Shown here: positions 1 to 59,726 of the stretch, piece after piece | How the letters are laid out: the number at the start of each line of letters is the position of its first letter | How positions within the stretch are numbered: position 1 is the first letter of the stretch | NCBI GenBank assembly: GCA_021780675.1 | Contig: JAJXYH010000045.1 | Span: 1-59,726 of the forward strand | From: a bacterium | GTDB lineage: Bacteria; Patescibacteriota; Microgenomatia; Levybacterales; UBA12049 | Length of the DNA: 59,726 nucleotides | Direction: 5' to 3' | The notes under the pieces: model-generated | What the model saw: the letters and a program-made list of their open reading frames with translations, nothing else | Database searches by the model: none | What the model was told of the DNA's origin: nothing | Made by a program: the position numbers and the translations under genes

Positions 1-97
<97 letters not shown>

Positions 98-450
98 TAT
101 GTAATTTACATCGGGGCGCCTAAAGAGAAATCTTTAAGCTTGGTTATTCTAAAAACGCATATAGAGAGTGCGTAGAATAAAAAATTTACTAGTCAAAATC
201 GGTGAACCCCTAATAGGTACTAAAGAAACTTATGGGCAATACCGAGGTTCTAAATTACAGAACGGTTTTAATTAATCCTGTTTTTAGCACCGTATCGACT
301 TCTATGTTTAGTTAATATGGGCATAGGGAGGATTACTCAGTTTGAGTTTATCCTAAAAGACTAGCTCCTCCTAAAATGATGATTGGAGGATGAAGGTATA
401 GTCAGAACCTTCTAGTAATAGAAGGATGCGTTCCAAAAGTTTTGGAATCG
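98..450 (+). ncRNA. Group I intron (probably subgroup IA), ORF-less, inserted at 23S position L2500
   Basis: Splits the conserved GGCACCT|CGATGTC and ends in G450. P1: GGCACCU pairs with GGGCGCC with a U-G pair at the splice site. P10: ACATCG pairs with exon CGATGT. P4: TCGGT/ACCGA. P3: CTAGTC(189-194)/GACTAG(360-365). P7: GACT/AGTC in an S-like GAAGGTATAGTC. Two extra stems between P7 and P3'. P9 GTAA tetraloop. Confidence 0.93.
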
Positions 451-850
<400 letters not shown>

Positions 851-958
851 TAAATTTATTTCTCTTCACCTTTTGAAGAACCAACGGTTCTGAAAATCCC
901 AAGACTTTAGTCGAGGGATTAAGGATCAACACGTTCATTAAAAATTTGTGCTAAGGAT

Positions 959-1075
959 TTTCGGTCTTTTGTGCGAAGTGGCACCACCTCTTCCCATTCC
1001 GAACAGAGAAGTGAAACGCTTCAGCGCCTACGATACTTAAGCATTGGCTTATGGGACAATAGGTCAAGGCCGAGA
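959..1075 (+). rRNA. rrf: 5S rRNA
   Basis: Conserved CCCATTCCGAAC-AGAAGTGAAAC core; terminal helix TTTCGGTCTT/AAGGCCGAGA; follows 23S. Confidence 0.92.
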
Positions 1076-1095
1076 ATCGTTAGCATAAATCAAAT

Positions 1096-1119
1096 AATCC
1101 CCTAAAGGGGATTTTTTGT
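1096..1119 (+). terminator. Intrinsic terminator of rRNA operon
   Basis: AATCCCC-TAAA-GGGGATT followed by a T-run, 20 nt after 5S. Confidence 0.8.
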
Positions 1120-1121
1120 GG

Positions 1122-1526
1122 CTATTTTTTAGGGAATCCAAGTCTGCAAAGCGCGTAATACAAAGGCAGCTGCCAAAGGAGCCCAACTGCCAAGGAAGAT
1201 ATTACGATTGTTTGTTGTAATGGGCCATTAAGTGAATAATGCTGGAAAGTTACAATACTACTAATATTATTATAAATAGCCAATATAATTTGAATTATAA
1301 AAATTATTCTCCAAAAGATCGAAGTTAAAAACTTTTTCTTGAAAACAAATACATATAATCCCGTTAAGGTAATTATGGAAAATATATAAAGCGGTATGGT
1401 AATTAATAAATTTGGTGGCGAATAGGGTGGAGTAATATAGTTTTGGTTAGCAAAGATAAATATTAACGAAAATAAGCCGAAGGCAAGTAATAATACATTA
1501 GTAAAAAAATAAAACCGCCAGTGCAC
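1122..1526 (-). CDS. Hypothetical integral membrane protein (~4 TM)
   Basis: 134-aa ORF dominated by hydrophobic segments; no recognised family. Confidence 0.6.
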   Translation of the reverse strand: MHWRFYFFTNVLLLAFGLFSLIFIFANQNYITPPYSPPNLLITIPLYIFSIITLTGLYVFVFKKKFLTSIFWRIIFIIQIILAIYNNISSIVTFQHYSLNGPLQQTIVISSLAVGLLWQLPLYYALCRLGFPKK

Positions 1527-1633
1527 ATATTTAGTATATCTTTTAATTTTTAAAATTCAAACTCCAGGTGGATTTTTTGTGTATATAATCCTATAGTTGA
1601 ATATTTTAGCCTCATATTGTATAATCCACTTCT

Positions 1634-2056
1634 ATGGAAACGTTAAGAGATGGTCAATTTCCGGTAATTGAAGGGTATTTTGAAGGCGACGATTTGCATA
1701 GGCCATTTACTTATTACAGACAAAGTTTGGACGGGCAGTCTAATCGCTGGGTAAGGCTTGCGGATGACTTTGCAATTGATAAATCAAAAATAATTTTAGG
1801 ACTTATAACAGAGAAAGATATTGTTTGGTCTTTGGATGCTCCAGCACATATGGCTATTGAAAGAGCGTTGGGGATTGATGATTGGGATGCAAAAATAGAA
1901 ACCTGGTCAGGATCAAGGCCTCATATTGCAATTTATACAAACGATTTATCTTTGCAAACGGCATTTAGAGATTACTTATTAAGAAGTGGGGTCACTCATG
2001 GAGAAATTAATGTTGAAGGCTCAACATATAAGGGACAAAGACGAACTTTACTTTAA
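1634..2056 (+). CDS. Hypothetical protein
   Basis: 140-aa ORF with globular composition; TATAAT at 1620-1625 lies 8 nt before the ATG. Confidence 0.6.
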   Translation: METLRDGQFPVIEGYFEGDDLHRPFTYYRQSLDGQSNRWVRLADDFAIDKSKIILGLITEKDIVWSLDAPAHMAIERALGIDDWDAKIETWSGSRPHIAIYTNDLSLQTAFRDYLLRSGVTHGEINVEGSTYKGQRRTLL

Positions 2057-2265
2057 ACCCTCTAAGATCACGTCTTAATATAAAATTTTATCCATATTTT
2101 ACATGTATTAAGTGCATATTTTGGATAAATAATGTATACGAAATATTTTATTAAGATTGGCCGTGAAAAATTGCCCAATTTCTTGTGAATTTTTGTCGGT
2201 TGTTAAACTTTTTGCAACATGTTATACTAGATAAATCTTAAAAAACGAAAGGTAATTTATGCAAA

Positions 2266-3345
2266 ATGGCTTCAAAAACAGCAGGTAAAGCAACCACAAT
2301 GGCCGATTTAATGAAATCGGTTAACACTAATTTTATTTCTCCGCAAAAAGGTCAGATTTTAGACGGTGTTATCACTAAATTAACTTCTTCGGAAATACTT
2401 GTTGATATCGGCGCAAAAACCGAAAGTTTAGTTTTAGAAAAAGATAAAAATATTTTAAGAAGTTTACTAACCGGCCTTAAAGTAGGGGATAAAGTAACAG
2501 TTTCCGTTCTTAATCCGGAATCCGATTACGGTAATCCGGTTGTTTCTCTTAGAAGGTTTAACGATGTAAAAGTATGGGAGAAATTAGATAAACTGCAAAA
2601 GGAAAAAATTCAGGTTGACGCAATGGTTGATGAAACAACCAAAGGAGGATTTTTGTTATCAACAAGTGACGGGATCTCCGGATTTTTGCCCAATTCTCAA
2701 GCTATTTTTACCAGCAATCCGCAGGGTTTGGTCGGATCAACAATTAAAGTGTCTGTAATAGAAATAAATAAAGCCCTAAAAAAAATCATTTTTTCGCAAA
2801 AAGCGATGCAAAGCGGGGAAGCTTTTGAAAAAGCGGTTAAATCCCTTAAATTAGGTCAAAAAACCACAACCACTATTTCCAACGTCGCACCTTTTGGTAT
2901 ATTTACTTTGATCAGTGTTTCGGATGATGTTAAGGTGGAAGGATTTATTCATATTTCCGAAGTTTCGTGGGAAAAACTTGCCACAATCCCCGATACTTTT
3001 AAGCATGGTGAAGAAATTGAAGTAATGGTCATCGGTTTTGATAAAGATGCAAAAAGAGTTAATTTGTCGATTAAAAAACTAACCCAAAATCCGTTCGAAG
3101 AAAAATTAAAATCATATGCAGTAGATCAAAAAATAACCGGAACTGTTGTCAAAGTTTTATCAACTGGAGTAATTGTTAGTTTGGGAGAGGGAATAGAAGG
3201 ATTTATTAAAAGAGACAAAATTCCACCGACTGTAAGTTATAAAGAAGGGTCTTCGGTAGAAGCCACAGTTGTCGAAGTTGACCAGAAAAAGCAAAGGCTG
3301 AGTTTAGTTCCGGTTTTAACCGAAAAGCCTTTGATGTATAGGTAA
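2266..3345 (+). CDS. rpsA: 30S ribosomal protein S1 (short, ~4 S1 domains)
   Basis: Repeated S1 motifs (VDIGAKTE, GFLPNSQ, GFIHISEVSW, RVNLSIKKL). Confidence 0.85.
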   Translation: MASKTAGKATTMADLMKSVNTNFISPQKGQILDGVITKLTSSEILVDIGAKTESLVLEKDKNILRSLLTGLKVGDKVTVSVLNPESDYGNPVVSLRRFNDVKVWEKLDKLQKEKIQVDAMVDETTKGGFLLSTSDGISGFLPNSQAIFTSNPQGLVGSTIKVSVIEINKALKKIIFSQKAMQSGEAFEKAVKSLKLGQKTTTTISNVAPFGIFTLISVSDDVKVEGFIHISEVSWEKLATIPDTFKHGEEIEVMVIGFDKDAKRVNLSIKKLTQNPFEEKLKSYAVDQKITGTVVKVLSTGVIVSLGEGIEGFIKRDKIPPTVSYKEGSSVEATVVEVDQKKQRLSLVPVLTEKPLMYR

Positions 3346-3351
3346 GGGAGC

Positions 3352-3463
3352 GAGTTTGCTGTAGCTCGTTTACGAAATTTTTCTGGTACATGCGCGCAAG
3401 TTGTCATATTATCAAAAGTGCGCTAATCCGTTCCTCAAAAATTTGTAAACTCGCCACAAACTC
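3352..3463. repeat. Dispersed ~110-nt structured element, copy 1
   Basis: Shares TTTTTCTGGTACATGCG and CTAATCCGTTCCTCAAAAATTT with 17706-17815; nested inverted repeats. Confidence 0.8.
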
Positions 3464-3475
3464 TAAATAAAAAAT

Positions 3476-4801
3476 ATGGCAAAAGTTAATACTTCTTTCG
3501 TCTGCCAGGAATGCGGCTATGAAAGCCCCAAATTTTTAGGTAAATGCCCCGAATGTGGAGAGTGGAATTCTTTACGCGAATTCAAAGTTCAAACTTCAAA
3601 ATTAAAAAACGAAGCCCCAAGTTATAAATCACAAACTAATATTACTCCCAAAACTCTTTCGCAAATTACTTTGGAAAAAAGCGACAGAATTTTAAGCGGA
3701 TTTTCAGAAATGGATAGTGTAATGGGAGGAGGGATAGTTTTGGGAAGCGTTACGCTTTTGGCAGGAGATCCCGGGATTGGGAAATCCACCCTCTTACTAC
3801 AAACAGCCCTTAATATAAGCACTAAAGGAAAAAGGGTGTTATATATTTCTGGCGAAGAGTCGCAACAGCAAATAAAATTAAGAGCTGAAAGACTTGCAAA
3901 AACAACAAAAAACGATAATTTATTTCTGGTTTCCCTAGTTGATACCGATGCGATTTGCACACTCATTGCAAATGAGCAGCCGGATTTTGCAATTATCGAT
4001 TCTGTTCAAACAATGGAGTCGGAAAATTTAACCGGACTCTCAGGAAGTGTAGGGCAAGTGCGTTATGCAGCCGCGGAGTTTATAAAACTTGCCAAAAATT
4101 TAAATATTCCCGTTATATTGGTAGGGCATGTTACCAAAGAGGGAATGGTAGCAGGTCCGATGATTTTGTCGCATATGGTAGATACGGTTTTGTTTTTAGA
4201 AGGAGAAAAAAACACAGGGACAAGACTTTTAAGGTCTTTAAAAAACCGCTTTGGGCCGGTTGATGAAGTTGGTGTTTTCGAAATGGCGGAGGGAGGAATG
4301 AAAGAATTAAAAAATCCGCAGGAATTATTTTTAACTAAGGGCAATAATTCTCCTGGCTCTGTTATGGTTGCCAACATGGAAGGTACACGTTCGTTCTTGG
4401 TTGAAGTTCAGGCTTTGGCAGTTTATTCAAAATTACCAATGCCGCGAAGGGTTTCCTCCGGCATCGACTACAAAAGAGTAGAGTTACTTTTAGCGGTTTT
4501 ACAAAAACACGCAAAATTGCCGGTTGATTCTATGGATATTTTTGTAAACGTTGCAGGAGGAATAAAAATAACCGACCCGGCCTGTGATTTGGGAATTTGC
4601 ATGGCGGTTTTATCAAGCATTAAAAACATAAATTTATCTAAATACGTCGGCATTGCAGAAGTAGGACTTTTAGGGGAATTAAGACAACCGTCATTTCTTG
4701 ATAAACGCGTTGCGCAAGCTAAAAAACTAGGAATTACAAAAATAATTACATCAAAAAATTACAAATCAATTGAAGAAGTAGTAAAATTATTTGGGAAGTA
4801 A
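3476..4801 (+). CDS. radA: DNA repair protein RadA/Sms
   Basis: N-terminal C4 zinc finger (CQECG...CPECG), Walker A GDPGIGKST, KNRFG motif, Lon-like C-terminus. Confidence 0.97.
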   Translation: MAKVNTSFVCQECGYESPKFLGKCPECGEWNSLREFKVQTSKLKNEAPSYKSQTNITPKTLSQITLEKSDRILSGFSEMDSVMGGGIVLGSVTLLAGDPGIGKSTLLLQTALNISTKGKRVLYISGEESQQQIKLRAERLAKTTKNDNLFLVSLVDTDAICTLIANEQPDFAIIDSVQTMESENLTGLSGSVGQVRYAAAEFIKLAKNLNIPVILVGHVTKEGMVAGPMILSHMVDTVLFLEGEKNTGTRLLRSLKNRFGPVDEVGVFEMAEGGMKELKNPQELFLTKGNNSPGSVMVANMEGTRSFLVEVQALAVYSKLPMPRRVSSGIDYKRVELLLAVLQKHAKLPVDSMDIFVNVAGGIKITDPACDLGICMAVLSSIKNINLSKYVGIAEVGLLGELRQPSFLDKRVAQAKKLGITKIITSKNYKSIEEVVKLFGK

Positions 4802-4804
4802 TAT

Positions 4805-5620
4805 ATGGCAAAAAAAGAAAAACAAGTTAAAGTGATAGATCCTAAAAAAGAAAAACAGGATGTTCCGTCAATTACCCAAACGGATAAGGGGATTCATTTC
4901 TCGCCTAGGTTTATCGGGCTTTTGGCAGAAGAAGTTGCAAAAACTGTTGTTAGGACTTTACCCAAAAGACCAAAGGGAAATAAGAAGAAAAAAAACGGTA
5001 AACATTTGGAAAACGCGATCTTTTTAGACACATCCGCAATTATTGACGGAAGAATATTTGATGTAATAACCTTAGGCCTGTTTAGGGGCAGTGTGGTTAT
5101 CTTAGACAGTATTTTATTGGAGTTAAAGCACATTGCCGACTCCAAAGATTTAGTAAAGCGTGAAAGGGGTAGAAAAGGTTTGGAGCTTTTAGAAAAAGTT
5201 AAAAAAGTAAAGGGAATAAAATTGGAAGTTCTATCCGAAGAAAAAGAAAAAAATATGGGAATAAGAAAATTGCCCGAAGTAGATGAACGCTTAATTGCTG
5301 CTGCAAAAATAAATAAAGCAAGACTTATTACCTGCGATTTTAATTTGGAGAAAAAAGCCAATATTGCAAATATTACCGCGATAAACGTAAACACTTTGGC
5401 AAATGTTCTAAAAGTTATTGCGGTTCCGGGAGAATCTCTTCATATTCAAATTCAGCATAAAGGAAAAGATGTTACACAGGGTGTGGGGTATTTAGACGAC
5501 GGAACAATGATTGTTGTAGAAAATGCAAATTTTGACGTAGGTAAAGAATTGGATGTTGTGGTTTCGCGTGTTATACAAACTTCTGCCGGACGCATTTTAT
5601 TTGCTAAAAAATTCTTCTAA
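4805..5620 (+). CDS. PIN/TRAM-domain protein (YacL-like, lacking N-terminal TM region)
   Basis: LDTSAIIDGRI, RGRKGL, EVDERL, TCDFNL PIN motifs; GVGYLDDGTMIVVE TRAM domain; follows radA. Confidence 0.88.
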   Translation: MAKKEKQVKVIDPKKEKQDVPSITQTDKGIHFSPRFIGLLAEEVAKTVVRTLPKRPKGNKKKKNGKHLENAIFLDTSAIIDGRIFDVITLGLFRGSVVILDSILLELKHIADSKDLVKRERGRKGLELLEKVKKVKGIKLEVLSEEKEKNMGIRKLPEVDERLIAAAKINKARLITCDFNLEKKANIANITAINVNTLANVLKVIAVPGESLHIQIQHKGKDVTQGVGYLDDGTMIVVENANFDVGKELDVVVSRVIQTSAGRILFAKKFF

Positions 5621-5671
5621 ATTTATACTTTTAAAAAGTTTTTAATGTGATTTTATTGATGTTTCTAAAAA

Positions 5672-5706
5672 GGTGATACAACAACCTGCCCAATCGTTGT
5701 ATCACC
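5672..5706 (-). terminator. Perfect 11-bp hairpin; probable minus-strand terminator
   Basis: GGTGATACAAC/GTTGTATCACC; the A-run at 5667-5671 gives a U-tract on the minus strand. Confidence 0.5.
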
Positions 5707-5975
5707 ATTCTAGCTTCCAAATATTGATATAAAAATATCAATCTATATCAATAAAATCGACTAATTTTAGCTTCATCAGTTTTCCTTGACAATCAATTTT
5801 ATTTTTGATATCAATCACTGATAGGTAATTAGTTTTATTTCCTGCCTAAAGGACTAATTACCCTTTTTCCAAGAGCATTGCTTATCGTACAAGAGCTTAT
5901 TAATTCAAGTAACGAAAGCGATGCTCTTTTATTTTGTCCGCCAAGCTCGCCCAAGCCTCACGGTTTTTCAGTATT

Positions 5976-6122
5976 CTATAACAATACAACAGGAATATTT
6001 AACCCTTTTTCCAGCAGTTTTTTAAACTGCTCACGTCCTTGTTTTACCAGTAAATCTTGTTTGTAATCTGCAATTGTTTTTACCGCAACCCTTTTGTTTT
6101 TTGTTAAAGAAATAAATTTCAT
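5976..6122 (-). CDS. Small protein, 48 aa, not in the ORF track (MKFISLTKNKRVAVKTIADYKQDLLVKQGREQFKKLLEKGLNIPVVLL)
   Basis: Open ATG..TAG frame with a TTGACT-17-TACAAT promoter (6134-6162) just upstream. Confidence 0.55.
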   Translation of the reverse strand: MKFISLTKNKRVAVKTIADYKQDLLVKQGREQFKKLLEKGLNIPVVLL

Positions 6123-6258
6123 GGATTAATTGGATTGTATCATAGCCTGTCAAGTTAGTCAAACCTATAGCAAAAAAATGTCAAAAATTTGCTAGACTTG
6201 TAGTAAATTATATGTAATTTAGATTGTTATATCAAGCTAATTATTTTATTAAAAAAAA

Positions 6259-6313
6259 TGTGGATAACTTGTGTAAACTCTACAAAACTTGTTCAATCGG
6301 GCAGTTTTCCACA
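6259..6313. promoter_or_regulatory. DnaA-box cluster
   Basis: TGTGGATAA (6259-6267, perfect), TGTGTAAAC (6270-6278, one mismatch to the relaxed consensus), TTTTCCACA (6305-6313). Confidence 0.6.
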
Positions 6314-6381
6314 TAAATTTATCGAAATAATAAAACTGATTATTCTTGCTTTTTGCGAATTATTTAATTAGATTCAGGGGG

Positions 6382-7140
6382 TTATATAGACCTTATAAGT
6401 GGAGAAAAAAAGGCTCTAAGTGAGGTCTGGTAGTCGTAAAGCTCTCTTGATTTAATCCAAAGTTTAAAAAGGGAAATAATGTTACGTTTAACGTCTGAGA
6501 GGTAAATTTTGGGATTATTGCGGTGGTAGTGGAGGAATTGATTGAGGTTAGAAAGCTTGCCGTAGCTTGAAATCTTAATTAAAATATCGCTATAAATAAA
6601 TGGGTTAGAGCTGATATGGAACCTCAAAACATCTTTTGGAAGGCTCTTTTTATTAATTAGAACAGATTCAAATTGCATGGAAATTCCATGGAGGGGATTT
6701 CGATAAATAAGATCGTTTTCGGAAGGAAAGTCGCTTCGGCCGATTTTTTTGCCCTGCTCATCAATAAATGTGCATTGTGCTCCAACAGCGATAACTTCCG
6801 GGTTATTAAGCAGAAAATTAAGTTGTTTCTTAAGCCTGTTGGGGCTTAGGAAATCATCAGTATCCATAAAGGTAATAAAATCACCTTTGGCCTTTTTGAT
6901 CATGCGGTTTAGAGTCACTACAAGGCCATAATTCTTAACATTTCTATATATCCTTAATCTTTTATCCTTTTTCTTTAAATTGCGTAGAATTGAGTACGAT
7001 TTATCAAAAGAGAAGTCGTCGGTTGCAATAATTTCAATGTTTTTATACGACTGGTTTAAGATACTTGAAACACATCCCCCTAAATTAGAGGCAGAATTAC
7101 GAACCGGTAGAATAACCGTAATTAATGGTTGTTCTTTCAT
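6382..7140 (-). CDS. Glycosyltransferase family 2
   Basis: ITVILPVRN, IEIIATDDFSFD, FMDTDD GT-A motifs. Confidence 0.9.
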   Translation of the reverse strand: MKEQPLITVILPVRNSASNLGGCVSSILNQSYKNIEIIATDDFSFDKSYSILRNLKKKDKRLRIYRNVKNYGLVVTLNRMIKKAKGDFITFMDTDDFLSPNRLKKQLNFLLNNPEVIAVGAQCTFIDEQGKKIGRSDFPSENDLIYRNPLHGISMQFESVLINKKSLPKDVLRFHISSNPFIYSDILIKISSYGKLSNLNQFLHYHRNNPKIYLSDVKRNIISLFKLWIKSRELYDYQTSLRAFFSPLIRSI

Positions 7141-7238
7141 TTTTAAATACGAAGTATTTAAGTTTCGAGGTTAAATATAGACAGAGTAAATATTAACCTA
7201 ATAAATTCGATCCTAGTATTTTATCAATTTTAAACCAA

Positions 7239-10200
7239 TTAGTCAATCTTAGGGGAGCTTCCCCGCCTTTTAATTAAGGTTAAAAACAGCCATAAAAACA
7301 GCTCGCCTAAGAAAATAAACCCGAAATATTCTAAAAATTGCGGAGTATACATTATAATAATATCCTGTTTCTGCGGGTTAAAGTTTACATTACCGATATA
7401 CCATCCATTTTCCCAATTGTTGGTTAAGACATGGTTTCCGATTTCGGAACCGAAAATAAAAGGAAAGTTTAGGTAAATTGCTCCTAAAATCCCGTTTGCT
7501 TTATTAACTTTGTAAATTTTCCAGCCGTTATTAAACGATTGCGAAAGAATAAGCATTTGCGGTGAAGTTTTCGAATCTACAGAAACTTTATACAAGCTTT
7601 CGTTTGGATGGTAAACGCTAAGGTTAGAGCTTTGCGATTTTGAATCTTTCTTGGAGTTTGTCGAGATATACATAGAAGTTAAGAAGTTATAGGGAAGCGA
7701 ATATATTTTTATTTGGCCCAAGCGGTTTACGGTTTGATCGTTGGCAATAGAAATGTTATCAAAATGGAATGAATAGGCGTTTCCATACTGTTCCTGTGGG
7801 GAAAAGATAAAAGTTGAGGTACTAAACTGATTCCAGTTACTTAAAAACGTGTCAATTGGAGCAAATTTTTCATCCTCATTTAGAAGCCAAAAATGTAAAG
7901 GCCTTCCCTTAATGTTTTGAGTATCAATAAAGGCTATATAAGAAAGGTCGTGGGTAAAAGTAGTGGTGTAAGTTGCTATGCAGGCAGTTGAATCGTTAGA
8001 TGATAATTCAATCATTTTTTCGTTATTGGCGTTAACAAGGCTTGCTTTATACGGTCCATTATTAAAATTGTCGCAGTTCTTAACCGACGCTACAGTTTTT
8101 TCATCCGGAACAAAGCTAAAATCCTGGTAGTCGTCTTTAATTTTTGGCACGTCTACAATTATGGTTGAGTTGTTGGGAATATTCGGTAAAGTTATTTCTT
8201 GGTCTTTTGGCAACAGATTTACCAAGTCATCTTTAGTTAAAACAAAGCTTTGCGCAACTTTTGCGTCCTTGTTGCTAAAAACAAGCACGTTATCCTGGGT
8301 GGTAGAGATAAAAGTTGAGCCTAATTGCCCTTCGTATACGGAAGGTTCTGCTTTAAAAGTTTTAATACCGTTTACGTTTATATAAAATCCGTAATTATTT
8401 TGTTTAACAAGGAAAATCGGTTTAACCAGGTCTTGACCGAAGATTTTTATCTTTTGCATCTTTCCCGATTTATTCTTGTAAGAAACATAGACTTGAGGGG
8501 TTTTAAAAAGTAGGCTAACTACCATACCATCCTTAGTTCTATTTTGTACAACTTGGGCATAAATTATCTTATCCGAAGTAGAAATTGACGGGACAAACAG
8601 CTTTGCTCCCTTTGCTACGTTTGCTAATTTTTGGCTGAATTCGTAATAATCTTGCATATTTTTAACATTATATTCCTGGTATTCCTGGTTTTTGGAGGAA
8701 AAAAGACTTCTAAAAATATAGAAATGGTCAACATTGGTGGTAGAGATATAGTTTCCCAAGTCGCTGAATGCTTTATCATATTCTCCCCAGTGATATGTGT
8801 TTACGGAATCCAGTTTTTTACTGGTCATTACATAAGATTTAGGTTTGTTATCTAAATTAATCTTATAAATGTCTATTTTCCCAAAGCTTGTGTCCTTTTT
8901 GATTTCGGGAATCTTTGCGATTAATTGCCTTGTTTGAGGCAAGAAAAGCGCAATTTGGGAAGAATCTTTAGTGATGCTATTATCAACCAGTAAAAAGTTT
9001 ATCTGATACTTATTTAAAACATTTTTTAAAAGGGCGGGATTTTCCGAATAAATTGCATGGGTTAATTCCCAATAGTAATTTTCCGATGCTCCCGACCAAA
9101 CGTCAAAGGCGCGGTCTAAAATCGGCTGTTGTATGCCATACCATAAAAAGCCGGATCCACCGTAACCCCAATTATAAAAACTCCACCCCCAAAAAGTGTA
9201 CTGGGGAAGGTTGGCAATACGTGTATTTGGATCCTGATTTTTAAAGTAATTAAAAACTTTAAAGTAGTCATTTGGAATCGAAAGTTTTATTTTGTAATAG
9301 AATAATTGATTGTTAAAAACAGGGAATGTAAATGCAATAAGCATAGCAAAAAAAACAGCACCGGTAATAATTTCAGCAGCCCGCTTTAAGTTAAGGCGTT
9401 TTTGTAAAAATTCTAAGATCCAGAGCACCCCTCCTGCAAAAAACACTGTATAAGTTAATAGTAAAATATTTGCAAATTTGGTAAACGGAAAACGGAAAAC
9501 CTCATTAAAAATAGGCACAACCCTAAGCCCCGCGTCTATCCAGGAAAAGGGCGGGGTATCGGTGCAAAGCATGGTAAACGATACTAAAAAAAGTACGGCA
9601 AGAGAGATAAATCCGGGATCACGCGTTTTTGTGAGCCTTAAAATGCCTAAAAATACAATTCCAAAAAGCGCAAAGCCTATTACCGGAACAAAATTGATGT
9701 CAAAGTAATTTCGCCAGGGTATCATCATGTAGGCAAATTTAGAATTAATATCCGGGTCTACATTATTAAACCAGAACCCTTTTAAAAGCATAACGTCGGG
9801 GATGTCTCCAAAAGCCTTATTTTGCAAAAGTACGTTTTCGGTGGTCATCTGGTTAATTTTGGCGTTTAATGCAACTCCAATATTTGAATACACAAAAAAG
9901 AAAAACGGCAGAAACCAAAAAGCGTTAATTACAAAAATAAGACCTAAAGCATTTGTGCTTCTTTTAAATATCGCTTTGGTTTTTTCTTTTAGTATAAAAG
10001 TTAATGCGATAATGCCGACAACTATTAAGTACACTAAAAACATGGTTGGAACCTGCGATTGAGGAATTGCTATAAAATTAAGGCCTACAAATATTGCAAG
10101 CGCTTTTTTAGTATGATTTTTTAAGTAATAGATAAAGGCAAAGACAAGCCACGGTAAAAAGGCGTAGTGGGCAATCATAGGCTCAAACGGAACAAAGAAG

Positions 10201-10610
10201 GTTTGTACGGTGACAAGGTTAAGAAGGTAAAAACTTCCCCCCAAGAAGGCAAGCAGTCTACTTTTAGAAGGAATTAAAAATTTTACTAAAGAATAAGCTC
10301 CCAGCGTTCCAACTCCAAGCATTAAAAATACATAAAATTGCCTGATTAAGTTAAGCGGCAAGATGATTGAACTAAATATTAGTAAAATCTGCCGTGGTAA
10401 GTCCGCAGCATGACCGTTTCCCGCCAAAAGTCCCAAACCCTGGTATTCTTCCCAAACAGAAAAAATTGCACGTTGCAGATTCAGTTTAAAATTAAGTTCG
10501 GGAACTAAGTTGTCCCAACCAAGCAGGAAATGTGTGGGGCTAATGTTAGTAGCAACTACAATTAAAATGAGAAAAATTAAAGCTAAAACAGGTAAAGCTT
10601 TCCTAAGCAT
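7239..10610 (-). CDS. Large polytopic membrane protein, probable GT-C-fold glycosyltransferase with extracellular C-terminal domains
   Basis: About 12 TM segments, GWD in the first loop, RFPFTKF, long soluble C-terminal region, final TM; lies between GT4 and GT2 genes. Confidence 0.6.
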   Translation of the reverse strand: MLRKALPVLALIFLILIVVATNISPTHFLLGWDNLVPELNFKLNLQRAIFSVWEEYQGLGLLAGNGHAADLPRQILLIFSSIILPLNLIRQFYVFLMLGVGTLGAYSLVKFLIPSKSRLLAFLGGSFYLLNLVTVQTFFVPFEPMIAHYAFLPWLVFAFIYYLKNHTKKALAIFVGLNFIAIPQSQVPTMFLVYLIVVGIIALTFILKEKTKAIFKRSTNALGLIFVINAFWFLPFFFFVYSNIGVALNAKINQMTTENVLLQNKAFGDIPDVMLLKGFWFNNVDPDINSKFAYMMIPWRNYFDINFVPVIGFALFGIVFLGILRLTKTRDPGFISLAVLFLVSFTMLCTDTPPFSWIDAGLRVVPIFNEVFRFPFTKFANILLLTYTVFFAGGVLWILEFLQKRLNLKRAAEIITGAVFFAMLIAFTFPVFNNQLFYYKIKLSIPNDYFKVFNYFKNQDPNTRIANLPQYTFWGWSFYNWGYGGSGFLWYGIQQPILDRAFDVWSGASENYYWELTHAIYSENPALLKNVLNKYQINFLLVDNSITKDSSQIALFLPQTRQLIAKIPEIKKDTSFGKIDIYKINLDNKPKSYVMTSKKLDSVNTYHWGEYDKAFSDLGNYISTTNVDHFYIFRSLFSSKNQEYQEYNVKNMQDYYEFSQKLANVAKGAKLFVPSISTSDKIIYAQVVQNRTKDGMVVSLLFKTPQVYVSYKNKSGKMQKIKIFGQDLVKPIFLVKQNNYGFYINVNGIKTFKAEPSVYEGQLGSTFISTTQDNVLVFSNKDAKVAQSFVLTKDDLVNLLPKDQEITLPNIPNNSTIIVDVPKIKDDYQDFSFVPDEKTVASVKNCDNFNNGPYKASLVNANNEKMIELSSNDSTACIATYTTTFTHDLSYIAFIDTQNIKGRPLHFWLLNEDEKFAPIDTFLSNWNQFSTSTFIFSPQEQYGNAYSFHFDNISIANDQTVNRLGQIKIYSLPYNFLTSMYISTNSKKDSKSQSSNLSVYHPNESLYKVSVDSKTSPQMLILSQSFNNGWKIYKVNKANGILGAIYLNFPFIFGSEIGNHVLTNNWENGWYIGNVNFNPQKQDIIIMYTPQFLEYFGFIFLGELFLWLFLTLIKRRGSSPKID

Positions 10611-10620
10611 AAATTTTTAC

Positions 10621-11940
10621 TTAGGCGGAGAAGGCAGGCTTGAAAACCAAAGCTAAATTCTTTGTTATTAGCCTTTCATAAATTAAACCCAAGTGATCAA
10701 AACTTCTCTCCAAACCTAAGGCTTTACTAAATTTTACCATTTTTTTGTGGGTTTGTGCTTTACTTACATTTTCAATTGTATTAATTAGGCTTTGCGCGTT
10801 AAGATCAAAAGTAACATCCGATGGTTTAAGTCCAGCATAATCTAATGATTCACTTACGTCTTTTGAATTTAAAAATCCGGCCAATTTCTCAGACACAATA
10901 AATGGTTTGCTATGGGACAAGGCTAAGGATAATGGTCCGGAAGAAGACATAAAAGTCCTATATGGAAAAACTACTAAATCCGACGCATTATAAATAGGTG
11001 TAATATCTTTTTCGTCAACAAACCCGGTCATGATTATATTTTTGGATTTTCCGGCCTTTTTATAAACCCTGTTTAAAAACTTTTGATAATGCGCTTTTTT
11101 CTCTTGAGTAAAGCTTGGTCCACCGGCAATAACCAACTTAATATTTTTGTTGTTTAAGGTGCTTACTTTGCTTAAAGCATCAATTACAAAATCAACACCT
11201 TTATACCAGGTAAGGTAGCCAAAGTACAAAACCACAAAGTCATTTTTGGTAATTCCCAATTTTTTCTCCATCTGCCTTTTTTTATACTCGTTATTATGAA
11301 TATTAAAGTCAACGCCGTGGGGAATTGCTGTAACTTTTCCTTTGGCGGTTACGCTTTCTAATCTTTGTTTAAACTCGTCTTCAGTTACGACAATGTTTCG
11401 GGTAGGTAAAGTCAAAACTTTATAAAACCATTTAAGACCAAAATTCAAAATATAGGTTTTCGAATTCTTGGAAGATACTCCAATGTGTCCTGCAATTTTA
11501 CTTAAGTCAAATAAAACCTGGTGGACAACCATTGTAATGTCCTTTCCCATAAACCTTAAAGCCCAGGTTAGGGGTGCAATCATACTGGTAGCAATAGTGT
11601 TTCCATACGAAGCAAACTCAAATTCAATTACAGTTTCTTTAACTTTATTAAATATAAGCGCGTTTTTAACAATATTTACAAAAGTGAAAGGCTTATTTCT
11701 TTCAAAACATCTTACAACAAGCATTCCGTCCTCTTCGTAGACCTCGGGTTTTCCCAAGGTCATAGTGAGAATAATGACTTTTTTGTCAGGGTTATGTGCT
11801 TTTATTCCTTCCAAGGTGTTTTTGGTAAAAGAAGACACGGCACAAACACCCTTACTGTAGGTTTGCTTTTTTCTTGGGTAACTGGCTACAACGAGTAGCG
11901 AGTTACTGTTATTATACTTATTTATTAATTTATTTTTCAT
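10621..11940 (-). CDS. Glycosyltransferase family 4 (GT-B)
   Basis: IPHGVD, LYFGYLTWYKGVD, GFVDEKD..YNASDLVVFPY, SGPLSLA. Confidence 0.9.
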   Translation of the reverse strand: MKNKLINKYNNSNSLLVVASYPRKKQTYSKGVCAVSSFTKNTLEGIKAHNPDKKVIILTMTLGKPEVYEEDGMLVVRCFERNKPFTFVNIVKNALIFNKVKETVIEFEFASYGNTIATSMIAPLTWALRFMGKDITMVVHQVLFDLSKIAGHIGVSSKNSKTYILNFGLKWFYKVLTLPTRNIVVTEDEFKQRLESVTAKGKVTAIPHGVDFNIHNNEYKKRQMEKKLGITKNDFVVLYFGYLTWYKGVDFVIDALSKVSTLNNKNIKLVIAGGPSFTQEKKAHYQKFLNRVYKKAGKSKNIIMTGFVDEKDITPIYNASDLVVFPYRTFMSSSGPLSLALSHSKPFIVSEKLAGFLNSKDVSESLDYAGLKPSDVTFDLNAQSLINTIENVSKAQTHKKMVKFSKALGLERSFDHLGLIYERLITKNLALVFKPAFSA

Positions 11941-11975
11941 ATTTTTATAAATTACTTCTTATATATTTTCTTTCA

Positions 11976-12027
11976 AAAAAGGGTTCCTGGGATAATCTAT
12001 TTTGTAAATTTTCCAAGAACCCTTTTT
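11976..12027 (-). terminator. Probable intrinsic terminator after the repeat-domain surface protein
   Basis: AAAAAGGGTTC...GAACCCTTTTT inverted repeat with U-tracts on both strands. Confidence 0.6.
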
Positions 12028-12062
12028 CTTATCCCTAACAAATATTCCTTATGGAATAATTG

Positions 12063-13124
12063 TTATTTAGTTACCGAGCAATTATATGCTGGTAAAACGG
12101 TTACGTCAGGTTGTTGAACAGCTTCCTTAGCAATTACTTGCCCTTGAAGTTGTTGAAAACCACCATCAGCATTTGGGAACATCCAGAATGTACCACCGTC
12201 TGATCTCATTTGACCGACGTTAGCATGTACAACGAATGTTAATGCATCTCTACCGTTTGCTCTATTTCCCTTAATCCATGTTTCCAAGGTCGCACCGTTT
12301 AGATTAACTAAACTTGCAGTCCCGGTTTCTTTAAGGTGAGCTCCACCGTATTCATTGATATCCCAGTTGGCTGGGTTAGATGAATAGGAGTCTGCTCCGA
12401 ACAATTGAGCTGCTTGTTCAGCTGAAGCGATCTTTGTAAGAGCTTCGCTTGTTGTATTAACAGGCTGTAAATCTCCACAAAGAGGTACAACTGTGACTCC
12501 AGGCTGCTCGACAGGTTCCTTAGCTTCAACTTGTCCTAAGACTTGTTGAAAACCAGCCTTTTCGTTAGCAGGTCCGAAATCCCAAAGTGTTGCACCGTTA
12601 ACTTCTACCATAGGAACGCTAGAATCAGCGACTAATGTAAGAGCAGAGTTTGCTCCGATCATAGGTGCTTTAAAGTAGCCTTCCAAAACAGCTCCTGCAG
12701 TTTTAACTTTAACTGCATTTTCAGTTTCTTTAAGGTGAGCTCCGCCATAATTATTTATCTCCCAGTTGGCTGGGTTAGATGAATAAACGTCTGCTCCAAA
12801 CCTTTGAGCTGCAGCTTGTGCGCTTTCAATTTTGATTGCGCTTAAAACTGCTGCTGAACTTTCTGCTGATGCAGAAGGTGTAACAGTGTCAGCTGATGCT
12901 ACAGGTGCTTCCGTTGCCGGAGGCATTGTAACAACTACTCCAGAAGGTAAAGTTGTTGCGTCAGGTGAGTAAGATGGCATTGCGCCACCAGCTGTTAAAG
13001 TCCTATTATTTAGTGCTTGATTTAGTGCATTATTCTGTCCTGCTTCATAAGCTCCAAATGTTGCGGTACCAGCTAAAGCTACTCCTCCTACTATCATTGC
13101 TCCTTTTTCGAATTTGTTTGCCAT
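12063..13124 (-). CDS. Membrane-anchored/secreted protein with two ~115-aa tandem repeat domains
   Basis: N-terminal hydrophobic segment, S/T/P/A linker, duplicated FGAD.YSSNPANW.IN.YGGAHLKET; AGGAGGTGA SD; ATG overlaps the upstream stop. Confidence 0.85.
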   Translation of the reverse strand: MANKFEKGAMIVGGVALAGTATFGAYEAGQNNALNQALNNRTLTAGGAMPSYSPDATTLPSGVVVTMPPATEAPVASADTVTPSASAESSAAVLSAIKIESAQAAAQRFGADVYSSNPANWEINNYGGAHLKETENAVKVKTAGAVLEGYFKAPMIGANSALTLVADSSVPMVEVNGATLWDFGPANEKAGFQQVLGQVEAKEPVEQPGVTVVPLCGDLQPVNTTSEALTKIASAEQAAQLFGADSYSSNPANWDINEYGGAHLKETGTASLVNLNGATLETWIKGNRANGRDALTFVVHANVGQMRSDGGTFWMFPNADGGFQQLQGQVIAKEAVQQPDVTVLPAYNCSVTK

Positions 13125-13825
13125 TATTTCTCACCTCCTTTTTCGTTTTTGTTTGTTTTCTTTCTTAAAATAAGTCCGCCTAATCCACCAGGGATTAAAG
13201 CCATTAAAGGTAACATTTCAGGTCCTGTTGCAGGGGTATTAACTACCACCGGAGTAGAGTACACAGTAGGTGTAGTTGTACCTAAAACTGTTTTTTGAAC
13301 ACAAAATTGTGAAGATGAAGAGTTTGTAACACCATTATTATCTGTTGCCGCAGCTTGGTTAACTAAACAAATTATACCTTGTTCGGTAGGTAAGCTGGTT
13401 GCATCTGCAACTTTTGCCGTAATGTAATATGTTTGGCTTTGTCCTGCCCCTAAATTATTAATGGTAAAGTTTACAGTATTATTACTTGAGTTATAACTTC
13501 CACCAGATACATAAGTTAAGTACTTGGGAAGTGTATCGGTAACATTAATTGTAGGAATTGTTTGAGAATCCGTATTTGTTACTATAAGTTCAAAGTTTAC
13601 AGTTTGGCTCGATGCATATTTTGCATCATTAATAGATAAACTATTAACATAATTTCCGCCACCTTTACCAGGAACCTGAACTAACTTTTGGATAGTAAAA
13701 GAGTAGGAAGTGCATGTTTGGCCACCACCATAGATTGGTTGGCAATCTGCGTAAGCTTTTGGTGTGAACAAAAGTCCGCCGATTAATGTAGTTGTAATTA
13801 ATAGTGTACTAAATGTCTTTTTCAT
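13124..13825 (-). CDS. DUF11 (Ig-like) surface protein with sortase-type C-terminal signal
   Basis: Signal peptide ending AYA; VNFELIVTNT...INVTDTLPKYLTYVSG DUF11 pattern; TPATG + hydrophobic stretch + RKK. Confidence 0.8.
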   Translation of the reverse strand: MKKTFSTLLITTTLIGGLLFTPKAYADCQPIYGGGQTCTSYSFTIQKLVQVPGKGGGNYVNSLSINDAKYASSQTVNFELIVTNTDSQTIPTINVTDTLPKYLTYVSGGSYNSSNNTVNFTINNLGAGQSQTYYITAKVADATSLPTEQGIICLVNQAAATDNNGVTNSSSSQFCVQKTVLGTTTPTVYSTPVVVNTPATGPEMLPLMALIPGGLGGLILRKKTNKNEKGGEK

Positions 13826-13847
13826 ATATTTAAATTCAATGTCCTAG

Positions 13848-13876
13848 AGTGTAACAAATATTATAGGATATGTCAA
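13848..13876 (-). promoter_or_regulatory. Sigma70 promoter, proximal copy
   Basis: TTGACA-17 nt-TACACT on the minus strand. Confidence 0.75.
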
Positions 13877-13925
13877 TACCCCAAAATAAGTATAAGAAAT
13901 ATTAACTTATTATTGGAATTTGCAA

Positions 13926-13954
13926 AGTATAACAAATATTATAGGTCATGTCAA
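13926..13954 (-). promoter_or_regulatory. Sigma70 promoter, distal copy
   Basis: TTGACA-17 nt-TATACT; near-identical repeat of 13848-13876, offset 78 bp. Confidence 0.75.
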
Positions 13955-14069
13955 TACCCTAAGAATAAATGTGATTTTAGGCTAGGGAGAAATATACAAC
14001 CATGGTCTTTTAATGTATGTGATTTAAATCACTAAGTCTTAAAAGTCAGTCTTTGGTAAAATTTGCTGC

Positions 14070-14098
14070 TTGACAAATAACGACCTCTATGGTGTAAT
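14070..14098 (+). promoter_or_regulatory. Probable rho promoter
   Basis: TTGACA-17-TGTAAT. Confidence 0.55.
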
Positions 14099-14166
14099 TA
14101 TTTTGCTTTAATATCTTCAAAGCAATTCCCTTGATAAATGTTATCAAATAACTTTTAAGTAAACTT

Positions 14167-15561
14167 ATGCCAATTAAGAAAACTCGTACAACTCGTGCAA
14201 TAAAATCCAAGGCAGCAGAGGAAACTCCTAAAGCTGTTGAATCTTCCGTAGAGGAGATAATCGGACAACCGGAAGTAGAAAATCAGGCTCCGGTTGAAGT
14301 AAAGACGGAAACTATAGAACTGGTAAAAGAGGAGTCTAAAGAAGAGGTAAAAGAGTTTGGGGAAGTCAGATCTCAAGAAGTCAGGGAAGAAAGGCCATAT
14401 CATCACAGACCAAGATACAACAACGATTATCAAGACAGGTCTTACGAAAGCCAAGTGCCAACAACACCGGTTAAAGGATTTTTGGATATCCAGCCTGAAG
14501 GACACGGCTTTTTAAGGCCCAAATTCATACCTTCTCAAAGAGACATTTATATTTCCCAATCCCAGATCCGCAGGTTTATGTTAAGGCCCGGGGATTTGGT
14601 AGAAGGTTTAGGTAGGCCGCCGAAAGACACTGAAAGGTATTTCGGGCTTCTTAAAGTAGAATCGGTTAACGGTTTAAATGCCGATGACAGTCTTAATAGG
14701 CCATATTTTGACGATCTAACTCCGATTTATCCCAAGAAACAGGTTAAATTAACAACAGGAAAGATTCCTTATTCAACCAGAATTATTGATTTGGTTGCGC
14801 CAATCGGCTTTGGGCAAAGGGGAATGATTGTTTCACCTCCAAAGGCGGGAAAGACTACTATATTAAAAGAGCTTGCAACCGGAATTACGGCTAATTTCCC
14901 GGACGTTCATCTTATGGCGGCATTAATCGGCGAAAGGCCTGAAGAGGTAACCGATATCAGTTCATCTGTTAAAGGTGAGGTAGTTGCTTCAAACTTTGAC
15001 GAACCACCGGAAGCGCAGACCAGAGTTGCAGAAATTACACTAGATAGAGCTAAGAGGATGGTTGAGATGGGTAAAGACGTAGTTATTCTTTTAGATTCAA
15101 TTACAAGGTTAGCACGTGCATATAATTTGTCAGTTGCACCATCAGGTAGAACACTATCCGGAGGTTTTGATCCTGCAGCTTTGTGGCCGGCTAAGAAATT
15201 CTTTGGCGCAGCCAGAAATTGCCAAGAAGGTGGTTCGCTAACTATTATCGGTACAGCTTTAGTCGACACGGGTTCAAGAATGGACGATTTAATTTATGAA
15301 GAATTTAAAGGAACGGGTAATATGGAGCTTCATTTAGATAGAAAATTGGCGGAAAAACGAATTTATCCATCAATCGATATTGAAAAATCAGGCACAAGAC
15401 AAGAAGAGCTTATCTTAGATCCGACGCTTCAAGCAAAGCTTATCACGATGAGAAGAGCTCTTTACATGTTAACCGAAGATGAGCGAACAGAGGTTTTAAT
15501 AGAAAGACTATCTAAATCCGAAACTAACGAGGATTTTCTAAACTCCTTAAAAAACGGTTAG
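14167..15561 (+). CDS. rho: Transcription termination factor Rho
   Basis: GHGFLR, DIYISQSQIRRF, PIGFGQRG, PPKAGKT, RLARAYN, FKGTGNMELHL. Confidence 0.98.
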   Translation: MPIKKTRTTRAIKSKAAEETPKAVESSVEEIIGQPEVENQAPVEVKTETIELVKEESKEEVKEFGEVRSQEVREERPYHHRPRYNNDYQDRSYESQVPTTPVKGFLDIQPEGHGFLRPKFIPSQRDIYISQSQIRRFMLRPGDLVEGLGRPPKDTERYFGLLKVESVNGLNADDSLNRPYFDDLTPIYPKKQVKLTTGKIPYSTRIIDLVAPIGFGQRGMIVSPPKAGKTTILKELATGITANFPDVHLMAALIGERPEEVTDISSSVKGEVVASNFDEPPEAQTRVAEITLDRAKRMVEMGKDVVILLDSITRLARAYNLSVAPSGRTLSGGFDPAALWPAKKFFGAARNCQEGGSLTIIGTALVDTGSRMDDLIYEEFKGTGNMELHLDRKLAEKRIYPSIDIEKSGTRQEELILDPTLQAKLITMRRALYMLTEDERTEVLIERLSKSETNEDFLNSLKNG

Positions 15562-15597
15562 TTTTAGCCCTAAAAAGTTGACAGAAAGCCGCCTTTT

Positions 15598-16746
15598 TTG
15601 ATAACATTAATTCTCCTAATGAAGAAATTTAAGCTTATTAATCTTCTTGAACCTTTGCGGAAATTAATCTCAACCTTTCCTGATTTTTTGTCGTTTTTAT
15701 TTCTATATTCAAAGGGAAGAATTGTCAGTTTTAGCGAGATTTTTGAAACAAATAAGAACATTATTGTTAAATTTTTTATGATGAAAAGAGGCCGATACAA
15801 TCGGCCTTTTTTACATTTTGCTACCATGGGAGCTTTAACAATCGGTGTAATTGTTGCGCCATTTTTAGCCAATACTTATCCTGTTTTTTCGCAAAATTCT
15901 ACCGATTCGGCTAAAATCGACGCTTCCAAAGACCAATCAATAGTAGTGGGTGAAAATGTATTTCAAACCCAGGTTTCGCAAAAGCCAAGAGATAAGGTCA
16001 TAAACTATACTGTTCAAAAAGGAGATACTGTTTCAACAATTGCCCAAAAGTTTGGCATTTCCGATAATACGGTAAGGTGGGAAAATGATTTAGTAGGAGA
16101 TGATATTAACGTTGGTGATACTCTGCAGATTTTGCCGGTAACAGGCATTTCTTATAAAGTTCAAAGCGGAGATACCGTTTATACAATTGCCAAAAAGTTT
16201 GCAACCGATCCGCAAAAGATTGTCGATTTTCCCTTTAATGATTTTGCTAATCCTGAGACTTTTTCTTTAGTTACAGGGCAAATTTTAATGGTTCCGGATG
16301 GAATTAAACCTTCGGAACAGCCATATATTCAACAGCATGTTTATTATGCACAGGGTCCAAGCACATCCACTTTTTCAGGTTCAGGTTACACATGGCCTGT
16401 ACACGGTGTGATTACCCAGTTTGCTTCGTGGTATCATATGGCTTTGGATATTGCTGCTCCGTATGGAACTCCGATTGTGGCAGCTAAGTCAGGAACAGTA
16501 ATTGAGGCTAATACGGGAGGATGGAATTATGGTTACGGAAACGACGTTGTTATTGATCATGGTAATGGATATAGATCATTATATGCCCATATGGAGGCTG
16601 TAAATGTAAGCGTTGGGCAGCAGGTAACTGGTGGCTCAACAGTTGTAGGCTGGATTGGATTAACCGGAAGAACAACCGGTCCTCATGTCCACTTTGAAAT
16701 CAGATTAAACGATGTAACACAAAACCCCTTGCCGTACTTGCAATAA
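15598..16746 (+). CDS. LysM-repeat M23 family peptidoglycan endopeptidase (start possibly 15619)
   Basis: Two LysM repeats (YTVQKGDT, YKVQSGDT); M23 HMALD, YAHM, TGPHVHFE. Confidence 0.92.
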   Translation: MITLILLMKKFKLINLLEPLRKLISTFPDFLSFLFLYSKGRIVSFSEIFETNKNIIVKFFMMKRGRYNRPFLHFATMGALTIGVIVAPFLANTYPVFSQNSTDSAKIDASKDQSIVVGENVFQTQVSQKPRDKVINYTVQKGDTVSTIAQKFGISDNTVRWENDLVGDDINVGDTLQILPVTGISYKVQSGDTVYTIAKKFATDPQKIVDFPFNDFANPETFSLVTGQILMVPDGIKPSEQPYIQQHVYYAQGPSTSTFSGSGYTWPVHGVITQFASWYHMALDIAAPYGTPIVAAKSGTVIEANTGGWNYGYGNDVVIDHGNGYRSLYAHMEAVNVSVGQQVTGGSTVVGWIGLTGRTTGPHVHFEIRLNDVTQNPLPYLQ

Positions 16747-16793
16747 ACTCTGGTAAATGCATCCGCAGTTTTAGTATAATATACAAAGCTTAT

Positions 16794-16846
16794 GGGCTCG
16801 TAGTTAAGTGGTAAAACGATGCATTCGTAGCCTGTTTGCTTGCATT
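16794..16846 (+). pseudogene. Degenerate tRNA 5' half (acceptor 5' strand, D arm, interrupted anticodon arm)
   Basis: GGGCTCG-TA-GTTAAGTGGTAAAAC-G-ATGCA-TTCGTA + 10-nt insert + T-TGCAT; no T arm follows. Confidence 0.55.
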
Positions 16847-16848
16847 GC

Positions 16849-16919
16849 GGGCTTATAGGTAAATGGTATACCGGTGCATTCGCATTGCGCAGTTCCGAGT
16901 TCGATTCTCGGTAAGTCCA
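16849..16919 (+). tRNA. tRNA-Ala(CGC)
   Basis: Cloverleaf: GGGCTTA/TAAGTCC with G3-U70; GTGCA-TTCGCAT-TGCGC; T loop TTCGATT; CCA not encoded. Confidence 0.92.
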
Positions 16920-16936
16920 CTTAAATTGCGACACAA

Positions 16937-17008
16937 GGGCCGGTGGCTCAATGGTAGAGTACCTCCATGGCATGGAGGGGGTTGAGAGTTCGAGTCTCTT
17001 CCGGTCCA
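16937..17008 (+). tRNA. tRNA-Ala(GGC)
   Basis: GGGCCGG/CCGGTCC with G3-U70; CCTCC-ATGGCAT-GGAGG; T loop TTCGAGT. Confidence 0.94.
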
Positions 17009-17124
17009 CAACATCTCAAGGTAAGTTGAGGGGGTTAGAGTTCCTGCGCTTCGCTTGGCTTTGCACTGCGCTACACTTGTCCGGTTCACAAAATGCTATC
17101 TAGTATTTATTACTGAATATCTTG

Positions 17125-17255
17125 TATAATATAAGCAATGTCAGGGGTTATCTCCCTCGAACAAAGATACTAAATGTATAAATTATCAAATTTTTATAAG
17201 AGGGAGGTGAATAGCTTCAATTTATAGCTAAATTTATTTAGCTACCCATAAACAC
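17125..17255 (+). promoter_or_regulatory. -10 box and long structured 5' UTR of the zinc-ribbon gene
   Basis: TATAAT at 17125-17130; ATCTCCCTC(17150-17158) complementary to GAGGGAGGT(17200-17208); TAGCTAAA/TTTAGCTA hairpin. Confidence 0.5.
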
Positions 17256-17558
17256 ATGGATTTCCAAGACAAAACATTAGTTTGTAGAGATTGTGGTAAG
17301 GAATTTGTTTGGACCGCATCGGAACAAGAATTTTATAAAAGTAAAGGTTTCGAAAACGCTCCTGTTAGATGTCCTGAATGTAGGGCTTTGAAAAAAGCCA
17401 GAATGAGGGATGGAGACGGTGGTGGTGGACCAAGACAAAGTTTCGAAATTACTTGCGCTGAGTGCGGGAAAACTGACACAGTGCCATTTAAACCAAAAGG
17501 CGATAGACCTGTTCTTTGCAGGGATTGCTTTAGAAAACAAAGGGAACAAGGAAAATAA
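17256..17558 (+). CDS. Double zinc-ribbon protein (CxxC-x17-CxxC type)
   Basis: CRDCGKEF...RCPECR and CAECG...PFKP...VLCRDCF. Confidence 0.88.
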   Translation: MDFQDKTLVCRDCGKEFVWTASEQEFYKSKGFENAPVRCPECRALKKARMRDGDGGGGPRQSFEITCAECGKTDTVPFKPKGDRPVLCRDCFRKQREQGK

Positions 17559-17705
17559 CTTTCCTAAAACCTTAATTACCGTTTTTATATAGATTTAATA
17601 TCTATTATTTTTTCTATTTATCCATTTAATATATTAAGAAGATGTATTTATAGTGGCAAAAATAAAATTGTTTATTACGTTTTTTTGTTGAAAATACGTT
17701 TAAGG

Positions 17706-17815
17706 ATTTTGCTGAGGTCGCTTACAAAATTTTTTCTGGTACATGCGTAAGCTATAAATATTTCCAAATGTTTACTAATCCGTTCCTCAAAAATTTATTA
17801 AGCTTCCCGTAAAAT
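17706..17815. repeat. Dispersed ~110-nt structured element, copy 2
   Basis: Same core motifs as 3352-3463 with different but still complementary stems. Confidence 0.8.
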
Positions 17816-17853
17816 AATTAATTAAAAATTAATAATTATAAATTAGAAATTTA

Positions 17854-19992
17854 CTATGGAGTAGGTGTACTGGTGGGAATAGGTAATCCACCTTCTGTTG
17901 TTGGTCCAGGTGTTGGGGTTGGGGTTGGGGTACCGGAAGGTCCTGGAATTTTAACTTCAGGACTTTGTTTTGGTAAGGTTGCGCTTGGCGTTGGGATTGT
18001 TAACGGATTTCGTGATTGTTGTTGATTTTGTTGTGCTTGAGTTTGTTGACCCAATTGTTGTTGTATTGCTTGAATTTCAGCGTCTATTTTACTCACGTTT
18101 GTCGGATCATTTGCGACTAATTGTTTAACTGTTTGATATTGGGTAAGAGCTCCTTGTAAATCTCCTTTTTCTTGTAATACATGTCCTAAATTATAATATG
18201 CATTTGGATAGTCGGGTTTTAAATTAATTGCCTGTTGGAATTGTACTTGGGCATTGTCCCATGATTTTAACTGGTAATAAATTCCACCTAAAGTAATATA
18301 TTCTTGTGGGTTAGTTGGATCAAGTTTTGTTGCTTGTTGTTGTGCAAGAACAGCAAATTGGTCTGCATTTTGCCCAAAGCCGATTAAAGCTCTGTAAATT
18401 GCCGATAGATTTTGCCAATTTAAGGCATTTTCGCTTGAAATTGTGGTTGTTTGCCTGGCCGAATTTATCGATTGTTGTACCAAAGTATAAATTGTTTGTG
18501 TTATTTGTTGACTTGGTTGTTGCCCCTGTGGGATAGACGAAGCCAGTGCATTAGCTAAGGCAAGGTTTGTTTGAGAGAAAACCCTGTAATATGAATCCAC
18601 ATATTTTCCGGTGAAGGTCGATAATGCCTGATTTTGCAGAGTGTAGGTGAGTTGTCCGTTGTTTTGGCTGGCTGCAACCAAAGATTTTTCAAATGTTATA
18701 TTGGCATTAATGTAGTTGTAAGAAAGAAATCCAAACAGAATGGATAAGATCAAGATGATTCCAAAGAATACATAAGAAAGTGTTCTGGTATTTTGTCTGC
18801 GTGAGTCTTGTTCCGGGGCAAAATTGATAATACCTTTTTTAAGCGCAACCAACTGAAGTTCTACATCAAAGTATTTATTGTCTTCTTTTAAGCCTTTGAT
18901 TGATGCATAAAGTCCCAGCAAGAAGAAAACTACAGTTAAGGTATAGAACGAAAGTGGAAGTACAAAACCTAAACCAAGCGCCAAGATAAGCGGAATAAAT
19001 AACGGTTTTTCTCTTATAACTCTATAGCAAAGGAATAAAAAGCTTAAAAGTCCTGTAAGGCCGGTAGTTGCTAGAAGTTCCAGCACAAAGCTTGAGGAAT
19101 GGAAGAACGCAACTGCCCAGTATTGGGAAGTGTTAAAGCTTGCCATTTTGAATTTGGTAAAGTCGATAAAGAATTCACCAAAGCCGGTTCCAAACAAAAG
19201 ACCCTGGAAAATTCTAGTGCTATCTTGAGAAATAGCGGCAAACGCGGTTTGGAAGCCAGCATCAAGTGGCAAAACAACAAACAAGTTTTGTTTTATTACT
19301 ATATAGATTGATGCCAAAAGACCTACTAATATGACTAACGAAGTTATTCCGTAAATTGCAATTTTAATTGCGGCATCTTTTTTGTTTAATAAATTTTGCC
19401 TATGACTTTTAAGTAAGAAAGGCGATAGGAAATAAATACCCATTGGAAGAACGAACAAAAGATATAATACTTGATCCATAAAAGATCCTGCCGGGGTAAA
19501 GGTTTGAACTTTAGTAAAGTCAAACGGAAAAACATATACTTTTGCATAAGCAAGAACCGAGATTAAAGCCAGAAGCGCAGCTCCTGTTAAAAGTGCGGCA
19601 ACTAAGCCCATTACGTATTTTTCTGTTTTTGCGTTATGGGTAATTAGGAAGAATGAAAGAAAAGCAAAAAGCGCTGGAACAAAATTTGCTAAAGAATCGT
19701 ATTTAGCAACAGAAAACAGGGTAGATAAGAAAATTGCGCCTATAACTAATAGTATTGGTAAATCGAATGGTGTTCTTCTAATGCTTACCTTTTCTGCCAA
19801 AATTGTTTTAACTCCGTATAAAAGAAACAGAGCAATTCCCATGAAGATTACAAAGGCTTGTTTAGGAAGAGTAAAAAAGTCAGTGGTCAGATTTGTAAAT
19901 AAAAGAGGGAAGACAACAAACAAAATCCCAATAAGTACTACTGAAGCTTTTTCTAAATAATTAATAAATTCAAGTTTCTGTTCTTGTTTCAT
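17854..19992 (-). CDS. O-antigen-ligase-like polytopic membrane protein with C-terminal TPRs and Gln/Pro-rich tail
   Basis: About 12 TM; GTGFGEF and HSSS..LELLATTGL (Wzy_C-like); TPR pattern LGGIYYQ...AYYNLGHVL. Confidence 0.7.
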   Translation of the reverse strand: MKQEQKLEFINYLEKASVVLIGILFVVFPLLFTNLTTDFFTLPKQAFVIFMGIALFLLYGVKTILAEKVSIRRTPFDLPILLVIGAIFLSTLFSVAKYDSLANFVPALFAFLSFFLITHNAKTEKYVMGLVAALLTGAALLALISVLAYAKVYVFPFDFTKVQTFTPAGSFMDQVLYLLFVLPMGIYFLSPFLLKSHRQNLLNKKDAAIKIAIYGITSLVILVGLLASIYIVIKQNLFVVLPLDAGFQTAFAAISQDSTRIFQGLLFGTGFGEFFIDFTKFKMASFNTSQYWAVAFFHSSSFVLELLATTGLTGLLSFLFLCYRVIREKPLFIPLILALGLGFVLPLSFYTLTVVFFLLGLYASIKGLKEDNKYFDVELQLVALKKGIINFAPEQDSRRQNTRTLSYVFFGIILILSILFGFLSYNYINANITFEKSLVAASQNNGQLTYTLQNQALSTFTGKYVDSYYRVFSQTNLALANALASSIPQGQQPSQQITQTIYTLVQQSINSARQTTTISSENALNWQNLSAIYRALIGFGQNADQFAVLAQQQATKLDPTNPQEYITLGGIYYQLKSWDNAQVQFQQAINLKPDYPNAYYNLGHVLQEKGDLQGALTQYQTVKQLVANDPTNVSKIDAEIQAIQQQLGQQTQAQQNQQQSRNPLTIPTPSATLPKQSPEVKIPGPSGTPTPTPTPGPTTEGGLPIPTSTPTP

Positions 19993-20098
19993 TGTTACGT
20001 TATCTTAAATTAGCACTTTAAAAACCTAATGTCAATATAAAAAATTACCCAAAAATATTAACTGTTACTTATAGTAACTTTTGTGTTTTTTAGCTGTT

Positions 20099-20575
20099 CT
20101 AAATCCACTTTGATAAGGGAATACCAACTGCTTTTTGCACTTTTTCTCTTAAAATATCGGTTTTTAAAACTTGAAGATAGTCATTTTTATTCATGCCATA
20201 CATTTGATTAAGCTGCGAAAGAAGCGCACTTTCTGTTTTTGTTTGCAAAATCTGTTTGTATCTTTGGGCAACCTCTTCCTCAGAAACGGTAATGTGATTT
20301 CTGCCGGCATAGATTTCTACAATCTTATCTTCAATTAATCTATTTAGTGAATCTTTTTCAATTTGCACCTTATTAATATTGGTTTGTTTTGAATAAACAT
20401 AGAAATTGTATAATCTTGAGCTTTCGGTTTGTAGTTCTTTTTTATTTATTGATACAGTGTGGGAATTTTCAGATCGATTCGCAGTATTTTGATTACTTAG
20501 CATAAATTTTATGACAAAATAGCCACAAATTAGTGTTAAAATTACTGCAAAACTTATTATAATTTTTTTGTTCAT
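20099..20575 (-). CDS. SurA N-terminal-domain-like membrane-anchored protein (start probably 20575)
   Basis: Single N-terminal TM; LNRLIEDKIV...ITVSEEEVAQR helical SurA_N pattern. Confidence 0.65.
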   Translation of the reverse strand: MNKKIIISFAVILTLICGYFVIKFMLSNQNTANRSENSHTVSINKKELQTESSRLYNFYVYSKQTNINKVQIEKDSLNRLIEDKIVEIYAGRNHITVSEEEVAQRYKQILQTKTESALLSQLNQMYGMNKNDYLQVLKTDILREKVQKAVGIPLSKWI

Positions 20576-20604
20576 TTTAGTTAATACGCAATCCACCGTT
20601 GATT

Positions 20605-21735
20605 TTAAGTCCCGCTATTAAAGATTGTTTTATAAATAACAGGAACACTTACTGTAATGCCTAAGGTGTTATCCAATATGCTGTCGGTGTCCGGGGTTAC
20701 ACCGTCGTTTTGCACCAAAGTAATTCCGGAAATAAGTGCGTCTACGGTTTTTGAACCGGTTGAGGCCCAAGAGACACTTCCTGTAGTTTGTCCGTTTACG
20801 TTGGTTGCGACAGATGGTTGAGTAAATGAGCCACCGGTTGATTGAAGGGTTATGTCTGCAGCGGGAATTCCGCTAACAAGATTATGCCAGGTATTCAAAA
20901 GAGTAATTGTAATCGGGATTGAAGTTGTTGCCGTTGTACTTCCGGTTACGCTTGAGTCGCTAATATTTCCGGATACGTTCCCCGGAGAAACATTTACTCC
21001 TGTTGATGATGTTCCCGTAATGCCTGGTTTTGGTTCGGTTGCCGTAAAAGTAACTCCGTTTTCCGCTTTGTAAAGCGTGATGCTTTTGGTGGCAACTCCG
21101 TTTGTAAAATCTCCCTGTACAAGTGTTCCAATTAATGGGGCAGTTGAGTCAAGAGTATTAGAAGCGGTTTAAGTCCAGGCGTAGGTTCCGGCTGGAGCAG
21201 AGTAATTATAGCCTTCGTTATTATTCCACGCGTCTCTTGCGGTAATTGTTACGTTAAAAGCAACTCCTGCGGTTTGGCTTGATGCTGCCGGACAACATTG
21301 TAATTATTAGCAGTCCCCGGGCTAACCGTTACAGAGGATGATGTGTAGCCGTAAGAACCCCCGTCTGTTACAGTAATGGTTGTGGTTTGTGCATTATATA
21401 AAGTTGTCGCAAGCACAGTAGTTTTGATATGCCGTTGGTAAATGAAACGCTGTTTGTATAGCTTGGCGCAGTAGAGTTTGGCGCATTGACGGGACCCGAG
21501 TAGACAAGAGTTTTTGCGCCCGAGTAGGTAGTATCCGTATTAAAGTAGCTATCTATTGCCGTAATGCTGGTAACATTAAATGAAGAACCGACGGTTCTAT
21601 TGGTTATATTATCTTCTTAGTACCGGTCGTCTTTGAAGGCATTGGATACGAGGCAACAAAAGTTTTAATCTCACTTACTGTGGTGGGGTGGAAGGAAGGG
21701 TTTGAATTAGATAAATTAGAGTTGTATTTTTCATA
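20605..21735 (-). pseudogene. Decayed Ig-like-repeat (invasin/Big-type) surface protein; N-terminus paralogous to the 1275-aa gene
   Basis: Manual translation gives HPTTVSEIKTFVASYP, then FNVTSITAID...FTNG and FNVTITARDAWNN Ig-like strands, broken by frameshifts (~21425, ~21290) and a TAA at 21169-21171. Confidence 0.8.
21641..21693. repeat. 53-bp direct repeat, copy of 25391-25443
   Basis: ATTGGATACGAGGCAACAAAAGTTTTAATCTCACTTACTGTGGTGGGGTGGAA is identical at both sites. Confidence 0.95.
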
Positions 21736-24700
21736 TTATCTAAACTCGGAGTAACCACTTACTTGAGTCGTGCCAGTAATAGCTGAGTTTATTATCGGAG
21801 CATCTGCAGATGTACCGCTTGATGATCCCGATCCTCCCGTACCGGCGCCATACAATATCGTTCCGGTAAAATTGTTTGCAGTTACAAAGTCCATTTTTAA
21901 TCTTCCTCCACCTCCGCCACCATAAGCACCAGAAGTTGAATTTCCCCCTACAACACTAATAGTTCCGCTTCCAGTAAAAATGTCTGCAATTAGCCATATG
22001 CTTCCACCGCTTCCGCCTCCGCCTCTGTCAACTACGCCATTTTGACCGGTTGAAGAGACAGTTCCATAGATTGTCAAGGTTCCGGTTGTTTTAAACTTGA
22101 TTGCTCCACCCCCGGCACCACCTGTTCCACCATTTGTGCCTCCTCCTCCGCTTCCTAAATCTGTCGGCTGAGTCGAAGAGCCGTAAGTGGGACCCCCAGG
22201 GTAACCGGCAGATCCACCAACGCCACCGTACCCACCGCCTCCGGGTGAGGATGTGTCTGCAGCACCACCACCTCCGCCGGGGCCGGAACCGTAAGCATTG
22301 TATCCTCCGAGATATCCGGCTGCATTAGCAGAGATAGCAGAGGTTGTTGCAATAGTAATATCACCGGTTAAATTAAAAAATACTCCAACTCCGTTAGTAC
22401 CAGTAGTGTAAGTACCTCCTGCTGAAACCGTAACGCCCGAGGCAATAGTTGTAATACCGGTCGAATTTATTGTAAGTAGTGTTGTATTAGTAGGTTTAAA
22501 GGTAATATTTCCGTTGATCGTTAAATTATGAAAAGTCCAAGCTGGTAAATCACTAGCAAACCAATTACTGTTATTTGATGGTATTACTAAGTCATTGTTT
22601 GATGCGTTTTTAATAAAAACAGTTCCATCCTGTGCAGTTATTGAATAAGCATATATACCATGCGTTACTGTTGGTATTCCAGTATAGCTATTAGCATTTG
22701 TGTAATATATTGCTATTCTACCACCCGCACCTCCACCGGCTGCTCCTGTAGTTGAGTTTCCTCCATTAGCTGTAATGGCACCACTTCCGGCAAGTGAGCC
22801 AGCAGATATATATATACTTCCTCCACTTCCACCTCCACCTCTGTCAACAGGTGCATTTTGTCCGTTAGATGAAATTGTTCCACTTACCGTGAGTGTTCCT
22901 GTGGTCGTGATTTTTATAGCTCCACCCCCAGCTCCTCCAGTACCATTATTTGTACCACCACCTCCGGAACCTAAATCTCCTGGTGCAGAAAGTGATCCAT
23001 AATATGTTCCCCCGGGTTGGCTTGCGCCATTGGCACCAATTCCGCCATAGCCACCACCACCAGGATATGATCCGGATCCTCCTGCTCCTCCACCTCCACC
23101 AGGACCCGAACCGTAGGCATTGTATCCTCCGGTATACCCCTGACTACTTGCGGTAATTGTGGTTGTTGTCGGTACAGTTACATCACCGGTTAAATTAAGA
23201 TAAACACCTACGCCGTTTGAATTGGTGGTATATGATCCTCCTGCAGTAACAGTTATTCCGGAGGCAAAAGTGGAGGATCCGGTCGAATTTATTGTAAGTA
23301 GTGTTGTATTAGTAGGTTTAAAGGTAATATTTCCGTTGATCGTTAAATTATGAAAAGTCCAAGCTGGTAAATCACTAGCAAACCAATTACTGTTATTTGA
23401 TGGTATTACTAAGTCATTGTTTGATGCGTTTTTAATAAAAACAGTTCCATCCTGTGCAGTTATTGAATAAGCATATATACCATGCGTTACTGTTGGTATT
23501 CCAGTATAGCTATTAGCATTTGTGTAATATATTGCTATTCTACCACCCGCACCTCCACCGGCTGCTCCTGTAGTTGAGTTTCCTCCATTAGCTGTAATGG
23601 CACCACTTCCGGCAAGTGAGCCAGCAGATATATATATACTTCCTCCACTTCCACCTCCACCTCTGTCAACAGGTGCATTTTGTCCGTTAGATGAAATTGT
23701 TCCACTTACCGTGAGTGTTCCTGTGGTCGTGATTTTTATAGCTCCACCCCCAGCTCCTCCAGTACCATTATTTGTACCACCACCTCCGGAACCTAAATCT
23801 CCTGGTGCAGAAAGTGATCCATAATATGTTCCCCCGGGTTGGCTTGCGCCATTGGCACCAATTCCGCCATAGCCACCACCACCAGGATATGATCCGGATC
23901 CTCCTGCTCCTCCACCTCCACCAGGACCCGAACCGTAGGCATTGTATCCTCCGGCCCAGCCTTTGCCGGTTGCCGTCATAGTACCGGCAATGGTTGCGGT
24001 TGATGCAGACATGGTAGCAATGCCATAGTTTGAGACTTGGTCAAAAGCTTGAACAGTAGCGGCTTGTGCGCTGTCTACATGAAGTATTCCGATACCGGTA
24101 TGATTACCTGCAAAAAGACCTGATGCGCAGTCGGTTGCGGGATCCCAGTCTGCACCTGCATGGTCTCCGCCCCCTAAACAGGTGTATGGATCAAAGAATC
24201 CTATTGAAGTTTGGGTACTGCCGCCTGCGGTGTCTGATGCAGTAATTAATACTTCGTATGGTTTCGTAGTAGTGCCATGAACCTTCCAGACTACCTGATA
24301 TGTTCCATCCTTATTATCTCCCGATACTAATAACAAGGGTAGGGTATCAATACCTGCAATGTTAGCACTAACACTGGCAACACCCACAGTACTTGAAACT
24401 TGAGCGTTAATGGTTAAGTTGTCTCCAACCTTAACAACAGACGGATTAACAAAGGAAGAAACAATCAATGGTTTACCCGTATCTACAACACTTTGGATAG
24501 TGGATGTAAAGCCTGAATAGGAAACATCAATAGATGCTTGCTTCGTAGGATCATTCACTTTGGTAGTAAAGACAATATTCCCGTCACAGGAGAAGCTGGG
24601 GAATACAATCTCATTATTTGATGTTTGATATTGGATGTTGATGCCATCGCATGTCAGAGCGGGAGTGATAAGATCTGCAGTAGTACCACTGGTTAAACTC

Positions 24701-25563
24701 CAGCTGGTGCCCGTACTTGGTTTAATGGTCAGATCACCAGTTCCTACAGTTTGCATATCTATTTCCCAAGTATTATTCACTGTCGGATAGGAAGTATATG
24801 AGTACATGGAAAGAAGAATAGTTGCATCTATCATTACGGGGTAGTAAGCTTGTGTTTCTAGCCACTTCGCACCCTGCTCGTCAATTACCTTAGCAAGGTA
24901 TGTATTACCATTTTGAGTAAAGATTTCGTAGTGTAAACCAAAGCTTTTATTCTTAGTATTGTATTTTTCATACATAACAGGCTTTGGAATGGCAAATGCA
25001 AACTTACCGGTAGAGGTATTGGTAAAGATGATCGAACCATCAGCCTTTTTCTCATAAGTTAGTCCGGTTAAGTCTATCTTTTGCACTAGGTAGTTTATCT
25101 TTCTTTTGGCAAACACCTGGTATTCTTCCAGGATCTTATCCTTACTTGGTGTGTAGATTAGATCAATCCCGTTATATATATTCGGGTAGGTAATTTTTCC
25201 AGACTTATCGTTAATACCTTGAGAATTATTCATTACTCCTAAGTACGGATTACCAATTGAGGTAAAGGAAATATCCGTTCCACCTACGTTAAACGAAACA
25301 GGGGAGTCAACATTCCCAACAATAGTAGAAGTAACAGAGTAACCATCTAGCTTTTGTGTAACCTTTTTAACACCCGTATCTTTTGATGGTATTGGATACG
25401 AGGCAACAAAAGTTTTAATCTCACTTACTGTGGTGGGGTGGAATTGTGGCTGACTTAGCGGAAAATTTTTTTGGAAATGCAAGCGGAAGGCAATAAATGC
25501 TAGGATAGTTAAACCGATAATTAGAAATGCATAAATAGATTTTTTAGATGTCAATAATTTCAT
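21736..25563 (-). CDS. Giant glycine-rich surface protein / putative adhesin (1275 aa)
   Basis: N-terminal TM; YPVMIDAT-type N-terminal domain; three GSGGG...GGAGGGAIKI...GGGGSGGSI...GGRI modules; AAGGAG SD. Confidence 0.85.
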   Translation of the reverse strand: MKLLTSKKSIYAFLIIGLTILAFIAFRLHFQKNFPLSQPQFHPTTVSEIKTFVASYPIPSKDTGVKKVTQKLDGYSVTSTIVGNVDSPVSFNVGGTDISFTSIGNPYLGVMNNSQGINDKSGKITYPNIYNGIDLIYTPSKDKILEEYQVFAKRKINYLVQKIDLTGLTYEKKADGSIIFTNTSTGKFAFAIPKPVMYEKYNTKNKSFGLHYEIFTQNGNTYLAKVIDEQGAKWLETQAYYPVMIDATILLSMYSYTSYPTVNNTWEIDMQTVGTGDLTIKPSTGTSWSLTSGTTADLITPALTCDGINIQYQTSNNEIVFPSFSCDGNIVFTTKVNDPTKQASIDVSYSGFTSTIQSVVDTGKPLIVSSFVNPSVVKVGDNLTINAQVSSTVGVASVSANIAGIDTLPLLLVSGDNKDGTYQVVWKVHGTTTKPYEVLITASDTAGGSTQTSIGFFDPYTCLGGGDHAGADWDPATDCASGLFAGNHTGIGILHVDSAQAATVQAFDQVSNYGIATMSASTATIAGTMTATGKGWAGGYNAYGSGPGGGGGAGGSGSYPGGGGYGGIGANGASQPGGTYYGSLSAPGDLGSGGGGTNNGTGGAGGGAIKITTTGTLTVSGTISSNGQNAPVDRGGGGSGGSIYISAGSLAGSGAITANGGNSTTGAAGGGAGGRIAIYYTNANSYTGIPTVTHGIYAYSITAQDGTVFIKNASNNDLVIPSNNSNWFASDLPAWTFHNLTINGNITFKPTNTTLLTINSTGSSTFASGITVTAGGSYTTNSNGVGVYLNLTGDVTVPTTTTITASSQGYTGGYNAYGSGPGGGGGAGGSGSYPGGGGYGGIGANGASQPGGTYYGSLSAPGDLGSGGGGTNNGTGGAGGGAIKITTTGTLTVSGTISSNGQNAPVDRGGGGSGGSIYISAGSLAGSGAITANGGNSTTGAAGGGAGGRIAIYYTNANSYTGIPTVTHGIYAYSITAQDGTVFIKNASNNDLVIPSNNSNWFASDLPAWTFHNLTINGNITFKPTNTTLLTINSTGITTIASGVTVSAGGTYTTGTNGVGVFFNLTGDITIATTSAISANAAGYLGGYNAYGSGPGGGGGAADTSSPGGGGYGGVGGSAGYPGGPTYGSSTQPTDLGSGGGGTNGGTGGAGGGAIKFKTTGTLTIYGTVSSTGQNGVVDRGGGGSGGSIWLIADIFTGSGTISVVGGNSTSGAYGGGGGGRLKMDFVTANNFTGTILYGAGTGGSGSSSGTSADAPIINSAITGTTQVSGYSEFR
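22457..23954. repeat. Intragenic tandem duplication with 822-bp period; 22457-23132 apparently identical to 23279-23954
   Basis: Identical antisense ORFs at 22775-23002 and 23597-23824; both boundaries are offset by exactly 822. Confidence 0.95.
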
Positions 25564-26346
25564 GTACGGATCTCCTTAATTCTAGTAGTATAAATTTAAT
25601 AGTTTTTTAGCAAATTTACAAGTAGCAAAAATAGCATTTTTAGCCTCATTTTTATAGGTTTTAATTGAAAAAATTTAATGTCGAAAATTATTCAATTTTT
25701 TTGATTTTACGCATGTGAAATACACTAAAATTCGTTAAGAATGATATATCATAACATATCAATATGTATCTTATTCTATTAATTTTCGTATGATATAGTT
25801 TGATGTATAATTTTTAAATCAATCGAGTCATACGTAAAAATCTTGACTATATGATAGGTCGTTATCACATGAAATATGCTTAGCATCACGCACGCGTTTA
25901 GCAGATAAATATAGTAGGTGATAGAGGTTAAAAATCTTAAGTTTGGATTGTCATTGCTTGAAAATCGATTTTTTTACACACAAAATTTTCCTTTAAAGTT
26001 AAGATTTTAATTCAAAAATACCAACCTTAAGTTGGGTATATAAGAATATTAATTTAAGGCTATTAAATAAGTCATGGAATTAGCTTGGTTGTTTTGGTTA
26101 AAAAGTTAGGCATTAGCAAGAAATTTAATAACTCTTTAGCCTCAAATGTAACCTATTTAAGCAAATAATGATATGTTAATTTATATTTTGATATATATTG
26201 CATTTAGCATCAAGCAGTAGGTTTCAATTATTTCCGTTTTATAGTTAAATATTATAGACCCAATTGTATCTTTGGTAGCTTTAGTTTTATGATATACTTA
26301 ACCTAGGAATTTCTAATTCTTAATTTATAATTTCTAAACAATTTAA

Positions 26347-28665
26347 ATGAATAAAAATACAATAAAAACTAAACGCAAATATTTTCCTTCCGAAATTGAA
26401 CCCAAGTGGCGTCAGATTTGGGAAAAAGAGGGGATTAATAAATTTAAAGAGAACAAAGGTTCAAAAGGTAAGTATTACAATCTCGTGGAGCTTCCATACC
26501 CTTCGGGTGATCTTCATTTAGGACATTGGTTTTCGTTTGCTTTGGCAGACGTTCATGCACGCCATAAAAGAATGATCGGTTACGACGTATTTTTTCCAAA
26601 CGGCTTTGACGCTTTTGGTTTGCCTGCAGAAAACGCAGCTATAAAGCGGGGAGTTCATCCTAAAGATTGGACCATGAAAAACATCGAGAACATGCGTAAG
26701 CAGTTTGCAACCATGGGTACGATGATCGACTGGGATTACACTGCAATTACATGCTTGCCGGATTACTATAAATGGAACCAATGGATATTCTTAAAGATGT
26801 TTGAAAAGGGTATTGCATATAGAGGTACAGCTTTATCCAACTGGTGCGAAACGGACAAAACAGTTTTGGCAAATGAGCACATTGAGGGAGGAAAATGCTG
26901 GAGATGCGGGAACGAAGTTGTGCAGAAGGAGGTTGAGCAATGGTTTTTAAAAATCACAAATTATGCAGATGAGTTGATTTGGCCCCAAGATCCAAAAGTA
27001 GACTGGCCAAAAGAAGTAAGAGAAGGTCAAAACAACTGGATTGGCAGGTCCGAGGGAATGCTGCTAGACTTTGAAATTGTAGAAAAAGACCGTCAAGACA
27101 ACAAAAACAAAAAATCTATAAAGGTATTTACCACACGTCCAGATACAACCGATGGCGCAACTTTTATGGTAATCGCTCCGGAGCATGAATTTGCCGCCGA
27201 AATTGACTTAAAAGATGTATCAGAATATATCAAAATGTCTCGTAAAAAAACAGAAATGGAGCGAAAAGAGGATAGAACTAAATCCGGTATTTTTACAGGA
27301 AGATATGTAGTAAATCCGGTAACAGACAAGCAGATACCGGTTTGGATCTCAGATTATGTTCTGGCAGGCTACGGAACAGGCGCAATTATGGCTGTTCCAT
27401 TCGCCGATGAGCGTGATAGGGAATTCGCCGAGAAGTTTAAATTACCGATCATTCCAACTAGCTTCAAATCAAAGCCAAAGGGCGAGAAAAAGGTCAATTA
27501 CCATTTAAGGGATTGGTCGATATCAAGGCAGCGCTATTGGGGAACACCCGTGCCTATTATTCACTGTGAGTCCTGTGGTTTGGTTCCGGTGCTCGAAAAG
27601 GATTTGCCGGTTGAGCTTCCCTACAACGTAGATTACACACCAAAGGGTAAGCCGCCTTTGGCAACGGACGAGCAGTGGTTAACTGCGAAGTGTCCAAAGT
27701 GTGGTACCGAAGGTGCTAAGCGGGACGCCGAAACCCTGGATACTTTTTTTGACAGCGCTTGGTATTACTACCGTTATGTTTCACCAAATTACAATAACGG
27801 ACCTTTTGAAAAATCGGAAGTTTCTAAACTGATGCCGGTTGATGTTTATGTCGGCGGAGCAGAACATACTTTAGGACATACACTGTACGCCAGATTTTTT
27901 ACCAAATTTTTTAAAGATTTAGGACTTGTTGGTTTTGAAGAGTTTGCAAAAAAGCGGGTGCAACATGGAGTTATCTTGGGACCTGACGGAAACAGGATGA
28001 GTAAAAGCAGGGGAAATGTTGTTAACCCCGACGACGTTGTTAAAGAATATGGAACCGACACTGTAAGACTTTATCTCTCTTTTATGATGCCATACGAAGC
28101 AACAGCTCCTTGGTCGACTGGAGCGATCTCCGGGATTTACAGATTTTTAAAAAGAATTTGGGAAATGAGCCAAAATTTAGAAAAAATGGATCTAAGTACA
28201 TCAGACTATAACATGATGCACAGGACAATTAAGAAAGTTGGGGAGGATATTGACTCTTTTTCATTTAACACAGCGGTCTCAACCCTTATGACATGGCTTA
28301 ATTATTTAACAGAAAAAGGGGTTTCAAAGCAGGAATTTGAAGTGTTTTTGAAGCTAATTGCTCCTTTTGCACCACATTTTGCCGAGGAGCTCTATCACTC
28401 GGTAGTAAAGAGTGATAACTCGGTCCATTTACAAGAATGGCCGTCATATCAATCTAAATACTTAACTCAAGAAGCGGTTCAAGTTGTCGTTCAAGTCAAT
28501 GGAAAGCTCAGGGATACGGTTTTGGTTTATAGCCCGAAGCTAAAGGAACAAAAATTAGTAGAAGACTTAGTAAAACAAAGTGAAAATGTAAGCAAATATT
28601 TATCAGGTCAAAAAATTAGAAAAGTAATTTACATAGAAGGAAAGCTTATAAACTTTGTTATTTAA
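26347..28665 (+). CDS. leuS: Leucine--tRNA ligase
   Basis: PYPSGDLHLGH (HIGH), TTRPDT, RDWSISRQRYWG, RMSKS. Confidence 0.98.
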   Translation: MNKNTIKTKRKYFPSEIEPKWRQIWEKEGINKFKENKGSKGKYYNLVELPYPSGDLHLGHWFSFALADVHARHKRMIGYDVFFPNGFDAFGLPAENAAIKRGVHPKDWTMKNIENMRKQFATMGTMIDWDYTAITCLPDYYKWNQWIFLKMFEKGIAYRGTALSNWCETDKTVLANEHIEGGKCWRCGNEVVQKEVEQWFLKITNYADELIWPQDPKVDWPKEVREGQNNWIGRSEGMLLDFEIVEKDRQDNKNKKSIKVFTTRPDTTDGATFMVIAPEHEFAAEIDLKDVSEYIKMSRKKTEMERKEDRTKSGIFTGRYVVNPVTDKQIPVWISDYVLAGYGTGAIMAVPFADERDREFAEKFKLPIIPTSFKSKPKGEKKVNYHLRDWSISRQRYWGTPVPIIHCESCGLVPVLEKDLPVELPYNVDYTPKGKPPLATDEQWLTAKCPKCGTEGAKRDAETLDTFFDSAWYYYRYVSPNYNNGPFEKSEVSKLMPVDVYVGGAEHTLGHTLYARFFTKFFKDLGLVGFEEFAKKRVQHGVILGPDGNRMSKSRGNVVNPDDVVKEYGTDTVRLYLSFMMPYEATAPWSTGAISGIYRFLKRIWEMSQNLEKMDLSTSDYNMMHRTIKKVGEDIDSFSFNTAVSTLMTWLNYLTEKGVSKQEFEVFLKLIAPFAPHFAEELYHSVVKSDNSVHLQEWPSYQSKYLTQEAVQVVVQVNGKLRDTVLVYSPKLKEQKLVEDLVKQSENVSKYLSGQKIRKVIYIEGKLINFVI

Positions 28666-28668
28666 AGC

Positions 28669-29282
28669 ATGCAAGTTGAATAAATTTCTTCGTTAATTTT
28701 TCCTTTTTTAAGAAAATATTGGCTGCCCGTAAGTCTGGCGATATTCGGATTACTGTTTATTTTATACGGTTTGATATCTTTAGTAAGTAATAAGCCAGTA
28801 AATCACCTGGAATTTTCACAAAACCCGCCGCAAAGTAATTTAGCTTCAAAATCTGTTACCTTAATAACTGTTGATATTGAGGGTGCAGTACAGGGATAGG
28901 GTGTTTATAAGCTCGAATTTGGGTCAATTGTTCAGGATGCATTGATTGTGGCCAAAGGTCTTTCTAAAGAGGCAGACAGAGATTATGTTGCAAATAATAT
29001 TAATTTGGCCGGTAAGCTTACCGATGCGCAAAAAATTTATATTCCCAAAATAGGCGAGAATACTACGCAGGCGGAGAGGGTATCGACATCGGCAGCCGGT
29101 AATTTAATTAACGGTTAATAGCGCATCGGAATCGGAGTTGGACTCACTTCCCTGTGTGTGTGGTAACTGCTCAAAAAATAATCAGCAACAGGTCATATGC
29201 AAATATAAACGACTTGATAAATAAAAAGGTTGTTAGCAACAAAGTGTTTTCCAAAATCCAGGATAAAATTACCGCTTATTAA
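28669..29282 (+). pseudogene. comEA: ComEA (SLBB + helix-hairpin-helix) pseudogene
   Basis: TM segment, VDIEGAV..*GVYKL, INLAGKLTDAQKIYIP, NSASESELDSLP, TAQKII; stops at 28681 (TAA) and 28897 (TAG); frameshifts near 29110 and 29160. Confidence 0.9.
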
Positions 29283-29285
29283 TCA

Positions 29286-30299
29286 ATGAAAAAAAGAATA
29301 ATAGTTTTTTTAAGCGTCGCTTTATTGCTTACAACTCTTAGGGTTTATACTTATTTTGCTTTAAAGCCGCCGGTAAAATTGGGGAACACGTCTTTTGTCA
29401 CAAGACTTTCTACACAACCTAAAGTTTATAATTCATACCAAAGTTTTTCGGTAAATCTGCTTGGCGGAGAACCTGTTTTTGTGAAAACAGACTCAGATTT
29501 AATACTAAATTATGGCAATCAGGTTAAAGTTTCTGGCAGTCTAGATTACAAACTGCTAACAAAAGGAGGGTATTATTTTATAAATAAAGCCCAAATGAGC
29601 CTCGATAACAAGTCTCAAAACCCAATATTAGCAGTTATAAATACTATTCGTCAGCAAATCTCCCAAACATTTTACGAATATTTGCCAAATGATTTGGCAG
29701 GACTTTTGTTGGGGATTGTGATTGGGGTAAAGGCGAACTTTTCACCGCAGTTTTTGAACTCTTTAAAGTTATCGGGCGTAATGCATGTGATAGCCGCATC
29801 GGGAATGAATGTGACAATGGTGGGTTGTTTTTTCTTTTACACCTTCTTGTTATTTTTAAGGCGTCGCATATCAATTGTTTTGACAATCGCCATAATTATT
29901 TCCTACTCGTTTCTAGCGGGATTCCAGCCCTCAATAATTAGAGCGTGTATTATGGCAAGTATTTTGTTTTTTTCGCAACTATGGGGTAGGCAAAACTATA
30001 GCTTATACTCGCTTATTCTTACGCTTTTTATTATGCTTTTTGTCTGGCCTCAGTTTTTGGTGGATGTTGGGTTTCAGCTGTCTTTTGTGTCAACGCTTGG
30101 GCTTTTGTTTTTGCCTCAAACTTTTGGAAAGATCAGGAGTTTTGTATCGGAGGATCTGGTTATTACGTTGTCGGCACAACTTGCCAGCCCTCCAATACTC
30201 TTAATAAACTTTGATACTTTTCCAATCGCGCTTGTAGCGGGATATTATCTGCTGCTTTTATCCTTTTTAATTTTCAAATTTATAAGAAAGTTTAATTGA
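29286..30299 (+). CDS. comEC: ComEC/Rec2 competence membrane protein, apparently shortened
   Basis: GLLLGIVIG, HVIAASGMNV, PSIIRACIM, DVGFQLSF; C-terminal TM block looks abbreviated. Confidence 0.82.
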   Translation: MKKRIIVFLSVALLLTTLRVYTYFALKPPVKLGNTSFVTRLSTQPKVYNSYQSFSVNLLGGEPVFVKTDSDLILNYGNQVKVSGSLDYKLLTKGGYYFINKAQMSLDNKSQNPILAVINTIRQQISQTFYEYLPNDLAGLLLGIVIGVKANFSPQFLNSLKLSGVMHVIAASGMNVTMVGCFFFYTFLLFLRRRISIVLTIAIIISYSFLAGFQPSIIRACIMASILFFSQLWGRQNYSLYSLILTLFIMLFVWPQFLVDVGFQLSFVSTLGLLFLPQTFGKIRSFVSEDLVITLSAQLASPPILLINFDTFPIALVAGYYLLLLSFLIFKFIRKFN

Positions 30300-32025
30300 C
30301 CATTGATGAAGCGGAGTTTGCACCGGCGGTCGGGAAGTGTTCGTTTATAACCTCAGGGTTGGTGGCTTTAATTGGAAGTTTAAAGTAGATTGTTGCGCCT
30401 TCATTTGCCTTAGAATTAATTCCAACCATTCCTCCATGAGCTTCTACTATACCTTTTGTTATAAAAAGACCTAGGCCCGTACCCTTTTTGGTTAATTGGT
30501 GGGGCGTGGTTTTAACCTGGTAATATTTGGAAAACAGGTCTTTTTGCTCGCTCTCCGGAATGCCCATGCCGGTGTCTTTTACCGAAACTACAACGTAATC
30601 TCCTTCGGTCACTGCAGTTGTGGTTATACGCCCGTTGGGTGGGGTGAACTTAAGACTATTGGAAAGTAGGTTAGTTAGTACCTGACTAATTCTAATCGGG
30701 TCAACCTCAATTTTTGGTAAAGACTGGGAGATTTCTGCTGCCAGAATGATTTGTCTTTTTTGCGCCTGCGGCAAAAATGTATCGATTGTATCTTGCACAA
30801 TTTGTCCGATATCGGATGGAGTTTTATTAATAGTGAACTTGCCGGCTTCGATTTTTGCCGCATCCAGAATCTGGTTTATCTGCTCTAATAAGTTTTTTGA
30901 TTGTTTATCGATAATCTCAATTAATTTTTCCTGTTGTTCTTTTGCCAGTCCATTTTCGTCGTGGTATTGATCGATCATAAGCTCGGAGGAGTCTTTAATG
31001 GCTGTTAACGGAGCTCTTAGTTCATGAACCATCATATGCGTGAAATCTTCCTTGATTTTATTAATGTTTTGTTCAACCGTTATGTCGTGCATTAAGACCG
31101 AAGCTCCGATTGTTCGTTTCTTGTTTATATCTGAGGGGTCTAAAACCGGAGTTACAAACATTTGGAAGACTTTGTCATTTAAGCTTATTTCTTTATCATT
31201 TAGTTGTTGGTTAGTGTTTGAAGCTTGTTTAATCTTATCTACAATATTATATTGTGTGCCAAATGCCGAGATTATATCTGTAAAAACAGGTTCTTTAGAT
31301 GAAAGCCTCAGGAACTGTTTGGCCGAATTATTGATTATCAGCAAATTATTGTCCGTATCTACCATAAAAACCCCATCTGCAAGGCTTGAAATCATTGAAG
31401 TTAGCTTACCCTTCTCAGTAACCAGCACATCCTGCAGTTTGGTAAGAGCGCCAGATGCCTGAGAGACGATTTGGCGAAGCATATCGGTTTGCGCCTCGTC
31501 ATAGAGTTCTTTATTAACAGATGAAACATTAATAATGCCAACGGTGTGGTTTGCAATTTCCAAGGGGATATTAAAAGAAGAAATAACAGAAGTGTTGTTA
31601 TTCTGATCAACGTAAGAACCGACAATTTGCTCTTCTATTTGAATAGGTACATAAGGAACAAGGGATGTCAAAGACATTAACATGCTTTTTTTAACTTGCT
31701 CCTGATATTTTGTGCTAACCGGTGTTTGCGCATAGGTTTTAAAGTAAATGTGATTGTTTTTAATTACCATGCTTGAAGCAGTGGTGTAGTTAAAAAGGTG
31801 CTTAAGGTTTCCAATAATTACTTCAACAATATATTCATAGTCTAAAGAGTAACCGATTTTTTCCTGGATCTGCTTTAAAATAGAAAGCTCGTAGACTTTT
31901 TGTTTTTCCGCCGCTTCCTGTAAAGCAATTTTGAAGTTAATTTTTCGCCTGTTTAAATATAGAAATATGGAAACTACCGCAAACAAAATTGAGGTAAGCG
32001 TCGTAAAACTTAAAAGGACACCCAT
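30292..32025 (-). CDS. Sensor histidine kinase (TM-GAF-PAS-HisKA-HATPase)
   Basis: HELRAPLT H-box, NLLSNSLKFT N-box, DTGMGI and GTGLGL G-boxes. Confidence 0.95.
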   Translation of the reverse strand: MGVLLSFTTLTSILFAVVSIFLYLNRRKINFKIALQEAAEKQKVYELSILKQIQEKIGYSLDYEYIVEVIIGNLKHLFNYTTASSMVIKNNHIYFKTYAQTPVSTKYQEQVKKSMLMSLTSLVPYVPIQIEEQIVGSYVDQNNNTSVISSFNIPLEIANHTVGIINVSSVNKELYDEAQTDMLRQIVSQASGALTKLQDVLVTEKGKLTSMISSLADGVFMVDTDNNLLIINNSAKQFLRLSSKEPVFTDIISAFGTQYNIVDKIKQASNTNQQLNDKEISLNDKVFQMFVTPVLDPSDINKKRTIGASVLMHDITVEQNINKIKEDFTHMMVHELRAPLTAIKDSSELMIDQYHDENGLAKEQQEKLIEIIDKQSKNLLEQINQILDAAKIEAGKFTINKTPSDIGQIVQDTIDTFLPQAQKRQIILAAEISQSLPKIEVDPIRISQVLTNLLSNSLKFTPPNGRITTTAVTEGDYVVVSVKDTGMGIPESEQKDLFSKYYQVKTTPHQLTKKGTGLGLFITKGIVEAHGGMVGINSKANEGATIYFKLPIKATNPEVINEHFPTAGANSASSMVN

Positions 32026-32082
32026 ACTTAAATTATATATGTTTTATGGAGAAAAAACACAAGGGGCTAAGTGAGGCTAATT

Positions 32083-32451
32083 TTAAGCAATTTTTAAAGC
32101 TTCTTTGACTTTTGCCACAACATCGCGTGGTTCAACCTGGTATTTAAAAAGGTAATCAAGTGCACCCTGGTCGATTGCTCCTTTAACCAGTTCTTCCTGC
32201 GAAAAGTTGGAAAGAATGATAACCGGGATTGCTTTGGTAGTTTCGTCGGCTTTTAGAACTTTTAGAATATCGTTTCCGGAAATATCGGGAAGTACCTGAT
32301 CAAGCAGGATTAAATCGGGGTGAATTTCCTTCGCCTTGCTAATTCCTTGTTGCCCAGTGAGCTCGTATGCGGTTTCCAAGCCTTCTTTGCTAAGCGCGGC
32401 GGAAAAGATATTTACCAAGTCTTCGTCATCGTCAACCAGAAGAACCTTCAT
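32083..32451 (-). CDS. Single-domain response regulator (start probably 32451)
   Basis: VLLVDDDED, PDLILLDQVLPDISG, PVIILSN, GALDYLFK. Confidence 0.93.
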   Translation of the reverse strand: MKVLLVDDDEDLVNIFSAALSKEGLETAYELTGQQGISKAKEIHPDLILLDQVLPDISGNDILKVLKADETTKAIPVIILSNFSQEELVKGAIDQGALDYLFKYQVEPRDVVAKVKEALKIA

Positions 32452-32502
32452 ATATTTAACGCTAGCAACATTTATAAAAAAAAGCAAGTAGTCAAATTAA
32501 TT

Positions 32503-33147
32503 TTAAGCGAAGAATTTTTCTAAAATAGTCTTAAGTTGCATCGGTCTTTCCGCTAAAAACTCCGGATCAAATTTTTCCAATCCCTTCTTATTATTATATC
32601 CCCAGGTAACGGCAATCATTGAAATTCCTGTCTTTTTTGTGGCCTGAATATCGCGTATTTCGTCTCCGACATAAATTACCATATTTTTATCAAGTTTATG
32701 TTTTTTAAGTAAGCTTTTAAGTGATTTGTCTTTACCGAACAGGTTAGTTTGCGAATGGATGAAGTCAAAAACTTCAAGCTCATGTTTTTTAAGGAATTTT
32801 TCAACAGTCTGCTTTTTATTGCTTGTCAAAATGCCGAGTGAAACGCCTTGTTTTTTCAGGCTATTTAAAACTTGAGGCATATTTTTTATTGGTTCAACAA
32901 CTGTTTCATCAACTTTTAATACTTTTCTTACTCTTCTTGCCAAAAAGGGGAGTTTTAAAACAGGAATTTTAAGAAGTTTTATGCTTTCATAGAGTCCGAC
33001 GTTACGCAAATTTTCGATTTCTTCCATGGTAATATTTTTGAAGTTATTTTCACCGGCGATTTGGTTAAAAACCTTAAGTATTACTGCGTTAGAAGGGATA
33101 GAATCGGCAATTGTGCCGTCGAAATCGAAAATTACAGTTTTGGGCAT
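32503..33147 (-). CDS. HAD-family hydrolase (phosphoglycolate phosphatase-like)
   Basis: DFDGT motif I, LTSN motif II, YVGDEIRD motif IV. Confidence 0.9.
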   Translation of the reverse strand: MPKTVIFDFDGTIADSIPSNAVILKVFNQIAGENNFKNITMEEIENLRNVGLYESIKLLKIPVLKLPFLARRVRKVLKVDETVVEPIKNMPQVLNSLKKQGVSLGILTSNKKQTVEKFLKKHELEVFDFIHSQTNLFGKDKSLKSLLKKHKLDKNMVIYVGDEIRDIQATKKTGISMIAVTWGYNNKKGLEKFDPEFLAERPMQLKTILEKFFA

Positions 33148-33152
33148 AAAAA

Positions 33153-33881
33153 TTACAGTTTTATAATGAATTTAACAGGGTAGTGGTCGGAATACTTTAT
33201 TTTCTTGCCGATTTTTACGTTTTTTACTTCGCATCTGTCAAAAAAGACATAATCAATTTGCTGGGAAATGAAAAAATATTTATGTGTATAAGCCCTGTAG
33301 GCATTGGTTAAATTAAACCTTGCCATAAAATTGATTAAATTTTTTTGTCTTATGCGCGAAGTGTAGTTAAAATCGCCTAGAATTACAGTTGAAAATTCCG
33401 TATGGTCGCCTAATGTCCGTACCTTTTTAATAATCTTAGTGATCTGGTTAATTCTTCTTGAGTTTGGTGCATAAGCAACAAGATGCGAATTGGCAATTAC
33501 CAGTTTTTTGTTTTTAACCTTAAAAATAGTAAGAAGTGATGTTTTTTCTCCATGCACTCTAAATCTTTTCTCCAAAAAATTTGTACCCAGCTTTATGGTG
33601 TGGCTGCTTACTAATTTAACCTGCGATTTTTTATAAATAGTGAGCTCTCCGTAGATGTGTTTTCTTTTAATTCTAATTGGTTTAGTTAAAAACGATGACG
33701 GAGCGAATTTATAATCGTAACCTAATTCTTCAAGTTTTCGTAAAAAGGTTGAAGTATTACTAAAGGGGAATTCCTGCAAAAAAATAAGATCTGGATAATC
33801 CTTATTTTTAAATAACCATTTTTCAATTAATTCCAGTTTTTTACCAAAATGAATGTTGTAAGCAACAGTTGATAATTCCAT
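33153..33881 (-). CDS. Endonuclease/exonuclease/phosphatase family protein
   Basis: AYNI, FLQE, NSHL, LGDFN, IDYVF, SDHYP. Confidence 0.92.
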   Translation of the reverse strand: MELSTVAYNIHFGKKLELIEKWLFKNKDYPDLIFLQEFPFSNTSTFLRKLEELGYDYKFAPSSFLTKPIRIKRKHIYGELTIYKKSQVKLVSSHTIKLGTNFLEKRFRVHGEKTSLLTIFKVKNKKLVIANSHLVAYAPNSRRINQITKIIKKVRTLGDHTEFSTVILGDFNYTSRIRQKNLINFMARFNLTNAYRAYTHKYFFISQQIDYVFFDRCEVKNVKIGKKIKYSDHYPVKFIIKL

Positions 33882-33964
33882 TAAGAGCGTATTATAGCAA
33901 ATTTTACGTCTATTTGCTTTTGTTTAAAACGAAGCTATTTAGTTGTGATAAAATGAGTTAGATT

Positions 33965-35611
33965 ATGGAAAAGATAAACGAAAAAATTTATTCGATCTTA
34001 GAGAAAATAGCTTTGGAAATGGGCGCTAAAGACATTGATTTTAAAGCTGAACGTCCAAAAGACAGCTCGCATGGTGATTTTGCTTCAAATATTGCTTTGG
34101 TTTTAGCAAACAAAAGTCATGTTGTTAAGTCGGAGAGGTATCCATCAATTGGGAAAACTGTTATGGATTATGCTAATGAAATCGCAGGTAAAGTAAACGA
34201 TGAGGTATTCGATAAAGTTGAAGCAGTTTCGCCCGGATTTATTAATTTTTATCTTTCTAAAAAATATCTTCAAACCCAGATTTCGGAAATTATAGTAAAA
34301 GGCGACACTTACGGAACATCTAATTTAGGAAAAGATAAAAAGGCAAGCGTTGAGTTTGTTTCGGCAAACCCCACAGGGCCTTTACATATCGGCAATGCCC
34401 GCGGAGGACCACTTGGCGACACCATAGCTAATGTGCTTTCTAAGGCAGGCTACAATGTCACACGCGAGTACCTGCACAATGATGTTGGCGGGCAGGTTAT
34501 ACGTTTGGGCGAGTCTATTTATTACGAACTTCACCCGGATCAAAAATCACCCACCTACGAAGCTCAATATAAAGGTGAATATATAAAAGATTTGGCAAAA
34601 GCAGTGGAGGAAGTTTTGCAAGATAAAGACATGGATTTGGAGACGGAAAGGTTTATGGATGAAGCCGGCAGGGTTGCGGTAGAAATGATGCTTGCCGAAA
34701 TCTTAAAAGATTGCAAAGACATGGGAATAAGCTACGATAAAATTAGAAAAGAATCGGATTTAAGGCACGAGGTTTCCAAAGTTTTACCCAAAATTAAGGC
34801 TAGTCTTAAGGATCAAGATGGGGCGCTTTGGTTTGCGCCCAATGACGAATTTCTTAAAGACAGGGAAACGGTTGTTAAAAAAAGTGATGAAAATTACACA
34901 TATTTTGCCTCTGATATCGCTTACCACAATGAAAAAATGGCCTCAAACGACTTAGTAGTGGATATTTTGGGTAGCAATCACTCCGGTCATGTGCCAAGAA
35001 TCCTCGCTGTAATAAAGGCTTTAGGGTACGATACAAATAATTTTAGATGCGTTTTGTACCAGTATGTACGACTTAAGCGAAATGGGGAGGTCGTGAAAAT
35101 GGGAAAACGTTTTGGAACGTTTATTACGGCAAAAGAAGTTATCGATGAAGTGGGAAAGGACGCTTTTAGGTTTTTCTTCTTAATGTCTAATACAAATACA
35201 CATATGGATTTTGATTTGGAGCTTGCCAAAAAGCAATCAAGCGAAAATCCGGTATTTTATGTGCAGTATGCATATACAAGAATTGCCTCAATCTTTGCAA
35301 AATCCACGCTTAAAAATCCCGAAGGGGGAGACCTTACTCTTCTTAAAGAATCTGAGGAGCTGGTTTTGGCAAGAAAACTATTGGAATTTCCGTATTTGGT
35401 AGAGGAAGTCGCCCAAAATTTGGAGGTTAACGCATTTATTAACTATACTATGGAGCTTTCTACGCTTTTTCATAAGTTCTATGAAGCACATCAGGTTATT
35501 TCTAAAGATTCAAAATTAACCCAAGCGAGGCTCGCTTTACTTAAAGCAACGCAAATTACGCTTAAAAATACTTTGGATTTACTCGGAGTCAGCGCGCCGG
35601 AGAAGATGTAG
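33965..35611 (+). CDS. argS: Arginine--tRNA ligase
   Basis: HGDFASN, VEFVSANPTGPLHIGNAR, NPVFYVQYAYTR, LGVSAPEKM. Confidence 0.98.
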   Translation: MEKINEKIYSILEKIALEMGAKDIDFKAERPKDSSHGDFASNIALVLANKSHVVKSERYPSIGKTVMDYANEIAGKVNDEVFDKVEAVSPGFINFYLSKKYLQTQISEIIVKGDTYGTSNLGKDKKASVEFVSANPTGPLHIGNARGGPLGDTIANVLSKAGYNVTREYLHNDVGGQVIRLGESIYYELHPDQKSPTYEAQYKGEYIKDLAKAVEEVLQDKDMDLETERFMDEAGRVAVEMMLAEILKDCKDMGISYDKIRKESDLRHEVSKVLPKIKASLKDQDGALWFAPNDEFLKDRETVVKKSDENYTYFASDIAYHNEKMASNDLVVDILGSNHSGHVPRILAVIKALGYDTNNFRCVLYQYVRLKRNGEVVKMGKRFGTFITAKEVIDEVGKDAFRFFFLMSNTNTHMDFDLELAKKQSSENPVFYVQYAYTRIASIFAKSTLKNPEGGDLTLLKESEELVLARKLLEFPYLVEEVAQNLEVNAFINYTMELSTLFHKFYEAHQVISKDSKLTQARLALLKATQITLKNTLDLLGVSAPEKM

Positions 35612-35666
35612 GTTTGACTTTGATATCTTCAATTTTAAATTTTCAGCTGTTATAATCAATGAATAA

Positions 35667-36941
35667 ATGAAACATTTTCGGAAAATTCTTCCTAACGGGT
35701 TAAGGCTAATCACAATTCCCATGCCATCGTTTGAATCTGCAACGGTTATGGTAATGGTGGGAGCGGGAAGCCGCTATGAAACCACAAAAAACAACGGAAT
35801 TTCCCACTTCTTAGAACATATGGCCTTTAAAGGAACGGAAAAGCGGCCAAGCGCTCAGGCAATTGCGACTTTAATTGACGGAATTGGTGGAGAATCCAAT
35901 GCTTTTACCAGTAAAGAGGTAACAGGCTACTTTATTAAGGCTTCTGTTTCGCAAGTTGACCTTTGTATGGACATATTATCCGATATGCTTGCAAATTCTA
36001 AGCTCGATAAAACAGAGATAGAGAAGGAAAAAGGCGTAATTTTAGAGGAAATTAACCTTTACGAAGACACCCCGATGCGAAAAATCGGTGACATCTATGA
36101 AAATCTGCTTTATGGGGATGTTCCAATGGGTTGGGATATTGCCGGAAGAAAAGATGTTATAAAGGCAGTAACGCGTGAGGACTTTGTTTCCTATATAAAT
36201 AGTTTATATAGTTCAGACAACATTACAGTTGTTGTTGCCGGAGGAGTTGATGTCGAAGAAACCGAGACTAGAGCAGAAAAATATTTTGGAAGTATGAAAC
36301 GTTTCGATACAATTAGATATAGTAAACTAGTAGATAACCAGGTCAAACCATCTCTTATTATAAAAGAAAAAAAGACCGAACAAGTCCATGTTGCCATTGG
36401 TTTTAGAACAGTTTCGATTAACGACTCAAGAAGATACTCGCTTTCTGTTTTGGCTGCAGTTTTAGGCGGAGGAATGAGCTCAAGATTATTCACGGAAGTT
36501 AGAGAAAAGAGGGGTTTGGCATATTATGTTAGAACCAGCTCCGAACACTATGAAGATTGCGGGTTTATGGTTTCAACCGCAGGTCTTGATTCCCAAAGAG
36601 CAGAGGAGGGAGTTTCGGTAATTGTTGAAGAATATGCAAAATTTGCAAAAGGCGAGGCTAATTTAACCAAAGAAGAAGTTGAAAAAGCCAAAGAATACCT
36701 AAAAGGGCATTTTATACTGGAGCTTGAAGATAGCCGTTCGGTAGCCGCGTTTTATGCAAGCGCAGAAATTTTGGAAGATAAATTAAGGGATCCTGCGGTA
36801 ATAATTGAAAAGCTAAATCAGGTTACAAAAGAAGACGTAGAGGAGGATGCAAAGCTATTCTTTAAGGAATCGACGCTTAACTTGGCAATAATCGGCAATT
36901 TTGATAATAGACAAAGATTCGAAAAATTGCTAAAATTTTAA
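35667..36941 (+). CDS. M16 family zinc metallopeptidase
   Basis: Inverted zinc motif HFLEH, NAFT, SSRLFTEVREKRGLAY. Confidence 0.95.
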   Translation: MKHFRKILPNGLRLITIPMPSFESATVMVMVGAGSRYETTKNNGISHFLEHMAFKGTEKRPSAQAIATLIDGIGGESNAFTSKEVTGYFIKASVSQVDLCMDILSDMLANSKLDKTEIEKEKGVILEEINLYEDTPMRKIGDIYENLLYGDVPMGWDIAGRKDVIKAVTREDFVSYINSLYSSDNITVVVAGGVDVEETETRAEKYFGSMKRFDTIRYSKLVDNQVKPSLIIKEKKTEQVHVAIGFRTVSINDSRRYSLSVLAAVLGGGMSSRLFTEVREKRGLAYYVRTSSEHYEDCGFMVSTAGLDSQRAEEGVSVIVEEYAKFAKGEANLTKEEVEKAKEYLKGHFILELEDSRSVAAFYASAEILEDKLRDPAVIIEKLNQVTKEDVEEDAKLFFKESTLNLAIIGNFDNRQRFEKLLKF

Positions 36942-36944
36942 CTT

Positions 36945-37496
36945 ATGGAACAAACATTAGTCATATTAAAGCCGGATGCAGTAAAAAGAAATTTGATGGG
37001 TGAAATTATCACCAGATTTGAAAAAGTAGGCCTAAAATTGGCTGCAGTAAAGCTTGTTACTGCTAAAAAAGAGATTGTAGATAAGCATTATCCAAAAGAC
37101 AGAGATGAACTTTGGTTTGGAATTGGCAACAAAACACTAGAAAACTACGAAAATTTAGGTATGGACCCAATAGAAAGTCTTGGAACCTCGGATCCAAGAG
37201 AAATCGGTAAAATGGTCAGAGTGTGGCTTATGGATTACATAATGCAGGGACCTGTTTTAGTAATGGTTTTAGAGGCGCCACACGCGGTAGAGTTGGTTAG
37301 AAAATTAGCGGGGCATACCTTGCCTTTGCTTGCCGCACCAGGAACAATAAGAGGGGATTACGCTTACGATTCATCTTATCTTGCAAACAGTAACAAAAGA
37401 GCAATCGAAAACTTAGTACACGCATCAGGAACTGTTGAGGAAGCTAAATATGAAATACCACTTTGGTTTACTCCTTCGGAGATTCATTCTTACTAG
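36945..37496 (+). CDS. ndk: Nucleoside diphosphate kinase
   Basis: TLVILKPDAVKR, PGTIRGD, NLVHAS catalytic His. Confidence 0.95.
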   Translation: MEQTLVILKPDAVKRNLMGEIITRFEKVGLKLAAVKLVTAKKEIVDKHYPKDRDELWFGIGNKTLENYENLGMDPIESLGTSDPREIGKMVRVWLMDYIMQGPVLVMVLEAPHAVELVRKLAGHTLPLLAAPGTIRGDYAYDSSYLANSNKRAIENLVHASGTVEEAKYEIPLWFTPSEIHSY

Positions 37497-37914
37497 TTGT
37501 TTTTCTGACTTTAAAATCTAAAAAGGCCAATATTAGTATTCCCGTAGAAATAGCCTCGCTTGTTAAGCAATATTGGCAAAAAGCATGTAAAATACCGGCT
37601 TGAATATATAATAATACGAGCGAAACCAAAAAACCGATCATCGAAAGACCATAAAAAAGGTAGGTAAATAGTTTTTTATAATTTGTCAAAATAAGAACGC
37701 AAAGCAAAACCACTCCTAAATAAAACAGACTTCCAAGCAATGCAACAGGTACGGGACCGATTTTAGAATAAGCACTGGTTAAAACTGTTTCACACCCGCC
37801 GGTTACGCTGCAGGGAGGTATTATATGTCTAAAATCTAAGATGGTAAGGTAAGTAGCCAAGAAAAAACCTAAAAATCCTAAAACTAAAGAACTAATCACC
37901 AGTTTGTTTTTCAT
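37468..37914 (-). CDS. Vitamin K epoxide reductase (VKOR) family protein (start probably 37914)
   Basis: CSVTGGCETVLTS loop cysteines and CQYC in TM. Confidence 0.93.
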   Translation of the reverse strand: MKNKLVISSLVLGFLGFFLATYLTILDFRHIIPPCSVTGGCETVLTSAYSKIGPVPVALLGSLFYLGVVLLCVLILTNYKKLFTYLFYGLSMIGFLVSLVLLYIQAGILHAFCQYCLTSEAISTGILILAFLDFKVRKTTSKNESPKE

Positions 37915-37918
37915 AAAA

Positions 37919-38677
37919 TTACTGTTTAGGCGTTGGAGTAGCGGCTTGTTTAATCGCTTCGTCAATTAATTTTTGGAATTCTTCAATACTTGAAGGATTA
38001 TTAATTTCCTTTCCGTTTATAAAGAATGTTGGAGTATGGTCTAAACCTTCGCTTAAAGCCTGCTGTTCGGAATCGTTTACGTACTTTACTGCCTCCTGGG
38101 ATGTCATATCTTTATTAAATTGGGTAACGTTTAGTTTTAGCTTCTTGGCGTATTCTAAAAATACAGGTTTTGGGTCCTGTAAATTTGCCCAGTCGTTTTG
38201 ATTGTTATAGAGTAAATCATCGTAATTAAAAAATGCACCCTGTTTATTAGCTGCATAGGCTGCCTGTGCGCTGATGTGAGAATTAGGATGAATGTTGGTT
38301 AGTGGGAAGAATCTGTAAACATACAGCATTTGATTTTTGTATTTATCTACCAGTTGGGTAATTAGAGGGTGGTAGGCGGCGCATGCCGGGCATTCAAAGT
38401 CCGCCCATTCGGTTAAGGTTACTTTTGGATTTTTAGCTCCTTCGGAAATATCTTTAGAAGTTGTGGGCGCTGTTGTTAGTGATCCGGCTTGTGGGGCAGC
38501 AGGTTGGCTAACCAGCCACATAAGACCTCCGACTGCAAAAATAATTACTGCTACGACTGATGCCCAAATGGAGTATTTCTTAATAGTTTCGTTCTTTTTT
38601 TCCGACTTTGCTTTTTCTTCCCACTCGAGTTTTCGGAGGGCTTTTTTCTCGTCTTTTGTAAGTTTTCCTTCCGTCAT
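37919..38677 (-). CDS. Membrane-anchored DsbA/BdbD-like thiol-disulfide oxidoreductase (start probably 38677)
   Basis: DFECPAC, FFPL..IHPNS, TPTFFING; N-terminal TM. Confidence 0.93.
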   Translation of the reverse strand: MTEGKLTKDEKKALRKLEWEEKAKSEKKNETIKKYSIWASVVAVIIFAVGGLMWLVSQPAAPQAGSLTTAPTTSKDISEGAKNPKVTLTEWADFECPACAAYHPLITQLVDKYKNQMLYVYRFFPLTNIHPNSHISAQAAYAANKQGAFFNYDDLLYNNQNDWANLQDPKPVFLEYAKKLKLNVTQFNKDMTSQEAVKYVNDSEQQALSEGLDHTPTFFINGKEINNPSSIEEFQKLIDEAIKQAATPTPKQ

Positions 38678-38720
38678 TTTTATATGTTCGCACTTCAGCG
38701 AAAATTTTTCAAGTAGTAAT

Positions 38721-39482
38721 TTATTTAGGCTCTGCAAATACCAATAACCTCTGGAATGTAGTGCCGGGCGGCCAGCAGGTTTGCAAAATTAACTGTTCTT
38801 TATTTTGATTTTTAGCGTTTACAATATAGGAAACGTCCGACGGGTCAACAATTTTAGAACCCGTCATTATATAGTTATGTCTCTTGCCCTGGAAAAAAAT
38901 AACAATTTCATCACCCTTTTGTAAGTCTTTAAGCAGATAAAATACTGCGTTGTAGCGCCCGACGTCCCAGAAGTTGTCGGTTGAGTGGGCAAAAAGATAT
39001 ATATTTCCTTTCATGCCAGGGAAAACCGTTCCTTTGGCGTGTGCAACGCCTTTTTGTAGAATTGGCAGGAAATCGTTCGGATTTGAAGGGTCTACATTAG
39101 GGTAAATTTTTGCATTTGCCCCGATTGCAGGAATTAAAATACTAAAATTAGTGTCAACAGGTGTTAAGACTTGCTCTTTGGGTCCGGTTAAAACCGCAGC
39201 AAAATTATCTATACCGCTTGATTGCTGGGGAACGGGTGTTGGTATTGGTGTTGGGGTGTACTGTGGAGGCGGTTGACCGGGAATAAGTGTTGGAGTGATT
39301 AAAGGAGCCGCGTGCGCTGTAGCAACAATATATCTGACACCTCTTGCGTTAGCAACATGAAGCGCAAGTTCATAATAAAGCGCCGGACCAAAGGTTGCCA
39401 AAATACCAAAGATTGCAAAAAGTACTAAAAAATTACCAATGGTTCTTAAGACTAAAAATCGGAGGATTTCAGATTTATTCAC
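38721..39482 (-). CDS. Sortase
   Basis: Catalytic triad pattern FAHS, LQTCWPPG, RLLV; N-terminal TM; GVAH..GT. Confidence 0.92.
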   Translation of the reverse strand: MNKSEILRFLVLRTIGNFLVLFAIFGILATFGPALYYELALHVANARGVRYIVATAHAAPLITPTLIPGQPPPQYTPTPIPTPVPQQSSGIDNFAAVLTGPKEQVLTPVDTNFSILIPAIGANAKIYPNVDPSNPNDFLPILQKGVAHAKGTVFPGMKGNIYLFAHSTDNFWDVGRYNAVFYLLKDLQKGDEIVIFFQGKRHNYIMTGSKIVDPSDVSYIVNAKNQNKEQLILQTCWPPGTTFQRLLVFAEPK

Positions 39483-39525
39483 TTTTTAATTGTAGTCTAA
39501 TTTTATGGTAAAATACAATTCATAC

Positions 39526-39597
39526 GCCCCTATAGCTCAACGGATAGAGCAGACCCGTCCTAAGGGTAAGATGGTGGTTCAATTCCGCCTAGGGGTA
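39526..39597 (+). tRNA. tRNA-Arg(CCT)
   Basis: GCCCCTA/TAGGGGT acceptor stem; loop GTCCTAA; T arm GGTGG-TTCAATT-CCGCC. Confidence 0.88.
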
Positions 39598-39603
39598 CGA
39601 ACG

Positions 39604-39675
39604 CGGGGTGTAGTGTATCGGTAACATGCATCGTTCGGGACGATGAGACACTGGGTTCAATTCCCAGCACCCCGA
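39604..39675 (+). tRNA. tRNA-Pro(CGG)
   Basis: CGGGGTG/CACCCCG; CATCG-TTCGGGA-CGATG; T arm CTGGG-TTCAATT-CCCAG. Confidence 0.93.
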
Positions 39676-39680
39676 CAAAA

Positions 39681-40901
39681 CTATTTAAGACTCACAGTAT
39701 ATAAATTAGGAGTAAGGGTGGAGTTTCCTAAATTAGTTAAAATTACCAATTTGGTTGCGTCCGGCCAGGGGAACACGTATCCATCTACAAAGGGGCCGGC
39801 ATAAACAGTTGTTCTGTTTGCTCCGTCGTAATCCATCATGTCTATTTTGCCATCGTGGACATAAACCAAGTGCTTAGAATCGGGATGTATCATGATTGGT
39901 GTTGGTGTGTCACCCTCGGTTTGGGGAAGGTTATCTAAAATTTTGTAATTTCTATCTTCTTTAATATCGTAAACATAAACTTTGCCGCTTTCTATATTTC
40001 TATCTTCAGGTGTTGAATCCGTTCCAATTAAAGCCGGTTTAATAATCTGCGGGATGGTTGCAGACCTTGAGGCTACATATAATATTTTAGTTTCGTCATC
40101 AGACCATTGTAGTATCTTAAAGTCTTGTGATACAACGTTTTGAAGCGGTTTATCAAGGCTGTCCATTTGGGCTTTTTCCTTGTCCTGTTTTAATTTGTCC
40201 CAATTGGCAGTTACTGCCGGCAAGGTCTCGGTTACATCTTGCGGGTTTTGGTTTAGACTTCCTGAATCCAGCAAATATGTAGTAGTTGTGGAAAGGTTTG
40301 ATACGGTTGCTAAAATTTGCGCGCTATCAGGAGACCAGCTAATTGTACTGTCCGAAAATAAGTTAACTGTATTATTGGCGATTTGATTTGAAGTGTTTTG
40401 CAAGGTTAAGATTGGCCTTGCCGTCATGTCTAAAATATAAATACCGTTTTTTAATGCAGATTGGGAGGCAACAAGATAGGCAAGTTTGGTTCTGCTTGGA
40501 TCAAGTACGGGATTTTTTACGCCGGTGTTGGTTAAGCTTTGGAGTTGAGGAGCGGTTGGATAAAGCAGGGCATCGGCTTTACTTACGGTTTCGGTTTTGA
40601 TGGTGATTTTTTTCTCCCAAGGGAAATAACCGTCTTTAAAAATTTTAACGTCGTAGTCGCCTGGTGCTAAATTAATAGTGTTATCTGTTGCTGTAGTTAA
40701 ATGGCCGTTTATAAAAACTGATGCGCCGTTTGGAGAACTGGTTGCAACTAGGAGTCCTGTTCCTGCGATAACCGGTCCATTTGCCCCAAAATTAATATTG
40801 TAGCCTTTACCAAAAAATATCACCGTCATTGTACCGGCGATTAATAGAAGTACTATGATAATAGGCAGTAGTATTTGTTTTTTAACGATCCTTTTAACCA
40901 T
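39681..40901 (-). CDS. PEGA-domain protein with C-terminal beta-propeller-like region (start probably 40901)
   Basis: GLLVATSSPNGASVFING..LAPGDYDVKIFKDGY PEGA pattern; WSPD/WSDD repeats. Confidence 0.8.
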   Translation of the reverse strand: MVKRIVKKQILLPIIIVLLLIAGTMTVIFFGKGYNINFGANGPVIAGTGLLVATSSPNGASVFINGHLTTATDNTINLAPGDYDVKIFKDGYFPWEKKITIKTETVSKADALLYPTAPQLQSLTNTGVKNPVLDPSRTKLAYLVASQSALKNGIYILDMTARPILTLQNTSNQIANNTVNLFSDSTISWSPDSAQILATVSNLSTTTTYLLDSGSLNQNPQDVTETLPAVTANWDKLKQDKEKAQMDSLDKPLQNVVSQDFKILQWSDDETKILYVASRSATIPQIIKPALIGTDSTPEDRNIESGKVYVYDIKEDRNYKILDNLPQTEGDTPTPIMIHPDSKHLVYVHDGKIDMMDYDGANRTTVYAGPFVDGYVFPWPDATKLVILTNLGNSTLTPNLYTVSLK

Positions 40902-41034
40902 TACCCGCATTATACTTTGGTAAAGTACGTCTTGCAAGATGTTTAGGGTTTGTTATAATCAATCTATTAAGCCTAAATTTGTTTTTGATAGGTTTATTAT
41001 GTGTTTTGATACAGTTTTGGTTTTAAATTAGCTT

Positions 41035-42063
41035 ATGAAGAACTTTACTAAAAGAATAGGAATTGATCTTGGTACCGCTAACACTCTTGTTTATGTTGCC
41101 GGAGAAGGAATTGTTTTAAATGAGCCAACCGTTGTTGCTGTAACAGCAGAAGAAAATAGAGTAGTTGCCGTTGGTAAAGAAGCAAAGGAAATGTTAGGTA
41201 GAACCCCCGGAAATATTGTTGCTATGCGCCCCTTAAGAGACGGAGTTATAGCAGACTATTCAATAACAGAGGCAATGCTTTCTTACTTTATAGATAAGGC
41301 AACCGGTAAGTCGCGCTTTTTTAAACCCGAGGTTATGGTTTGTATTCCATCGGGAGTTACTCAGGTTGAAAGGCGCGCCGTTTTAGACGCAACTATGGCG
41401 GCGGGTGCAAAAGTAGCATATTTAATAGAAGAGCCTTTGGCAGCAGCAATCGGTGCCAAAGTTCCGATTGCCCAGCCCGCAGGGCATATGGTGGTTGACA
41501 TAGGCGGTGGCTCAACCGAGTCTGCCGTTGTGTCTTTGGGAGGAGTAGTAGTACATAACTCGGTAAGAGCAGGCGGGAATAAAATAGATGAGGCAATCGC
41601 CAGCTACTGCAAGAAAAAGTTTAACCTACTTATCGGAGAAAGGTCATCGGAAATTATTAAAATAGAATTAGGCAATGCCTTAGTTGATGAGAAGAAAGTA
41701 TCCGATCAAAAACACATGGAAATAAGAGGCCGCGATTCAATTTCCGGACTTCCCAGAACAATCGATTTAAACGAGGGGCAGGTTAACGAAGCAATCATGC
41801 CAGTTTTAATGGACATAATTTCTGCAGTTAAAGGAGTAATGGAGCAGACTCCGCCGGAACTGGCATCTGACATTATCGATAAAGGGGTTGTGATGAGTGG
41901 GGGAACATCGCTTCTTACAAACTTTGAAAAATTAATGACAAAAGTAACCGGTGTTCCATGTCATGTTGCTGAAGATGCACTTCTTTGCGTTGTAAGAGGG
42001 ACAGGAGTAGCGCTAGAAAACATAGAACTTTATAAACGAAGTATTGCCCGAAAATATACTTAA
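41035..42063 (+). CDS. mreB: Rod shape-determining protein MreB
   Basis: IGIDLGTANTL, RPLRDGVIAD, VDIGGGST, SGGTSLL. Confidence 0.97.
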   Translation: MKNFTKRIGIDLGTANTLVYVAGEGIVLNEPTVVAVTAEENRVVAVGKEAKEMLGRTPGNIVAMRPLRDGVIADYSITEAMLSYFIDKATGKSRFFKPEVMVCIPSGVTQVERRAVLDATMAAGAKVAYLIEEPLAAAIGAKVPIAQPAGHMVVDIGGGSTESAVVSLGGVVVHNSVRAGGNKIDEAIASYCKKKFNLLIGERSSEIIKIELGNALVDEKKVSDQKHMEIRGRDSISGLPRTIDLNEGQVNEAIMPVLMDIISAVKGVMEQTPPELASDIIDKGVVMSGGTSLLTNFEKLMTKVTGVPCHVAEDALLCVVRGTGVALENIELYKRSIARKYT

Positions 42064-42296
42064 TAATTTAGCCCTGTAATAGTAATAGAATTGATTACTG
42101 CCTTAATGATTTTGCATAAAAATGTCTAAATTTTCACAAATTAACAATATATAGTAGTGTAATTTTATTAAAATTATAAATATTGATATTTACCTAAATA
42201 ATTTGAAGATTAAGTTTAAATATGTGTATAAAAAATTTACTCAAAATGGCTGATTTTAGGAGAAATTATTCCAATTCGTACTAAACTTGTAGTAAA

Positions 42297-43004
42297 ATGA
42301 ACGATTTTAAAACTGTAAATTTGCTGGGGATCAACTTTACAAAAGCAAATGAAGGTGAAATCTTAGAGTTTATCACTAAAGGCCTACGAAAAGGGCAAGA
42401 AAAGTACTATGTTGTGACCCCCAACCCTGAACTTTTAGTGATTGCCAGTGGTAACCCCGAATACAAAAGAGTCCTAAACGGAGCTAAATTAGCCTTGCCC
42501 GACGGAATAGGGGTGGTTTTGGCATCTAAACTGCTCGGTAATCCCATAAAACAGCGCATAACCGGTGTTGATTTAACCGAAAATCTCTGCAGGGAGATAT
42601 CAAAAAAGCCCGTCACGGCGGCCTTTTTGGGTGCCGGACCCAAAATAGCAGAACTCACTGCCGAGTGCTTACAAAAAAAGTACCCCGGGCTAAAGGTTTC
42701 ATGGGTGTCTGAGGAGTGGTCTAGTGATCTAAGTTACAAGCCTGTGGACGTACTGTTTGTGGCATTTGGTTCGCCAAAACAGGAAATTTGGATTAATAAG
42801 AACCTACAAAACCTTCCGGTAAAAGTTGCAATTGGTGTTGGCGGCGCATTTGACTTTATAAGCGGTAGTGTACCACGTGCTCCAAAGTTTTTAAGAAGTC
42901 TAGGACTTGAGTGGTTATTCCGTCTTATTATTCAACCGTGGAGAATAAGACGACAACTTTCATTAATAAAGTTTGTGTTTTTGGTTTTTAAAGAAAAGCT
43001 TTAA
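42297..43004 (+). CDS. WecG/TagA/CpsF family glycosyltransferase
   Basis: VTPNPE, PDGIGV, RITGVDL, FVAFGSPKQE, GVGGAFD, RAP, GLEWLFRL. Confidence 0.95.
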   Translation: MNDFKTVNLLGINFTKANEGEILEFITKGLRKGQEKYYVVTPNPELLVIASGNPEYKRVLNGAKLALPDGIGVVLASKLLGNPIKQRITGVDLTENLCREISKKPVTAAFLGAGPKIAELTAECLQKKYPGLKVSWVSEEWSSDLSYKPVDVLFVAFGSPKQEIWINKNLQNLPVKVAIGVGGAFDFISGSVPRAPKFLRSLGLEWLFRLIIQPWRIRRQLSLIKFVFLVFKEKL

Positions 43005-44094
43005 AACTTTATGGAAATTCTTACGTCGAAAACTTTTATCATTTTTTATAACCGCATTTTTAAAAAACTACATTAGGTAATTTTTTAATGTCTAAAAATT
43101 TTTAACAAAAATAACGTTTACTTATTTTTTAAGAAAAGTAGCAAAAATTTAATCAACCAGTTAATGATTTTTTTACAAAAAAATTATTTAAAATTTAAAA
43201 CAAAAAAACAAAGTTTTTAAAAAACTAGTTAGTTATTATTTAAATAAAAAATTGGCAAAGAATTTAATTTTTCTAAAATCTCTTTAACAACAAATTTTAA
43301 TAAAATTTTAATGATCTAAAAAATAATTATTTGCTCCAATTAAATATGAATTTTTTTTAATAAACGGGTAATAAATAACAGGAAAGTGGTAAGGATAATA
43401 TTTTAATATTTTGCAAATGTTAAAAATTATTCAGTAATTTGATTTATCATATAGTATTTACAAATTGATAAATAAATATTATGATAATGTGATAGACAGG
43501 TTTTAAGGTAACACTAATATTTGCAAACGAAAGTCTTTAAAGGGATAGTAAATAATAATTATAGCAGCGGTGTTTAGGCATAAAAAGGAAAAGATATCAA
43601 TTTATATAGATTTATATAGAATGATATATATTGATAAAAATGAGGTAAATAGCCAAAGCTAGATAAATTGAGTATTAAATTTTCATAAGTGCCGGTTAAA
43701 CAAAAAAACAAAAAAGTTAAAATAAAATTGAAATAAAATACAAATAATAGCCTTATTAACCGAGTATTTACCGATACGAAAATAAATAGTACGGCTTTAA
43801 ATCGAAGCTAAATCGAATTTATAAATTATTCATGAAAATTAAGTGGTTAAAATGCCTTGCAGAGGACCAACTCGACTGATATAAAAGATACCTTTTATTG
43901 TTAATTATCCCGTCAATTCAATGCAATCTCCATTTTTTAATGTTTAGCACTCGACGTTTTTACTGCTAAAAGGCTATTTTAGCGTGTATTATCGTTTTAG
44001 CCTCGAAGCTAAGCAAACTACATTCGATTTTTTTTCGTAATGACCAAAATTTTGACATATTGCAAACAGTAGTTGGGTGGTGTTTAATAATTAT

Positions 44095-44967
44095 ATGGAC
44101 TATAAATTTATTGAAAATGAGATTTCTAAAAAATGGGTTATATCGTCTCCCAGACGAGCTAAAAGAAATAAGAGCGAAGACTCAAAAACTGCGGTGTGTC
44201 CTTTTTGTACCGGCAATGAGAATATGGACGAAGAGACCTATAGAATTGGTAGCAAAGAGGATATATCCGGTTGGAAAGTTAGGGTTATTAGCAATAAATT
44301 TCCTTTTGCGCCAATCCATGAAGTAGTTATACATTCTCCGGATCATCATAAGAATTTTGACGAATTACCACTAGAGCAAAACCTACTTGTTCTACAAACT
44401 TTTAGACAGCGTTTTGAGACCTACCAGGACAAAGGACAGGTGTGTATTTTTCATAATCACGGTAAGGCAGCAGGGGAGAGTCAGCCCCATCCGCATAGTC
44501 AAATTGCGGTAATTCCCGACTTTGTAAAGTTAGAGATACCAAGGCTAATTACAGCGGACAGTAAGGACGGTTTGGAGACCGAGCACTTTGTAATTTATGT
44601 GCCTGATTCTAGTGAATGGCCGGATGAAGTATGGTTAAGGCCAAGGCAAGTGAGGGAATATTTTAGTATGACTTCGGATGAAGAATTAAATGACCTTGCT
44701 CGTATTTTATATAGATTGATACAGATATTTGACTTAAGACATGGTCATGAGTTTCCATTCAACTTTTATATTTCTCCCCATAAAGATTGGTACTTACGCT
44801 TAATTCCACGCCTAAAAACAGTTGGAGGTTTTGAGCTTGGGACAAATGTTTGGGTAAATACACAAGATACAAGAGAGACAATGGCATTTATAAAAGAACA
44901 TTTTGAAAGTCCGGATGAAGAAAAAATCCGCAGGGTACACCAGGCGCAGTACCACAGGGCAGTATAA
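44095..44967 (+). CDS. Galactose-1-phosphate uridylyltransferase-like HIT protein (start probably 44095)
   Basis: RRAKR, CPFC, VISNKFP, HNHGKAAGES..HPHSQ. Confidence 0.85.
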   Translation: MDYKFIENEISKKWVISSPRRAKRNKSEDSKTAVCPFCTGNENMDEETYRIGSKEDISGWKVRVISNKFPFAPIHEVVIHSPDHHKNFDELPLEQNLLVLQTFRQRFETYQDKGQVCIFHNHGKAAGESQPHPHSQIAVIPDFVKLEIPRLITADSKDGLETEHFVIYVPDSSEWPDEVWLRPRQVREYFSMTSDEELNDLARILYRLIQIFDLRHGHEFPFNFYISPHKDWYLRLIPRLKTVGGFELGTNVWVNTQDTRETMAFIKEHFESPDEEKIRRVHQAQYHRAV

Positions 44968-44983
44968 TTTGAAGATGTAAGAG

Positions 44984-45910
44984 TTAAGATTTAGCAGGAT
45001 ACCTTTTAAATTTCTTTCTATATAATACTACTAGCGCTGCAAGCAAGACAATCAACCCAAGAGTTTTTATAAAGTCCATTCCTCCCATGGAAAAGAACTT
45101 GATGCTTTGCGATAGCTTTTGATTGGTTTTACCAAAATGTATGCTTAGCTTGGCTGTATACGTGCCGGGGATAAGTACCTTCTGGTAAGTCGTTGAAGTA
45201 ATAGTATAACTTCTAATGCTTTCGGGAAGTGCATCCAGCGAATTTTCGTTAACTATCCCTTTTGCCACCAGGTTTCCAAACGGGTCGTAAACTATAACCG
45301 TGCCGTAGGGAATAACGTGTACATTGCCGCTGTTTTGAAATCTTAGCAAAAACGAGTCGGGGTAGTCGTAGTTGTCTCTTAGCGGTTCAAACGAAAATAT
45401 TTTTCCATCTTCTACTTCTTTTCCGGTTGATGCCCTTACAAACAAAAGACTCGAGAGTACCGCTTTGATGCCAATATTTTGAGAGCTGGCCTGTTGGGCG
45501 ATTTCTGCCAAAATGCTGGCGTAGTGTCCGCCTTTGGTTATCCTGTTTTTATCTATATAAATTTTCACGGACTTTTTTTCGTGTGGAGCAAGTTCTAAGG
45601 TTTTAGTTTCGAATGAAATCCAAGAGGACAGTGAGTATTTATAATTTTGCGCCTTGGGCGCGTCCAAAAACTCCAGCTTATAACTGTCTTCAAGTTCCGT
45701 AAAGTCTTTGGCGCTTAAGGTTATGGTAATGTCTGTATCGAAATTATTTACATATGTTAATTCGTACTCCGGCGGATCAACTGCAAGGTCGATGTGGGCA
45801 ATTGAAGGGGTCACAGACACGCCTTTTGAAGTAGTTTGGGCATCTACGGCATGAGTAAGTAACAAGGCTAAAAAGAGACTAATAACAAGGCTAAAAACAA
45901 GTTTTTTCAT
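44984..45910 (-). CDS. DUF916/DUF3324-like (WxL-interacting type) membrane-anchored protein, copy 2
   Basis: Signal peptide, VSVTPS, GGHYASI, FQNSGNVHVIPYG, PGTYTAKL, C-terminal TM + RKKFK. Confidence 0.65.
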   Translation of the reverse strand: MKKLVFSLVISLFLALLLTHAVDAQTTSKGVSVTPSIAHIDLAVDPPEYELTYVNNFDTDITITLSAKDFTELEDSYKLEFLDAPKAQNYKYSLSSWISFETKTLELAPHEKKSVKIYIDKNRITKGGHYASILAEIAQQASSQNIGIKAVLSSLLFVRASTGKEVEDGKIFSFEPLRDNYDYPDSFLLRFQNSGNVHVIPYGTVIVYDPFGNLVAKGIVNENSLDALPESIRSYTITSTTYQKVLIPGTYTAKLSIHFGKTNQKLSQSIKFFSMGGMDFIKTLGLIVLLAALVVLYRKKFKRYPAKS

Positions 45911-45947
45911 CCTACCTCATAATAGCATAATTTGATATCATAACCCT

Positions 45948-46538
45948 ATGAGAAAGTTTGTTATACTTATTTTGGCAATATTTATAGTTATAACTTCAAT
46001 TATTGCTTACTTTATGTTAACAGCGCCTCCCAAACAGATGTCGGAGGCCGAAAAAGAAGCCAAACTTGTCCAAATTTTAGGCAGGAAGCCGAATTTAACC
46101 GATACAACTCCCAAAGGAGGTACCCTTTATAAAGGGAAGTATGTAAGTTTTACGTATCCTGCAGCTGGTAAAATTTATACTTATAAAGATCCCAGTTTAA
46201 GGCAGGATACATCGGTACTGGAAACTTTTTCTTTTGATATCCAAAACCCAAGGCTTACCTTAAATTATTCGACGATTGACAGGTCTAACCTTTCGGGCTT
46301 AGAAGATATTCCGGATGTTAAGCTTAGACAACTTCCTTCAAGTGGTTATATTCAACAAGATGTTACAGCAGACGGTGTAAATGGCCTTTCTTTTGAAAAA
46401 CAAGATCAACAAATTGAAATGACAGCCTTTTTCTTTAAAAATAATAAGCAATATTCGATTTCTATAACCGGAATTAACAATAAAGATGTAGAAAAGTTGT
46501 TTTATGAGGTAATTTCCAGCCTTAAGTTTACTCCTTAA
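45948..46538 (+). CDS. Membrane-anchored protein, PsbP/DcrB-like fold suspected
   Basis: N-terminal TM; YVSFTYP, VTADGVNGLSF, NKQYSISITG pattern. Confidence 0.55.
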   Translation: MRKFVILILAIFIVITSIIAYFMLTAPPKQMSEAEKEAKLVQILGRKPNLTDTTPKGGTLYKGKYVSFTYPAAGKIYTYKDPSLRQDTSVLETFSFDIQNPRLTLNYSTIDRSNLSGLEDIPDVKLRQLPSSGYIQQDVTADGVNGLSFEKQDQQIEMTAFFFKNNKQYSISITGINNKDVEKLFYEVISSLKFTP

Positions 46539-47583
46539 GCTTTTTCTTGACTTCGCGGTTAATGTAGGATTTTAATAAGTATCTGATCACTAGTACAAGT
46601 AAAATTATGACTATGGCGATTACAGCCAGCGCTTTGTAGGGAATTACCCAGAAATTTATGGATTTTTCTAAGGAAACGTCTTTTGTGCCGTCGTCGTATA
46701 CAACAATCAGGTCTGCTGTGTACTTTCCAACGCGGAAACTGGTCAATTTATTCCAGTTGATCTGCAAAGTTTTGACTTGCTTGCCGTTTTTATCAAGCTT
46801 GGGTTGTCCGTTTTCCATTACCGGAACATATACTAAAAAGCCGTCGCTCCAGCTAACATCAAAAATTCGTTTGGTCGAAGGAATAATGTTTCCTGAACCC
46901 GGATTAAAGTCGATTGCAGCAATATTTTTATTGGTCCCGCTTGAAATAAAGATATTTCCATGGGGTAAGATATGCACGTTTCCGGAATTTTGTAGTACTA
47001 CTTTAAAGTCAACAGGTAAATATTCGCTAACATAGTTTGAGGTGGAAAAATCAACTATTTTAGCCTCTGCTTTTGCCCCGGCTTTTCTTACGTCAAGTAG
47101 TACTGGAATTGCTGCAGCTCCTGTTATTGCAGTGCCGGTTGTTTTAAGCGATGATCCTGTGTCTTGGGTAAAGGAAATTGCAAAGTAGTATCCATAAGCG
47201 GCGTCTTTAGGAATAGTAATAGTAAAAGGAATATCTGTCCATTCCAGTGGTTTTGCAACAAAAGTATTGCTTTCAAACTTAAACCAAGTGAGTGAATTAT
47301 CACTGGATGTGTCTTTTAATGTTAAATCTCCGTTTGCATCGCCGGTCATTTTTTTAACCTCAAGCTTTATAGGAAGCGGGGAAGTAGTATTATTCCTTAT
47401 CCTTATTTTGGTGTTAATCGTATCTCCCGGGTTTGCAGAAAGGTCTAAAAATACAGGAGAAACCGTAACGTCGTAATTAGCCGGAGTTGGAGATTGGGCA
47501 AAAGAGGTTTTTAAAACAATGAAAAGACCACCTAAACTTAGGATGAAAATGAGCAGTGCTAATCGTTTTTTCCCATATTTCAT
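46528..47583 (-). CDS. DUF916/DUF3324-like (WxL-interacting type) membrane-anchored protein, copy 1
   Basis: VTVSPVFLDLSANPG, AAYGYYFAI, LQNSGNVHILPHG, VGKYTADL, C-terminal TM + basic tail. Confidence 0.7.
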   Translation of the reverse strand: MKYGKKRLALLIFILSLGGLFIVLKTSFAQSPTPANYDVTVSPVFLDLSANPGDTINTKIRIRNNTTSPLPIKLEVKKMTGDANGDLTLKDTSSDNSLTWFKFESNTFVAKPLEWTDIPFTITIPKDAAYGYYFAISFTQDTGSSLKTTGTAITGAAAIPVLLDVRKAGAKAEAKIVDFSTSNYVSEYLPVDFKVVLQNSGNVHILPHGNIFISSGTNKNIAAIDFNPGSGNIIPSTKRIFDVSWSDGFLVYVPVMENGQPKLDKNGKQVKTLQINWNKLTSFRVGKYTADLIVVYDDGTKDVSLEKSINFWVIPYKALAVIAIVIILLVLVIRYLLKSYINREVKKKLKE

Positions 47584-47584
47584 A

Positions 47585-48652
47585 TCAGAACGATCCTGCG
47601 GCAGTAATTGTTAGTGTATCTGAATAGTCATTTGCAGCTGTTTGAGTGGCTGGGATTTTAGCTCTTGCATTAATTGTTACAGTGTCTCCGGCTGTTGGCG
47701 CAGTATTTGATGCCATTTGCTGGAATAAGGTTGTACTTACTCCTCCGGAGGTTGTATTAGTTCCGTTATACGCCGTTGCAATAGTTGGTGCTCCTGTTCC
47801 CGAATCGGCATCAATAACATAACCGGTGGTTGTTGCAAGGTCGTATACAGTTCCATAAGTCCCTGTTGGTACAGAAATATCAGCATTAGCTACTGTTGAA
47901 TGTAGTGCACCGAGCGTTGTTGTTCCTTGAGCTCCTTTTATCCAGGAGACCCAACCGTTTCTGGCGTTTGTACCAACTGTTTCGGTAACATTCCCCGATG
48001 AAACAGTGCTGGTTGAAAGTGTGCCGAGGGCAATAGAATTACCACTTAAGGAAAATGTCATAGTTGCTGAGACAGAGGCTGATACCGTAACTTGTTCTCC
48101 GCCTGAGGAAACGATTGATGCAGCCCAATTTAGCTGATCTGTGTATGGTGCGCCACCCAATGTTTCAAGCTCTCCATTTTGATTATTTCCCGCAGGACCA
48201 ATAGTTGAGGATGCTCCTGTAAAATTAAAGCAATAAAAATTACCTGCTACAAACGATGTTGTTGGGAAGGTTACAGAAAGTCCATTGACGCTGGTTGCGG
48301 TACCGATTCCCGGCCAGGCTGTTGCAGCTCCACCTCCAGAAGGGTCTGTTGGTAAGTTAGTAGTCGTAGTTGTCCAGTTGGATGCTGTACTGGAAATGAT
48401 CCAGCCTTGAGGAAATACGATAGTTGTTGCAGTTTGGGTGGTTAATGTGGATTTAAGACAAGCTGTACCGGAAATAGCTTGTCCAGTTGAAAGTCTGTCT
48501 AGTCTTACAAAGCCCTCCGTTACGGTCGCGTTAGCTAATTGTGGTTGAAGTAAAGGGTAGAGAACTAAAAGCAAAAGTGAAATATTTAAAACAACGCTCA
48601 ATAGAACTCTGGGATTTTTTAAATTATTTACTTTAATTTTGGGAAATTTCAT
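47585..48652 (-). CDS. Secreted Thr-rich protein with C-terminal WxL-like domain (small)
   Basis: Signal peptide; TNARNGW; ends ANDYSDTLTITAAGSF. Confidence 0.7.
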   Translation of the reverse strand: MKFPKIKVNNLKNPRVLLSVVLNISLLLLVLYPLLQPQLANATVTEGFVRLDRLSTGQAISGTACLKSTLTTQTATTIVFPQGWIISSTASNWTTTTTNLPTDPSGGGAATAWPGIGTATSVNGLSVTFPTTSFVAGNFYCFNFTGASSTIGPAGNNQNGELETLGGAPYTDQLNWAASIVSSGGEQVTVSASVSATMTFSLSGNSIALGTLSTSTVSSGNVTETVGTNARNGWVSWIKGAQGTTTLGALHSTVANADISVPTGTYGTVYDLATTTGYVIDADSGTGAPTIATAYNGTNTTSGGVSTTLFQQMASNTAPTAGDTVTINARAKIPATQTAANDYSDTLTITAAGSF

Positions 48653-48749
48653 TTTTTACTGCTGTATTTAGCAAACCATTTTTTTGATAGTTTGTCAAGT
48701 ATTACTTAAAGCTTAGAGTAATATTAAATAAAATTTTCATAAAGTGCAG

Positions 48750-50357
48750 CTAGAAGCTACCTGTGGCTATTAGCGAAATAAGATCAGTATAGTCTCCTGC
48801 AGTCGGCGTGGTTGAAGAAGCTTTTGCTTTTAGTTCAAAAGAAGCCTGCCCACCTGTAACAGGAGTGTTGCTGGAATCAGACAAAGTGCGTTTACTTGTA
48901 TCAATAACTCCGACATTATTGCCCGTTCCGGCATATGGTGTATCAAACACCATAGGTCCGCCCGAAGTTTGAGTGGTACTTGTTCCCTGCAAGCCATAAC
49001 CTTCTGAAATGGTTGATAAATCATTAGTTGTGCTATTAATAGTATAGTTTCCGGCACTGATACTTTTTAGACCATTGTTAGATCCGTAAATGTAAATTAA
49101 GCCACCGTTTACAGCGTTAGTGGTAATATTGGTGGTAACTTTATCGGAAGACGTACTTATAGAACCTGGAGTTAAACTTCCTAAATTTATATTAAAAGGT
49201 GGAGTAGATTGACTGGTTGTCTGGACACTAAAAATAAGTGTAGGGTTTGTAGTTGCAGAATTTGCACTTTGACTCCAGAATCCCTGTTGATAAGCACCCG
49301 TTCTTGCCGCCACCCGTGCGTAATAGGTTGTTCCACCGGTTAAACCGATTATGTCAAATCCGGTAGTGCTTCCCCAAAGTGTATAGTTTTGAAAAACAGG
49401 TTTTGTGCCTAATGTATCATCAGCTTGAACGAAATATATGTTTGTACTAAAAGTAGGGTCGGTGGAAACTTGAATTACATATGTGGCATCAGTTGGATTT
49501 GCACCGTTATCGATTACGATATGTAGTTTATTATAGTATCCGGATGGATTAGTAAATATAGGGGCGAGTGGCGTATTTGGTTCAAGAGTATAGGTAAGGC
49601 CAGGAAGAGTTAAGTAATTGGTTGAAGATAGTGAGGCTGTTTCTATTTCGCCTAAAATACCTTGAAACATATAATTTGTTGAGCTTGAGCTGGCGCTTCC
49701 ACCCGCACCAAATCCAAAGTCCAACAATTGGTAATTTGTGCTTACGGGATTAGCTGGAGTTGGTGTCGGTGATGGTGACGGGGTTGGTGTAGGAGCCGGC
49801 GTATAGGTTAAATCGGTTTGACTAGCGGTAACCATTGCAGCTGTACCTCCACCCCCACCCGTTGACCCAAGAGTTGCTACATATTTTATTCTTAAAGCGT
49901 CAATTTGAGTTTTGGTTAGGGAAAGCCCATTCGCAGAAAAAGTATGGTCTGTTAAAGTGCCATTAACTAAATTTACCGTACTCCCAATTTGAACAGTTGG
50001 GTCGGTGCCATCAGTAGAATAATAAACGTCTAAAGTACCGCTTCTTCCCCCTGTTTTATCGGCGCGTACTGTAATTGTCATTGCCGTTACGGTTTGGACA
50101 TCAGCAGGACTTGCTGTGTTGGTATAAACATAAGTTGCGGTCACACCGTTTGGGGTTTGAATATAATTTGTGTCGTTTGGCGAAGTAGTTCCCTCGCTTA
50201 TGCAGCTATATAGATTAGTAGTGCACGTACCTGATGTCCAGTTGGTTGTGGTAATATCTCCGTTTGCATAAATAGTTCCGGAAGCTGCGAACGCTATACC
50301 TCTGAATAAAATTAGAAATATTGCGATATATATTGATATATTACTAAATCTTTTCAT
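48750..50357 (-). CDS. Secreted multidomain protein (PT linker, FN3-like, C-terminal WxL-like domain; large)
   Basis: Signal peptide, PTPTPSPSPTP linker, GLTGGTTYYARVAA FN3-like strand, TNAVNGG, ends AGDYTDLISLIATGSF. Confidence 0.7.
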   Translation of the reverse strand: MKRFSNISIYIAIFLILFRGIAFAASGTIYANGDITTTNWTSGTCTTNLYSCISEGTTSPNDTNYIQTPNGVTATYVYTNTASPADVQTVTAMTITVRADKTGGRSGTLDVYYSTDGTDPTVQIGSTVNLVNGTLTDHTFSANGLSLTKTQIDALRIKYVATLGSTGGGGGTAAMVTASQTDLTYTPAPTPTPSPSPTPTPANPVSTNYQLLDFGFGAGGSASSSSTNYMFQGILGEIETASLSSTNYLTLPGLTYTLEPNTPLAPIFTNPSGYYNKLHIVIDNGANPTDATYVIQVSTDPTFSTNIYFVQADDTLGTKPVFQNYTLWGSTTGFDIIGLTGGTTYYARVAARTGAYQQGFWSQSANSATTNPTLIFSVQTTSQSTPPFNINLGSLTPGSISTSSDKVTTNITTNAVNGGLIYIYGSNNGLKSISAGNYTINSTTNDLSTISEGYGLQGTSTTQTSGGPMVFDTPYAGTGNNVGVIDTSKRTLSDSSNTPVTGGQASFELKAKASSTTPTAGDYTDLISLIATGSF

Positions 50358-50374
50358 ATTAATTTATCTACTTT

Positions 50375-50794
50375 TTAAAGTGGTAAGTAGAAAACACTTT
50401 GCCCAAATAATGTATGTAAGTAATCGTATGTATGAATTTGCGTAATTCCTTTTTTGTTTGCCAAAACCGCTCTTAAACTTTGTGAAAAAGTAAGATCGGT
50501 TGATTTGTAATTAATTAGCGTCTTTAATGCAGCCTTAATGTCACGTTCTTCTGGATAAATAATATTTATGTCCGAAATTGAGACTATTCTTAGAAAGTCT
50601 TTTGCAAGAGATGGGCTAATTTCACTATAAATTTGATTATAAACTTCCAAAAGGGTATAGATATCGGTAAAAAGAGAGTATTTTTCTAAGGCAAAATACC
50701 TAAAATAAGCAGAAGATTGTTCATATTTTTGATGCGCACGATTAACAAAGGCATAAAATGCACTTCCTGAGATGTAGACTTTTTTACTTATCAT
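50375..50794 (-). CDS. VapC-like PIN-domain protein with degenerate active site
   Basis: VYISGSAFYAF, TLLEV, TFSQS, HTYD correspond to VapC DTSAFYAL, E, SFTD, TFD. Confidence 0.72.
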   Translation of the reverse strand: MISKKVYISGSAFYAFVNRAHQKYEQSSAYFRYFALEKYSLFTDIYTLLEVYNQIYSEISPSLAKDFLRIVSISDINIIYPEERDIKAALKTLINYKSTDLTFSQSLRAVLANKKGITQIHTYDYLHTLFGQSVFYLPL

Positions 50795-50878
50795 AAGAAA
50801 TGTTTAACTGCTAAAGTGTATAAAATATCAAATTATGCCGTATTGTCAAGCTAAATTAAAAAATCTACAAAGATTATT

Positions 50879-51160
50879 TTAGCTTGACAAGATAAGACTT
50901 GCGCCCCGGCCTTTTAGTCTGAATAATGGATCATCAAGGGTAAAGGTTTTGGAAGGTTTTAGGCTGTTTTTAAGCACATTTACTTTTTTTGTTTCGTTGC
51001 TAAAGTCCTTATTGAAATCAGTTAAGCTTGATTCTTTAATCCTAATATTTCCACCAGCCTTAATTGCTTTAAGACGTCCCTCTTTTATATAACGACGAAT
51101 TGTTAGGGGGTGTACTTTTAAAATAAATGCAACTTGATTAACGTTAAATAAATTATCCAT
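50879..51160 (-). CDS. Excisionase/MerR-type HTH DNA-binding protein with antitoxin-like tail
   Basis: FNVNQVAFILKVHPLTIRRYIKEGRLKAIK.GGNIRI; C-terminal DDPLFRLKG. Confidence 0.85.
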   Translation of the reverse strand: MDNLFNVNQVAFILKVHPLTIRRYIKEGRLKAIKAGGNIRIKESSLTDFNKDFSNETKKVNVLKNSLKPSKTFTLDDPLFRLKGRGASLILSS

Positions 51161-51178
51161 ATTTTAATAATTTTTTAG

Positions 51179-51332
51179 TTTTCAATTTTTAATTGAAAAT
51201 TTTAAGACCCCAAAAATTTTAAATTGGTTTATATAATTATATACATTATTATGCAATAATATGCAAGTTTATTATATTTTTGACCCATAGCTTTAAAATC
51301 GGTTAAATTAATATTACCTACGGTAATATTAA
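51179..51332. promoter_or_regulatory. Divergent promoter region with three palindromes
   Basis: TTTTCAATT-3-AATTGAAAA (51179-51199), TATATAATTATATA (51230-51243), TTAATATTACC-3-GGTAATATTAA (51308-51332). Confidence 0.55.
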
Positions 51333-53579
51333 ATGCTTGAGCTTAACCTTAAAAAACTTGGATTTTTCACAAGGGTCTTTTTGGCCTTTACGTTAGCCTT
51401 AGTTATATTTTCCCCTTTACTCGTGAAAAATGCAAGTGCGGCAGCCGGGATTAATAGAGTAATAAATTTTCAGGGAAAATTAGTTAATAATCCTTCTGCA
51501 ACAAACGTATCTAATTCGCCCTACACGGTAGTTTTTTCACTTTACGATCAAGCAAGTGGGGGAACTGTATTGTGGTCGGAAACTCAAACTGTAATCACAG
51601 CAGACGGAATTTTTAGGGTAGCGTTAGGTTCGGTTACACCTTTTCCGGCAAATTTTAATTTTAACTGGTCCGGGCTTTATTTAGGCATAAAAGTAGGTTC
51701 GGATTCGGAAATGACACCAAGAATTCAATTGGCATCTGTTCCATATGCGTTTAATGCACAGCAAGTTGCAGGGTTAACAGTTCAGGACGACAGCGGAAAT
51801 GCTTCTACATCGGGAACGCTTCAGGTTGGAAATTCTAAAATCGTAACTTTTAAAGGCTCAAGCGGTTTAACGTTTAATGACCCAGGTGCTTCGGTTACCA
51901 TAAGTTTTCCGACTACAGGAACGCTTACTTTAGTGGATACTTCAACTTCGCAAACTTTAACCGGAAAAACAATCGGAACAGGCGGGTTAACTTTTAATAC
52001 TACGGGAACGGACATTACAACAACTGCTAATCAAAATTTTATAGTTTCTCCAAACGGAACCGGGCTTATCGGTTTTAATACGAATTCACCTTTATCAAGC
52101 ATAGACCTACAAGGAAACCCGGTGACTGGGGGGACGCTGTCCATCGCCTCAGTCTCCGGGCAGACTTCATTTGCTGCGTTTGTAATTGACAATAGTGGAA
52201 GCGGTGATTTATTTACTGCTTCATCTTCCGGAGAAACTAAATTTAATATTGCAAGAAATGGCAATATTACTCTAACCGGAGCGGTTTTGATTAGTGGTTC
52301 AAATGGAAGCGGACAATGTTTAACAGGTGGATCAGCGGTTAAATGGGGTACTTGCGGGGGCGCTCCGCCGGGGGGTTATCCGTTTTTTAATGCGGGGGGA
52401 TACATCATTCAAAATATCACCACTGAAGATTTATTGCTTGGTGGAAACTCTACTTCTACGGCTAAATTTGCCTTTACCGGTCTTGATACGAATCAGACAC
52501 AAGCTTCTTTTTCCGGACAATTTAATTTAATGCCAAATAATGGTTACGGGGGCAATGCATCTATTTCTGCGGGAATGGTTTTGGGGGCGATGATAGGGCC
52601 GGTTATTCAAACTACAGACAATAAGGCTATTATAATCGGAGGAAATACAACCGGAAATATTAATTTTAGTCCTAATAATACTCCAACGATTAATTTATCG
52701 CCAAATACATTGACTTTTGTTGGGGCCGGCATTAGTCAGATTAATACATTAAATAATCAACATTTGTCCATTAATCCCGGTGGAGGTGGTTTTTTGGGAA
52801 TAAATACCGACGGTATAACACCTGTTGCAAACGTTGATATTAGGGGAGATGTCGGGACAATTGCGGTAGCTTCAGTTTCTGGCAAGACCAGCTATGCTTC
52901 ATTAGTTGCAAATAATGATGGGGTGGGAGATATTTTTACAGCCAGCGCCAGCGGCTGGACAAGGTTTACAATCTCAAATTCAGGAAAAGTGACAATAGGT
53001 ACAAGTACTAATGGTTTGACTTTTGATCCTGCAAGCGGTCCAAATTACAACGGGTCCGCACAACCTTTAAAAACAATTATATTATCACCCGAATATGCAG
53101 GGGCAACACTAACTGCTTCGGGCTCGGCAACAACAAATGGTAATATGACCGCCGACGCTTCGCCGTCGGCCAACTTTAGAACTTATTATCAGTGGTCTAC
53201 AACACAAAGCTCAATGCAGGATTATACCGTGGTTGTTAGGGTTACACTTCCAAATGATTTTTCCTCTTGGGATAGTGCCAATGCAATGACAATAGACTTA
53301 GATACCGCAACAACAAATGCGACGCAAAACAAGTTAGATATCCTTGTCTATAATCCAACTTCAAGTACGAGCACGCCGGTTTTAATGCGAACGGCAAATA
53401 CCAGTACATCCGGATATAACTGGAGAACAATTGCAATAACTTCATCTGCATTTACGGGGGGGGCGGCAAAGTGGCAGACGTCAGGTCAAACAGCAGTTAT
53501 TTATTTAAAAATGTATGCTGCCAGCCCTGGCGTAACACAAATCGGAGATATTGTTTTAAATTATTATGCTAAATTCTAA
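51333..53579 (+). CDS. Secreted tail-fibre-like/adhesin protein (748 aa)
   Basis: Signal peptide; INFQGKL...EMTPRIQLASVPYAFNA N-domain; two ASVSG.TS.A...G.GD.FTAS.SG.T.F repeats. Confidence 0.7.
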   Translation: MLELNLKKLGFFTRVFLAFTLALVIFSPLLVKNASAAAGINRVINFQGKLVNNPSATNVSNSPYTVVFSLYDQASGGTVLWSETQTVITADGIFRVALGSVTPFPANFNFNWSGLYLGIKVGSDSEMTPRIQLASVPYAFNAQQVAGLTVQDDSGNASTSGTLQVGNSKIVTFKGSSGLTFNDPGASVTISFPTTGTLTLVDTSTSQTLTGKTIGTGGLTFNTTGTDITTTANQNFIVSPNGTGLIGFNTNSPLSSIDLQGNPVTGGTLSIASVSGQTSFAAFVIDNSGSGDLFTASSSGETKFNIARNGNITLTGAVLISGSNGSGQCLTGGSAVKWGTCGGAPPGGYPFFNAGGYIIQNITTEDLLLGGNSTSTAKFAFTGLDTNQTQASFSGQFNLMPNNGYGGNASISAGMVLGAMIGPVIQTTDNKAIIIGGNTTGNINFSPNNTPTINLSPNTLTFVGAGISQINTLNNQHLSINPGGGGFLGINTDGITPVANVDIRGDVGTIAVASVSGKTSYASLVANNDGVGDIFTASASGWTRFTISNSGKVTIGTSTNGLTFDPASGPNYNGSAQPLKTIILSPEYAGATLTASGSATTNGNMTADASPSANFRTYYQWSTTQSSMQDYTVVVRVTLPNDFSSWDSANAMTIDLDTATTNATQNKLDILVYNPTSSTSTPVLMRTANTSTSGYNWRTIAITSSAFTGGAAKWQTSGQTAVIYLKMYAASPGVTQIGDIVLNYYAKF

Positions 53580-56500
53580 ATTAAAGAAAAAAGTTTTTAT
53601 TTATTTAACAATCTTAAGTTTGTTGCTAAGTTATTCGCCGGTTGGTGTTTATGCTCAAAGTGCAACCAGCTCGTCACATTTAAGCGCAACAGGAACTGAA
53701 GTAAATATTGCATCAGACGCAAGTGCTTCTGGTTCTTTACAAAACAATAATTTCGATGCAAATTATGTTAATTCAACCTTCGTCCCATCTGCAAGCTTTT
53801 CGGGTCCTGATGTTAATTCATTATCTCCCAACTTTGACGCCCCGTCGAATAATCAGCAGCTTTCAACTACGAATAATAGCAATAAGAATTGGACTATTAA
53901 TTCAAAGAAAAATAATTTACAGGCAGACGAAGATTATCAGGTAAATTTGGATAATATTTCTCCTCAAGATGTTAGTGTGCAAATTTACGATCAAAATGGC
54001 AATTTAGTTAATTCAAATTTTAATAAAATTGCAACATCAAACGGAACTTCAATTGATATATCTCCTCCGAGTGCTTTTCGTCCCGGGAAATATACAGTTA
54101 AGATTACCGATACAAGCGGAAACGTTAAACAACAGGACTTTACCTGGGGAGTTTTGGCAATAAATACCGACAAATCAATCTATTTACCAAACGAAACTGC
54201 AAATTTAGCCATGGCGGTTTTAGATAATACCGGAGATATGGTATGTGATGCAAATGTTACCTTAACTATTACCGATCCAAACGGAAAACAAACAGTTCTT
54301 TCAACTTCGGACAATTCAATTATTGTAAATCCTTCATGTCATTTGCATAATTTCACATTAATTCCGGATTACCAAGCGTCTTTTACGGTCGGGGGAGTAG
54401 GAGCTTATCAAATGGACCTTTTGGCCGAAACTACAGACGGTACAAGACAGATTAGTGATTCATTTCAGGTTCAAAATTCAGTAGCTTTTGATATAACAAG
54501 GCAAACCGCGACCAGGATTTATCCTCCCTCGGAATATCCGGTTAACCTAACCGTAAAATTTAATCAGGATTTTAACGGTCAAATTATCGATTATGTTCCT
54601 AATGATTTTAATATATTGCCGTCAAGTAGTTCGGCAGCACCAACATTTGATGTTAAAGAAATTGCAACGCCGGTTAAAAATCAAGATGGAAATTTACAAA
54701 GCTTAAAATTATTACTTCCGTTTAAAGGAACTGTTGATGAAACTTTGGGGTTTGGACAGCATCTTTTGGATCCTAAAGAGCGTGATTATTATGCCCAATA
54801 TGGTTTGGCGGGCCACGACGGATTAGATTTTGCCATGCCGATTGGAACTCCGGTTTATTCAACGGACGACGGAGTGGTAATAATGGCGGGCGGCGAAATT
54901 TATGGAACAACAGTTGTAATTCAACACGGTTGGGGAAGAAGTTACTATGGGCATTTAAGTAAAGTCGAAGTTACTGTTGGACAGAAAGTTTCAAAAGGCG
55001 ATGAAATTGCATTATCGGGAAATACCGGAATAACAACTGGGCCTCATTTGCATTTTGGCATAAAATTTAATCAAAACGATCCAAATAACGGATATTACGG
55101 AAAAACCGATCCTAGTCCTTACCTTGGATTAACACCACAAAATCAAACCGTTGCAACCAACATCAATAACACTGTTAAAGCAATTGTTTGGACAGTTAAT
55201 GCAAGAGCGGGGGACACGCTAAATCTTTCTTATAATTTTAAAATGCCAATGATTAGTCCGATGTTTTACACCATTGGACCCTTGAGTTTTGTTTCCAATA
55301 ATCAAGTAGTTTTTCAGGAAGTACGTAAGTGGCAGTTGGCAGCAGATGCGGCAACAGTAATAATTATTACTTCTTCTTATACCGATCCTTGTGGTAGTAA
55401 TTGTTGGACTGTTCCGTCTGATTGGAATATTACAGGCAGTACTATTGAAGCTGTTGGCGCCGGTGGCGGTGGGGGAAGTGGAACAGCCGGTACAAATACT
55501 GCCGGAAGAGGCGGCGGAGGCGGCGGGGGCGGCGGAGAGTATCGCAAAATTAGTAGTTTTACGACAACTCCGGGAAGCGTAATTCCATTTTCTATTGGAA
55601 TCGGTGGCACAGGAGGTAACGGTGGAAACGGTACTGCAGGAACTGTAACCACTTTTAATACCACCAGTCTTGTAGCAAACGGCGGCGGATTTGGTGGTTG
55701 GAGTAATAGTACTGCGGGTGGTTCGGCAGGTGCAGGCGGAACCGGCGGAACAGGTGCGGCAGCAAACTTTAACGGCGGTGCAGGCGGAGTAGGTGGAGCA
55801 GCTTCGGGAAGTAACGGAGGCGGCGGTGCAGGCGGCGGAGGAGCCGGTGGTACAACTGCTGTTGGTGGAACTGCCGCGAACGTTGGAACTTCAACTACGG
55901 GAACAAATGGAGGCGCAGGAGGAGCAACCAGCGGCGGTTCGGCAGGGACACAACCGGGCGGAACGGGTGGCAATGGAACGGTTTGGACTGATACGACTAC
56001 TTTAGCAACTGGTGGTGCAGGCGGCGGAGGCGGCGGCGGAACAGGAGGAATAAGTGCGGCCGGAACAATTGGCGGAACCGGCGGTAATTATGGCGCAGGC
56101 GGTGCTGGCGGCGGCGGAGGAGGAAAAAAAGGCGCGCTTGGAATGGGAGGAAACGGAATAAATGGAGTAATTGTAATTACTTATACTTCGGTTGCCAATA
56201 CAACGCAGTATGCTTACAGATTCAGAAGCGATGATGGCAATGAAACAACCGGAACATCCTTAGTAGCGCAAAATACGGCAATAACGGGTTTGGCCTTATC
56301 GACAAATATAAGATTAAGGTTTTTAGTTTATAATTCCGGCGGTTCTGCAGCCAGCGCTCAAACTTTCAGGCTGGATTATGCGCCGCTTTCAGGAAGCTGT
56401 TCAACTTCTACATTTGCACCAATCCCAACATCTTCTGGTACAGACCCTTTTTATATGACTACCACTTCTTATTACATTAATGGAACCGCGTCAACTAATG

Positions 56501-56823
56501 TTTCAACCGGACCTGCGGTAATTGCAGATCCAAGCGGAGGAACTTTTATTGCAGGCACTTTGGTTTCGGCTACTTCCAATACCTCGGCCTCGATAATTTT
56601 AACAAGTAAAGGTTTTACTGAAGTTGAGTATAACTTTGCGGCAAACTCAAACGCTGTTGGTGGAAATACATATTGTTTTAGGGTTAGTAATTCAGGTACG
56701 CCGATTAATACATACTCTCAATATGCCCAGGCAACAGTTGCTGGTGGCGGACCGGCAGTGTATCAGTTATTAAGACATGGAGAATGGTTCAGTAACGGAA
56801 TAAGACAACCGTTTACGTTCTAG
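53566..56823 (+). CDS. Giant secreted protein with internal M23 peptidase and glycine-rich domain (1085 aa)
   Basis: Signal peptide; GHDGLD, YYGHL, TGPHLHFG; long GGGGG-rich region; ends LLRHGEWFSNGIRQPFTF. Confidence 0.85.
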   Translation: MLNSKLKKKVFIYLTILSLLLSYSPVGVYAQSATSSSHLSATGTEVNIASDASASGSLQNNNFDANYVNSTFVPSASFSGPDVNSLSPNFDAPSNNQQLSTTNNSNKNWTINSKKNNLQADEDYQVNLDNISPQDVSVQIYDQNGNLVNSNFNKIATSNGTSIDISPPSAFRPGKYTVKITDTSGNVKQQDFTWGVLAINTDKSIYLPNETANLAMAVLDNTGDMVCDANVTLTITDPNGKQTVLSTSDNSIIVNPSCHLHNFTLIPDYQASFTVGGVGAYQMDLLAETTDGTRQISDSFQVQNSVAFDITRQTATRIYPPSEYPVNLTVKFNQDFNGQIIDYVPNDFNILPSSSSAAPTFDVKEIATPVKNQDGNLQSLKLLLPFKGTVDETLGFGQHLLDPKERDYYAQYGLAGHDGLDFAMPIGTPVYSTDDGVVIMAGGEIYGTTVVIQHGWGRSYYGHLSKVEVTVGQKVSKGDEIALSGNTGITTGPHLHFGIKFNQNDPNNGYYGKTDPSPYLGLTPQNQTVATNINNTVKAIVWTVNARAGDTLNLSYNFKMPMISPMFYTIGPLSFVSNNQVVFQEVRKWQLAADAATVIIITSSYTDPCGSNCWTVPSDWNITGSTIEAVGAGGGGGSGTAGTNTAGRGGGGGGGGGEYRKISSFTTTPGSVIPFSIGIGGTGGNGGNGTAGTVTTFNTTSLVANGGGFGGWSNSTAGGSAGAGGTGGTGAAANFNGGAGGVGGAASGSNGGGGAGGGGAGGTTAVGGTAANVGTSTTGTNGGAGGATSGGSAGTQPGGTGGNGTVWTDTTTLATGGAGGGGGGGTGGISAAGTIGGTGGNYGAGGAGGGGGGKKGALGMGGNGINGVIVITYTSVANTTQYAYRFRSDDGNETTGTSLVAQNTAITGLALSTNIRLRFLVYNSGGSAASAQTFRLDYAPLSGSCSTSTFAPIPTSSGTDPFYMTTTSYYINGTASTNVSTGPAVIADPSGGTFIAGTLVSATSNTSASIILTSKGFTEVEYNFAANSNAVGGNTYCFRVSNSGTPINTYSQYAQATVAGGGPAVYQLLRHGEWFSNGIRQPFTF

Positions 56824-56846
56824 TGTGATTAGAAAGGAGGTGAATT

Positions 56847-56933
56847 ATGTTAATAAATGAAATAAAGAGGGAATGGGAAGAATTTGTACAAGTATTTCGA
56901 AATTACCTACTTTTTTTACAGCTCGATCCTTAA
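56847..56933 (+). CDS. Putative 28-aa peptide (MLINEIKREWEEFVQVFRNYLLFLQLDP)
   Basis: Perfect AAAGGAGGTGA SD with correct spacing to the ATG. Confidence 0.4.
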   Translation: MLINEIKREWEEFVQVFRNYLLFLQLDP

Positions 56934-57242
56934 AAACAATTTTGGAATAAGGCATAAAAATTAAGAGTGCCTAGCTAATTACTAATTTAATAGAAGGTTA
57001 AGTATTTTTTAAGGCAGGATTTTTGTTTGCTTGGGGTGTCCTTTGTAAATTTAATTTGTGGTTTAGACAAAGGGCACATATTTCCCGTTGTTCAAAAGCA
57101 ATAATGGCAAAAGAGAAAAAGCTTAATAAATACTAGCCTTGATGGTATAGTATTTTTATGATTTTATTTCTGTTGATAAAATCAAAATTAAAACCAAACC
57201 GATTTGGACGATTTAGTTAAATATATTGTCTAAATAGTTTAA

Positions 57243-57566
57243 TTATTTTTTAAACCAGGGAAATCTTGCGTTTGGTTTGGAAAATAAAAAGGCGTTGTTT
57301 AACGCCATAAATAAAGATCCTACCCAAAAGGCAAGCCCGAGATTATCAAATAAAATAAATCCGTCTAATTTTACTCCAGTAAGGTTCATAAAAAGCAGAC
57401 CTAAAGCAAAATTAACAAAGCCCCAAACAACATTAATAAGAGCAGTCGAATCCTTAGCGAAGGGAGTCATGTGTTTTTGACCGGCAGAACCTAATACAAA
57501 ATGCGGAACACCGTTTGTCAAAAATAATCCGGCAAGAAATGCAAATACTAAGTTCATTGAATTCAC
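57243..57566 (-). CDS. Small integral membrane protein
   Basis: 3-4 TM with NGVPHF..G..G..HMTPF and N.VWGFVN motifs; AAGGGGGTGA SD. Confidence 0.75.
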   Translation of the reverse strand: MNSMNLVFAFLAGLFLTNGVPHFVLGSAGQKHMTPFAKDSTALINVVWGFVNFALGLLFMNLTGVKLDGFILFDNLGLAFWVGSLFMALNNAFLFSKPNARFPWFKK

Positions 57567-57654
57567 CCCCTTTCTTATCCAGCATAAAATAATTTAATTG
57601 CTCTTGTCAAATTCAGTTGAATTCAACGGGGTTTCATGTTAATATCCTTTTCGC

Positions 57655-59726: not shown

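Follow-up and report, generated by a model that had tools for sequence, protein, structure and literature searches.

A family of rod-like palindromic repeats in Levybacteria, probably RPE-like selfish DNA inserted as single-strand hairpins

Two stretches of the window (the whole 59,726 nt of DNA analysed here) are likely copies of a non-autonomous, hairpin-shaped mobile DNA element of Levybacteria and a few other Microgenomates, which resembles the RPEs of Rickettsia in behaviour. They belong to a family of dispersed, rod-like palindromes of 35–150 nt, which probably constitutes a new family of RPE-like, MITE-like selfish DNA that inserts as a single-strand hairpin. What is new here is the scaffold family; the kind of element, RPE-like, is already known, and the insertion mechanism is potentially novel.

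Both window copies lie on the plus strand (Table 1) and share two cores, CTGGTACATGC (11 nt) and TAATCCGTTCCTC (13 nt), that are identical between them. The combined core pattern was found at only these two sites in a scan of the 960-kb genome, and at none by chance in shuffles of the window, confirming the initial annotation, in which two stretches with identical cores had been placed at these positions. The same annotation had described three flanking stems that differ in sequence and still pair, and all three pair in both copies: the outer stem as GAGTTTG/CAAACTC in copy 1 and ATTTTGC/GTAAAAT in copy 2, the middle stem as TTTAC-G-AAATTTTT/AAAAATTT-GTAAA and GCTTAC-A-AAATTTTT/AAAAATTT..TAAGC, and the inner stem as GCGCA/TGCGC and GTAAGC/GTTTAC. 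Overall, the copies are 81% identical. Folding of the plus strand gave z-scores against shuffles of -3.4 (copy 1) and -2.4 (copy 2), and stable folding of the copy 1 minus strand as well (z -4.8) is what a DNA palindrome would give.

Copy 1 occupies the gap between the stop codon of an S1-domain gene (3343–3345) and the start of radA, and has GC/GC in place of GG/CC in its scaffold loop, a double change at alignment columns 15 and 117. Copy 2 lies between the converging ends of a treble-clef zinc-finger gene and a TPR gene. The genome total is four copies by covariance model, with nhmmer in agreement, rather than the two originally reported, whose positions were nonetheless correct. Rfam 15, searched at both loci, yielded no hit at gathering thresholds, and the matches of the sensitive mode were no better than chance (E above 0.3), consistent with the earlier impression that the motif belongs to no known Rfam family.

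Table 1. Positions of the element copies, their parts and the neighbouring genes (window coordinates unless a contig is named)
Feature	Position	Strand	Remarks
Copy 1 of palindromic element, apical subfamily II, degenerate scaffold	3352..3463	+	sequence, folding, covariance model, nhmmer
Copy 1 outer stem P1, 5' strand GAGTTTGC	3352..3359	+	pairs with 3456-3463 (ACAAACTC); closing pair is a C.A mismatch
Copy 1 5' scaffold	3360..3382	+	loop TGTAGCTC (family consensus TGAGGTC), P2 GTTTAC, bulged G3374, P3 AAATTTTT
Copy 1 apical domain	3383..3436	+	core 1 3383-3393; inner stem GCGCA/TGCGC 3394-3398 and 3419-3423; apical loop; core 2 3424-3436
Copy 1 3' scaffold	3437..3455	+	P3' AAAAATTT, P2' GTAAAC, loop TCGCC (consensus TCCCC)
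Copy 2, subfamily II, near-consensus scaffold	17705..17815	+	GC-TGAGGTC-GCTTAC-A-AAATTTTT ... AAAAATTT-ATTAAGC-TTCCC-GT
Copy 2 apical domain	17736..17788	+	core 1 17736-17746; inner stem GTAAGC/GTTTAC with G.T pair; core 2 17776-17788
S1-domain protein gene, upstream of copy 1	2266..3345	+	syntenic with radA order-wide
radA, downstream of copy 1	3476..4801	+	
Treble-clef zinc-finger protein gene, upstream of copy 2	17256..17558	+	PF13451, PF23477
TPR-repeat protein gene, downstream of and convergent to copy 2	17854..19992	-	
Third copy	C28:11250-11357		between dnaK and dnaJ; subfamily II
Fourth copy	C36:15033-15152		upstream of rplC; subfamily other than II

Family-wide, at least 91 distinct copies of 72–150 nt were collected in addition to 35-nt minimal forms, and these fall into at least five apical subfamilies. 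The element is an imperfect palindrome over its whole length, with GC/GC closure and without an ORF of its own. Comparison of 60–90 copies located the family-wide conserved part in an outer scaffold, GC-TGAGGTC-GCTTAC-G-AAAATTTT ... AAAATTTT-GTAAGC-TCCCC-GC. The cores that had first drawn attention are the apical domain of subfamily II, and are fixed within that subfamily but not across the family. From the outside inwards, the rod consists of an outer stem (P1) that is variable in sequence and always closed by GC/GC, a conserved asymmetric internal loop (5' TGAGGTC, 3' TCCCC, with GG pairing with CC), a covarying stem P2 (GCTTAC/GTAAGC) followed by a bulged purine, and the self-complementary octamer AAAATTTT, present on each side, with an apical domain of 0–90 nt between the octamers that exists in several lineage-specific subfamilies. 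In the 35-nt minimal forms, the apical domain is missing and AAAATTTT occurs once; one such form sits in frame within a membrane-protein ORF. A nested form, with one scaffold within another, was also seen.

P1 is uninterrupted for 6 bp or more in 34% of copies, versus 3% when flanks were shuffled across copies. This copy-specific complementarity arises because the inner 4–6 bp of P1 travel with the element, as in two near-identical copies of genome G095 that share AGCGC/GCGCT-like ends, and because arms of a host palindrome supply the rest, the outer part of P1 often being the arms of a palindrome whose tip the element entered.

Within subfamily II, the cores are fixed as first reported but not wholly unpaired, since GGTAC pairs with GTTCC and one of the pairs covaries (AU 7, GC 4, CG 1). 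Across 12 subfamily-II copies, 89.8% of cells were paired, versus 36–53% with the partner slid, and 12 of 33 pairs showed double changes, a level reached in 0 of 500 shuffles. The structure is kept through compensatory change, as had been proposed, but covariation in a DNA palindrome alone is no evidence of RNA function. Arm-to-arm template switching corrects quasi-palindromes and is a known mutational process; it could produce apparent compensatory change without selection on RNA. The apical internal loop formed by the subfamily-II cores is conserved across five genera, and these cross-genus cores, together with the conserved asymmetric loops, exceed the expectation for neutral junk and may reflect enzyme recognition or a host-level role. 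The identity of the cores between diverging stems reflects common descent within the subfamily together with tighter constraint on the apical internal loop, presumably imposed because the loop was needed for propagation; a host-level role of this loop is conceivable. Strand assignment from wobble pairs was tried and rejected: subfamily II has G.T on the plus strand, which favoured that strand, and the asymmetry of subfamily I is opposite (A.C on the plus strand).

A covariance model built from three copies (the two window copies and one relative) matched 41 of 245 genomes of the order, and a mismatch-tolerant scaffold pattern (two mismatches allowed) matched 48 of 245 genomes in 32 of 103 genera, versus 1 control match, with all but one of the scaffold-pattern carriers in family f1 (Levybacteria). 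Carrier genomes hold 1–18 copies, close relatives range from 0 to 18, and a single apical subfamily dominates each genome. An exact-pattern scan of 185,579 species genomes returned full elements only in Levybacteria, two Gottesmanbacteria, "Microgenomates" and Patescibacteria. Matches outside the CPR (Clostridiales, Dyadobacter and others) comprised the 5' half-pattern only, with no 3' half and no model match, and are therefore attributed to chance. The element is confined to Levybacteria and a few other Microgenomates.

Mobility is shown by filled versus empty sites within one genus, g50. At the rplN|rplX junction, 11 congeners read GTGTTATAATATG / GTGTTATAATATGAAA (overlapping stop/start), whereas G095 has 123 extra nt after TAA, made up of the element and a 3' tail with an AAGG ribosome-binding site; TATAA stands on both sides of this insert, which is the sole filled site resolved to the base. 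In G106, a different palindrome family lies at exactly the same point. The 74-nt core of the G095 copy is identical to that of a second copy 1.6 kb away, and a recent duplication therefore took place. This second copy is held by the rpsC|rplP junction, which is empty (GAATAATG) in four congeners; it sits in the apex of a palindrome with heptamer arms, and the same arms occur without the element in three other congeners. In another genus, the rpsC|rplP junction holds a 35-nt minimal form. Genic sites vary similarly: the TopA loop before YRFKANGSVLxFDGFL is 39–45 residues long and free of the element in most genera, contains it in two genera, and has quite different inserts elsewhere, including in a congener of one carrier.

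At the S1-protein|radA junction, where gene order is conserved order-wide, the gap is 0–13 nt in three other genera and 130 nt here (copy 1); unrelated palindromes also occupy this gap in other genera. The same 130-nt gap is present in all 9 contigs with an identical RadA, and the S1|radA copy is therefore fixed. Some lineages thus show recent insertion, whereas in this genome insertion is old; here the window copies are best read as old and immobile and the four diverged copies are most likely fossils without a dedicated host function. Among all copies, no clear fixed-length or consistent target-site duplication was found; direct repeats at the ends (GCGC...GCGC in 43 of 94 copies, GC...GC in 37) are palindromic and indistinguishable from the element ends.

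Three kinds of insertion site are shown: positions directly behind stop codons in tight junctions, tips of other palindromic repeats, and loops of housekeeping proteins. Most copies plug tight gaps between co-oriented genes; the median distance is 15 nt from the upstream stop to the scaffold and 39 nt from the scaffold to the next start. The genes flanking intergenic copies are distinct genes rather than gene halves (by our reading of their termini, presumably rpsC|rplP, rpoA|rplQ, the gene before dnaJ, guaA and glyA), and a split gene or intron was rejected on this ground as an explanation of the tight intergenic copies. A further 24 of 91 copies lie within long ORFs as called by a simple longest-ORF heuristic, all in the same frame, stop-free and sense, where the scaffold is translated as AEVAxENF...ENFxSSP. 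From their sequences, we take the in-frame hosts to be topoisomerase I (TopA, two sites), DprA, a pseudouridine-synthase-like protein and a glycosyltransferase. In G182 (971 kb, three contigs), 8 of 14 copies are within genes, whose products we take to be two glycosyltransferases, RecJ, methionine aminopeptidase (Map), IF-2, LeuRS, PRPP synthetase (Prs) and DnaX, some backed by Pfam and the rest by sequence reading; the Pfam domains in these hosts (Peptidase_M24, DHH/RecJ_OB, Pribosyltran_N/Pribosyltran) are split or separated by the insert. Family-wide, 48 of 91 copies span a multiple of three nucleotides from GCT to CCG, versus one third expected, and 63 of 91 have an open AEVA frame; in subfamily II, this frame contains stops.

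Orientation is nearly uniform. Genic copies number 24 sense and 0 antisense (of 91 copies in total), and 40 intergenic copies lie between two sense genes versus 1 between two antisense genes. GC skew, calculated over the surrounding 3–8 kb and thus on short loci except in this genome and G182, is positive in the orientation of the element at 89 of 91 loci. The 14 copies of G182 all occupy the G-rich strand of the contig they lie on, and in this genome the three contigs carrying the four copies all have positive skew, that of the window contig being positive although its coding capacity is split evenly between the strands. On one contig, three copies are co-oriented though two of them sit among opposite-strand genes. 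Stop codons fail to account for the bias, since 60 of 91 copies have an open frame on the reverse strand. With only about 5 copies situated among antisense genes, co-orientation with genes and with replication is not cleanly separable.

In most bacteria, the G-rich strand is the one exposed as the lagging-strand template. IS200/IS605 elements are biased in orientation to this template and carry imperfect hairpins with conserved unpaired bases, and their single-strand transposition is reportedly coupled to replication, as described by Ton-Hoang et al. in 2010. From the G-rich-strand bias and this parallel, we infer insertion of a folded single strand at the replication fork. Moved by an enzyme acting in trans, the element would travel as single-stranded DNA folded into a hairpin and enter the strand left briefly unpaired at the fork, with a preference for the apices of existing palindromes. 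Such insertion would explain both the near-uniform orientation and the copy-specific complementarity of the outer arms.

A functional structured RNA (a cis-regulatory leader, small RNA, ribozyme or protein-binding RNA, with the loops as ligand or protein sites) would accommodate the strong covariation, the conservation of subfamily-II cores across genera, the nearly constant sense orientation to flanking genes, and the position of some subfamily-II copies ahead of repair and chaperone genes (radA, dnaJ, a 5'-3' exonuclease). It is nevertheless very unlikely, and a dedicated RNA gene is largely refuted, as the element is read in frame within at least 24 unrelated coding sequences, relatives carry 0–18 copies with one subfamily per genome, congeners have empty sites, the subfamily I sense strand contains A.C mismatches, and neither an Rfam match nor a promoter or terminator signal was found at the element. 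Neighbours are otherwise diverse (radA, dnaJ, rplC, rplP, rplX, rplQ, glyA, guaA, ribosomal protein junctions, convergent gaps and gene interiors), with no functionally coherent downstream set, and a repair/heat-shock regulon was set aside for this reason. Among the three options offered by the initial annotation, a ribozyme is thus unsupported, and so is a dedicated protein-binding or regulatory RNA, given also the minimal and nested forms and the presence or absence of copies at orthologous sites within a genus; the evidence favours the third, a REP/MITE-like single-strand substrate. Hammerhead, K-turn, H/ACA-like guide and SRP-like readings of the conserved loops were discarded, because the consensus positions misfit and the element is translated in genes. 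Highly improbable is an element acting at the RNA level, either as an intervening sequence cut from transcripts or as a hairpin spreading via an RNA intermediate, which would suit the absence of antisense genic copies despite an often open reverse strand, and whose rod would bring both flanks together. Against this reading, genic copies are stop-free and frame-preserving, with an excess of lengths divisible by three across the family, none of which would be needed if the element were cut from RNA; the intergenic copies separate distinct genes, and a few copies are antisense to their neighbours. G183 (18 copies), G095 (identical copies) and this genome all lack reverse transcriptase, which showed no association with the element (3 of 12 carriers versus 2 of 11 non-carriers tested).

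Mobilisation of a REPIN-like element by the RAYT-like HUH/Y1 transposases of the order, with the enzyme lost from some genomes, is unlikely. Of 245 genomes, 132 encode PF01797 proteins, with as many as 8 in one genome; many are ~220–250 aa long with HUH (NHFH) and Tyr motifs, and the hairpin shape and strand bias fit the single-strand HUH chemistry of IS200/IS605 and REP/RAYT. Against it, no Y1/HUH homologue was found by HMM or tblastn in this genome (4 copies) or G182 (14 copies), so that the linked HUH/RAYT transposase for which a check had been suggested is absent from both; Y1 is present in 27 of 41 genomes with a covariance-model match versus 105 of 204 without, a weak difference; in genus g50, the number of Y1 genes varies without regard to the element; none of the copies was observed beside a Y1 gene; and the element is longer than REP, without a recognisable GTAG-type head. 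An attC-like recombination site at gene-cassette boundaries, likewise acting as folded single-stranded DNA, is scarcely credible. It would share the architecture (an outer stem, an unpaired central spacer, an inner stem with an extrahelical base and a variable tip) and the co-orientation of copies on one contig, but RYYYAAC/GTTRRRY boxes are lacking, the ends reading GC-TGAGGTC ... TCCCC-GC, the spacing is irregular (0.7 to >100 kb), and copies lie between ribosomal protein genes and within essential genes rather than at cassette ends, the in-gene copies contradicting this reading. It is possible, though doubtful, that the copies result from an undescribed form of DNA movement, in which strand-specific hairpins would insert at palindrome apices and behind stops without HUH/Y1, TnpB or reverse transcriptase, through an unrecognised CPR enzyme or the replication machinery (template switching at hairpins), with TGAGGTC/TCCCC as the recognition site and apical domains swapped at the duplicated AAAATTTT.

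Other sources of mobility were searched for the RPE-like mobile element preferred here. TnpB was absent from 23 of 23 genomes tested, no scaffold halves flanking an ORF were found that would mark an autonomous parent, and IMG/VR viral contigs, searched for a phage vector, gave no scaffold match. One locus (L089) was considered as a split element or parent and rejected, being a truncated 5' half with a false 3' match within rpmE.

According to PMC10969869, in its summary of Ogata et al. 2000, RPEs are palindromic repeats of ~100–150 bp that form several subfamilies in a small reduced genome and lie both between genes and in frame in unrelated housekeeping genes, where they encode a conserved peptide, with no transposase known. 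As far as that summary describes them, the Levybacteria element resembles RPEs in its multiple copies, subfamilies, in-frame genic copies with a conserved peptide and lack of a detected transposase, and differs in its host (CPR Microgenomates), in its modular rod with a conserved asymmetric loop and exchangeable apical domain, in its 35-nt minimal forms, in its nesting in palindromes and in its near-absolute orientation with the sense and G-rich strand. Homology to RPE-1 to RPE-10 of Rickettsia is unlikely, as judged from the confinement of full scaffold matches to the CPR among the 185,579 species rather than from an alignment with RPEs. A full-text literature search returned no description of in-frame palindromic repeats in CPR.

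Bacterial MITEs able to fold into long RNA/DNA hairpins include Correia/NEMIS, ERIC, BOX and RUP (PMC10969869). The element shares with MITEs a short, non-coding, non-autonomous, multi-copy form, with operon-gap copies that would be co-transcribed and occasional in-frame fusions; unlike them, it has no parent IS with matching ends, a consistent target-site duplication is not discernible beside its palindromic ends, and its outermost arms vary between copies while internal positions are conserved. REP/REPIN-RAYT systems are similar in having hairpin repeats about as long (REPIN doublets) within operon gaps, a substrate that is probably a single-strand hairpin and Y1-family genes that are frequent in the same order, and dissimilar in that a cognate Y1 is missing from this genome and from the 14-copy genome, genic copies occur, and there is no REP-type conserved head. 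With IS200/IS605, the element has in common a strong orientation bias, to the positive-GC-skew strand, and imperfect hairpins with conserved unpaired bases, but it is accompanied by neither TnpA nor TnpB, forms one whole-length palindrome rather than two subterminal hairpins, and shows no fixed tetra- or pentanucleotide target. The likeness to attC extends to a folded single strand with stems, an unpaired spacer, an extrahelical base and a variable tip; an R/L box consensus, an integrase and cassette arrays are absent, and copies lie within essential genes.

Selfish repeats in essential genes are best known from Rickettsia. The present family indicates that ultra-small CPR genomes with almost no spare DNA tolerate such repeats in topoisomerase I, RecJ, methionine aminopeptidase and PRPP synthetase. 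With its strict strand orientation, its targeting of palindrome apices and its lack of a known transposase, the family offers a handle on the insertion mechanism, and if an enzyme-free process or a new enzyme is indeed responsible, Levybacteria would write loops of 25–38 residues into essential proteins by a mechanism without a characterised counterpart. The false lead of a new ribozyme or riboswitch class is removed, and where covariation falls within a DNA palindrome, the distribution of copies should be checked before RNA function is inferred. For genome annotation, the inserts are a source of overlong CPR proteins and split Pfam domains, and can mimic structured-RNA candidates.

Across Levybacteria, the junction between the S1-protein gene and radA is a hot spot for insertions (loci L133–L155). 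This junction is empty (0–13 nt) in three genera and is occupied in other genera by unrelated palindromes of 68–250 nt, several of which are made up of 7-nt units (e.g. AAAGTCA repeats at L134, GATAGAT-type repeats at L137). For radA of genome G007 (L151/L155), the match was obtained in two pieces, with ~120 nt between them, inside a single 495-aa open frame, which suggests an in-frame insertion near residue 143; the radA products of genomes G005 and G037 are likewise ~50 residues above the usual length.

In genus g50, in which filled and empty ribosomal-protein gene junctions were compared, other palindrome families were found at exactly the insertion points of the scaffold element (L254 in genome G106, contig C33; L255, L256 and L261), the shared points being the position directly 3′ of the stop codon of rplN and the rpsC–rplP junction. 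The arms of these palindromes are heptamer repeats (AATTGGA/AATTGGG), and in one of the heptamer-armed palindromes the apex is occupied by about 150 nt of GC-rich inserted sequence.

Self-nesting of the scaffold element occurs outside Levybacteria, since in Gottesmanbacteria JACREM01 (L093) a complete element lies within the apical domain of a second one. A minimal 35-nt element at L054 is in frame within a membrane-protein-like ORF, to which it adds only AEVANENFDGSP.

RAYT-like HUH/Y1 proteins (PF01797) were present in 132 of the 245 genomes of the order (examples at L248–L252), with lengths of about 210–250 aa, the motifs YNRG, MPNHFH and RYIxxNP, and up to 8 copies per genome in genomes <1 Mb, an abundance that is unusually high for genomes so small.

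None of the rRNA and tRNA genes of the window was linked to the element.

Coordinates of the junction, the genes and the element forms
Feature	Sequence	Position	Strand
S1-protein–radA junction	window	3346–3475	
radA with two-piece match	G007, contig C3	13861–15300	
Nested scaffold elements	L093	from 6276	minus
Minimal element	L054	1878–1912	minus
C-terminal tail of the 712-aa TPR protein	window	17854–17990	minus
23S rRNA 3′ end and 5S rRNA	window	window start; RNA genes jointly 1–1075, 16849–17009, 39526–39676	
tRNA-Ala (CGC, GGC), tRNA-Arg (CCT), tRNA-Pro (CGG)	window	among the same intervals	

The TPR protein of the window has a C-terminal tail rich in Pro, Thr and Gly, encoded by GGTTGGGGTTGGGGT-type repeats as read on the plus strand. 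In topoisomerase I (TopA; loci L156–L185), the loop preceding YRFKANGSVLxFDGFL is 39–85 residues long, depending on the genus, and holds at least six unrelated inserts that are of low complexity or derived from repeats. The protein has a second site of variation close to residue 200.

Follow-up and report, generated by a model that had tools for sequence, protein, structure and literature searches.

A Levybacteria gene cluster that probably encodes a Pam-type pilus assembled by donor-strand exchange

A 59,726-nucleotide stretch of a Levybacteria genome (the window) carries, at positions 44984-50357, a cluster of five genes whose secreted and membrane-anchored products raise the question of what they build together. 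A preliminary description of the locus had proposed a divergent WxL/csc-like surface complex polymerized through a conserved C-terminal strand. All five open reading frames are present as earlier described, and their order is retained across 30 related loci, bearing out the expectation of a cluster conserved across CPR bacteria. The cluster very probably encodes the CPR Pam pilus as it occurs in Levybacteria (class Microgenomatia), with tip, shaft and base parts and donor-strand assembly included. The Pam pilus is a thin fibre of CPR bacteria with strand-swapped subunits and membrane-anchored chaperones (Troman et al., bioRxiv 2026, PMC13278184; NF058581). The system of Candidatus Mycosynbacter amalyticus comprises the pilins PamA and PamB, the chaperones PamC and PamD, and the tip protein PamT. 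The pilins combine an N-terminal beta-sandwich, a single linker strand and an open C-terminal Ig-like domain, PamC and PamD are PapD/FimC-like proteins that have a C-terminal transmembrane (TM) helix and share an operon with the pilins, and PamT has an acceptor domain without a donor linker. The base components are PamE and the RbmA-like PamR, and the operon has a tail-fibre-like neighbour (PMC13278184).

The window's cluster encodes a putative tip-type Pam subunit of 535 aa (48750-50357, minus strand), a PamB-type major (shaft) pilin of 355 aa (47585-48652, minus), a membrane-anchored chaperone 1 of the PamC/D type and DUF916 family (351 aa; 46528-47583, minus), an accessory protein with a PsbP-like domain (196 aa; 45948-46538, plus) and a membrane-anchored chaperone 2, a paralogue of the first (308 aa; 44984-45910, minus). 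We infer the tip, shaft and base roles from conservation and domain content. The open reading frames and TM helices agree with the two membrane-anchored proteins described earlier, as does a single weak, full-length PF18933 match (E = 0.005) with the PsbP-like protein. The latter has an N-terminal TM anchor, was found in about 22 loci, always on the opposite strand amid the chaperone genes, and showed no relationship to the Pam C-domain on comparison. At the head of the operon lie genes for an HTH_17 protein (93 aa) and a 139-aa protein (50375-51160, minus); the pair precedes the tip gene in 11 loci, the 139-aa protein occurs in 15, and together they are a possible regulator of the operon. A divergently transcribed gene for a fibre-like secreted protein of 748 aa (51333-53579, plus; Bdello_MAT_N match, 2e-5) is conserved beside the cluster in relatives, and is followed, as context only, by one for a secreted protein of 1085 aa that carries MG2 and peptidase M23 domains (53566-56823, plus; M23 match, 9.9e-28). 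Inspection of the five cluster sequences showed no C-terminal LPxTG sorting signal. Some ~6 kb from the cluster there is a sortase gene, with nothing to tie the two together.

The paralogous C-terminal domain earlier noticed in the two secreted proteins is upheld: BLASTP aligned the final ~180 residues of both (E = 2e-8, 30% identity), and each ends in GSF. The C-domain of the 535-aa protein matched the family HMM with an E-value of 1.4e-58. These two are the only C-domain proteins in the genome, in which no third (PamE-type) pilin was found. The Pam family model NF058581 covered the 355-aa pilin over HMM positions 2-148 of 148 with 24.8-27.7 bits, short of the curated NCBIfam cut-off of 55 bits, and matched only 6 of 33 small-pilin orthologues at E ≤ 0.01. 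Profile comparison of 61 family C-domains with 28 C-domains of above-cut-off Pam pilins gave an end-to-end alignment with an aromatic C-terminus on both sides (hhalign 98.1%, E = 1.4e-13, 153 columns), and the 355-aa pilin matched a PamB-type pilin directly (BLASTP, 2e-8). At the profile level, and below the curated cut-off, both secreted proteins thus carry the Pam C-terminal domain. Foldseek searches with the whole 355-aa pilin model returned only generic two-Ig-domain matches with low TM-scores, and a Pam structure was found in the searched copy of the PDB by neither fold nor sequence. In the WxL pilus of Enterococcus faecalis and other Bacilli, ElrC and ElrD are the WxL pilins and ElrE is a DUF916/DUF3324 chaperone (Sleutel et al., bioRxiv Oct 2026, 10.64898/2026.10.17.759780). 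HMM searches for the WxL domain (PF13731) matched 0 of 33 small-pilin orthologues and nothing in the 98%-complete genome, and Pam C-domains aligned with WxL profiles collinearly, though not significantly (hhalign E = 0.06-0.51). The proposed divergent WxL identity is therefore not supported, and by sequence the pilins are not detectable WxL domains.

The two membrane proteins each have a signal peptide and a C-terminal TM helix, as seen in sequence and AF2 model, and are paralogues (BLASTP E = 8e-11). Chaperone 1 consists of a signal peptide, beta-sandwiches at residues 39-165 and 174-313 (with a ~31-residue insertion in the latter), a TM helix at 316-338 and a basic tail; its AF2 model contains both sandwiches and the helix. 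Set against the 22 chaperones encoded in 15 bona fide Pam operons, it aligned over its full length, TM helix included (hhalign 100%, E = 9.7e-45). Chaperone 2 matched Pam-operon chaperones at 99.9% (E = 2.9e-31). Chaperone profiles also matched Firmicute ElrE-type chaperones (hhalign E = 7e-9 to 5e-12), and the alignment to six such proteins (275 columns, E = 6.9e-9) extends over both the second domain and the TM helix. Foldseek placed E. faecium WxLIP first for the chaperone 1 model (9i1y/9i25, E = 4.5e-12), followed by CsuC, CfaA, EcpB and FimC. Matches of the window's two membrane proteins to PF06030 (DUF916) were below threshold (8e-5 and 0.016; 23.1 bits for chaperone 1 against a cut-off of 27.3), and 34 of 34 chaperone 1 orthologues matched at E ≤ 0.01 (best 2.4e-9). 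The DUF916 half of the earlier DUF916/DUF3324-like label is thereby retained; for the other half, DUF3324 (PF11797), the membrane proteins and the orthologues scanned gave no HMM match, though the profile alignment spans the second domain. Chaperone scans yielded no PapD_N (PF00345) match, and no usher (PF00577) was present in the 98%-complete genome. The conserved hairpin ending domain 1 of chaperone 1 (residues 128-165, AAYGYYFAISF...GTAITGAAAIPVLLDV; 47089-47202, minus) contains invariant columns and aligns with the ElrE hairpin, whose residue numbering is ambiguous in the source; in the WxL pilus, the ElrE hairpin complements the pilin groove. Profile alignments and the predicted fold identify the membrane proteins as full-length homologues of both Pam-operon chaperones and Firmicute DUF916/WxLIP (ElrE-type) chaperones, and they are better read as tethered chaperones than as the fibre tether earlier envisaged.

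The 355-aa pilin comprises a signal peptide (residues 1-42, cleavage after ANA), an N-terminal beta-sandwich (43-185) with an invariant Cys65/Cys141 pair, a linker (186-200) and the C-terminal domain (201-355). Its AF2 monomer model (pLDDT 83) resolves domains at 46-181 and 198-353 and has one disordered segment, residues 185-195, where pLDDT falls below 50. Conservation peaks in the linker and the C-terminal tail. The inter-domain linker EQVTVSASVSATMTF (residues 186-200; 48053-48097, minus) has a block identity of 0.87, with A192, S193, V194, A196, M198 and F200 invariant in small-pilin orthologues. The C-terminal strand NDYSDTLTITAAGSF-COOH (47588-47632, minus) ends in the most conserved run of the protein, the GSF tail (identity 1.0), and its pattern DYxDxLxxxAAGSF-COOH is invariant or nearly so in 33 small-pilin orthologues, far beyond chance; bona fide Pam C-domains terminate in ...TLTY.ATA.[FY]-COOH. 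By homology with Pam, the linker is the probable donated strand, because linkers donate in the solved PamA/PamB filaments and this one is both conserved and disordered in the monomer model. The GSF tail is probably the groove-edge (F) strand, pairing with donor and chaperone strands, and the 355-aa protein would form the shaft.

The ends of the fibre may be supplied by two further proteins. The 535-aa protein has a signal peptide (residues 1-24), a payload domain with two Cys (25-185; 49803-50285, minus), a Pro/Thr-rich linker (186-205), three SxNY repeats (206-250), an fn3-like domain (~260-365) and the Pam C-terminal acceptor domain with its GSF end (366-535; 48753-49262, minus). The preliminary description had paired a large with a small secreted protein. 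This holds in the window (535 against 355 aa) and fails as a conserved feature, since 23 of 25 orthologues of the large protein are ~340-400 aa long, lack the payload domain and become homologous only from residue ~202 of the window's protein. By sequence comparison, the first ~200 residues are a lineage-specific addition, and the N-terminal extension differs among orthologues. No Pfam family was found for the payload, which gave a very weak galactose-binding-like match (E = 0.15). The SxNY block recurs in the PamT-type proteins (~250 aa, C-domain only) that Saccharimonadia-type Pam operons encode (match E = 2e-10), and the inter-domain linker is poorly conserved (0.29-0.42). This motif, the variable payload and the poorly conserved linker suggest a tip subunit of the PamT type to which a payload domain has been added, and this domain may act as a distal adhesin module; the protein also has an extra fn3-like domain and a linker-length segment, so that it may still donate. 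At the opposite end, a 910-aa polytopic membrane protein encoded on a separate contig (C40:10708-13440) matches pilin HMM positions 20-196 (E = 5e-31). It has the pilin N-domain and donor strand, retaining the linker core QV[ST]V[ST]AxV, without an acceptor domain or GSF tail, and it is conserved, its gene adjoining the pilin gene or lying ~10 kb from it in relatives. A donor strand without an acceptor, together with this proximity, makes it a candidate base terminator and anchor.

The most likely product is a sortase-free fibre built by donor-strand exchange, given the homology to the cryo-EM-solved Pam pilus and the finding that WxL clusters, reported to be confined to Bacillota, build donor-strand pili (10.64898/2026.10.17.759780). 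To this extent the fibre proposed in the preliminary description is sustained. After Sec export, the open C-terminal Ig-like domain would be completed by a strand of a membrane-tethered chaperone. [quoted passage not shown] The 535-aa protein would sit at the tip, the 355-aa protein would make up the shaft and the 910-aa protein would lie at the base. The fibre probably serves host-cell contact.

An arrangement closer to the preliminary description, in which the GSF strand itself is donated to the next subunit and the DUF916-like proteins tether the fibre to the membrane, would suit the exceptional conservation of the tail, its presence in both secreted proteins and the TM anchors of the membrane proteins. 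It is nonetheless very unlikely: the donor in solved Pam filaments is the linker, which here equals the tail in conservation and forms the disordered segment of the monomer model; the C-terminal strand of WxL and chaperone-usher pilins is on the acceptor side, pairing with donor and chaperone strands; the donor-only 910-aa protein has the linker without the tail; and the supposed tethers match chaperones in fold and profile.

The locus might instead make no fibre. The DUF916 homology is real, and a 2023 study describes DUF916/DUF3324 proteins that bind WxL and link bacterial and host surfaces (PMC10599100), as would befit a WxL/csc-type complex of secreted surface monomers bound by DUF916 proteins, the earlier picture of WxL clusters. 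We consider this very unlikely, as later work showed that donor-strand pili are what WxL clusters make, the pilin C-domain has its homologue in Pam pilins that form filaments, and a monomer would have no obvious use for the strongly conserved amphipathic linker. Most improbable are MSCRAMM-type two-domain monomeric adhesins, in which ligand binding is followed by a C-terminal strand latching onto the adjacent domain within one molecule (dock-lock-latch). FnBPA, SdrG, SdrD, SdrE and ClfA are among the top Foldseek matches of the pilin model, but at TM-scores of 0.17-0.27 that indicate generic tandem Ig domains. An LPxTG or wall anchor is absent, the operon is shared with chaperone homologues, and the pilins have profile homology to Pam pilins.

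The Pam-type pilus preferred here would share with chaperone-usher pili (Pap, Fim, Csu, CFA/I) a donor-strand exchange that chaperones prime on incomplete Ig folds, and its chaperone fold resembles that of CsuC, CfaA, EcpB and FimC. The system differs from theirs in having no usher, outer membrane or PapD_N Pfam match, and in its membrane-tethered chaperone and two-domain pilin. With Pam it shares a homologous acceptor domain that closes the protein on an aromatic residue, a pilin whose two domains are joined by a conserved linker, a pair of paralogous chaperones that each have a C-terminal TM helix, the gene order tip, pilin, chaperone with a fibre-like gene adjacent, a CPR host, and the absence of usher and sortase signal. 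Unlike Pam, the Levybacteria cluster has a single shaft pilin without a PamA or PamE type, its pilin similarity lies under the curated NCBIfam cut-off, and its PamT-type subunit has an inserted fn3-like domain and, in this genome, a ~180-aa payload with Pro/Thr linker. In place of an RbmA-like PamR, the polytopic 910-aa protein with its pilin N-domain is the candidate for anchoring the base, the PsbP-like membrane protein is a fixed member, and ATP synthase genes are absent within 8 kb.

The likeness to WxL clusters lies in the homologous membrane-anchored two-domain chaperone (PF06030), whose best solved-structure match is of this type, in the acceptor domain at the pilin C-terminus, in the monoderm setting and in the order of large adhesin-type subunit, small pilin(s) and chaperone, so that the csc-like arrangement described earlier is supported. 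Unlike WxL pilins, the Levybacteria pilins have no significant WxL similarity and would donate an internal linker behind an extra N-terminal domain instead of an N-terminal extension. The cluster has neither an LPxTG base subunit nor a sortase step, and its host phylum is Patescibacteria. The Pam pilus is a known kind of system; its chaperone link to WxL pili is absent from both the Pam (PMC13278184) and WxL (10.64898/2026.10.17.759780) preprints. There is perhaps an even chance that Pam (CPR) and WxL (Elr/csc, Bacillota) pili are two branches of one old monoderm family, both assembled through donor-strand exchange with the help of homologous DUF916 chaperones anchored in the membrane; the Levybacteria machine would then be reduced to a PamT-type tip whose payload can be swapped, a single shaft pilin and, as base, a polytopic membrane protein that only donates. 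If so, the claimed restriction of Pam and of WxL pili to one phylum each would be too narrow.

Between positions 44984 and 50357, four minus-strand genes and one plus-strand gene among them encode a secreted 535-aa protein (48750-50357, minus), a secreted 355-aa protein (47585-48652, minus), a 351-aa protein that combines a signal peptide with a C-terminal transmembrane (TM) helix (46528-47583, minus), a 196-aa PsbP-like protein whose N-terminus bears a TM segment (45948-46538, plus) and, paralogous to the 351-aa protein, a 308-aa protein (44984-45910, minus), all taken from open reading frames. The preliminary description had reported a C-terminal domain shared by the two secreted proteins, and this observation is real, as both terminate in GSF and their last ~180 residues can be aligned (30% identity, E 2e-8). 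Hundreds of relatives of the 355-aa protein were found at 54-79% identity, all in Patescibacteria and none with an assigned name. In 33 relatives, SVSAxMxFxL (residues 191-202) and the terminal DYxDxLxxxAAGSF-COOH were invariant or nearly so, and conservation in 10-residue blocks peaked at residues 141-150, in the linker at 191-200 (0.87) and in the tail at 351-355 (1.0).

A scan of one genome per species located the cluster at 30 loci, and the gene order was the same in all of those with enough flank: helix-turn-helix (HTH) protein, 139-aa protein, "large" protein, small pilin and membrane protein, with the 196-aa gene on the opposite strand. The small pilin is present in one or two copies and the membrane protein in one to three. 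Where the titles of the 30 loci are informative, they name Candidatus Levybacteria, Levyibacteriota, Moraniibacteriota or "Patescibacteria group". Most species-representative genomes with the cluster (loci L002-L030) are titled "uncultured Gammaproteobacteria", "Bdellovibrionales", "Pseudomonadales" or "Sulfuricella"; such titles on cluster-bearing TPA metagenome bins are evidently wrong labels. In the window, the operon head (50375-51160, minus) consists of an HTH_17 protein and the 139-aa protein, for which Pfam holds no family; across related loci the 139-aa protein occurs in 15 and the HTH protein in 11, and the pair may regulate the pilus genes. Promoter and terminator sites between 44800 and 51500 were no more numerous than in shuffled sequence.

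An NCBIfam scan returned a single match, of the 355-aa protein end to end to NF058581 ("CPR_Pam_pilin_C"), at scores below the model's cut-off (24.8 bits, and 27.7 bits in the genome search). This model describes the C-terminal acceptor domain of the Pam pilins, known from two filaments of Ca. Mycosynbacter amalyticus solved by cryo-EM (PMC13278184). PamA and PamB are pilins of two domains, and the strand connecting the N-terminal to the C-terminal one is donated to the following subunit, whose open Ig-like C-domain receives it. The chaperones PamC and PamD resemble PapD/FimC and carry a TM helix at the C-terminus, and PamT is a tip subunit made of the C-domain only; homologues are present in Saccharimonadia and Microgenomatia (PMC13278184). 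Among 401 sampled genomes of the phylum, NF058581 matched proteins in 118 and exceeded its cut-off in 33. When 28 C-domains from above-cut-off (bona fide) Pam proteins were compared with 61 from the window's family using hhalign, the end-to-end match covered 153 columns at 98.1% (E 1.4e-13), and an aromatic residue at the extreme C-terminus is common to both sets. The gene directly beside a ~365-aa pilin gene, in most cases the one just downstream of it, encodes a homologue of the 351-aa protein in 15 bona fide Pam operons (HMMER E 1e-15 to 1e-41), and the 351-aa family aligns with the Pam-operon chaperones at 100% (E 9.7e-45) over the full length, including an FWVxP motif and the TM helix. 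The 308-aa paralogue matched the same chaperones at 99.9%. PDB sequence searches, run with each of the two pilins and with profiles A1 and A2 (A2 being the family of the 351-aa protein), returned noise only, with no recognizable Pam chain in the PDB copy searched, Foldseek with the whole pilin model gave generic tandem-Ig matches only, and a search of the source genome found no usher. The window's system is a further member of the pilus kind described in 2026, and novelty no longer lies in the fibre itself, the Pam pilus having been solved in that year. In Microgenomatia, Pam systems are under-detected by the curated NCBIfam model, and the spread of Pam in CPR bacteria is therefore underestimated.

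Donor-strand polymerisation, as proposed in the preliminary description, is likely by homology with the solved Pam filaments. Its suggestion that the GSF tail is the donated strand is unlikely to be right: by homology, the donor in the 355-aa pilin would be the inter-domain linker, which is as conserved as the tail and contains the sole disordered stretch inside the monomer model (residues 185-195). Small and hydrophobic side chains occupy alternate positions of the linker (A192, V194, A196, M198, F200). The invariant tail would instead close the acceptor domain as its final strand; in WxL and chaperone-usher pili, the C-terminal acceptor strand has both the donor strand and the chaperone as pairing partners (WxL: 10.64898/2026.10.17.759780). 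We infer this scheme, with the linker as donor and the tail as acceptor strand, for the 355-aa pilin. Its N-domain also carries a Cys pair (Cys65/Cys141), invariant in the 33 relatives, that fits the disulfides reported in PamA and PamB (PMC13278184). Relevant to this pair is a tight minus-strand array of VKOR, DsbA-like thioredoxin and sortase genes (37468-39482; Pfam E 5e-22, 2e-28 and 2e-21), 6 kb from the cluster. No LPxTG signal was found in the pilus proteins.

The pilins had also been taken for divergent WxL domains. PF13731 (WxL) matched none of 33 pilin orthologues and nothing in the source genome, and WxL homology of the pilin C-domain did not reach significance in any of three tests, namely Pfam with 33 members and hhalign against 11 and 18 WxL sequences (E 0.06-0.51 for the Pam C-domains). 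Because none of these was significant, the likenesses between motifs (TNARNGW and DxRG..GWxL; DYxDTLT and YxxTxTWTL) are only anecdotal. Separately, two Saccharimonadia-type Pam operons contain opposite-strand proteins of 185-190 aa with a Pam-like C-domain (L053:7654-8208 and L058:8539-9108, both minus), which end not in an aromatic residue but in ...GNYT(T/S)xxVYTAVPxxx, reminiscent of the WxL C-terminal motif.

The distinction between a large and a small secreted protein applies in the window but is not general, as the "large" protein is ~340-400 aa in 23 of 25 orthologues. Their homology to the window's protein begins at about its residue 202, and in their mature form they start with a triple SxNY motif. 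In the window's protein this motif precedes an fn3-like domain, a poorly conserved linker and the C-domain. The 535-aa protein is read as a putative tip subunit because its SxNY block matches ~250-aa, C-domain-only proteins of the PamT type that open Saccharimonadia-type Pam operons (E 2e-10 and weaker). The source genome's version has a further domain of 160 residues, attached by a Pro/Thr-rich linker. Pam C-domains also occur in very long open frames in several genomes (G020, G139, G175, G197 and others), with nine copies of about 880 aa in G197 and lengths of up to 5528 and 6452 aa elsewhere, which points to a family of modular subunits that carry payloads, much as the WxL tip adhesins do.

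The 535-aa and 355-aa proteins are the only Pam C-domain proteins in the source genome. The genome search found, on another of its contigs, a 910-aa protein (C40:10708-13440, plus) with a signal peptide, an N-domain like that of the small pilin, a linker core QVSVTAVV, Ig-like domains, a Ser/Thr-rich stretch, several TM helices and a CarboxypepD_reg domain, and with no Pam C-domain. A homologue in the same family (46% identity) lies about 10 kb from the pilin gene, and in one more distant genome a homologue adjoins it. Judged from its sequence, the 910-aa protein is a candidate for a base terminator and anchor, a role that a strand-donating, non-accepting subunit would fit. This lineage suggests a minimal architecture of payload tip, shaft and donor-only membrane base, which could inform studies of host attachment in these host-dependent bacteria.

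The idea that the 196-aa PsbP-like protein is an unrecognized C-domain-only (PamT-like) subunit was tested and discarded (hhalign E 0.18-0.54); the protein is a fixed cluster member unrelated to the pilin domain. Its gene diverges from that of the 308-aa chaperone with only 37 bp between them (45910-45948) and overlaps the 3' end of the 351-aa chaperone gene convergently by 11 bp (46528-46538). In relatives it mostly lies on the opposite strand between the chaperone genes, and in several just after the last one. Across the divergent region, a fibre-like 748-aa protein (51333-53579, plus), which usually adjoins the cluster at related loci, is followed by a secreted 1085-aa protein with MG2 and peptidase M23 domains and Gly-rich repeats (53566-56823, plus), whose gene overlaps the 3' end of the former by 14 bp. 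The two look like a host-contact and wall-cutting pair beside the pilus operon.

The membrane proteins had correctly been called DUF916-like. PF06030 matched all 34 orthologues of the 351-aa protein (best 2.4e-9), one of which NCBI annotates as DUF916. The AF2 model (pLDDT 76) comprises two beta-sandwiches and the TM helix, and its best solved-structure matches are E. faecium WxLIP (9i1y, 9i25; E 4.5e-12), ahead of CsuC, CfaA, EcpB and FimC. Against single ElrE or Shouchella WxLIP sequences, hhalign matches of A2 were weak (E 1e-3 to 1e-4), and significance required an ElrE-type profile of six chaperones from Firmicute WxL loci, which matched the window's family at E 6.9e-9 over 275 columns through the TM helix and, at E 4.8e-12, the chaperones encoded in bona fide Pam operons. 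PF06030 itself matched 14 of 22 of the latter. Within the 401 genomes it occurs in 149 (92 above Pfam's cut-off); 81 have both DUF916 and the Pam C-domain, 68 have DUF916 without the C-domain, 37 have the C-domain without DUF916 and 215 lack both, giving an odds ratio of 6.9, not corrected for phylogeny. In the DUF916-only genomes (families f35 and f62), where no Pam C-domain is detectable, the DUF916 proteins are often 400-570 aa and may serve a further, undescribed pilin type. Of the first interpretation overall, the DUF916 call stands and donor-strand polymerisation is likely by homology, whereas the GSF donor strand is unlikely and the WxL identity of the pilins is not supported. As shown in an October 2026 preprint, WxL clusters produce donor-strand pili in which the DUF916/DUF3324 protein is the membrane-anchored chaperone, a system reported as confined to Bacillota (10.64898/2026.10.17.759780); neither it nor the Pam preprint mentions or cites the other system, and the chaperone homology that links the two pili goes beyond both, as do the under-detection of Pam in Microgenomatia and the proposed minimal architecture. 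The DUF916/WxLIP family includes the Pam chaperones, among them those from bona fide operons of the Saccharimonadia type, and this membership ties the CPR pilus to the WxL pilus of Gram-positive bacteria.

Follow-up and report, generated by a model that had tools for sequence, protein, structure and literature searches.

A probable Pam-type pilus locus in a Microgenomatia genome, with a conserved neighbouring fibre gene and a candidate regulator

The window is a 59,726-nt stretch of a contig from a Microgenomatia (CPR) bacterium. Read from sequence and predicted structure, the region described here is probably (we put it at about 0.7) a chromosomal Pam-type pilus locus, together with a fibre gene that is its conserved partner and a regulator of its own. 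The predicted gene order, in which the fibre gene diverges from the run of HTH gene, PIN-like gene, E, D, C and A, is kept across genera. The first-pass annotation had described a single co-regulated apparatus with an anchor, shaft subunits, a fibre and a wall-lytic tip. That the genes form one regulated neighbourhood is plausible; that they build one physical apparatus is not supported.

Locus organization

The features are listed in Table 1, and the genes lie where the first-pass annotation had put them. In A, C, D, E, H and I the N-terminus is a basic n-region that runs into a hydrophobic, signal-like stretch; B has an N-terminal membrane anchor, and G and F have neither (all translations were inspected by eye). 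Thus the earlier statement that everything is exported except the central HTH/PIN pair holds for 7 of 7 non-central genes. The spacer between G and H (51161-51332) measures exactly 172 bp, as had been stated; the left arm (44984-50357) and the right arm do diverge from it, and it carries a conserved cis-regulatory element. Orthologues of B are found in 7 related loci, each time convergent with a chaperone gene and on the strand opposite to the pilus operon; B has a full-length but weak match to PsbP_2 (0.0053).

Table 1. Coordinates of the genes and candidate regulatory features in the window
Feature	Position	Strand	Description
A	44984..45910	-	Second membrane-anchored pilus chaperone, PamC/PamD-like, DUF916-related; 308 aa
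B	45948..46538	+	Small conserved exported protein, N-terminal membrane anchor; 196 aa
C	46528..47583	-	Membrane-anchored pilus chaperone, PamC/PamD-like, DUF916/WxLIP family; 351 aa
D	47585..48652	-	Probable major Pam-type pilin; 355 aa
E	48750..50357	-	PamT-related pilin; 535 aa
F	50375..50794	-	PIN-like protein, degenerate active site, partner of G; 139 aa
G-F inverted repeat	50843..50890	-	17 nt, genome-specific; hairpin with promoter-like site
G	50879..51160	-	HTH_17 (excisionase/BldC-like) DNA-binding protein; 93 aa
Candidate operator-promoter module	51230..51284	+	Direct repeats and -35-like box
Stem-loop	51308..51332	+	Perfect 11-bp stem, ending at the ATG of H
H	51333..53579	+	Exported fibre-like protein; 748 aa
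I	53566..56823	+	Exported giant with M23 peptidase; 1085 aa

Pilins and chaperones

Protein D consists of an N-terminal beta-sandwich (~45-181), a linker or donor strand (187-202) and a C-terminal Pam pilin domain (203-355) that ends in AAGSF. It matches NF058581 (CPR_Pam_pilin_C) at 1.9e-5 over model positions 2-148 of 148, with a score of 24.8 bits against a curated cut-off of 55 bits; all matches of the locus to NCBIfam Pam models are below the curated cut-offs (another is 24 vs 240). In the AF2 model (pLDDT 86), linker residues 188-194 fall below 50. Despite the low linker pLDDT, A192, S193, V194, A196, F200 and L202 are invariant among 66 homologues; C65 and C141 are invariant as well. 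Foldseek returns only generic tandem Ig folds (TM ~0.2) from a PDB copy that contains no Pam structure, with weak matches to the two-domain tip adhesins FimH, PapG and CupB6.

In protein E, a lineage-specific N-terminal domain (~25-190) and a Pro/Thr linker precede a conserved body (204-535); the orthologues are 349-380 aa long and begin to align with E at residue 197-204. E ends in ATGSF, and its C-terminal domain is 30% identical to that of D (2e-8); the Pam pilin C-terminal domain is common to both. Residues 200-535 of E match NF058579 (PamT) at 2.2e-5, and its orthologues reach 8.7e-13 over model positions 3-82. A search of the same genome for the D-type pilin C domain recovers D only.

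A and C are paralogous two-domain chaperones (BLASTP 1e-10) with C-terminal TM anchors, and they have homologues both among the chaperones encoded in canonical Pam operons and in the DUF916/WxLIP family. Canonical operons beside ATP synthase genes were used for comparison; their chaperones match C at 1e-14 to 1e-9 (BLASTP) and A at 2.4e-11 to 1.7e-5. The model of C (pLDDT 83) has two beta-sandwiches and a TM helix at 316-350, and its best PDB matches are the Enterococcus faecium WxLIP structures 9i1y and 9i25 (1.7e-11; PMC10599100), followed by the chaperone-usher chaperones CfaA and CsuC. Many homologues of C at 55-68% identity carry PF06030, and hhalign pairs C with a Vagococcus DUF916/DUF3324 protein (probability 90%, E 1.6e-6). 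A has a signal peptide, matches WxLIP_PGBD weakly (0.016) and is kept in 13 related loci. Because the chaperones belong to the DUF916/WxLIP family, ‘WxL-like’ is a fair label for them; it does not extend to the pilins, where a profile search finds no WxL domain (PF13731) on D or E. The earlier view of the left arm as a system that makes an extracellular filament, from shaft subunits and proteins of chaperone/anchor type, is supported.

Regulator pair and candidate operator

G scores above the cut-offs for HTH_17 (39.5 bits against 27; 6.7e-10) and TIGR01764 (32.9 bits against 28.8; 6.3e-8) and also matches the BldC family (1.2e-4). Its C-terminal tail (DPLFRLKGRGASL) is VapB-like and kept in six orthologues. 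The PIN half of the pair is recovered in part: in profile searches F itself matches no PIN model, while two of six orthologues match PF01850 (3e-4). A precomputed PF01850 match is present in 5 of 120 homologues, and JGI gives several homologues the name ‘predicted nucleic acid-binding protein’. The best PDB profile match of F, VapC26, is not significant (E 0.62); the residues it aligns with the first and third catalytic Asp are A/S/G and Q. Across the family, two of the four acids of the PIN catalytic site have been substituted, with other residues invariant.

The spacer contains four direct repeats with 10-bp phase, TATATAAT (51230), TATACATT (51240), TATGCAAT (51250) and TATGCAAG (51260), with the consensus TAT[AG][CT]AAT, and a TTGAC -35-like box at 51280 directed at fibre gene H. 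The phased direct-repeat score is 26/28, against a maximum of 21 among 1000 dinucleotide shuffles, and the array is the only place in the 960-kb genome with a same-strand TATRCAA pair 9-23 nt apart. All 15 examined loci with a G gene have the array in the same geometry. The distance from the start of unit 4 to the TTGAC box is 21 nt at one locus and 20 nt at the other 14, unlike the distance from the array to the ATG of G, which varies from -1 to 475 nt. Fibre-gene upstream regions in loci that lack G show no array. Thus, wherever the HTH gene is present in the loci compared, so is an operator-like array with units one helical turn apart, at a set distance from an outward-facing -35 box.

It is these direct repeats, far beyond chance, that distinguish the spacer, and not the palindromes by which it had been described as a switch: its three perfect inverted repeats of at least 8 nt (the longest 11 nt) are marginal against 1000 dinucleotide shuffles (P=0.077 for count, P=0.054 for length). 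The stem-loop before H (dG -13.1, z -3.4) recurs in genome G001 with its stems retained and its loop changed from TAC to GTA. The G-F hairpin has a strong RNA fold (dG -19.6 kcal/mol, z -5.1) and carries a TTGACA / TG-TATTTT promoter-like site directed at F, so a second promoter here is possible on sequence grounds, a point that weighs against the main reading. A same-genus relative lacks this hairpin and has a G-F gap of 13 nt.

Fibre and M23 genes

The label ‘fibre-like’ for H rests on weak N-terminal matches to Bdello_MAT_N (2e-5, with orthologues down to 6.4e-9). The fibre gene is a conserved neighbour: of 15 related pilus loci, 13 have it next to the operon. Its N-terminal domain is nevertheless present in 34 of 41 relatives vs 12 of 41 for the pilin, and fibre genes occur in most relatives without the pilin; therefore the arms occur independently.

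Protein I has Ig-like/MG2 domains (MG2 6.4e-11) and an M23 peptidase (416-504); it also has a stretch rich in Gly (~620-860) and a C-terminal domain whose last residues are QPFTF. The M23 assignment made earlier is secure (96.6 bits, 9.9e-28, with the HxxxD and HxH motifs intact). Genes H and I overlap by 14 nt, the start of I lying within the 3' end of H. Outside the window, a fibre gene followed by an M23 giant is seen at four loci only (G001, G040 and L074/L075, the last two being near-identical metagenome contigs). The best explanation is that I is a lineage-variable accessory, translationally coupled to H.

Comparison with known systems

The Pam pilus of CPR bacteria (Troman et al. 2026, preprint; PMC13278184) comprises PamA/PamB pilins, PamC/PamD chaperones, PamT, PamE and PamR. 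That work describes how the pilus is built, with chaperones anchored in the membrane, and reports that tail-fibre-like and ATP synthase genes co-localise with it. In the genomes compared here, the system is restricted to CPR (118 of 401 genomes of the phylum, 0 of 14 control genomes). The present locus resembles it in the two-domain pilin with a conserved interdomain strand, the paired chaperones, the PamT-like N-terminal motif of E and the adjoining tail-fibre-like gene; ATP synthase-type genes also lie in the wider surroundings, on a contig (C40) that joins the right end of the window. Apart from the sub-threshold model matches, the differences are that there is one D-type pilin in place of PamA and PamB, an extra conserved gene (B), and no PamR-like anchor in the locus. 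At 350-535 aa, with an FN3-like domain in the middle and a strand and C-terminal domain of its own, the PamT-like protein differs from PamT, a single domain of ~250 aa. The operon is also headed by the HTH_17/PIN-like pair and repeat operator, which are not named in the Results, Discussion or figure legends of PMC13278184; these sections mention only a single MazE-like antitoxin in the vicinity.

Chaperone-usher pili (Pap/Fim, CFA/I, Csu) are similar in chaperone fold (TM 0.52-0.58 to CfaA and CsuC, target-normalised) and in having pilins that are incomplete Ig-like domains. They differ in that our locus has no usher, outer membrane or PapD_N Pfam match, and its chaperones are membrane-tethered. 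For the regulator, HTH_17/MerR-like and RDF proteins are described as binding direct repeats one helical turn apart, also between divergent promoters (PMC5859096, PMC7498355). G resembles Xis, Apl and BldC in its HTH_17/MerR-like fold without an effector domain and in its predicted binding to phased repeats between divergent genes, and departs from them in its VapB-like tail and PIN-like partner.

Alternative readings

It is unlikely that G-F is simply a selfish toxin-antitoxin module of the VapBC type, regulating itself and controlling neither pilus nor fibre. The gene order, sizes, antitoxin-like tail and PIN-like fold are those of type II modules, the G-F gap is just 2 nt in two relatives, and three relatives (G035, G005 contig 16 and G021) have a G-F pair and this operator at sites with no pilus or fibre gene beside them, which also counts against the main reading. 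Weighing against a plain toxin-antitoxin module are the family-wide loss of catalytic acids, the 17 nt between the F stop and the E start, the array spacing that is held to the outward -35 box and not to the ATG of G, and the constant position of G-F between fibre and pilin over many genera, at identity levels similar to those of its neighbours. It is quite unlikely that both arms form one attachment/penetration machine in which the pilus shaft carries the fibre and an M23 wall-lytic tip. The adjacency of fibre and pilus operon, their common regulatory spacer, the M23 genes that several relatives have within ~10 kb of their pilus operon and the tail-fibre-like gene reported with pam operons in PMC13278184 would all fit. 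However, the M23 giant follows the fibre gene in few lineages, the fibre domain far outnumbers the pilin among relatives, and E already has the position and architecture of a tip subunit. Neither H nor I has a Pam pilin C domain or donor-strand motif, and therefore strand exchange is not predicted to join them to the pilus.

We regard it as very unlikely that the left arm is the Bacillota WxL/Elr family proper in a CPR genome. That pilus, with its ElrE DUF916/DUF3324 chaperone and ElrC/D WxL pilins, is reported as confined to Bacillota (bioRxiv 10.64898/2026.10.17.759780). The resemblance includes the DUF916-type chaperone (by Pfam on orthologues, hhalign and Foldseek) with its C-terminal TM anchor, usher-less donor-strand exchange logic in a single-membrane cell, tip subunits with variable payload, and a donor strand of alternating small and hydrophobic residues with a final Phe, as in the ElrD consensus; a divergent HTH gene is also present in the Vagococcus cluster examined. 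In addition to the missing WxL domain, however, profile searches find no DUF3324 (PF11797) on C or A, the locus has no LPxTG anchor protein, and hhalign gives a probability of 0.1% between the pilin profile and a Vagococcus WxL pilin. The pilins also have an extra N-terminal domain, as in Pam, and the donor strand is internal, following that domain, whereas in WxL/Elr it is N-terminal. A prophage tail or tailocin remnant, made up of the right arm and the excisionase-like HTH gene, is highly improbable: the M23 domain, Gly-rich region and HTH do match phage families (tape measure, endolysin, tail fibre assembly, excisionase), but the signal sequences of H and I are of Sec type, the surroundings contain no integrase, tRNA, capsid or terminase gene, the flanking genes (MreB, WecG, GalT-like) are syntenic in relatives, and no relative of H was found in IMG/VR.

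Proposed mechanism

For the Pam-type pilus reading, all structural proteins would be exported via Sec, and the chaperones would donate a strand to the incomplete C-terminal Ig-like domain of each pilin. The linker strand of D (187-202, V-x-A-x-M-x-F) would then displace the chaperone strand in the preceding subunit, giving a linear filament, with E at the distal end exposing its extra N-terminal domain as a possible adhesin. G may bind the four repeats head-to-tail, like Xis, Apl and BldC. Because the array sits between the G start codon and the fibre-facing -35 box, its occupancy would be expected to repress the G-F-pilus transcript, and it may modulate the fibre promoter; F, with a PIN fold and an incomplete active site, may act as co-regulator through the VapB-like tail of G. 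On this reading the locus is a new example of the known Pam system and not a new machine.

Gene layout and surroundings

Positions 44984-56823 are filled by nine open reading frames (ORFs). They form a left arm (A, C, D and E, with B on the opposite strand), a central pair (F and G) and a right arm (H and I). At the gene level the first-pass annotation was essentially correct: there is a 172-bp spacer between G and H (17% G+C), and products outside the central pair are exported or anchored. On inspection of the translations, A, C, D, E, H and I have a signal-peptide-like start, B has an N-terminal anchor, and A and C carry a C-terminal transmembrane (TM) helix, which for C also appears in the AF2 model.

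Genes of the locus and putative operator elements in the G-H spacer (window coordinates)
Feature	Assignment	Position	Strand	Length or note
A	chaperone	44984-45910	-	308 aa
B		45948-46538	+	196 aa
C	chaperone	46528-47583	-	351 aa
D	Pam-type pilin (predicted)	47585-48652	-	355 aa
E	PamT-like pilin (predicted)	48750-50357	-	535 aa
F	PIN-like protein (putative)	50375-50794	-	139 aa
G	HTH_17 protein	50879-51160	-	93 aa
H	fibre-like protein	51333-53579	+	748 aa
I	M23 giant	53566-56823	+	1085 aa
Putative operator units		51230, 51240, 51250, 51260		TTGAC at 51280

The short gaps of the left arm (17 nt between F and E, 1 nt between D and C, and 2 nt between G and F in two relatives) are consistent with a single transcript. 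In this genome the G-F spacer, 84 nt long, folds into a strong hairpin (dG -19.6, z -5.1) and also has a promoter-like site, both of which a same-genus relative lacks. The flanks are housekeeping genes (MreB, WecG, GalT-like) that are syntenic in a relative. Scans of 40-59.7 kb for tRNA genes and Rfam families gave no match, so no mobile-element boundary of this kind is seen, and there is no integrase in the surroundings.

The right end of the window (58575-59726) and positions 17350-18186 of contig C40 of the same genome (locus L048) contain overlapping truncated halves of one gene. Because the two halves have the residues AKRPDKLTLHN in common, reversed C40 continues the right end of the window. 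By this adjacency, a 910-aa membrane protein, a second HTH_17 gene and an ATP synthase-type operon lie to the right of I. Directly after I is a 419-bp non-coding stretch (56824-57242), which starts with a strong Shine-Dalgarno sequence and ATG (AGAAAGGAGGTGAATTATG); the ORF opened there has about 28 codons, and the rest is featureless. At 37468-39482, 5.5 kb to the left of the locus, there is a trio of sortase, DsbA-like and VKOR genes, confirmed with Pfam. Since D has an invariant cysteine pair (C65/C141), this nearby disulfide machinery (DsbA-like, VKOR) may serve the pilin.

A probable divergent Pam pilus operon

Pam pili are described in a 2026 preprint as host-contact filaments of a cultivated parasite of the CPR, Ca. 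Mycosynbacter amalyticus. According to the available sections of that source, their pilins have two domains joined by a linker strand that is donated, the chaperones PamC and PamD end in a TM helix, PamT is the tip pilin and PamR the anchor; homologues occur in Saccharimonadia and Microgenomatia with tail-fibre-like and ATP synthase genes nearby, and the system is presented as confined to the superphylum CPR (PMC13278184). Every Pam model match here is below threshold; several independent lines of evidence agree with the description, and the locus is probably a divergent member of this recently described family.

The match of D to the Pam pilin model CPR_Pam_pilin_C (NF058581) covers model positions 2-148 of 148 with an E-value of 1.9e-5 and 24.8 bits (27.7 bits in six-frame translation), against a cut-off of 55. 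E has no direct match to NF058581; the C-terminal domain is nonetheless common to D and E (30% identity, 2e-8). In the AF2 model, D (pLDDT 86) folds into beta domains at residues 45-181 and 198-355. Model confidence is lowest in the linker at 188-194 (pLDDT <50), yet the linker residues A192, S193, V194, A196, F200 and L202 are invariant among 66 homologues and belong to the most conserved parts of the family. A segment that is poorly modelled yet conserved behaves as expected of a strand that packs into another subunit, and D thus fits a pilin of two beta domains with a single conserved linker strand, for which we predict a donor-strand role. Searches of PDB sequences with D and E returned nothing significant, and a Foldseek search with the model of D returned only generic tandem Ig folds from a PDB copy that holds no Pam structure.

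Residues 200-535 of E match the PamT model NF058579 at 2.2e-5 (24 bits, cut-off 240). Orthologues of E reach 8.7e-13, but over the N-terminal third of the model only (positions 3-82 of 241), and the conserved N-terminal motif of E also matches the PamT-like proteins of about 250 aa in canonical Pam loci. Between the signal peptide and this motif, the PamT-like protein of this genome, and only this one, contains an extra beta-rich domain of 175 aa (residues 25-200, window 49761-50285) with a Pro/Thr linker, PAPTPTPSPSPTPTP; the orthologues are 349-380 aa long. No family match was found for the extra domain, which may be a tip payload.

For comparison we use four loci with above-cut-off Pam pilins as the canonical set. 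Window C matches the chaperones of these operons with BLASTP values of 1e-14 to 1e-9. Compared with the canonical operon, this locus has one D-type pilin, a longer PamT-like protein and an extra conserved gene, B. The tail-fibre-like gene H adjoins the pilus operon, as expected from the description of Pam. ATP synthase genes adjoin three of the four canonical loci; here, the contig adjoining the right end of the window has paired ATP-synt_ab genes (C40:4997-7959), some 20-25 kb away from the pilin genes. Besides the set on contig C59, the 0.96-Mb genome contains two such paralogous pairs (C40 4997-7959 and C27 4459-7453, about 66% DNA identity). In both cases the contig starts with a fragment of a fibre-like gene, a few kb from the pair.

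No gene for a PamR-type membrane anchor or terminator is present within 44984-56823; the canonical Pam loci do encode a PKD/Ig protein that has a TM segment at its C-terminus. A possible replacement is the 910-aa exported protein (L048 10708-13440), about 7.6 kb to the right of I and preceded by the second HTH_17 gene (69 aa, L048 9500-9709). Its N-terminus corresponds to the N-terminal domain of D as far as the beginning of the linker (putative donor) strand (2e-22), a pilin C-domain is missing, and several TM segments form its end; from these features we consider it a candidate base anchor or terminator. Homologues are located 6-17 kb from the pilus operon in five cases (G040, G027, G034, G005 and locus L076).

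The Pam pilin domain is present in 118 of 401 sampled genomes of the phylum (above cut-off in 33) and in 0 of 14 control genomes. In other CPR genomes, the Pam pilin C domain also occurs on giant ORFs of 2,000-6,450 aa (for example, G060:C9:273709-274149 and G215:C1:60162-60548), which recall the WxL tip adhesins, where a variable payload is joined to a constant attachment module. Variant pilus operons are found behind the same G-F pair in two relatives (G004, L065 7090-11438; G024, L066 3639-7770). Their pilins end in PTY, PEY or PIY, alternate with chaperones (E', chaperone, pilin, chaperone) and are missed by BLAST with D. D itself shares 57-63% identity with its counterparts in two f2 genomes, f2 being a different family (L032/G040 and L034/G027), but only 36-42% with those of same-family relatives (L036-L041), a hint of lateral transfer of a pilus/fibre block within the order. 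These two f2 loci are without G-F.

The predicted regulator pair and its likely operator

G scores above threshold with both HTH_17 (PF12728, 39.5 bits, cut-off 27) and TIGR01764 (32.9 bits, cut-off 28.8). It also has a weak BldC-family match and a conserved C-terminal tail, DPF/LxRLxGRGASL. With this domain and the helically phased repeats described below, G has the features of an excisionase/BldC-type HTH_17 protein and is predicted to bind DNA.

PIN models do not match F of the window. A few of the 217 proteins in its family reach a PIN model, and several are named ‘predicted nucleic acid-binding protein’ by JGI. The best PDB profile match of the family, which is not significant, is VapC26. 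In that alignment the first catalytic Asp is replaced by A, S or G and the third by Q. Position E50 varies among orthologues, and the invariant residues of the family are not the catalytic ones. VapBC toxin-antitoxin systems have four conserved catalytic acids in the PIN domain; F lacks this set. With catalytic Asp residues replaced and other residues invariant, G-F looks like a VapBC-type pair with a dead nuclease, as far as the sequences indicate. F is present in 15 of 41 relatives. In one relative (G003, L037 6942-7388), the G-F spacer contains a 447-bp insert with inverted GTACC/GTATCAC-rich ends, which has the appearance of a small mobile insertion between the two genes.

The first-pass annotation had described a switch region rich in palindromes. 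Palindromes are barely above chance in the G-H spacer; what the aligned spacers of relatives contain instead is a direct-repeat array, four TAT[AG][CT]AAT units in exact 10-bp steps and a TTGAC that follows the start of the fourth unit by 20 nt. This geometry is kept in all 15 loci that have the G gene and readable upstream DNA, with 21 nt instead of 20 in one of them; the set covers two families of the order as well as two metagenome contigs. The distance from the array to the ATG of G ranges from -1 to 475 nt, whereas that to the outward TTGAC is fixed. No array is found upstream of the fibre gene in the five pilus loci without G-F. Nowhere else in the 960-kb genome do such motifs form a phased pair, none of 1000 shuffles approached the array score, and BLAST of the spacers against the genome revealed no dispersed copies. 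An 11-bp stem ends at the ATG of H and is kept, with a changed loop, in the same-genus relative.

Head-to-tail multimers that bind direct repeats spaced by one helical turn are known for small HTH_17/MerR-like and excisionase-type proteins, and Apl of phage 186 binds such repeats between divergent promoters (PMC5859096, PMC7498355). By analogy, G would bind the four-repeat array. As the array lies between the start codon of G and the fibre-facing -35 box, bound G would be expected to autoregulate the G-F-(E-D-C) transcript and to influence the fibre promoter. Regulation of the pilus is not addressed in the available sections of the Pam preprint (PMC13278184).

Pilus and fibre as neighbours

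The first-pass annotation interpreted both arms as one co-regulated attachment and penetration apparatus, with an anchor, shaft, fibre and wall-lytic tip. Part of this picture holds. The N-terminal domain of H resembles the base of the Bdellovibrio mosaic adhesive trimer fibres, and of the 15 related pilus loci, 13 have a fibre gene next to the operon (9 of the 11 genomes with D, together with G004, G024 and a pair of metagenome contigs). The single machine is the part that lacks support: among the 41 relatives, the fibre N-domain is present in 34, D in 12 and F in 15, which makes fibres a general feature of these genomes, and no Pam pilin domain was found on H or I.

The M23 domain of I is intact, and the reading frame of I opens before that of H has ended. 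The order of fibre and then M23 giant recurs only in G001, G040 and L074/L075; other relatives have a longer fibre (1077-3220 aa) or small stand-alone M23 genes a few kb away. The C-terminal tail QPFTF of I has no counterpart elsewhere in its own genome. No PHROGs fibre family matches H or E, and a scan of IMG/VR with H yielded no relative. Taken together, the two arms are best described as conserved neighbours that share a control region, and not as a demonstrated single machine. The picture of one machine with a lytic tip serves as a negative lesson, in that gene distribution does not back it.

Relationship to WxL/Elr pili

The left arm had also been called WxL-like, and here the chaperones and the pilins give different answers. 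A is a paralogue of C (1e-10). In the AF2 model of C (pLDDT 83), a pair of beta-sandwiches is combined with a TM helix at 316-350; its top Foldseek hit is the E. faecium WxLIP (9i1y/9i25, 1.7e-11), and the hits include CfaA and CsuC of chaperone-usher systems. C and A are PapD/FimC-like chaperones with a C-terminal TM helix, the combination that characterizes PamC and PamD. The locus has no usher-sized gene and no match to PF00345 (PapD_N), and a PDB sequence search with the C-family profile found nothing significant. Against PF06030 (DUF916, WxLIP_PGBD), window C scores 23.1 bits, just under the gathering score of 27.3, and about 45 of 120 close homologues of C (54-68% identity) carry this domain. 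In canonical Pam operons, too, the chaperones match PF06030 over its full length, though weakly (2.4e-4 to 0.022). With hhalign, the C-family profile aligns with a Vagococcus DUF916/DUF3324 protein at 90% probability, over the first domain only.

For C and A, DUF3324 (WxLIP_HBD, PF11797) gave no match at E <0.1. The pilins D and E have no Pfam match to the WxL domain PF13731, and the pilin profile aligns with a Vagococcus WxL protein, the one WxL sequence compared, at 0.1% probability. A C-terminus of LPxTG, TM segment and basic tail is absent from all translated proteins of the locus. The chaperones are thus DUF916/WxLIP-related while the pilins show no WxL signal; for this reason, and with DUF3324 undetected, we claim homology for the chaperone only and not membership of the WxL family.

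In Bacillota, WxL clusters (elrABCDE) encode a donor-strand-exchange pilus in which the DUF916/DUF3324 protein is the membrane-anchored chaperone, and this pilus is given as confined to that phylum (bioRxiv 10.64898/2026.10.17.759780, October 2026). One such cluster, on Vagococcus plasmid NZ_CP038867.1 (L073 5070-10717), contains a WxL pilin, a DUF916/DUF3324 chaperone and a MucBP protein, with a divergent HTH gene directly upstream that parallels the layout here. Neither the Pam preprint (PMC13278184) nor the WxL/Elr preprint (bioRxiv 10.64898/2026.10.17.759780) mentions the system of the other, and DUF916 is absent from the ten best-ranked literature matches for DUF916 and CPR terms.

Implications

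Two additions to the Pam family emerge and deserve follow-up: a conserved HTH_17/dead-PIN pair, the predicted regulator, whose likely operator is legible in the sequence, and a chaperone-level connection with the WxL/Elr pili of Bacillota. The broadest reading, for which we would give odds of roughly one in three, is that Pam in CPR and WxL/Elr in Bacillota are two branches of one ancient, usher-less donor-strand-exchange pilus family of single-membrane bacteria, organized around a membrane-anchored DUF916 chaperone. In the Microgenomatia, a toxin-antitoxin pair (HTH_17 plus dead PIN) would have been domesticated for this family, reading the four-repeat operator and setting pilus against fibre expression.

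Both the predicted regulator and its likely operator, as well as the promoter partner, are evident from the sequence and conserved between genera, and they offer a directly testable handle. The DUF916 identity of the chaperone ties the CPR system to the enterococcal and lactobacillar WxL/Elr pili, for which genetics and structures exist. That link would turn two lineage oddities into a general pilus pathway of single-membrane bacteria.

Follow-up and report, generated by a model that had tools for sequence, protein, structure and literature searches.

Toxin-antitoxin (TA) loci of the VapBC and FitAB type place an antitoxin gene first, followed by a closely spaced gene for a protein of the PIN fold. 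The two small genes analyzed here, an antitoxin-like helix-turn-helix (HTH) gene and a PIN-like gene, share this order with them, as well as an N-terminal DNA-binding domain followed by a flexible conserved C-terminal tail in the first product, repeats in their own promoter, and the VapC fold of the second product. They differ from VapBC and FitAB in that the acidic tetrad is degenerate and among the least conserved positions of the protein, the DNA-binding domain belongs to the Xis/BldC-like kind and not to the AbrB, RHH or Phd types, and the operator-like array consists of four phased direct repeats instead of palindromes. Unlike these loci, the pair is also single-copy, syntenic, restricted to one class and predicted to be joined to pilus genes in both transcription and translation.

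Makarova, Wolf and Koonin (2009) predicted a PIN-MerR class of TA systems, in which a truncated MerR HTH is associated with a PIN protein (PMC2701414). The present pair likewise combines a truncated MerR-type HTH, devoid of the dimerisation helix, with a PIN protein. [quoted passage not shown] For the HTH domain, the best sequence and structure matches were Streptomyces BldC and the phage/ICE excisionases Pukovnik Xis and RdfS. BldC binds two to four direct repeats head-to-tail, with a 4:1 stoichiometry on four repeats (PMC5859096); it differs from the HTH protein by having neither tail nor partner, and by its repeat unit (AATT-N4-C, compared with AATTGYATAW here). Unlike the situation of excisionases, no integrase is found near the HTH gene.

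SMG5 has a degenerate PIN domain that acts without catalysis. Yeast Utp23 also has a degenerate PIN fold, used for binding, in which the catalytic acidic residues have been lost (PMC5499597). Both resemble the PIN-like protein in keeping the fold while losing these residues, but they are eukaryotic RNA-processing factors, whereas the protein described here comes from a bacterium and has a DNA-binding protein as its partner in the pair.

The first description of Pam-type pili in CPR bacteria dates from 2026, and these pili are not known to have a reported regulator. The genes next to the pair resemble the pam operon of Candidatus Mycosynbacter amalyticus (Troman et al. 2026 preprint, PMC13278184) in what look like Pam-type pilins and membrane-anchored chaperones and in a conserved tail-fibre-like neighbour, although the pilin similarity is weak here and below the curated cut-off. 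The main text of that preprint mentions neither HTH nor helix-turn-helix and describes no regulator of the pam operon, and none of the three "PIN" matches shown in it is a PIN protein.

Results

The window (the whole stretch of DNA analyzed, 59,726 nucleotides) harbored the following features around the pair:

46528-47583, minus strand: chaperone-like gene, 351 aa, matching WxLIP_PGBD weakly
47585-48652, minus strand: second pilin-like gene, 355 aa
48750-50357, minus strand: first pilin-like gene, 535 aa
50375-50794, minus strand: PIN-like gene, 139 aa, VapC fold (PIN), degenerate acidic tetrad S9/E50/Q105/D124
50849-50822, minus strand: promoter-like TTGACA-16-TG-TATTTT before the PIN-like gene
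50843-50859 / 50874-50890 (element 50822-50890), minus strand: window-specific 17-bp inverted repeat across the HTH stop codon
50879-51160, minus strand: HTH gene, 93-aa Xis/BldC-like winged HTH (HTH_17 and TIGR01764)
51229-51268, minus strand: operator-like array, four direct repeats phased at exactly 10 bp
51280-51309, plus strand: promoter-like site of the divergent fibre gene, TTGACC-18-TAAATT
51308-51332, no strand assigned: perfect 11-bp inverted repeat TTAATATTACC-N3-GGTAATATTAA, abutting the ATG of the fibre gene
51333-56823, plus strand: divergent operon (fibre-like and M23)
51333-53579, plus strand: fibre-like protein, 748 aa
53566-56823, plus strand: giant M23 peptidase protein, 1085 aa

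The AF2 model of the 139-aa PIN-like protein (pLDDT 87.9, pTM 0.82) was matched by Foldseek to VapC20, VapC26 and many other VapCs (probability 1.0, TM 0.75-0.81), the best PDB matches being M. tuberculosis VapC20 and VapC26. The modeled structure is, with high confidence, a VapC-type PIN fold, i.e., a parallel beta-sheet in the order beta-alpha-alpha-beta-alpha-alpha-beta-alpha-alpha-beta. Pfam, NCBIfam and PADLOC scans returned nothing usable for this protein, Pfam giving no PIN match at E<1, and its sequence profile reached only a marginal VapC26 match in the PDB (E 0.33). The family was recognised through fold and profile search: 8 of 25 members matched PF01850 (best E 4.5e-7; the window member had no match), and the family profile search reached canonical PINs at E 1e-8 to 1e-4. 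Family sampling covered the best-listed 120 of 217 clusters at 90% identity, among which identity ranged from 56 to 91% and length was nearly constant. Internal stop codons were absent from every full-family PIN-like match (38 genomes). One cluster member was labelled "Sulfotelmatobacter" and probably comes from a mis-binned contig.

Columns corresponding to residues 9, 50, 105 and 124 displayed D/E/D/D in the distant relatives retrieved by profile search and S/E/Q/D in the window protein, as read in a first-pass annotation of this DNA, according to which E50 and D124 are kept while S9 and Q105 replace expected Asp residues. The conserved metal-binding acidic set (D, E, D, D) of PIN/VapC proteins is thus interrupted in the window protein at S9 and Q105. 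Alignment of orthologues, which that annotation had suggested as a check on the substitutions, revealed a degenerate acidic tetrad throughout the clade. Among the best-listed 120 of the 217 clusters, position 9 was occupied by A (60), S (29), E (16), T (13) or D (2), so that the first Asp was changed to Ala, Ser or Thr in 85% of members, and position 105 by Q (83), K (9), E (8), N (6), H (5) or D (4); the four catalytic positions ranked 115th, 110th, 113th and 96th of 139 in conservation. The acidic-tetrad positions were among the most variable of the PIN-like protein, while other, family-specific motifs were invariant (K4-K5, R19, Y56, I-S-P-S-L-A-K-D-F at 59-67, K91 and T122-x-x-Y-L-H-P-L-F-G).

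Acidic residues kept in the window clade were D44 (93%), E/D50 (86%) and D/E124 (95%); the sister clade (f8) keeps D9, E/D50 and E105, and the catalytic residues lost differ from clade to clade. Canonical PINs of the same class kept all four acidic residues, and an HTH partner was not detectable for those examined. Because three acidic residues are kept per clade, we infer rather than observe the loss of all nuclease activity in the PIN-like protein, which, given these residues, may have a non-canonical or weak nuclease activity. The D7A mutation, equivalent to the change at position 9, inactivates Shigella VapC, and Shigella VapC mutant structures appeared among the Foldseek matches of the PIN-like model.

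The HTH protein scored above the curated cut-offs of Pfam HTH_17 (PF12728; 39.5 bits for a cut-off of 27, E 6.7e-10) and of TIGR01764 "excise" (32.9 bits for a cut-off of 28.8, E 6.3e-8), in line with its previous description as an excisionase-type HTH, and below that of the NCBIfam BldC model (NF033787; 21.9 bits for a cut-off of 77). The best PDB matches of its DNA-binding domain were Pukovnik Xis (4j2n), BldC-DNA (6amk/6ama) and RdfS, with 30-34% identity and a TM of 0.8 to BldC and the excisionases. This domain (residues 1-50, AF2 pLDDT >90) is followed by a variable flexible linker and a conserved C-terminal tail (pLDDT 53-72), for which the model predicts flexibility like that of type II antitoxins. 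The protein ends in TFTLDDPLFRLKGRGASLILSS; the tail consensus, F-x-x-DDP-L/F-F-R-L-K-G-R-G, was kept across all clades, and the VapB-like ending attributed earlier to the window protein is a conserved trait of the family.

The intergenic region that separates the HTH gene from the divergent fibre gene (51161-51332), already singled out by the first-pass annotation, contained a conserved operator-like array located 68 bp upstream of the HTH start. In the HTH sense, its repeats read ACTTGCATAT TATTGCATAA TAATGTATAT AATTATATAA (consensus AATTGYATAW), and a plausible promoter of the pair itself (TTGCAT-N17-TATATA) lies inside it. The array is a candidate autoregulatory site. Four direct repeats with 10-bp phasing fit the BldC-style head-to-tail multimer mode, the binding itself being a prediction. 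The array was unique in the 0.96-Mb genome (score 40.3, next best 20.1, null maximum 9-19), and the genome-wide regulon search displayed no second array, the next-best match falling inside a CDS at null level. Under leave-one-out scoring, and with independent genomes, the array was the top match upstream of the HTH gene in 33 of the 34 loci. Since the array is linked in cis to the HTH gene in most genomes, much of the co-occurrence of array and pair is not independent evidence, and the independent cases for their link are the three genomes with a detached pair (G225, G344 and G303), where an array with the same GTCAA-spacer-array geometry was still found at the pilus/fibre promoter. No array was found in the 11 pilus loci of genomes without the pair (best score at most 9.5).

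The -35 of the fibre promoter corresponded to a conserved GGTCAA/GTCAA element, located 13-20 bp from the array in relatives. GTCAA also occurred in genomes without the pair, and is therefore considered part of the fibre promoter and not of the operator. A longer version of the inverted repeat at the fibre ATG, AATTAATATTAC-N4-GTAATATTAATT, was conserved in close relatives.

Downstream of the pair, the last base of the PIN-like stop codon is at 50375 and the following gene begins at 50357, confirming the 17-bp spacing noted before, with no terminator-like site between the PIN-like stop and the 535-aa pilin-like gene. This large gene had been called WxL-like; a Pam-type pilin-like assignment fits better, as its product has a C-terminal domain in common with the 355-aa neighbour (E 2e-8). 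The 355-aa protein matched NF058581 (CPR_Pam_pilin_C) weakly (1.9e-5, 24.8 bits, below the cut-off of 55), and the 535-aa protein had no NF058581 match. The hydrophobic C-terminal segment of the 351-aa chaperone-like protein is read as a putative membrane anchor by comparison with PamC/PamD (PMC13278184).

The HTH and PIN-like genes were adjacent in all 34 loci, co-oriented and with the antitoxin-like gene first, their gap being at most 16 nt or replaced by an overlap in about 20 of these loci. In half of the loci (17/34), a Pam-type pilus operon followed the PIN-like gene directly; its first pilin gene overlapped the PIN-like gene by 4 bp in 5 of these loci and began at most 21 bp away from it in 8 more. 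A fibre homologue diverged from the HTH gene in 19 loci. The pair was single-copy and chromosomal, and its synteny extended across families of a class whose genomes measure ~1 Mb. Of 401 genomes taken from the whole phylum, 5 had the pair, all five belonging to the CPR class of the window. The chromosomal context of the module was conserved across many genera, with MreB, a WecG-type glycosyltransferase and the fibre gene as recurrent neighbours.

Other families of the class, and several genomes of the same family, carried the pair with no pilus genes beside it, and 20 pilus-bearing genomes of the family (about half of such genomes) lacked it. Pilus control cannot be its sole or original role. 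The earlier view of the pair as the head of a surface operon thus held for 17 of the 34 loci, often with translational coupling, but the pair is not exclusive to this island. Synteny among orthologues, also proposed as a check, was complete for the two genes themselves and extended to adjoining pilus genes in 17 loci.

Discussion

The folds, the replaced residues, the pattern of conservation, the adjacency of the two genes and the array with its distribution, all established from sequence, are consistent with a TA-derived, non-catalytic repressor complex, domesticated as a chromosomal transcription switch, a reading that we hold to be modestly probable. The pair is probably an on/off switch for a recently discovered pilus type and not a poison-antidote pair. 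The TA origin proposed by the first-pass annotation is supported by the VapBC-like architecture, the conserved tail and the clade-wide degenerate active site, whereas the nuclease loss it presumed is one that we infer.

An alternative to this switch is a working VapBC-type TA, whose PIN-fold protein would still be a toxic RNase through a non-canonical D44/E50/D124 site, the pair stabilising the surface island or serving stress or phage defence and the array being the usual TA autoregulatory operator. We consider it unlikely. In its favour, the locus has every element of TA architecture (the antitoxin comes first, the genes lie close together or overlap, and a conserved tail accompanies the DNA-binding domain), three acidic residues are kept in each clade, pairs of PIN and truncated MerR proteins were predicted as a TA class (PMC2701414), and VapC/COG1487 proteins are listed with 2-4 active-site residues, both active and inactive members being predicted (PMC5499597). 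Against it, few positions in the family vary more than the canonical catalytic ones, and 85% of members have Ala, Ser or Thr in place of the first Asp. PADLOC gave no match for the PIN-like protein, and its gene is translationally coupled to pilin genes. Type II TA loci are further recognised by an active toxin and, usually, a mobile, patchy, multi-copy occurrence, whereas the pair has a degenerate site and is single-copy, vertically inherited and syntenic. Sequence constraint bears on another reading, in which the HTH protein is the sole regulator and the PIN-like gene a functionless remnant in the operon: identities of 56-91% with near-constant length (best-listed 120 of the 217 clusters), invariant motifs, a reading frame without stop codons in 38 genomes and a gene never found apart from the HTH gene (34 loci) are hardly those of a remnant, and the HTH tail, which does not bind DNA, is conserved too. 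This reading therefore seems improbable, even though the PIN-like catalytic residues are degenerate and BldC-type proteins require no partner (PMC5859096).

The TIGR01764 "excise" match and the presence of phage Xis and RdfS among the closest structures would also suit a true excisionase (recombination directionality factor), for which the repeats would be binding sites at the attachment site of a mobile island. Xis proteins do bind tandem direct repeats, which counts for this possibility. However, the tyrosine integrase family PF00589 had no match on the 59.7-kb contig, the two genome copies being on other contigs, the module occupies a conserved chromosomal context in many genera, and the array lies in a divergent promoter region beside conserved -35-like elements. 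The excisionase or mobile-island reading was rejected on account of the absent integrase and the conserved synteny, and we regard it as very improbable.

Under the preferred reading of a domesticated, non-catalytic repressor, the ancestor would have been a toxin-antitoxin cassette of the VapBC type, whose antitoxin was a truncated MerR/Xis-like protein. As Xis and BldC do, the HTH protein would bind the four repeats (51229-51268) as a multimer arranged head to tail, at a position presumed to overlap the promoter of the pair itself and to lie a short way upstream of the -35 that serves the divergent fibre/M23 promoter. The PIN-fold partner, putatively without RNA cleavage or toxicity, would have been kept as a structural partner, docking the basic tail that is conserved at the C-terminus of the HTH protein, perhaps in what is left of its own acidic pocket, and either bridging HTH subunits as a co-repressor or tuning HTH binding in the resulting complex. 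As the PIN-like gene continues directly into the pilin genes, the switch would set the transcription of the Pam-type pilus operon, and probably also that of the divergent fibre/M23 operon, the presumed direction of regulation being repression. A more specific version, which we advance tentatively as a possibility short of probable, is that the dead VapC, together with the Xis/BldC-like protein, makes up a dedicated, possibly signal-responsive switch, in which one array co-ordinates the Pam-type pilus and the fibre/M23 hydrolase arms of a CPR episymbiont attachment apparatus and the PIN fold serves as co-repressor or sensor.

If true, this would be the first cis-element and regulator to be defined for CPR pili, as well as a clear example, in bacteria, of a toxin turned into a transcription cofactor. 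The module is a concrete, testable control element, made of a 40-bp array and two small proteins, and is amenable to study in E. coli although the organism is uncultured. It would also represent a well-sampled natural example of TA cassette domestication (>200 sequence clusters, 34 loci with context), in which selection would have moved off the catalytic site to other surfaces while the antitoxin tail and the operator were retained. Genomes with the pair, without it and with a detached pair constitute a comparative series.

In the window, the two genes of the pair are separated by 84 bp, whereas the corresponding spacers of relatives are mostly of 16 nt or less. The element carried by this spacer may be an internal promoter or an attenuator, and its inverted repeat was neither repeated in the genome nor conserved in relatives. 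Because the 84-bp spacer has its own promoter-like site, the pilus operon of the window may be partly uncoupled from the array.

Gene organization around the HTH and PIN-like genes

The window's genome, a CPR/Patescibacteria assembly of 0.96 Mb (98% completeness, 35% G+C), harbored one copy of the PIN-like gene, preceded by the HTH gene with which it forms the pair. The surrounding features were arranged as follows.

50375-50794, minus strand: 139-aa PIN-like gene, 17 bp ahead of the 535-aa gene
50879-51160, minus strand: 93-aa HTH gene, 84 bp ahead of the 139-aa gene
3' of the PIN-like gene, minus strand: genes of 535, 355 and 351 aa, in that order
Divergent from the minus-strand HTH gene, across a 172-bp spacer: 748-aa fibre-like gene and 1085-aa M23-peptidase gene
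51229-51268: four-repeat array, read in the HTH sense as ACTTGCATAT TATTGCATAA TAATGTATAT AATTATATAA (consensus unit AATTGYATAW)

The genes downstream of the pair resembled the Pam pilus operon of Ca. Mycosynbacter amalyticus (PMC13278184). The 84-bp spacer within the pair contained an inverted repeat of 17 bp and, before the PIN-like gene, a promoter-like TTGACA-16-TG-TATTTT, both specific to the window when compared with relatives; they may leave the pilus genes partly independent of the array. The Pfam PIN model also matched two other sites in the window: a domain at 5018-5359 (plus strand) within a 271-aa ORF at 4805-5620 (E 1.3e-6, above cut-off), and a fragment at 58880-59020 (minus strand) broken by two stop codons.

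A PIN fold with a degenerate active site

According to its predicted structure, the 139-aa protein is a PIN by fold. The AlphaFold2 model, built on 25 relatives (pLDDT 87.9, pTM 0.82), had its strands and helices in the order typical of PIN domains, and Foldseek against the PDB returned M. tuberculosis VapC20 and VapC26 first, followed by dozens of VapC/FitB chains (probability 1.0, TM 0.75-0.81). The family-model scan of the protein itself gave no match, while 8 of its 25 relatives matched Pfam PIN (best E 4.5e-7). Searched with a profile, 1.84 billion representatives yielded only 8 clusters with E below 1e-30 and 34 with E below 1e-10, past which the matches graded into ordinary PIN proteins. 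Within a 90%-identity cluster of this CPR-specific protein, that of P0021, one member was labelled 'Candidatus Sulfotelmatobacter sp.', probably a mis-binned contig (3.6 kb).

Ordinary PINs aligned to the window protein carried D, E, D and D near-invariantly at columns 9, 50, 105 and 124, against S, E, Q and D in the window protein, so that the catalytic residues had been correctly assigned in the first-pass annotation. The alignment of orthologues that it proposed as a check showed catalytic degeneracy across the clade, with three acidic residues still conserved. Among the best 120 of 217 90%-identity clusters of the window clade, the residues were A60/S29/E16/T13/D2 at position 9, Q83/K9/E8/N6/H5/D4 at 105, E74/D29 and others at 50, and D82/E32 and others at 124. 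In a working nuclease, catalytic positions are expected to top the conservation ranking; by column entropy in the same set, the four positions ranked 115th, 110th, 113th and 96th of 139. Invariant residues were located elsewhere in these 120 clusters (K4-K5, R19, Y56, K91, ISPSLAKDF at 59-67 and T122-x-x-Y-L-H-P-L-F-G).

The sister-clade family f8, about 30% identical, kept D9, E/D50 and E105 and displayed T or S at 124. From these clade-wise patterns, different lineages of the HTH-linked family lost different catalytic residues, as would be expected once catalytic constraint is released. Two canonical PINs from the window's class, both weak profile matches, kept all four catalytic residues, and a BLAST search of their loci gave no HTH homologue. 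The acidic residues conserved in the window clade were D44, E/D50 and D/E124 (Ser or Thr at 44 in canonical PINs); these may form what is left of a metal site, or a pocket in which a basic peptide docks. The published PIN classification recognises degenerate PINs such as Utp23 and gives the VapC group 2-4 active-site residues (PMC5499597).

The HTH partner

The 93-aa protein scored above the curated cut-offs of HTH_17 and TIGR01764 ('excise'). Its family (at least 825 90%-identity clusters) consisted in all clades of a near-invariant winged HTH (residues 1-50), a variable linker and a conserved tail, F-(T/S)-x-D-D-P-(L/F)-F-R-L-K-G-R-G. In the structure model, residues 1-50 reached pLDDT above 90, while linker and tail, which include a single short helix (78-81), were of low confidence. 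Type II antitoxins are built in this way, with a DNA-binding domain and, after it, a flexible conserved tail, and a TA class combining PIN with a truncated MerR was predicted in 2009 (PMC2701414). The closest sequence and structure matches were the mycobacteriophage Pukovnik Xis (4j2n), BldC-DNA complexes (6amk, 6ama) and the RdfS excisionase, with identities of 30-34% and a TM near 0.8. Further HTH_17 domains in the window's genome (C40:9539-9673, C40:2050-2187 and C27:3203-3355, two of them within very large ORFs of 736 and 1145 aa) are possibly paralogues and might recognise similar DNA.

Distribution and gene context of the pair

The PIN-like gene was present in 21 of 301 genomes sampled from the window's class and 23 of 61 from its family; across the phylum, all 5 carriers among 401 sampled genomes belonged to that class. 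The HTH gene lay directly 5' of it in all 34 fetched loci (19 + 15), mostly with a gap of at most 16 nt or a 4-nt overlap. Longer gaps contained inserts, in one case a 23S-rRNA-intervening-sequence protein (IVP) gene and otherwise structured spacers.

IVP genes (four-helix bundle, PF05635) were repeatedly inserted in or beside the pair (L001:7556-7927; L038:9108-9497; L028, ~2500-2900; L042, ahead of the HTH gene), in the HTH/PIN-like spacer or the array-to-HTH interval depending on the genome, a pattern suggestive of an insertion hot spot or of an association with no evident explanation. In several relatives, the HTH/PIN-like spacers (L027:9918-10052; L029:9390-9500; L041:9909-9997) were filled by inserts that are unrelated and strongly structured, with predicted energies of -33 to -47 kcal/mol, some with short tandem repeats reminiscent of miniature mobile elements.

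A pilin-like gene directly followed the PIN-like gene in 17 loci, overlapping it by 4 bp in 5 and within 21 bp in 8 more, and the fibre gene was the pair's divergent neighbour in 19. Elsewhere the neighbours were a secreted SH3_3 protein (~900-1000 aa), MerR-like proteins, WecG-type or other glycosyltransferases, and MreB. Within the family, the pilus chaperone accompanied the PIN-like gene in 21 of 22 genomes and occurred without the pair in 20. Given these varied neighbours and counts, the pair is a self-contained module that often, though not always, heads the pilus operon.

A phased repeat array upstream of the HTH gene

Tandem TG(C/T)ATA cores at exact 10-bp spacing, usually four, preceded the HTH gene in orthologous loci. 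The window's array is separated from the HTH start by 68 bp and from the fibre start by 64 bp; its four-unit score of 40.3 was the highest in the genome (runner-up 20.1, within coding sequence), and five simulated genomes gave 9-19. With leave-one-out matrices over 19 loci of 10-60 kb each, the best array was on the HTH strand in all 19, positioned 0-130 bp ahead of the HTH gene in 14 and 425-530 bp ahead of it in 4, three of these with an intervening IVP gene; in the last, G225, the fibre/pilin promoter carried it, and a weaker unit pair preceded the HTH gene. Among 15 further genomes outside the matrix, 14 displayed the array just upstream of the HTH gene (scores 20-47, second-best at most 8), and in the other a contig end cut the upstream region.

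The array also occurred where the pair had a different position. In G225 the pair is 3' of the pilus operon and the fibre/pilin divergent spacer still has a GGTCAA-N-array (31.9); G344 carries the GTCAA-TTTTCACGG-array unit twice, before the pilin operon and before the HTH gene; in G303, with the pair on a separate contig, an array of matching geometry (23.5) precedes the fibre gene. No array was found in 11 pilus loci of pair-less genomes (best score 9.5), while the GTCAA element was kept in both pair-less spacers read. GTCAA is the reverse complement of TTGAC, the fibre promoter's -35-like element; on these sequence comparisons, GTCAA is assigned to the fibre promoter and the array goes with the HTH protein. 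In L055 (G305) and L056 (G326), the orthologous fibre gene and pilin operon are directly divergent with neither pair nor array between them, providing natural 'empty-site' comparators for the cassette.

Additional four-repeat arrays were located directly upstream of an arginyl-tRNA-synthetase-like gene at L047:2030-2069 (G300, 28.0) and L053:16957-16996 (G344, 25.4), and none at the window genome's own such gene (33965-35611). Some lineages may have a wider regulon.

Candidate regulation of the pilus and fibre genes

Xis-type proteins bind DNA similarly to BldC, a mode that fits the window's four units one helical turn apart. BldC forms head-to-tail multimers on direct repeats, with a 4:1 stoichiometry on four repeats (PMC5859096). 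The HTH protein would bind the candidate array in a BldC-like manner. The array overlaps its own plausible promoter (TTGCAT-N17-TATATA in the window; in f8 genomes TTGACA is just upstream of the repeats, which reach the start codon), and its occupancy should therefore lower the HTH/PIN-like/pilin transcript. Its end is 11 bp upstream of the -35 hexamer of the fibre promoter, which occupancy could repress or activate. VapBC and FitAB are the model for a PIN-fold protein binding the tail of its DNA-binding partner, and by analogy the PIN-like protein would attach to the HTH tail and thereby bridge subunits of the HTH protein. From binding onward, we infer these steps.

The observation in the first-pass annotation was thus borne out, and its reading as a domesticated TA regulator heading a surface operon was supported in part: the degenerate VapC fold, the HTH partner, synteny and the operon link stood, the pair often heading a pilus operon but having other neighbours elsewhere, while array binding and regulation are its conditional component. 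The main alternative, a VapC that is still toxic, can appeal to the retained acidic D44, E/D50 and D/E124, and we regard it as unlikely. A functionless remnant is hard to reconcile with the conservation of the PIN-like protein and has a low probability; a true excisionase, with no integrase on the contig and conserved synteny, is very improbable.

The main text of the Pam preprint contains no HTH or helix-turn-helix, and among the matches listed none names a PIN protein or operon regulator (PMC13278184). What is new is the combination of a conserved, class-restricted degenerate VapC, an Xis/BldC-type HTH protein and a phased direct-repeat candidate operator, together with their link to the pilus and fibre genes of CPR bacteria.

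A long, perfect, AT-rich palindrome (51308-51332) adjoins the fibre gene start codon, with counterparts of the form AATTAATATTAC-N4-GTAATATTAATT at the same position in L027, L028, L029, L031, L032 and L054; it could serve a dimeric regulator as a second operator, or fold into a 5'-UTR hairpin controlling translation.
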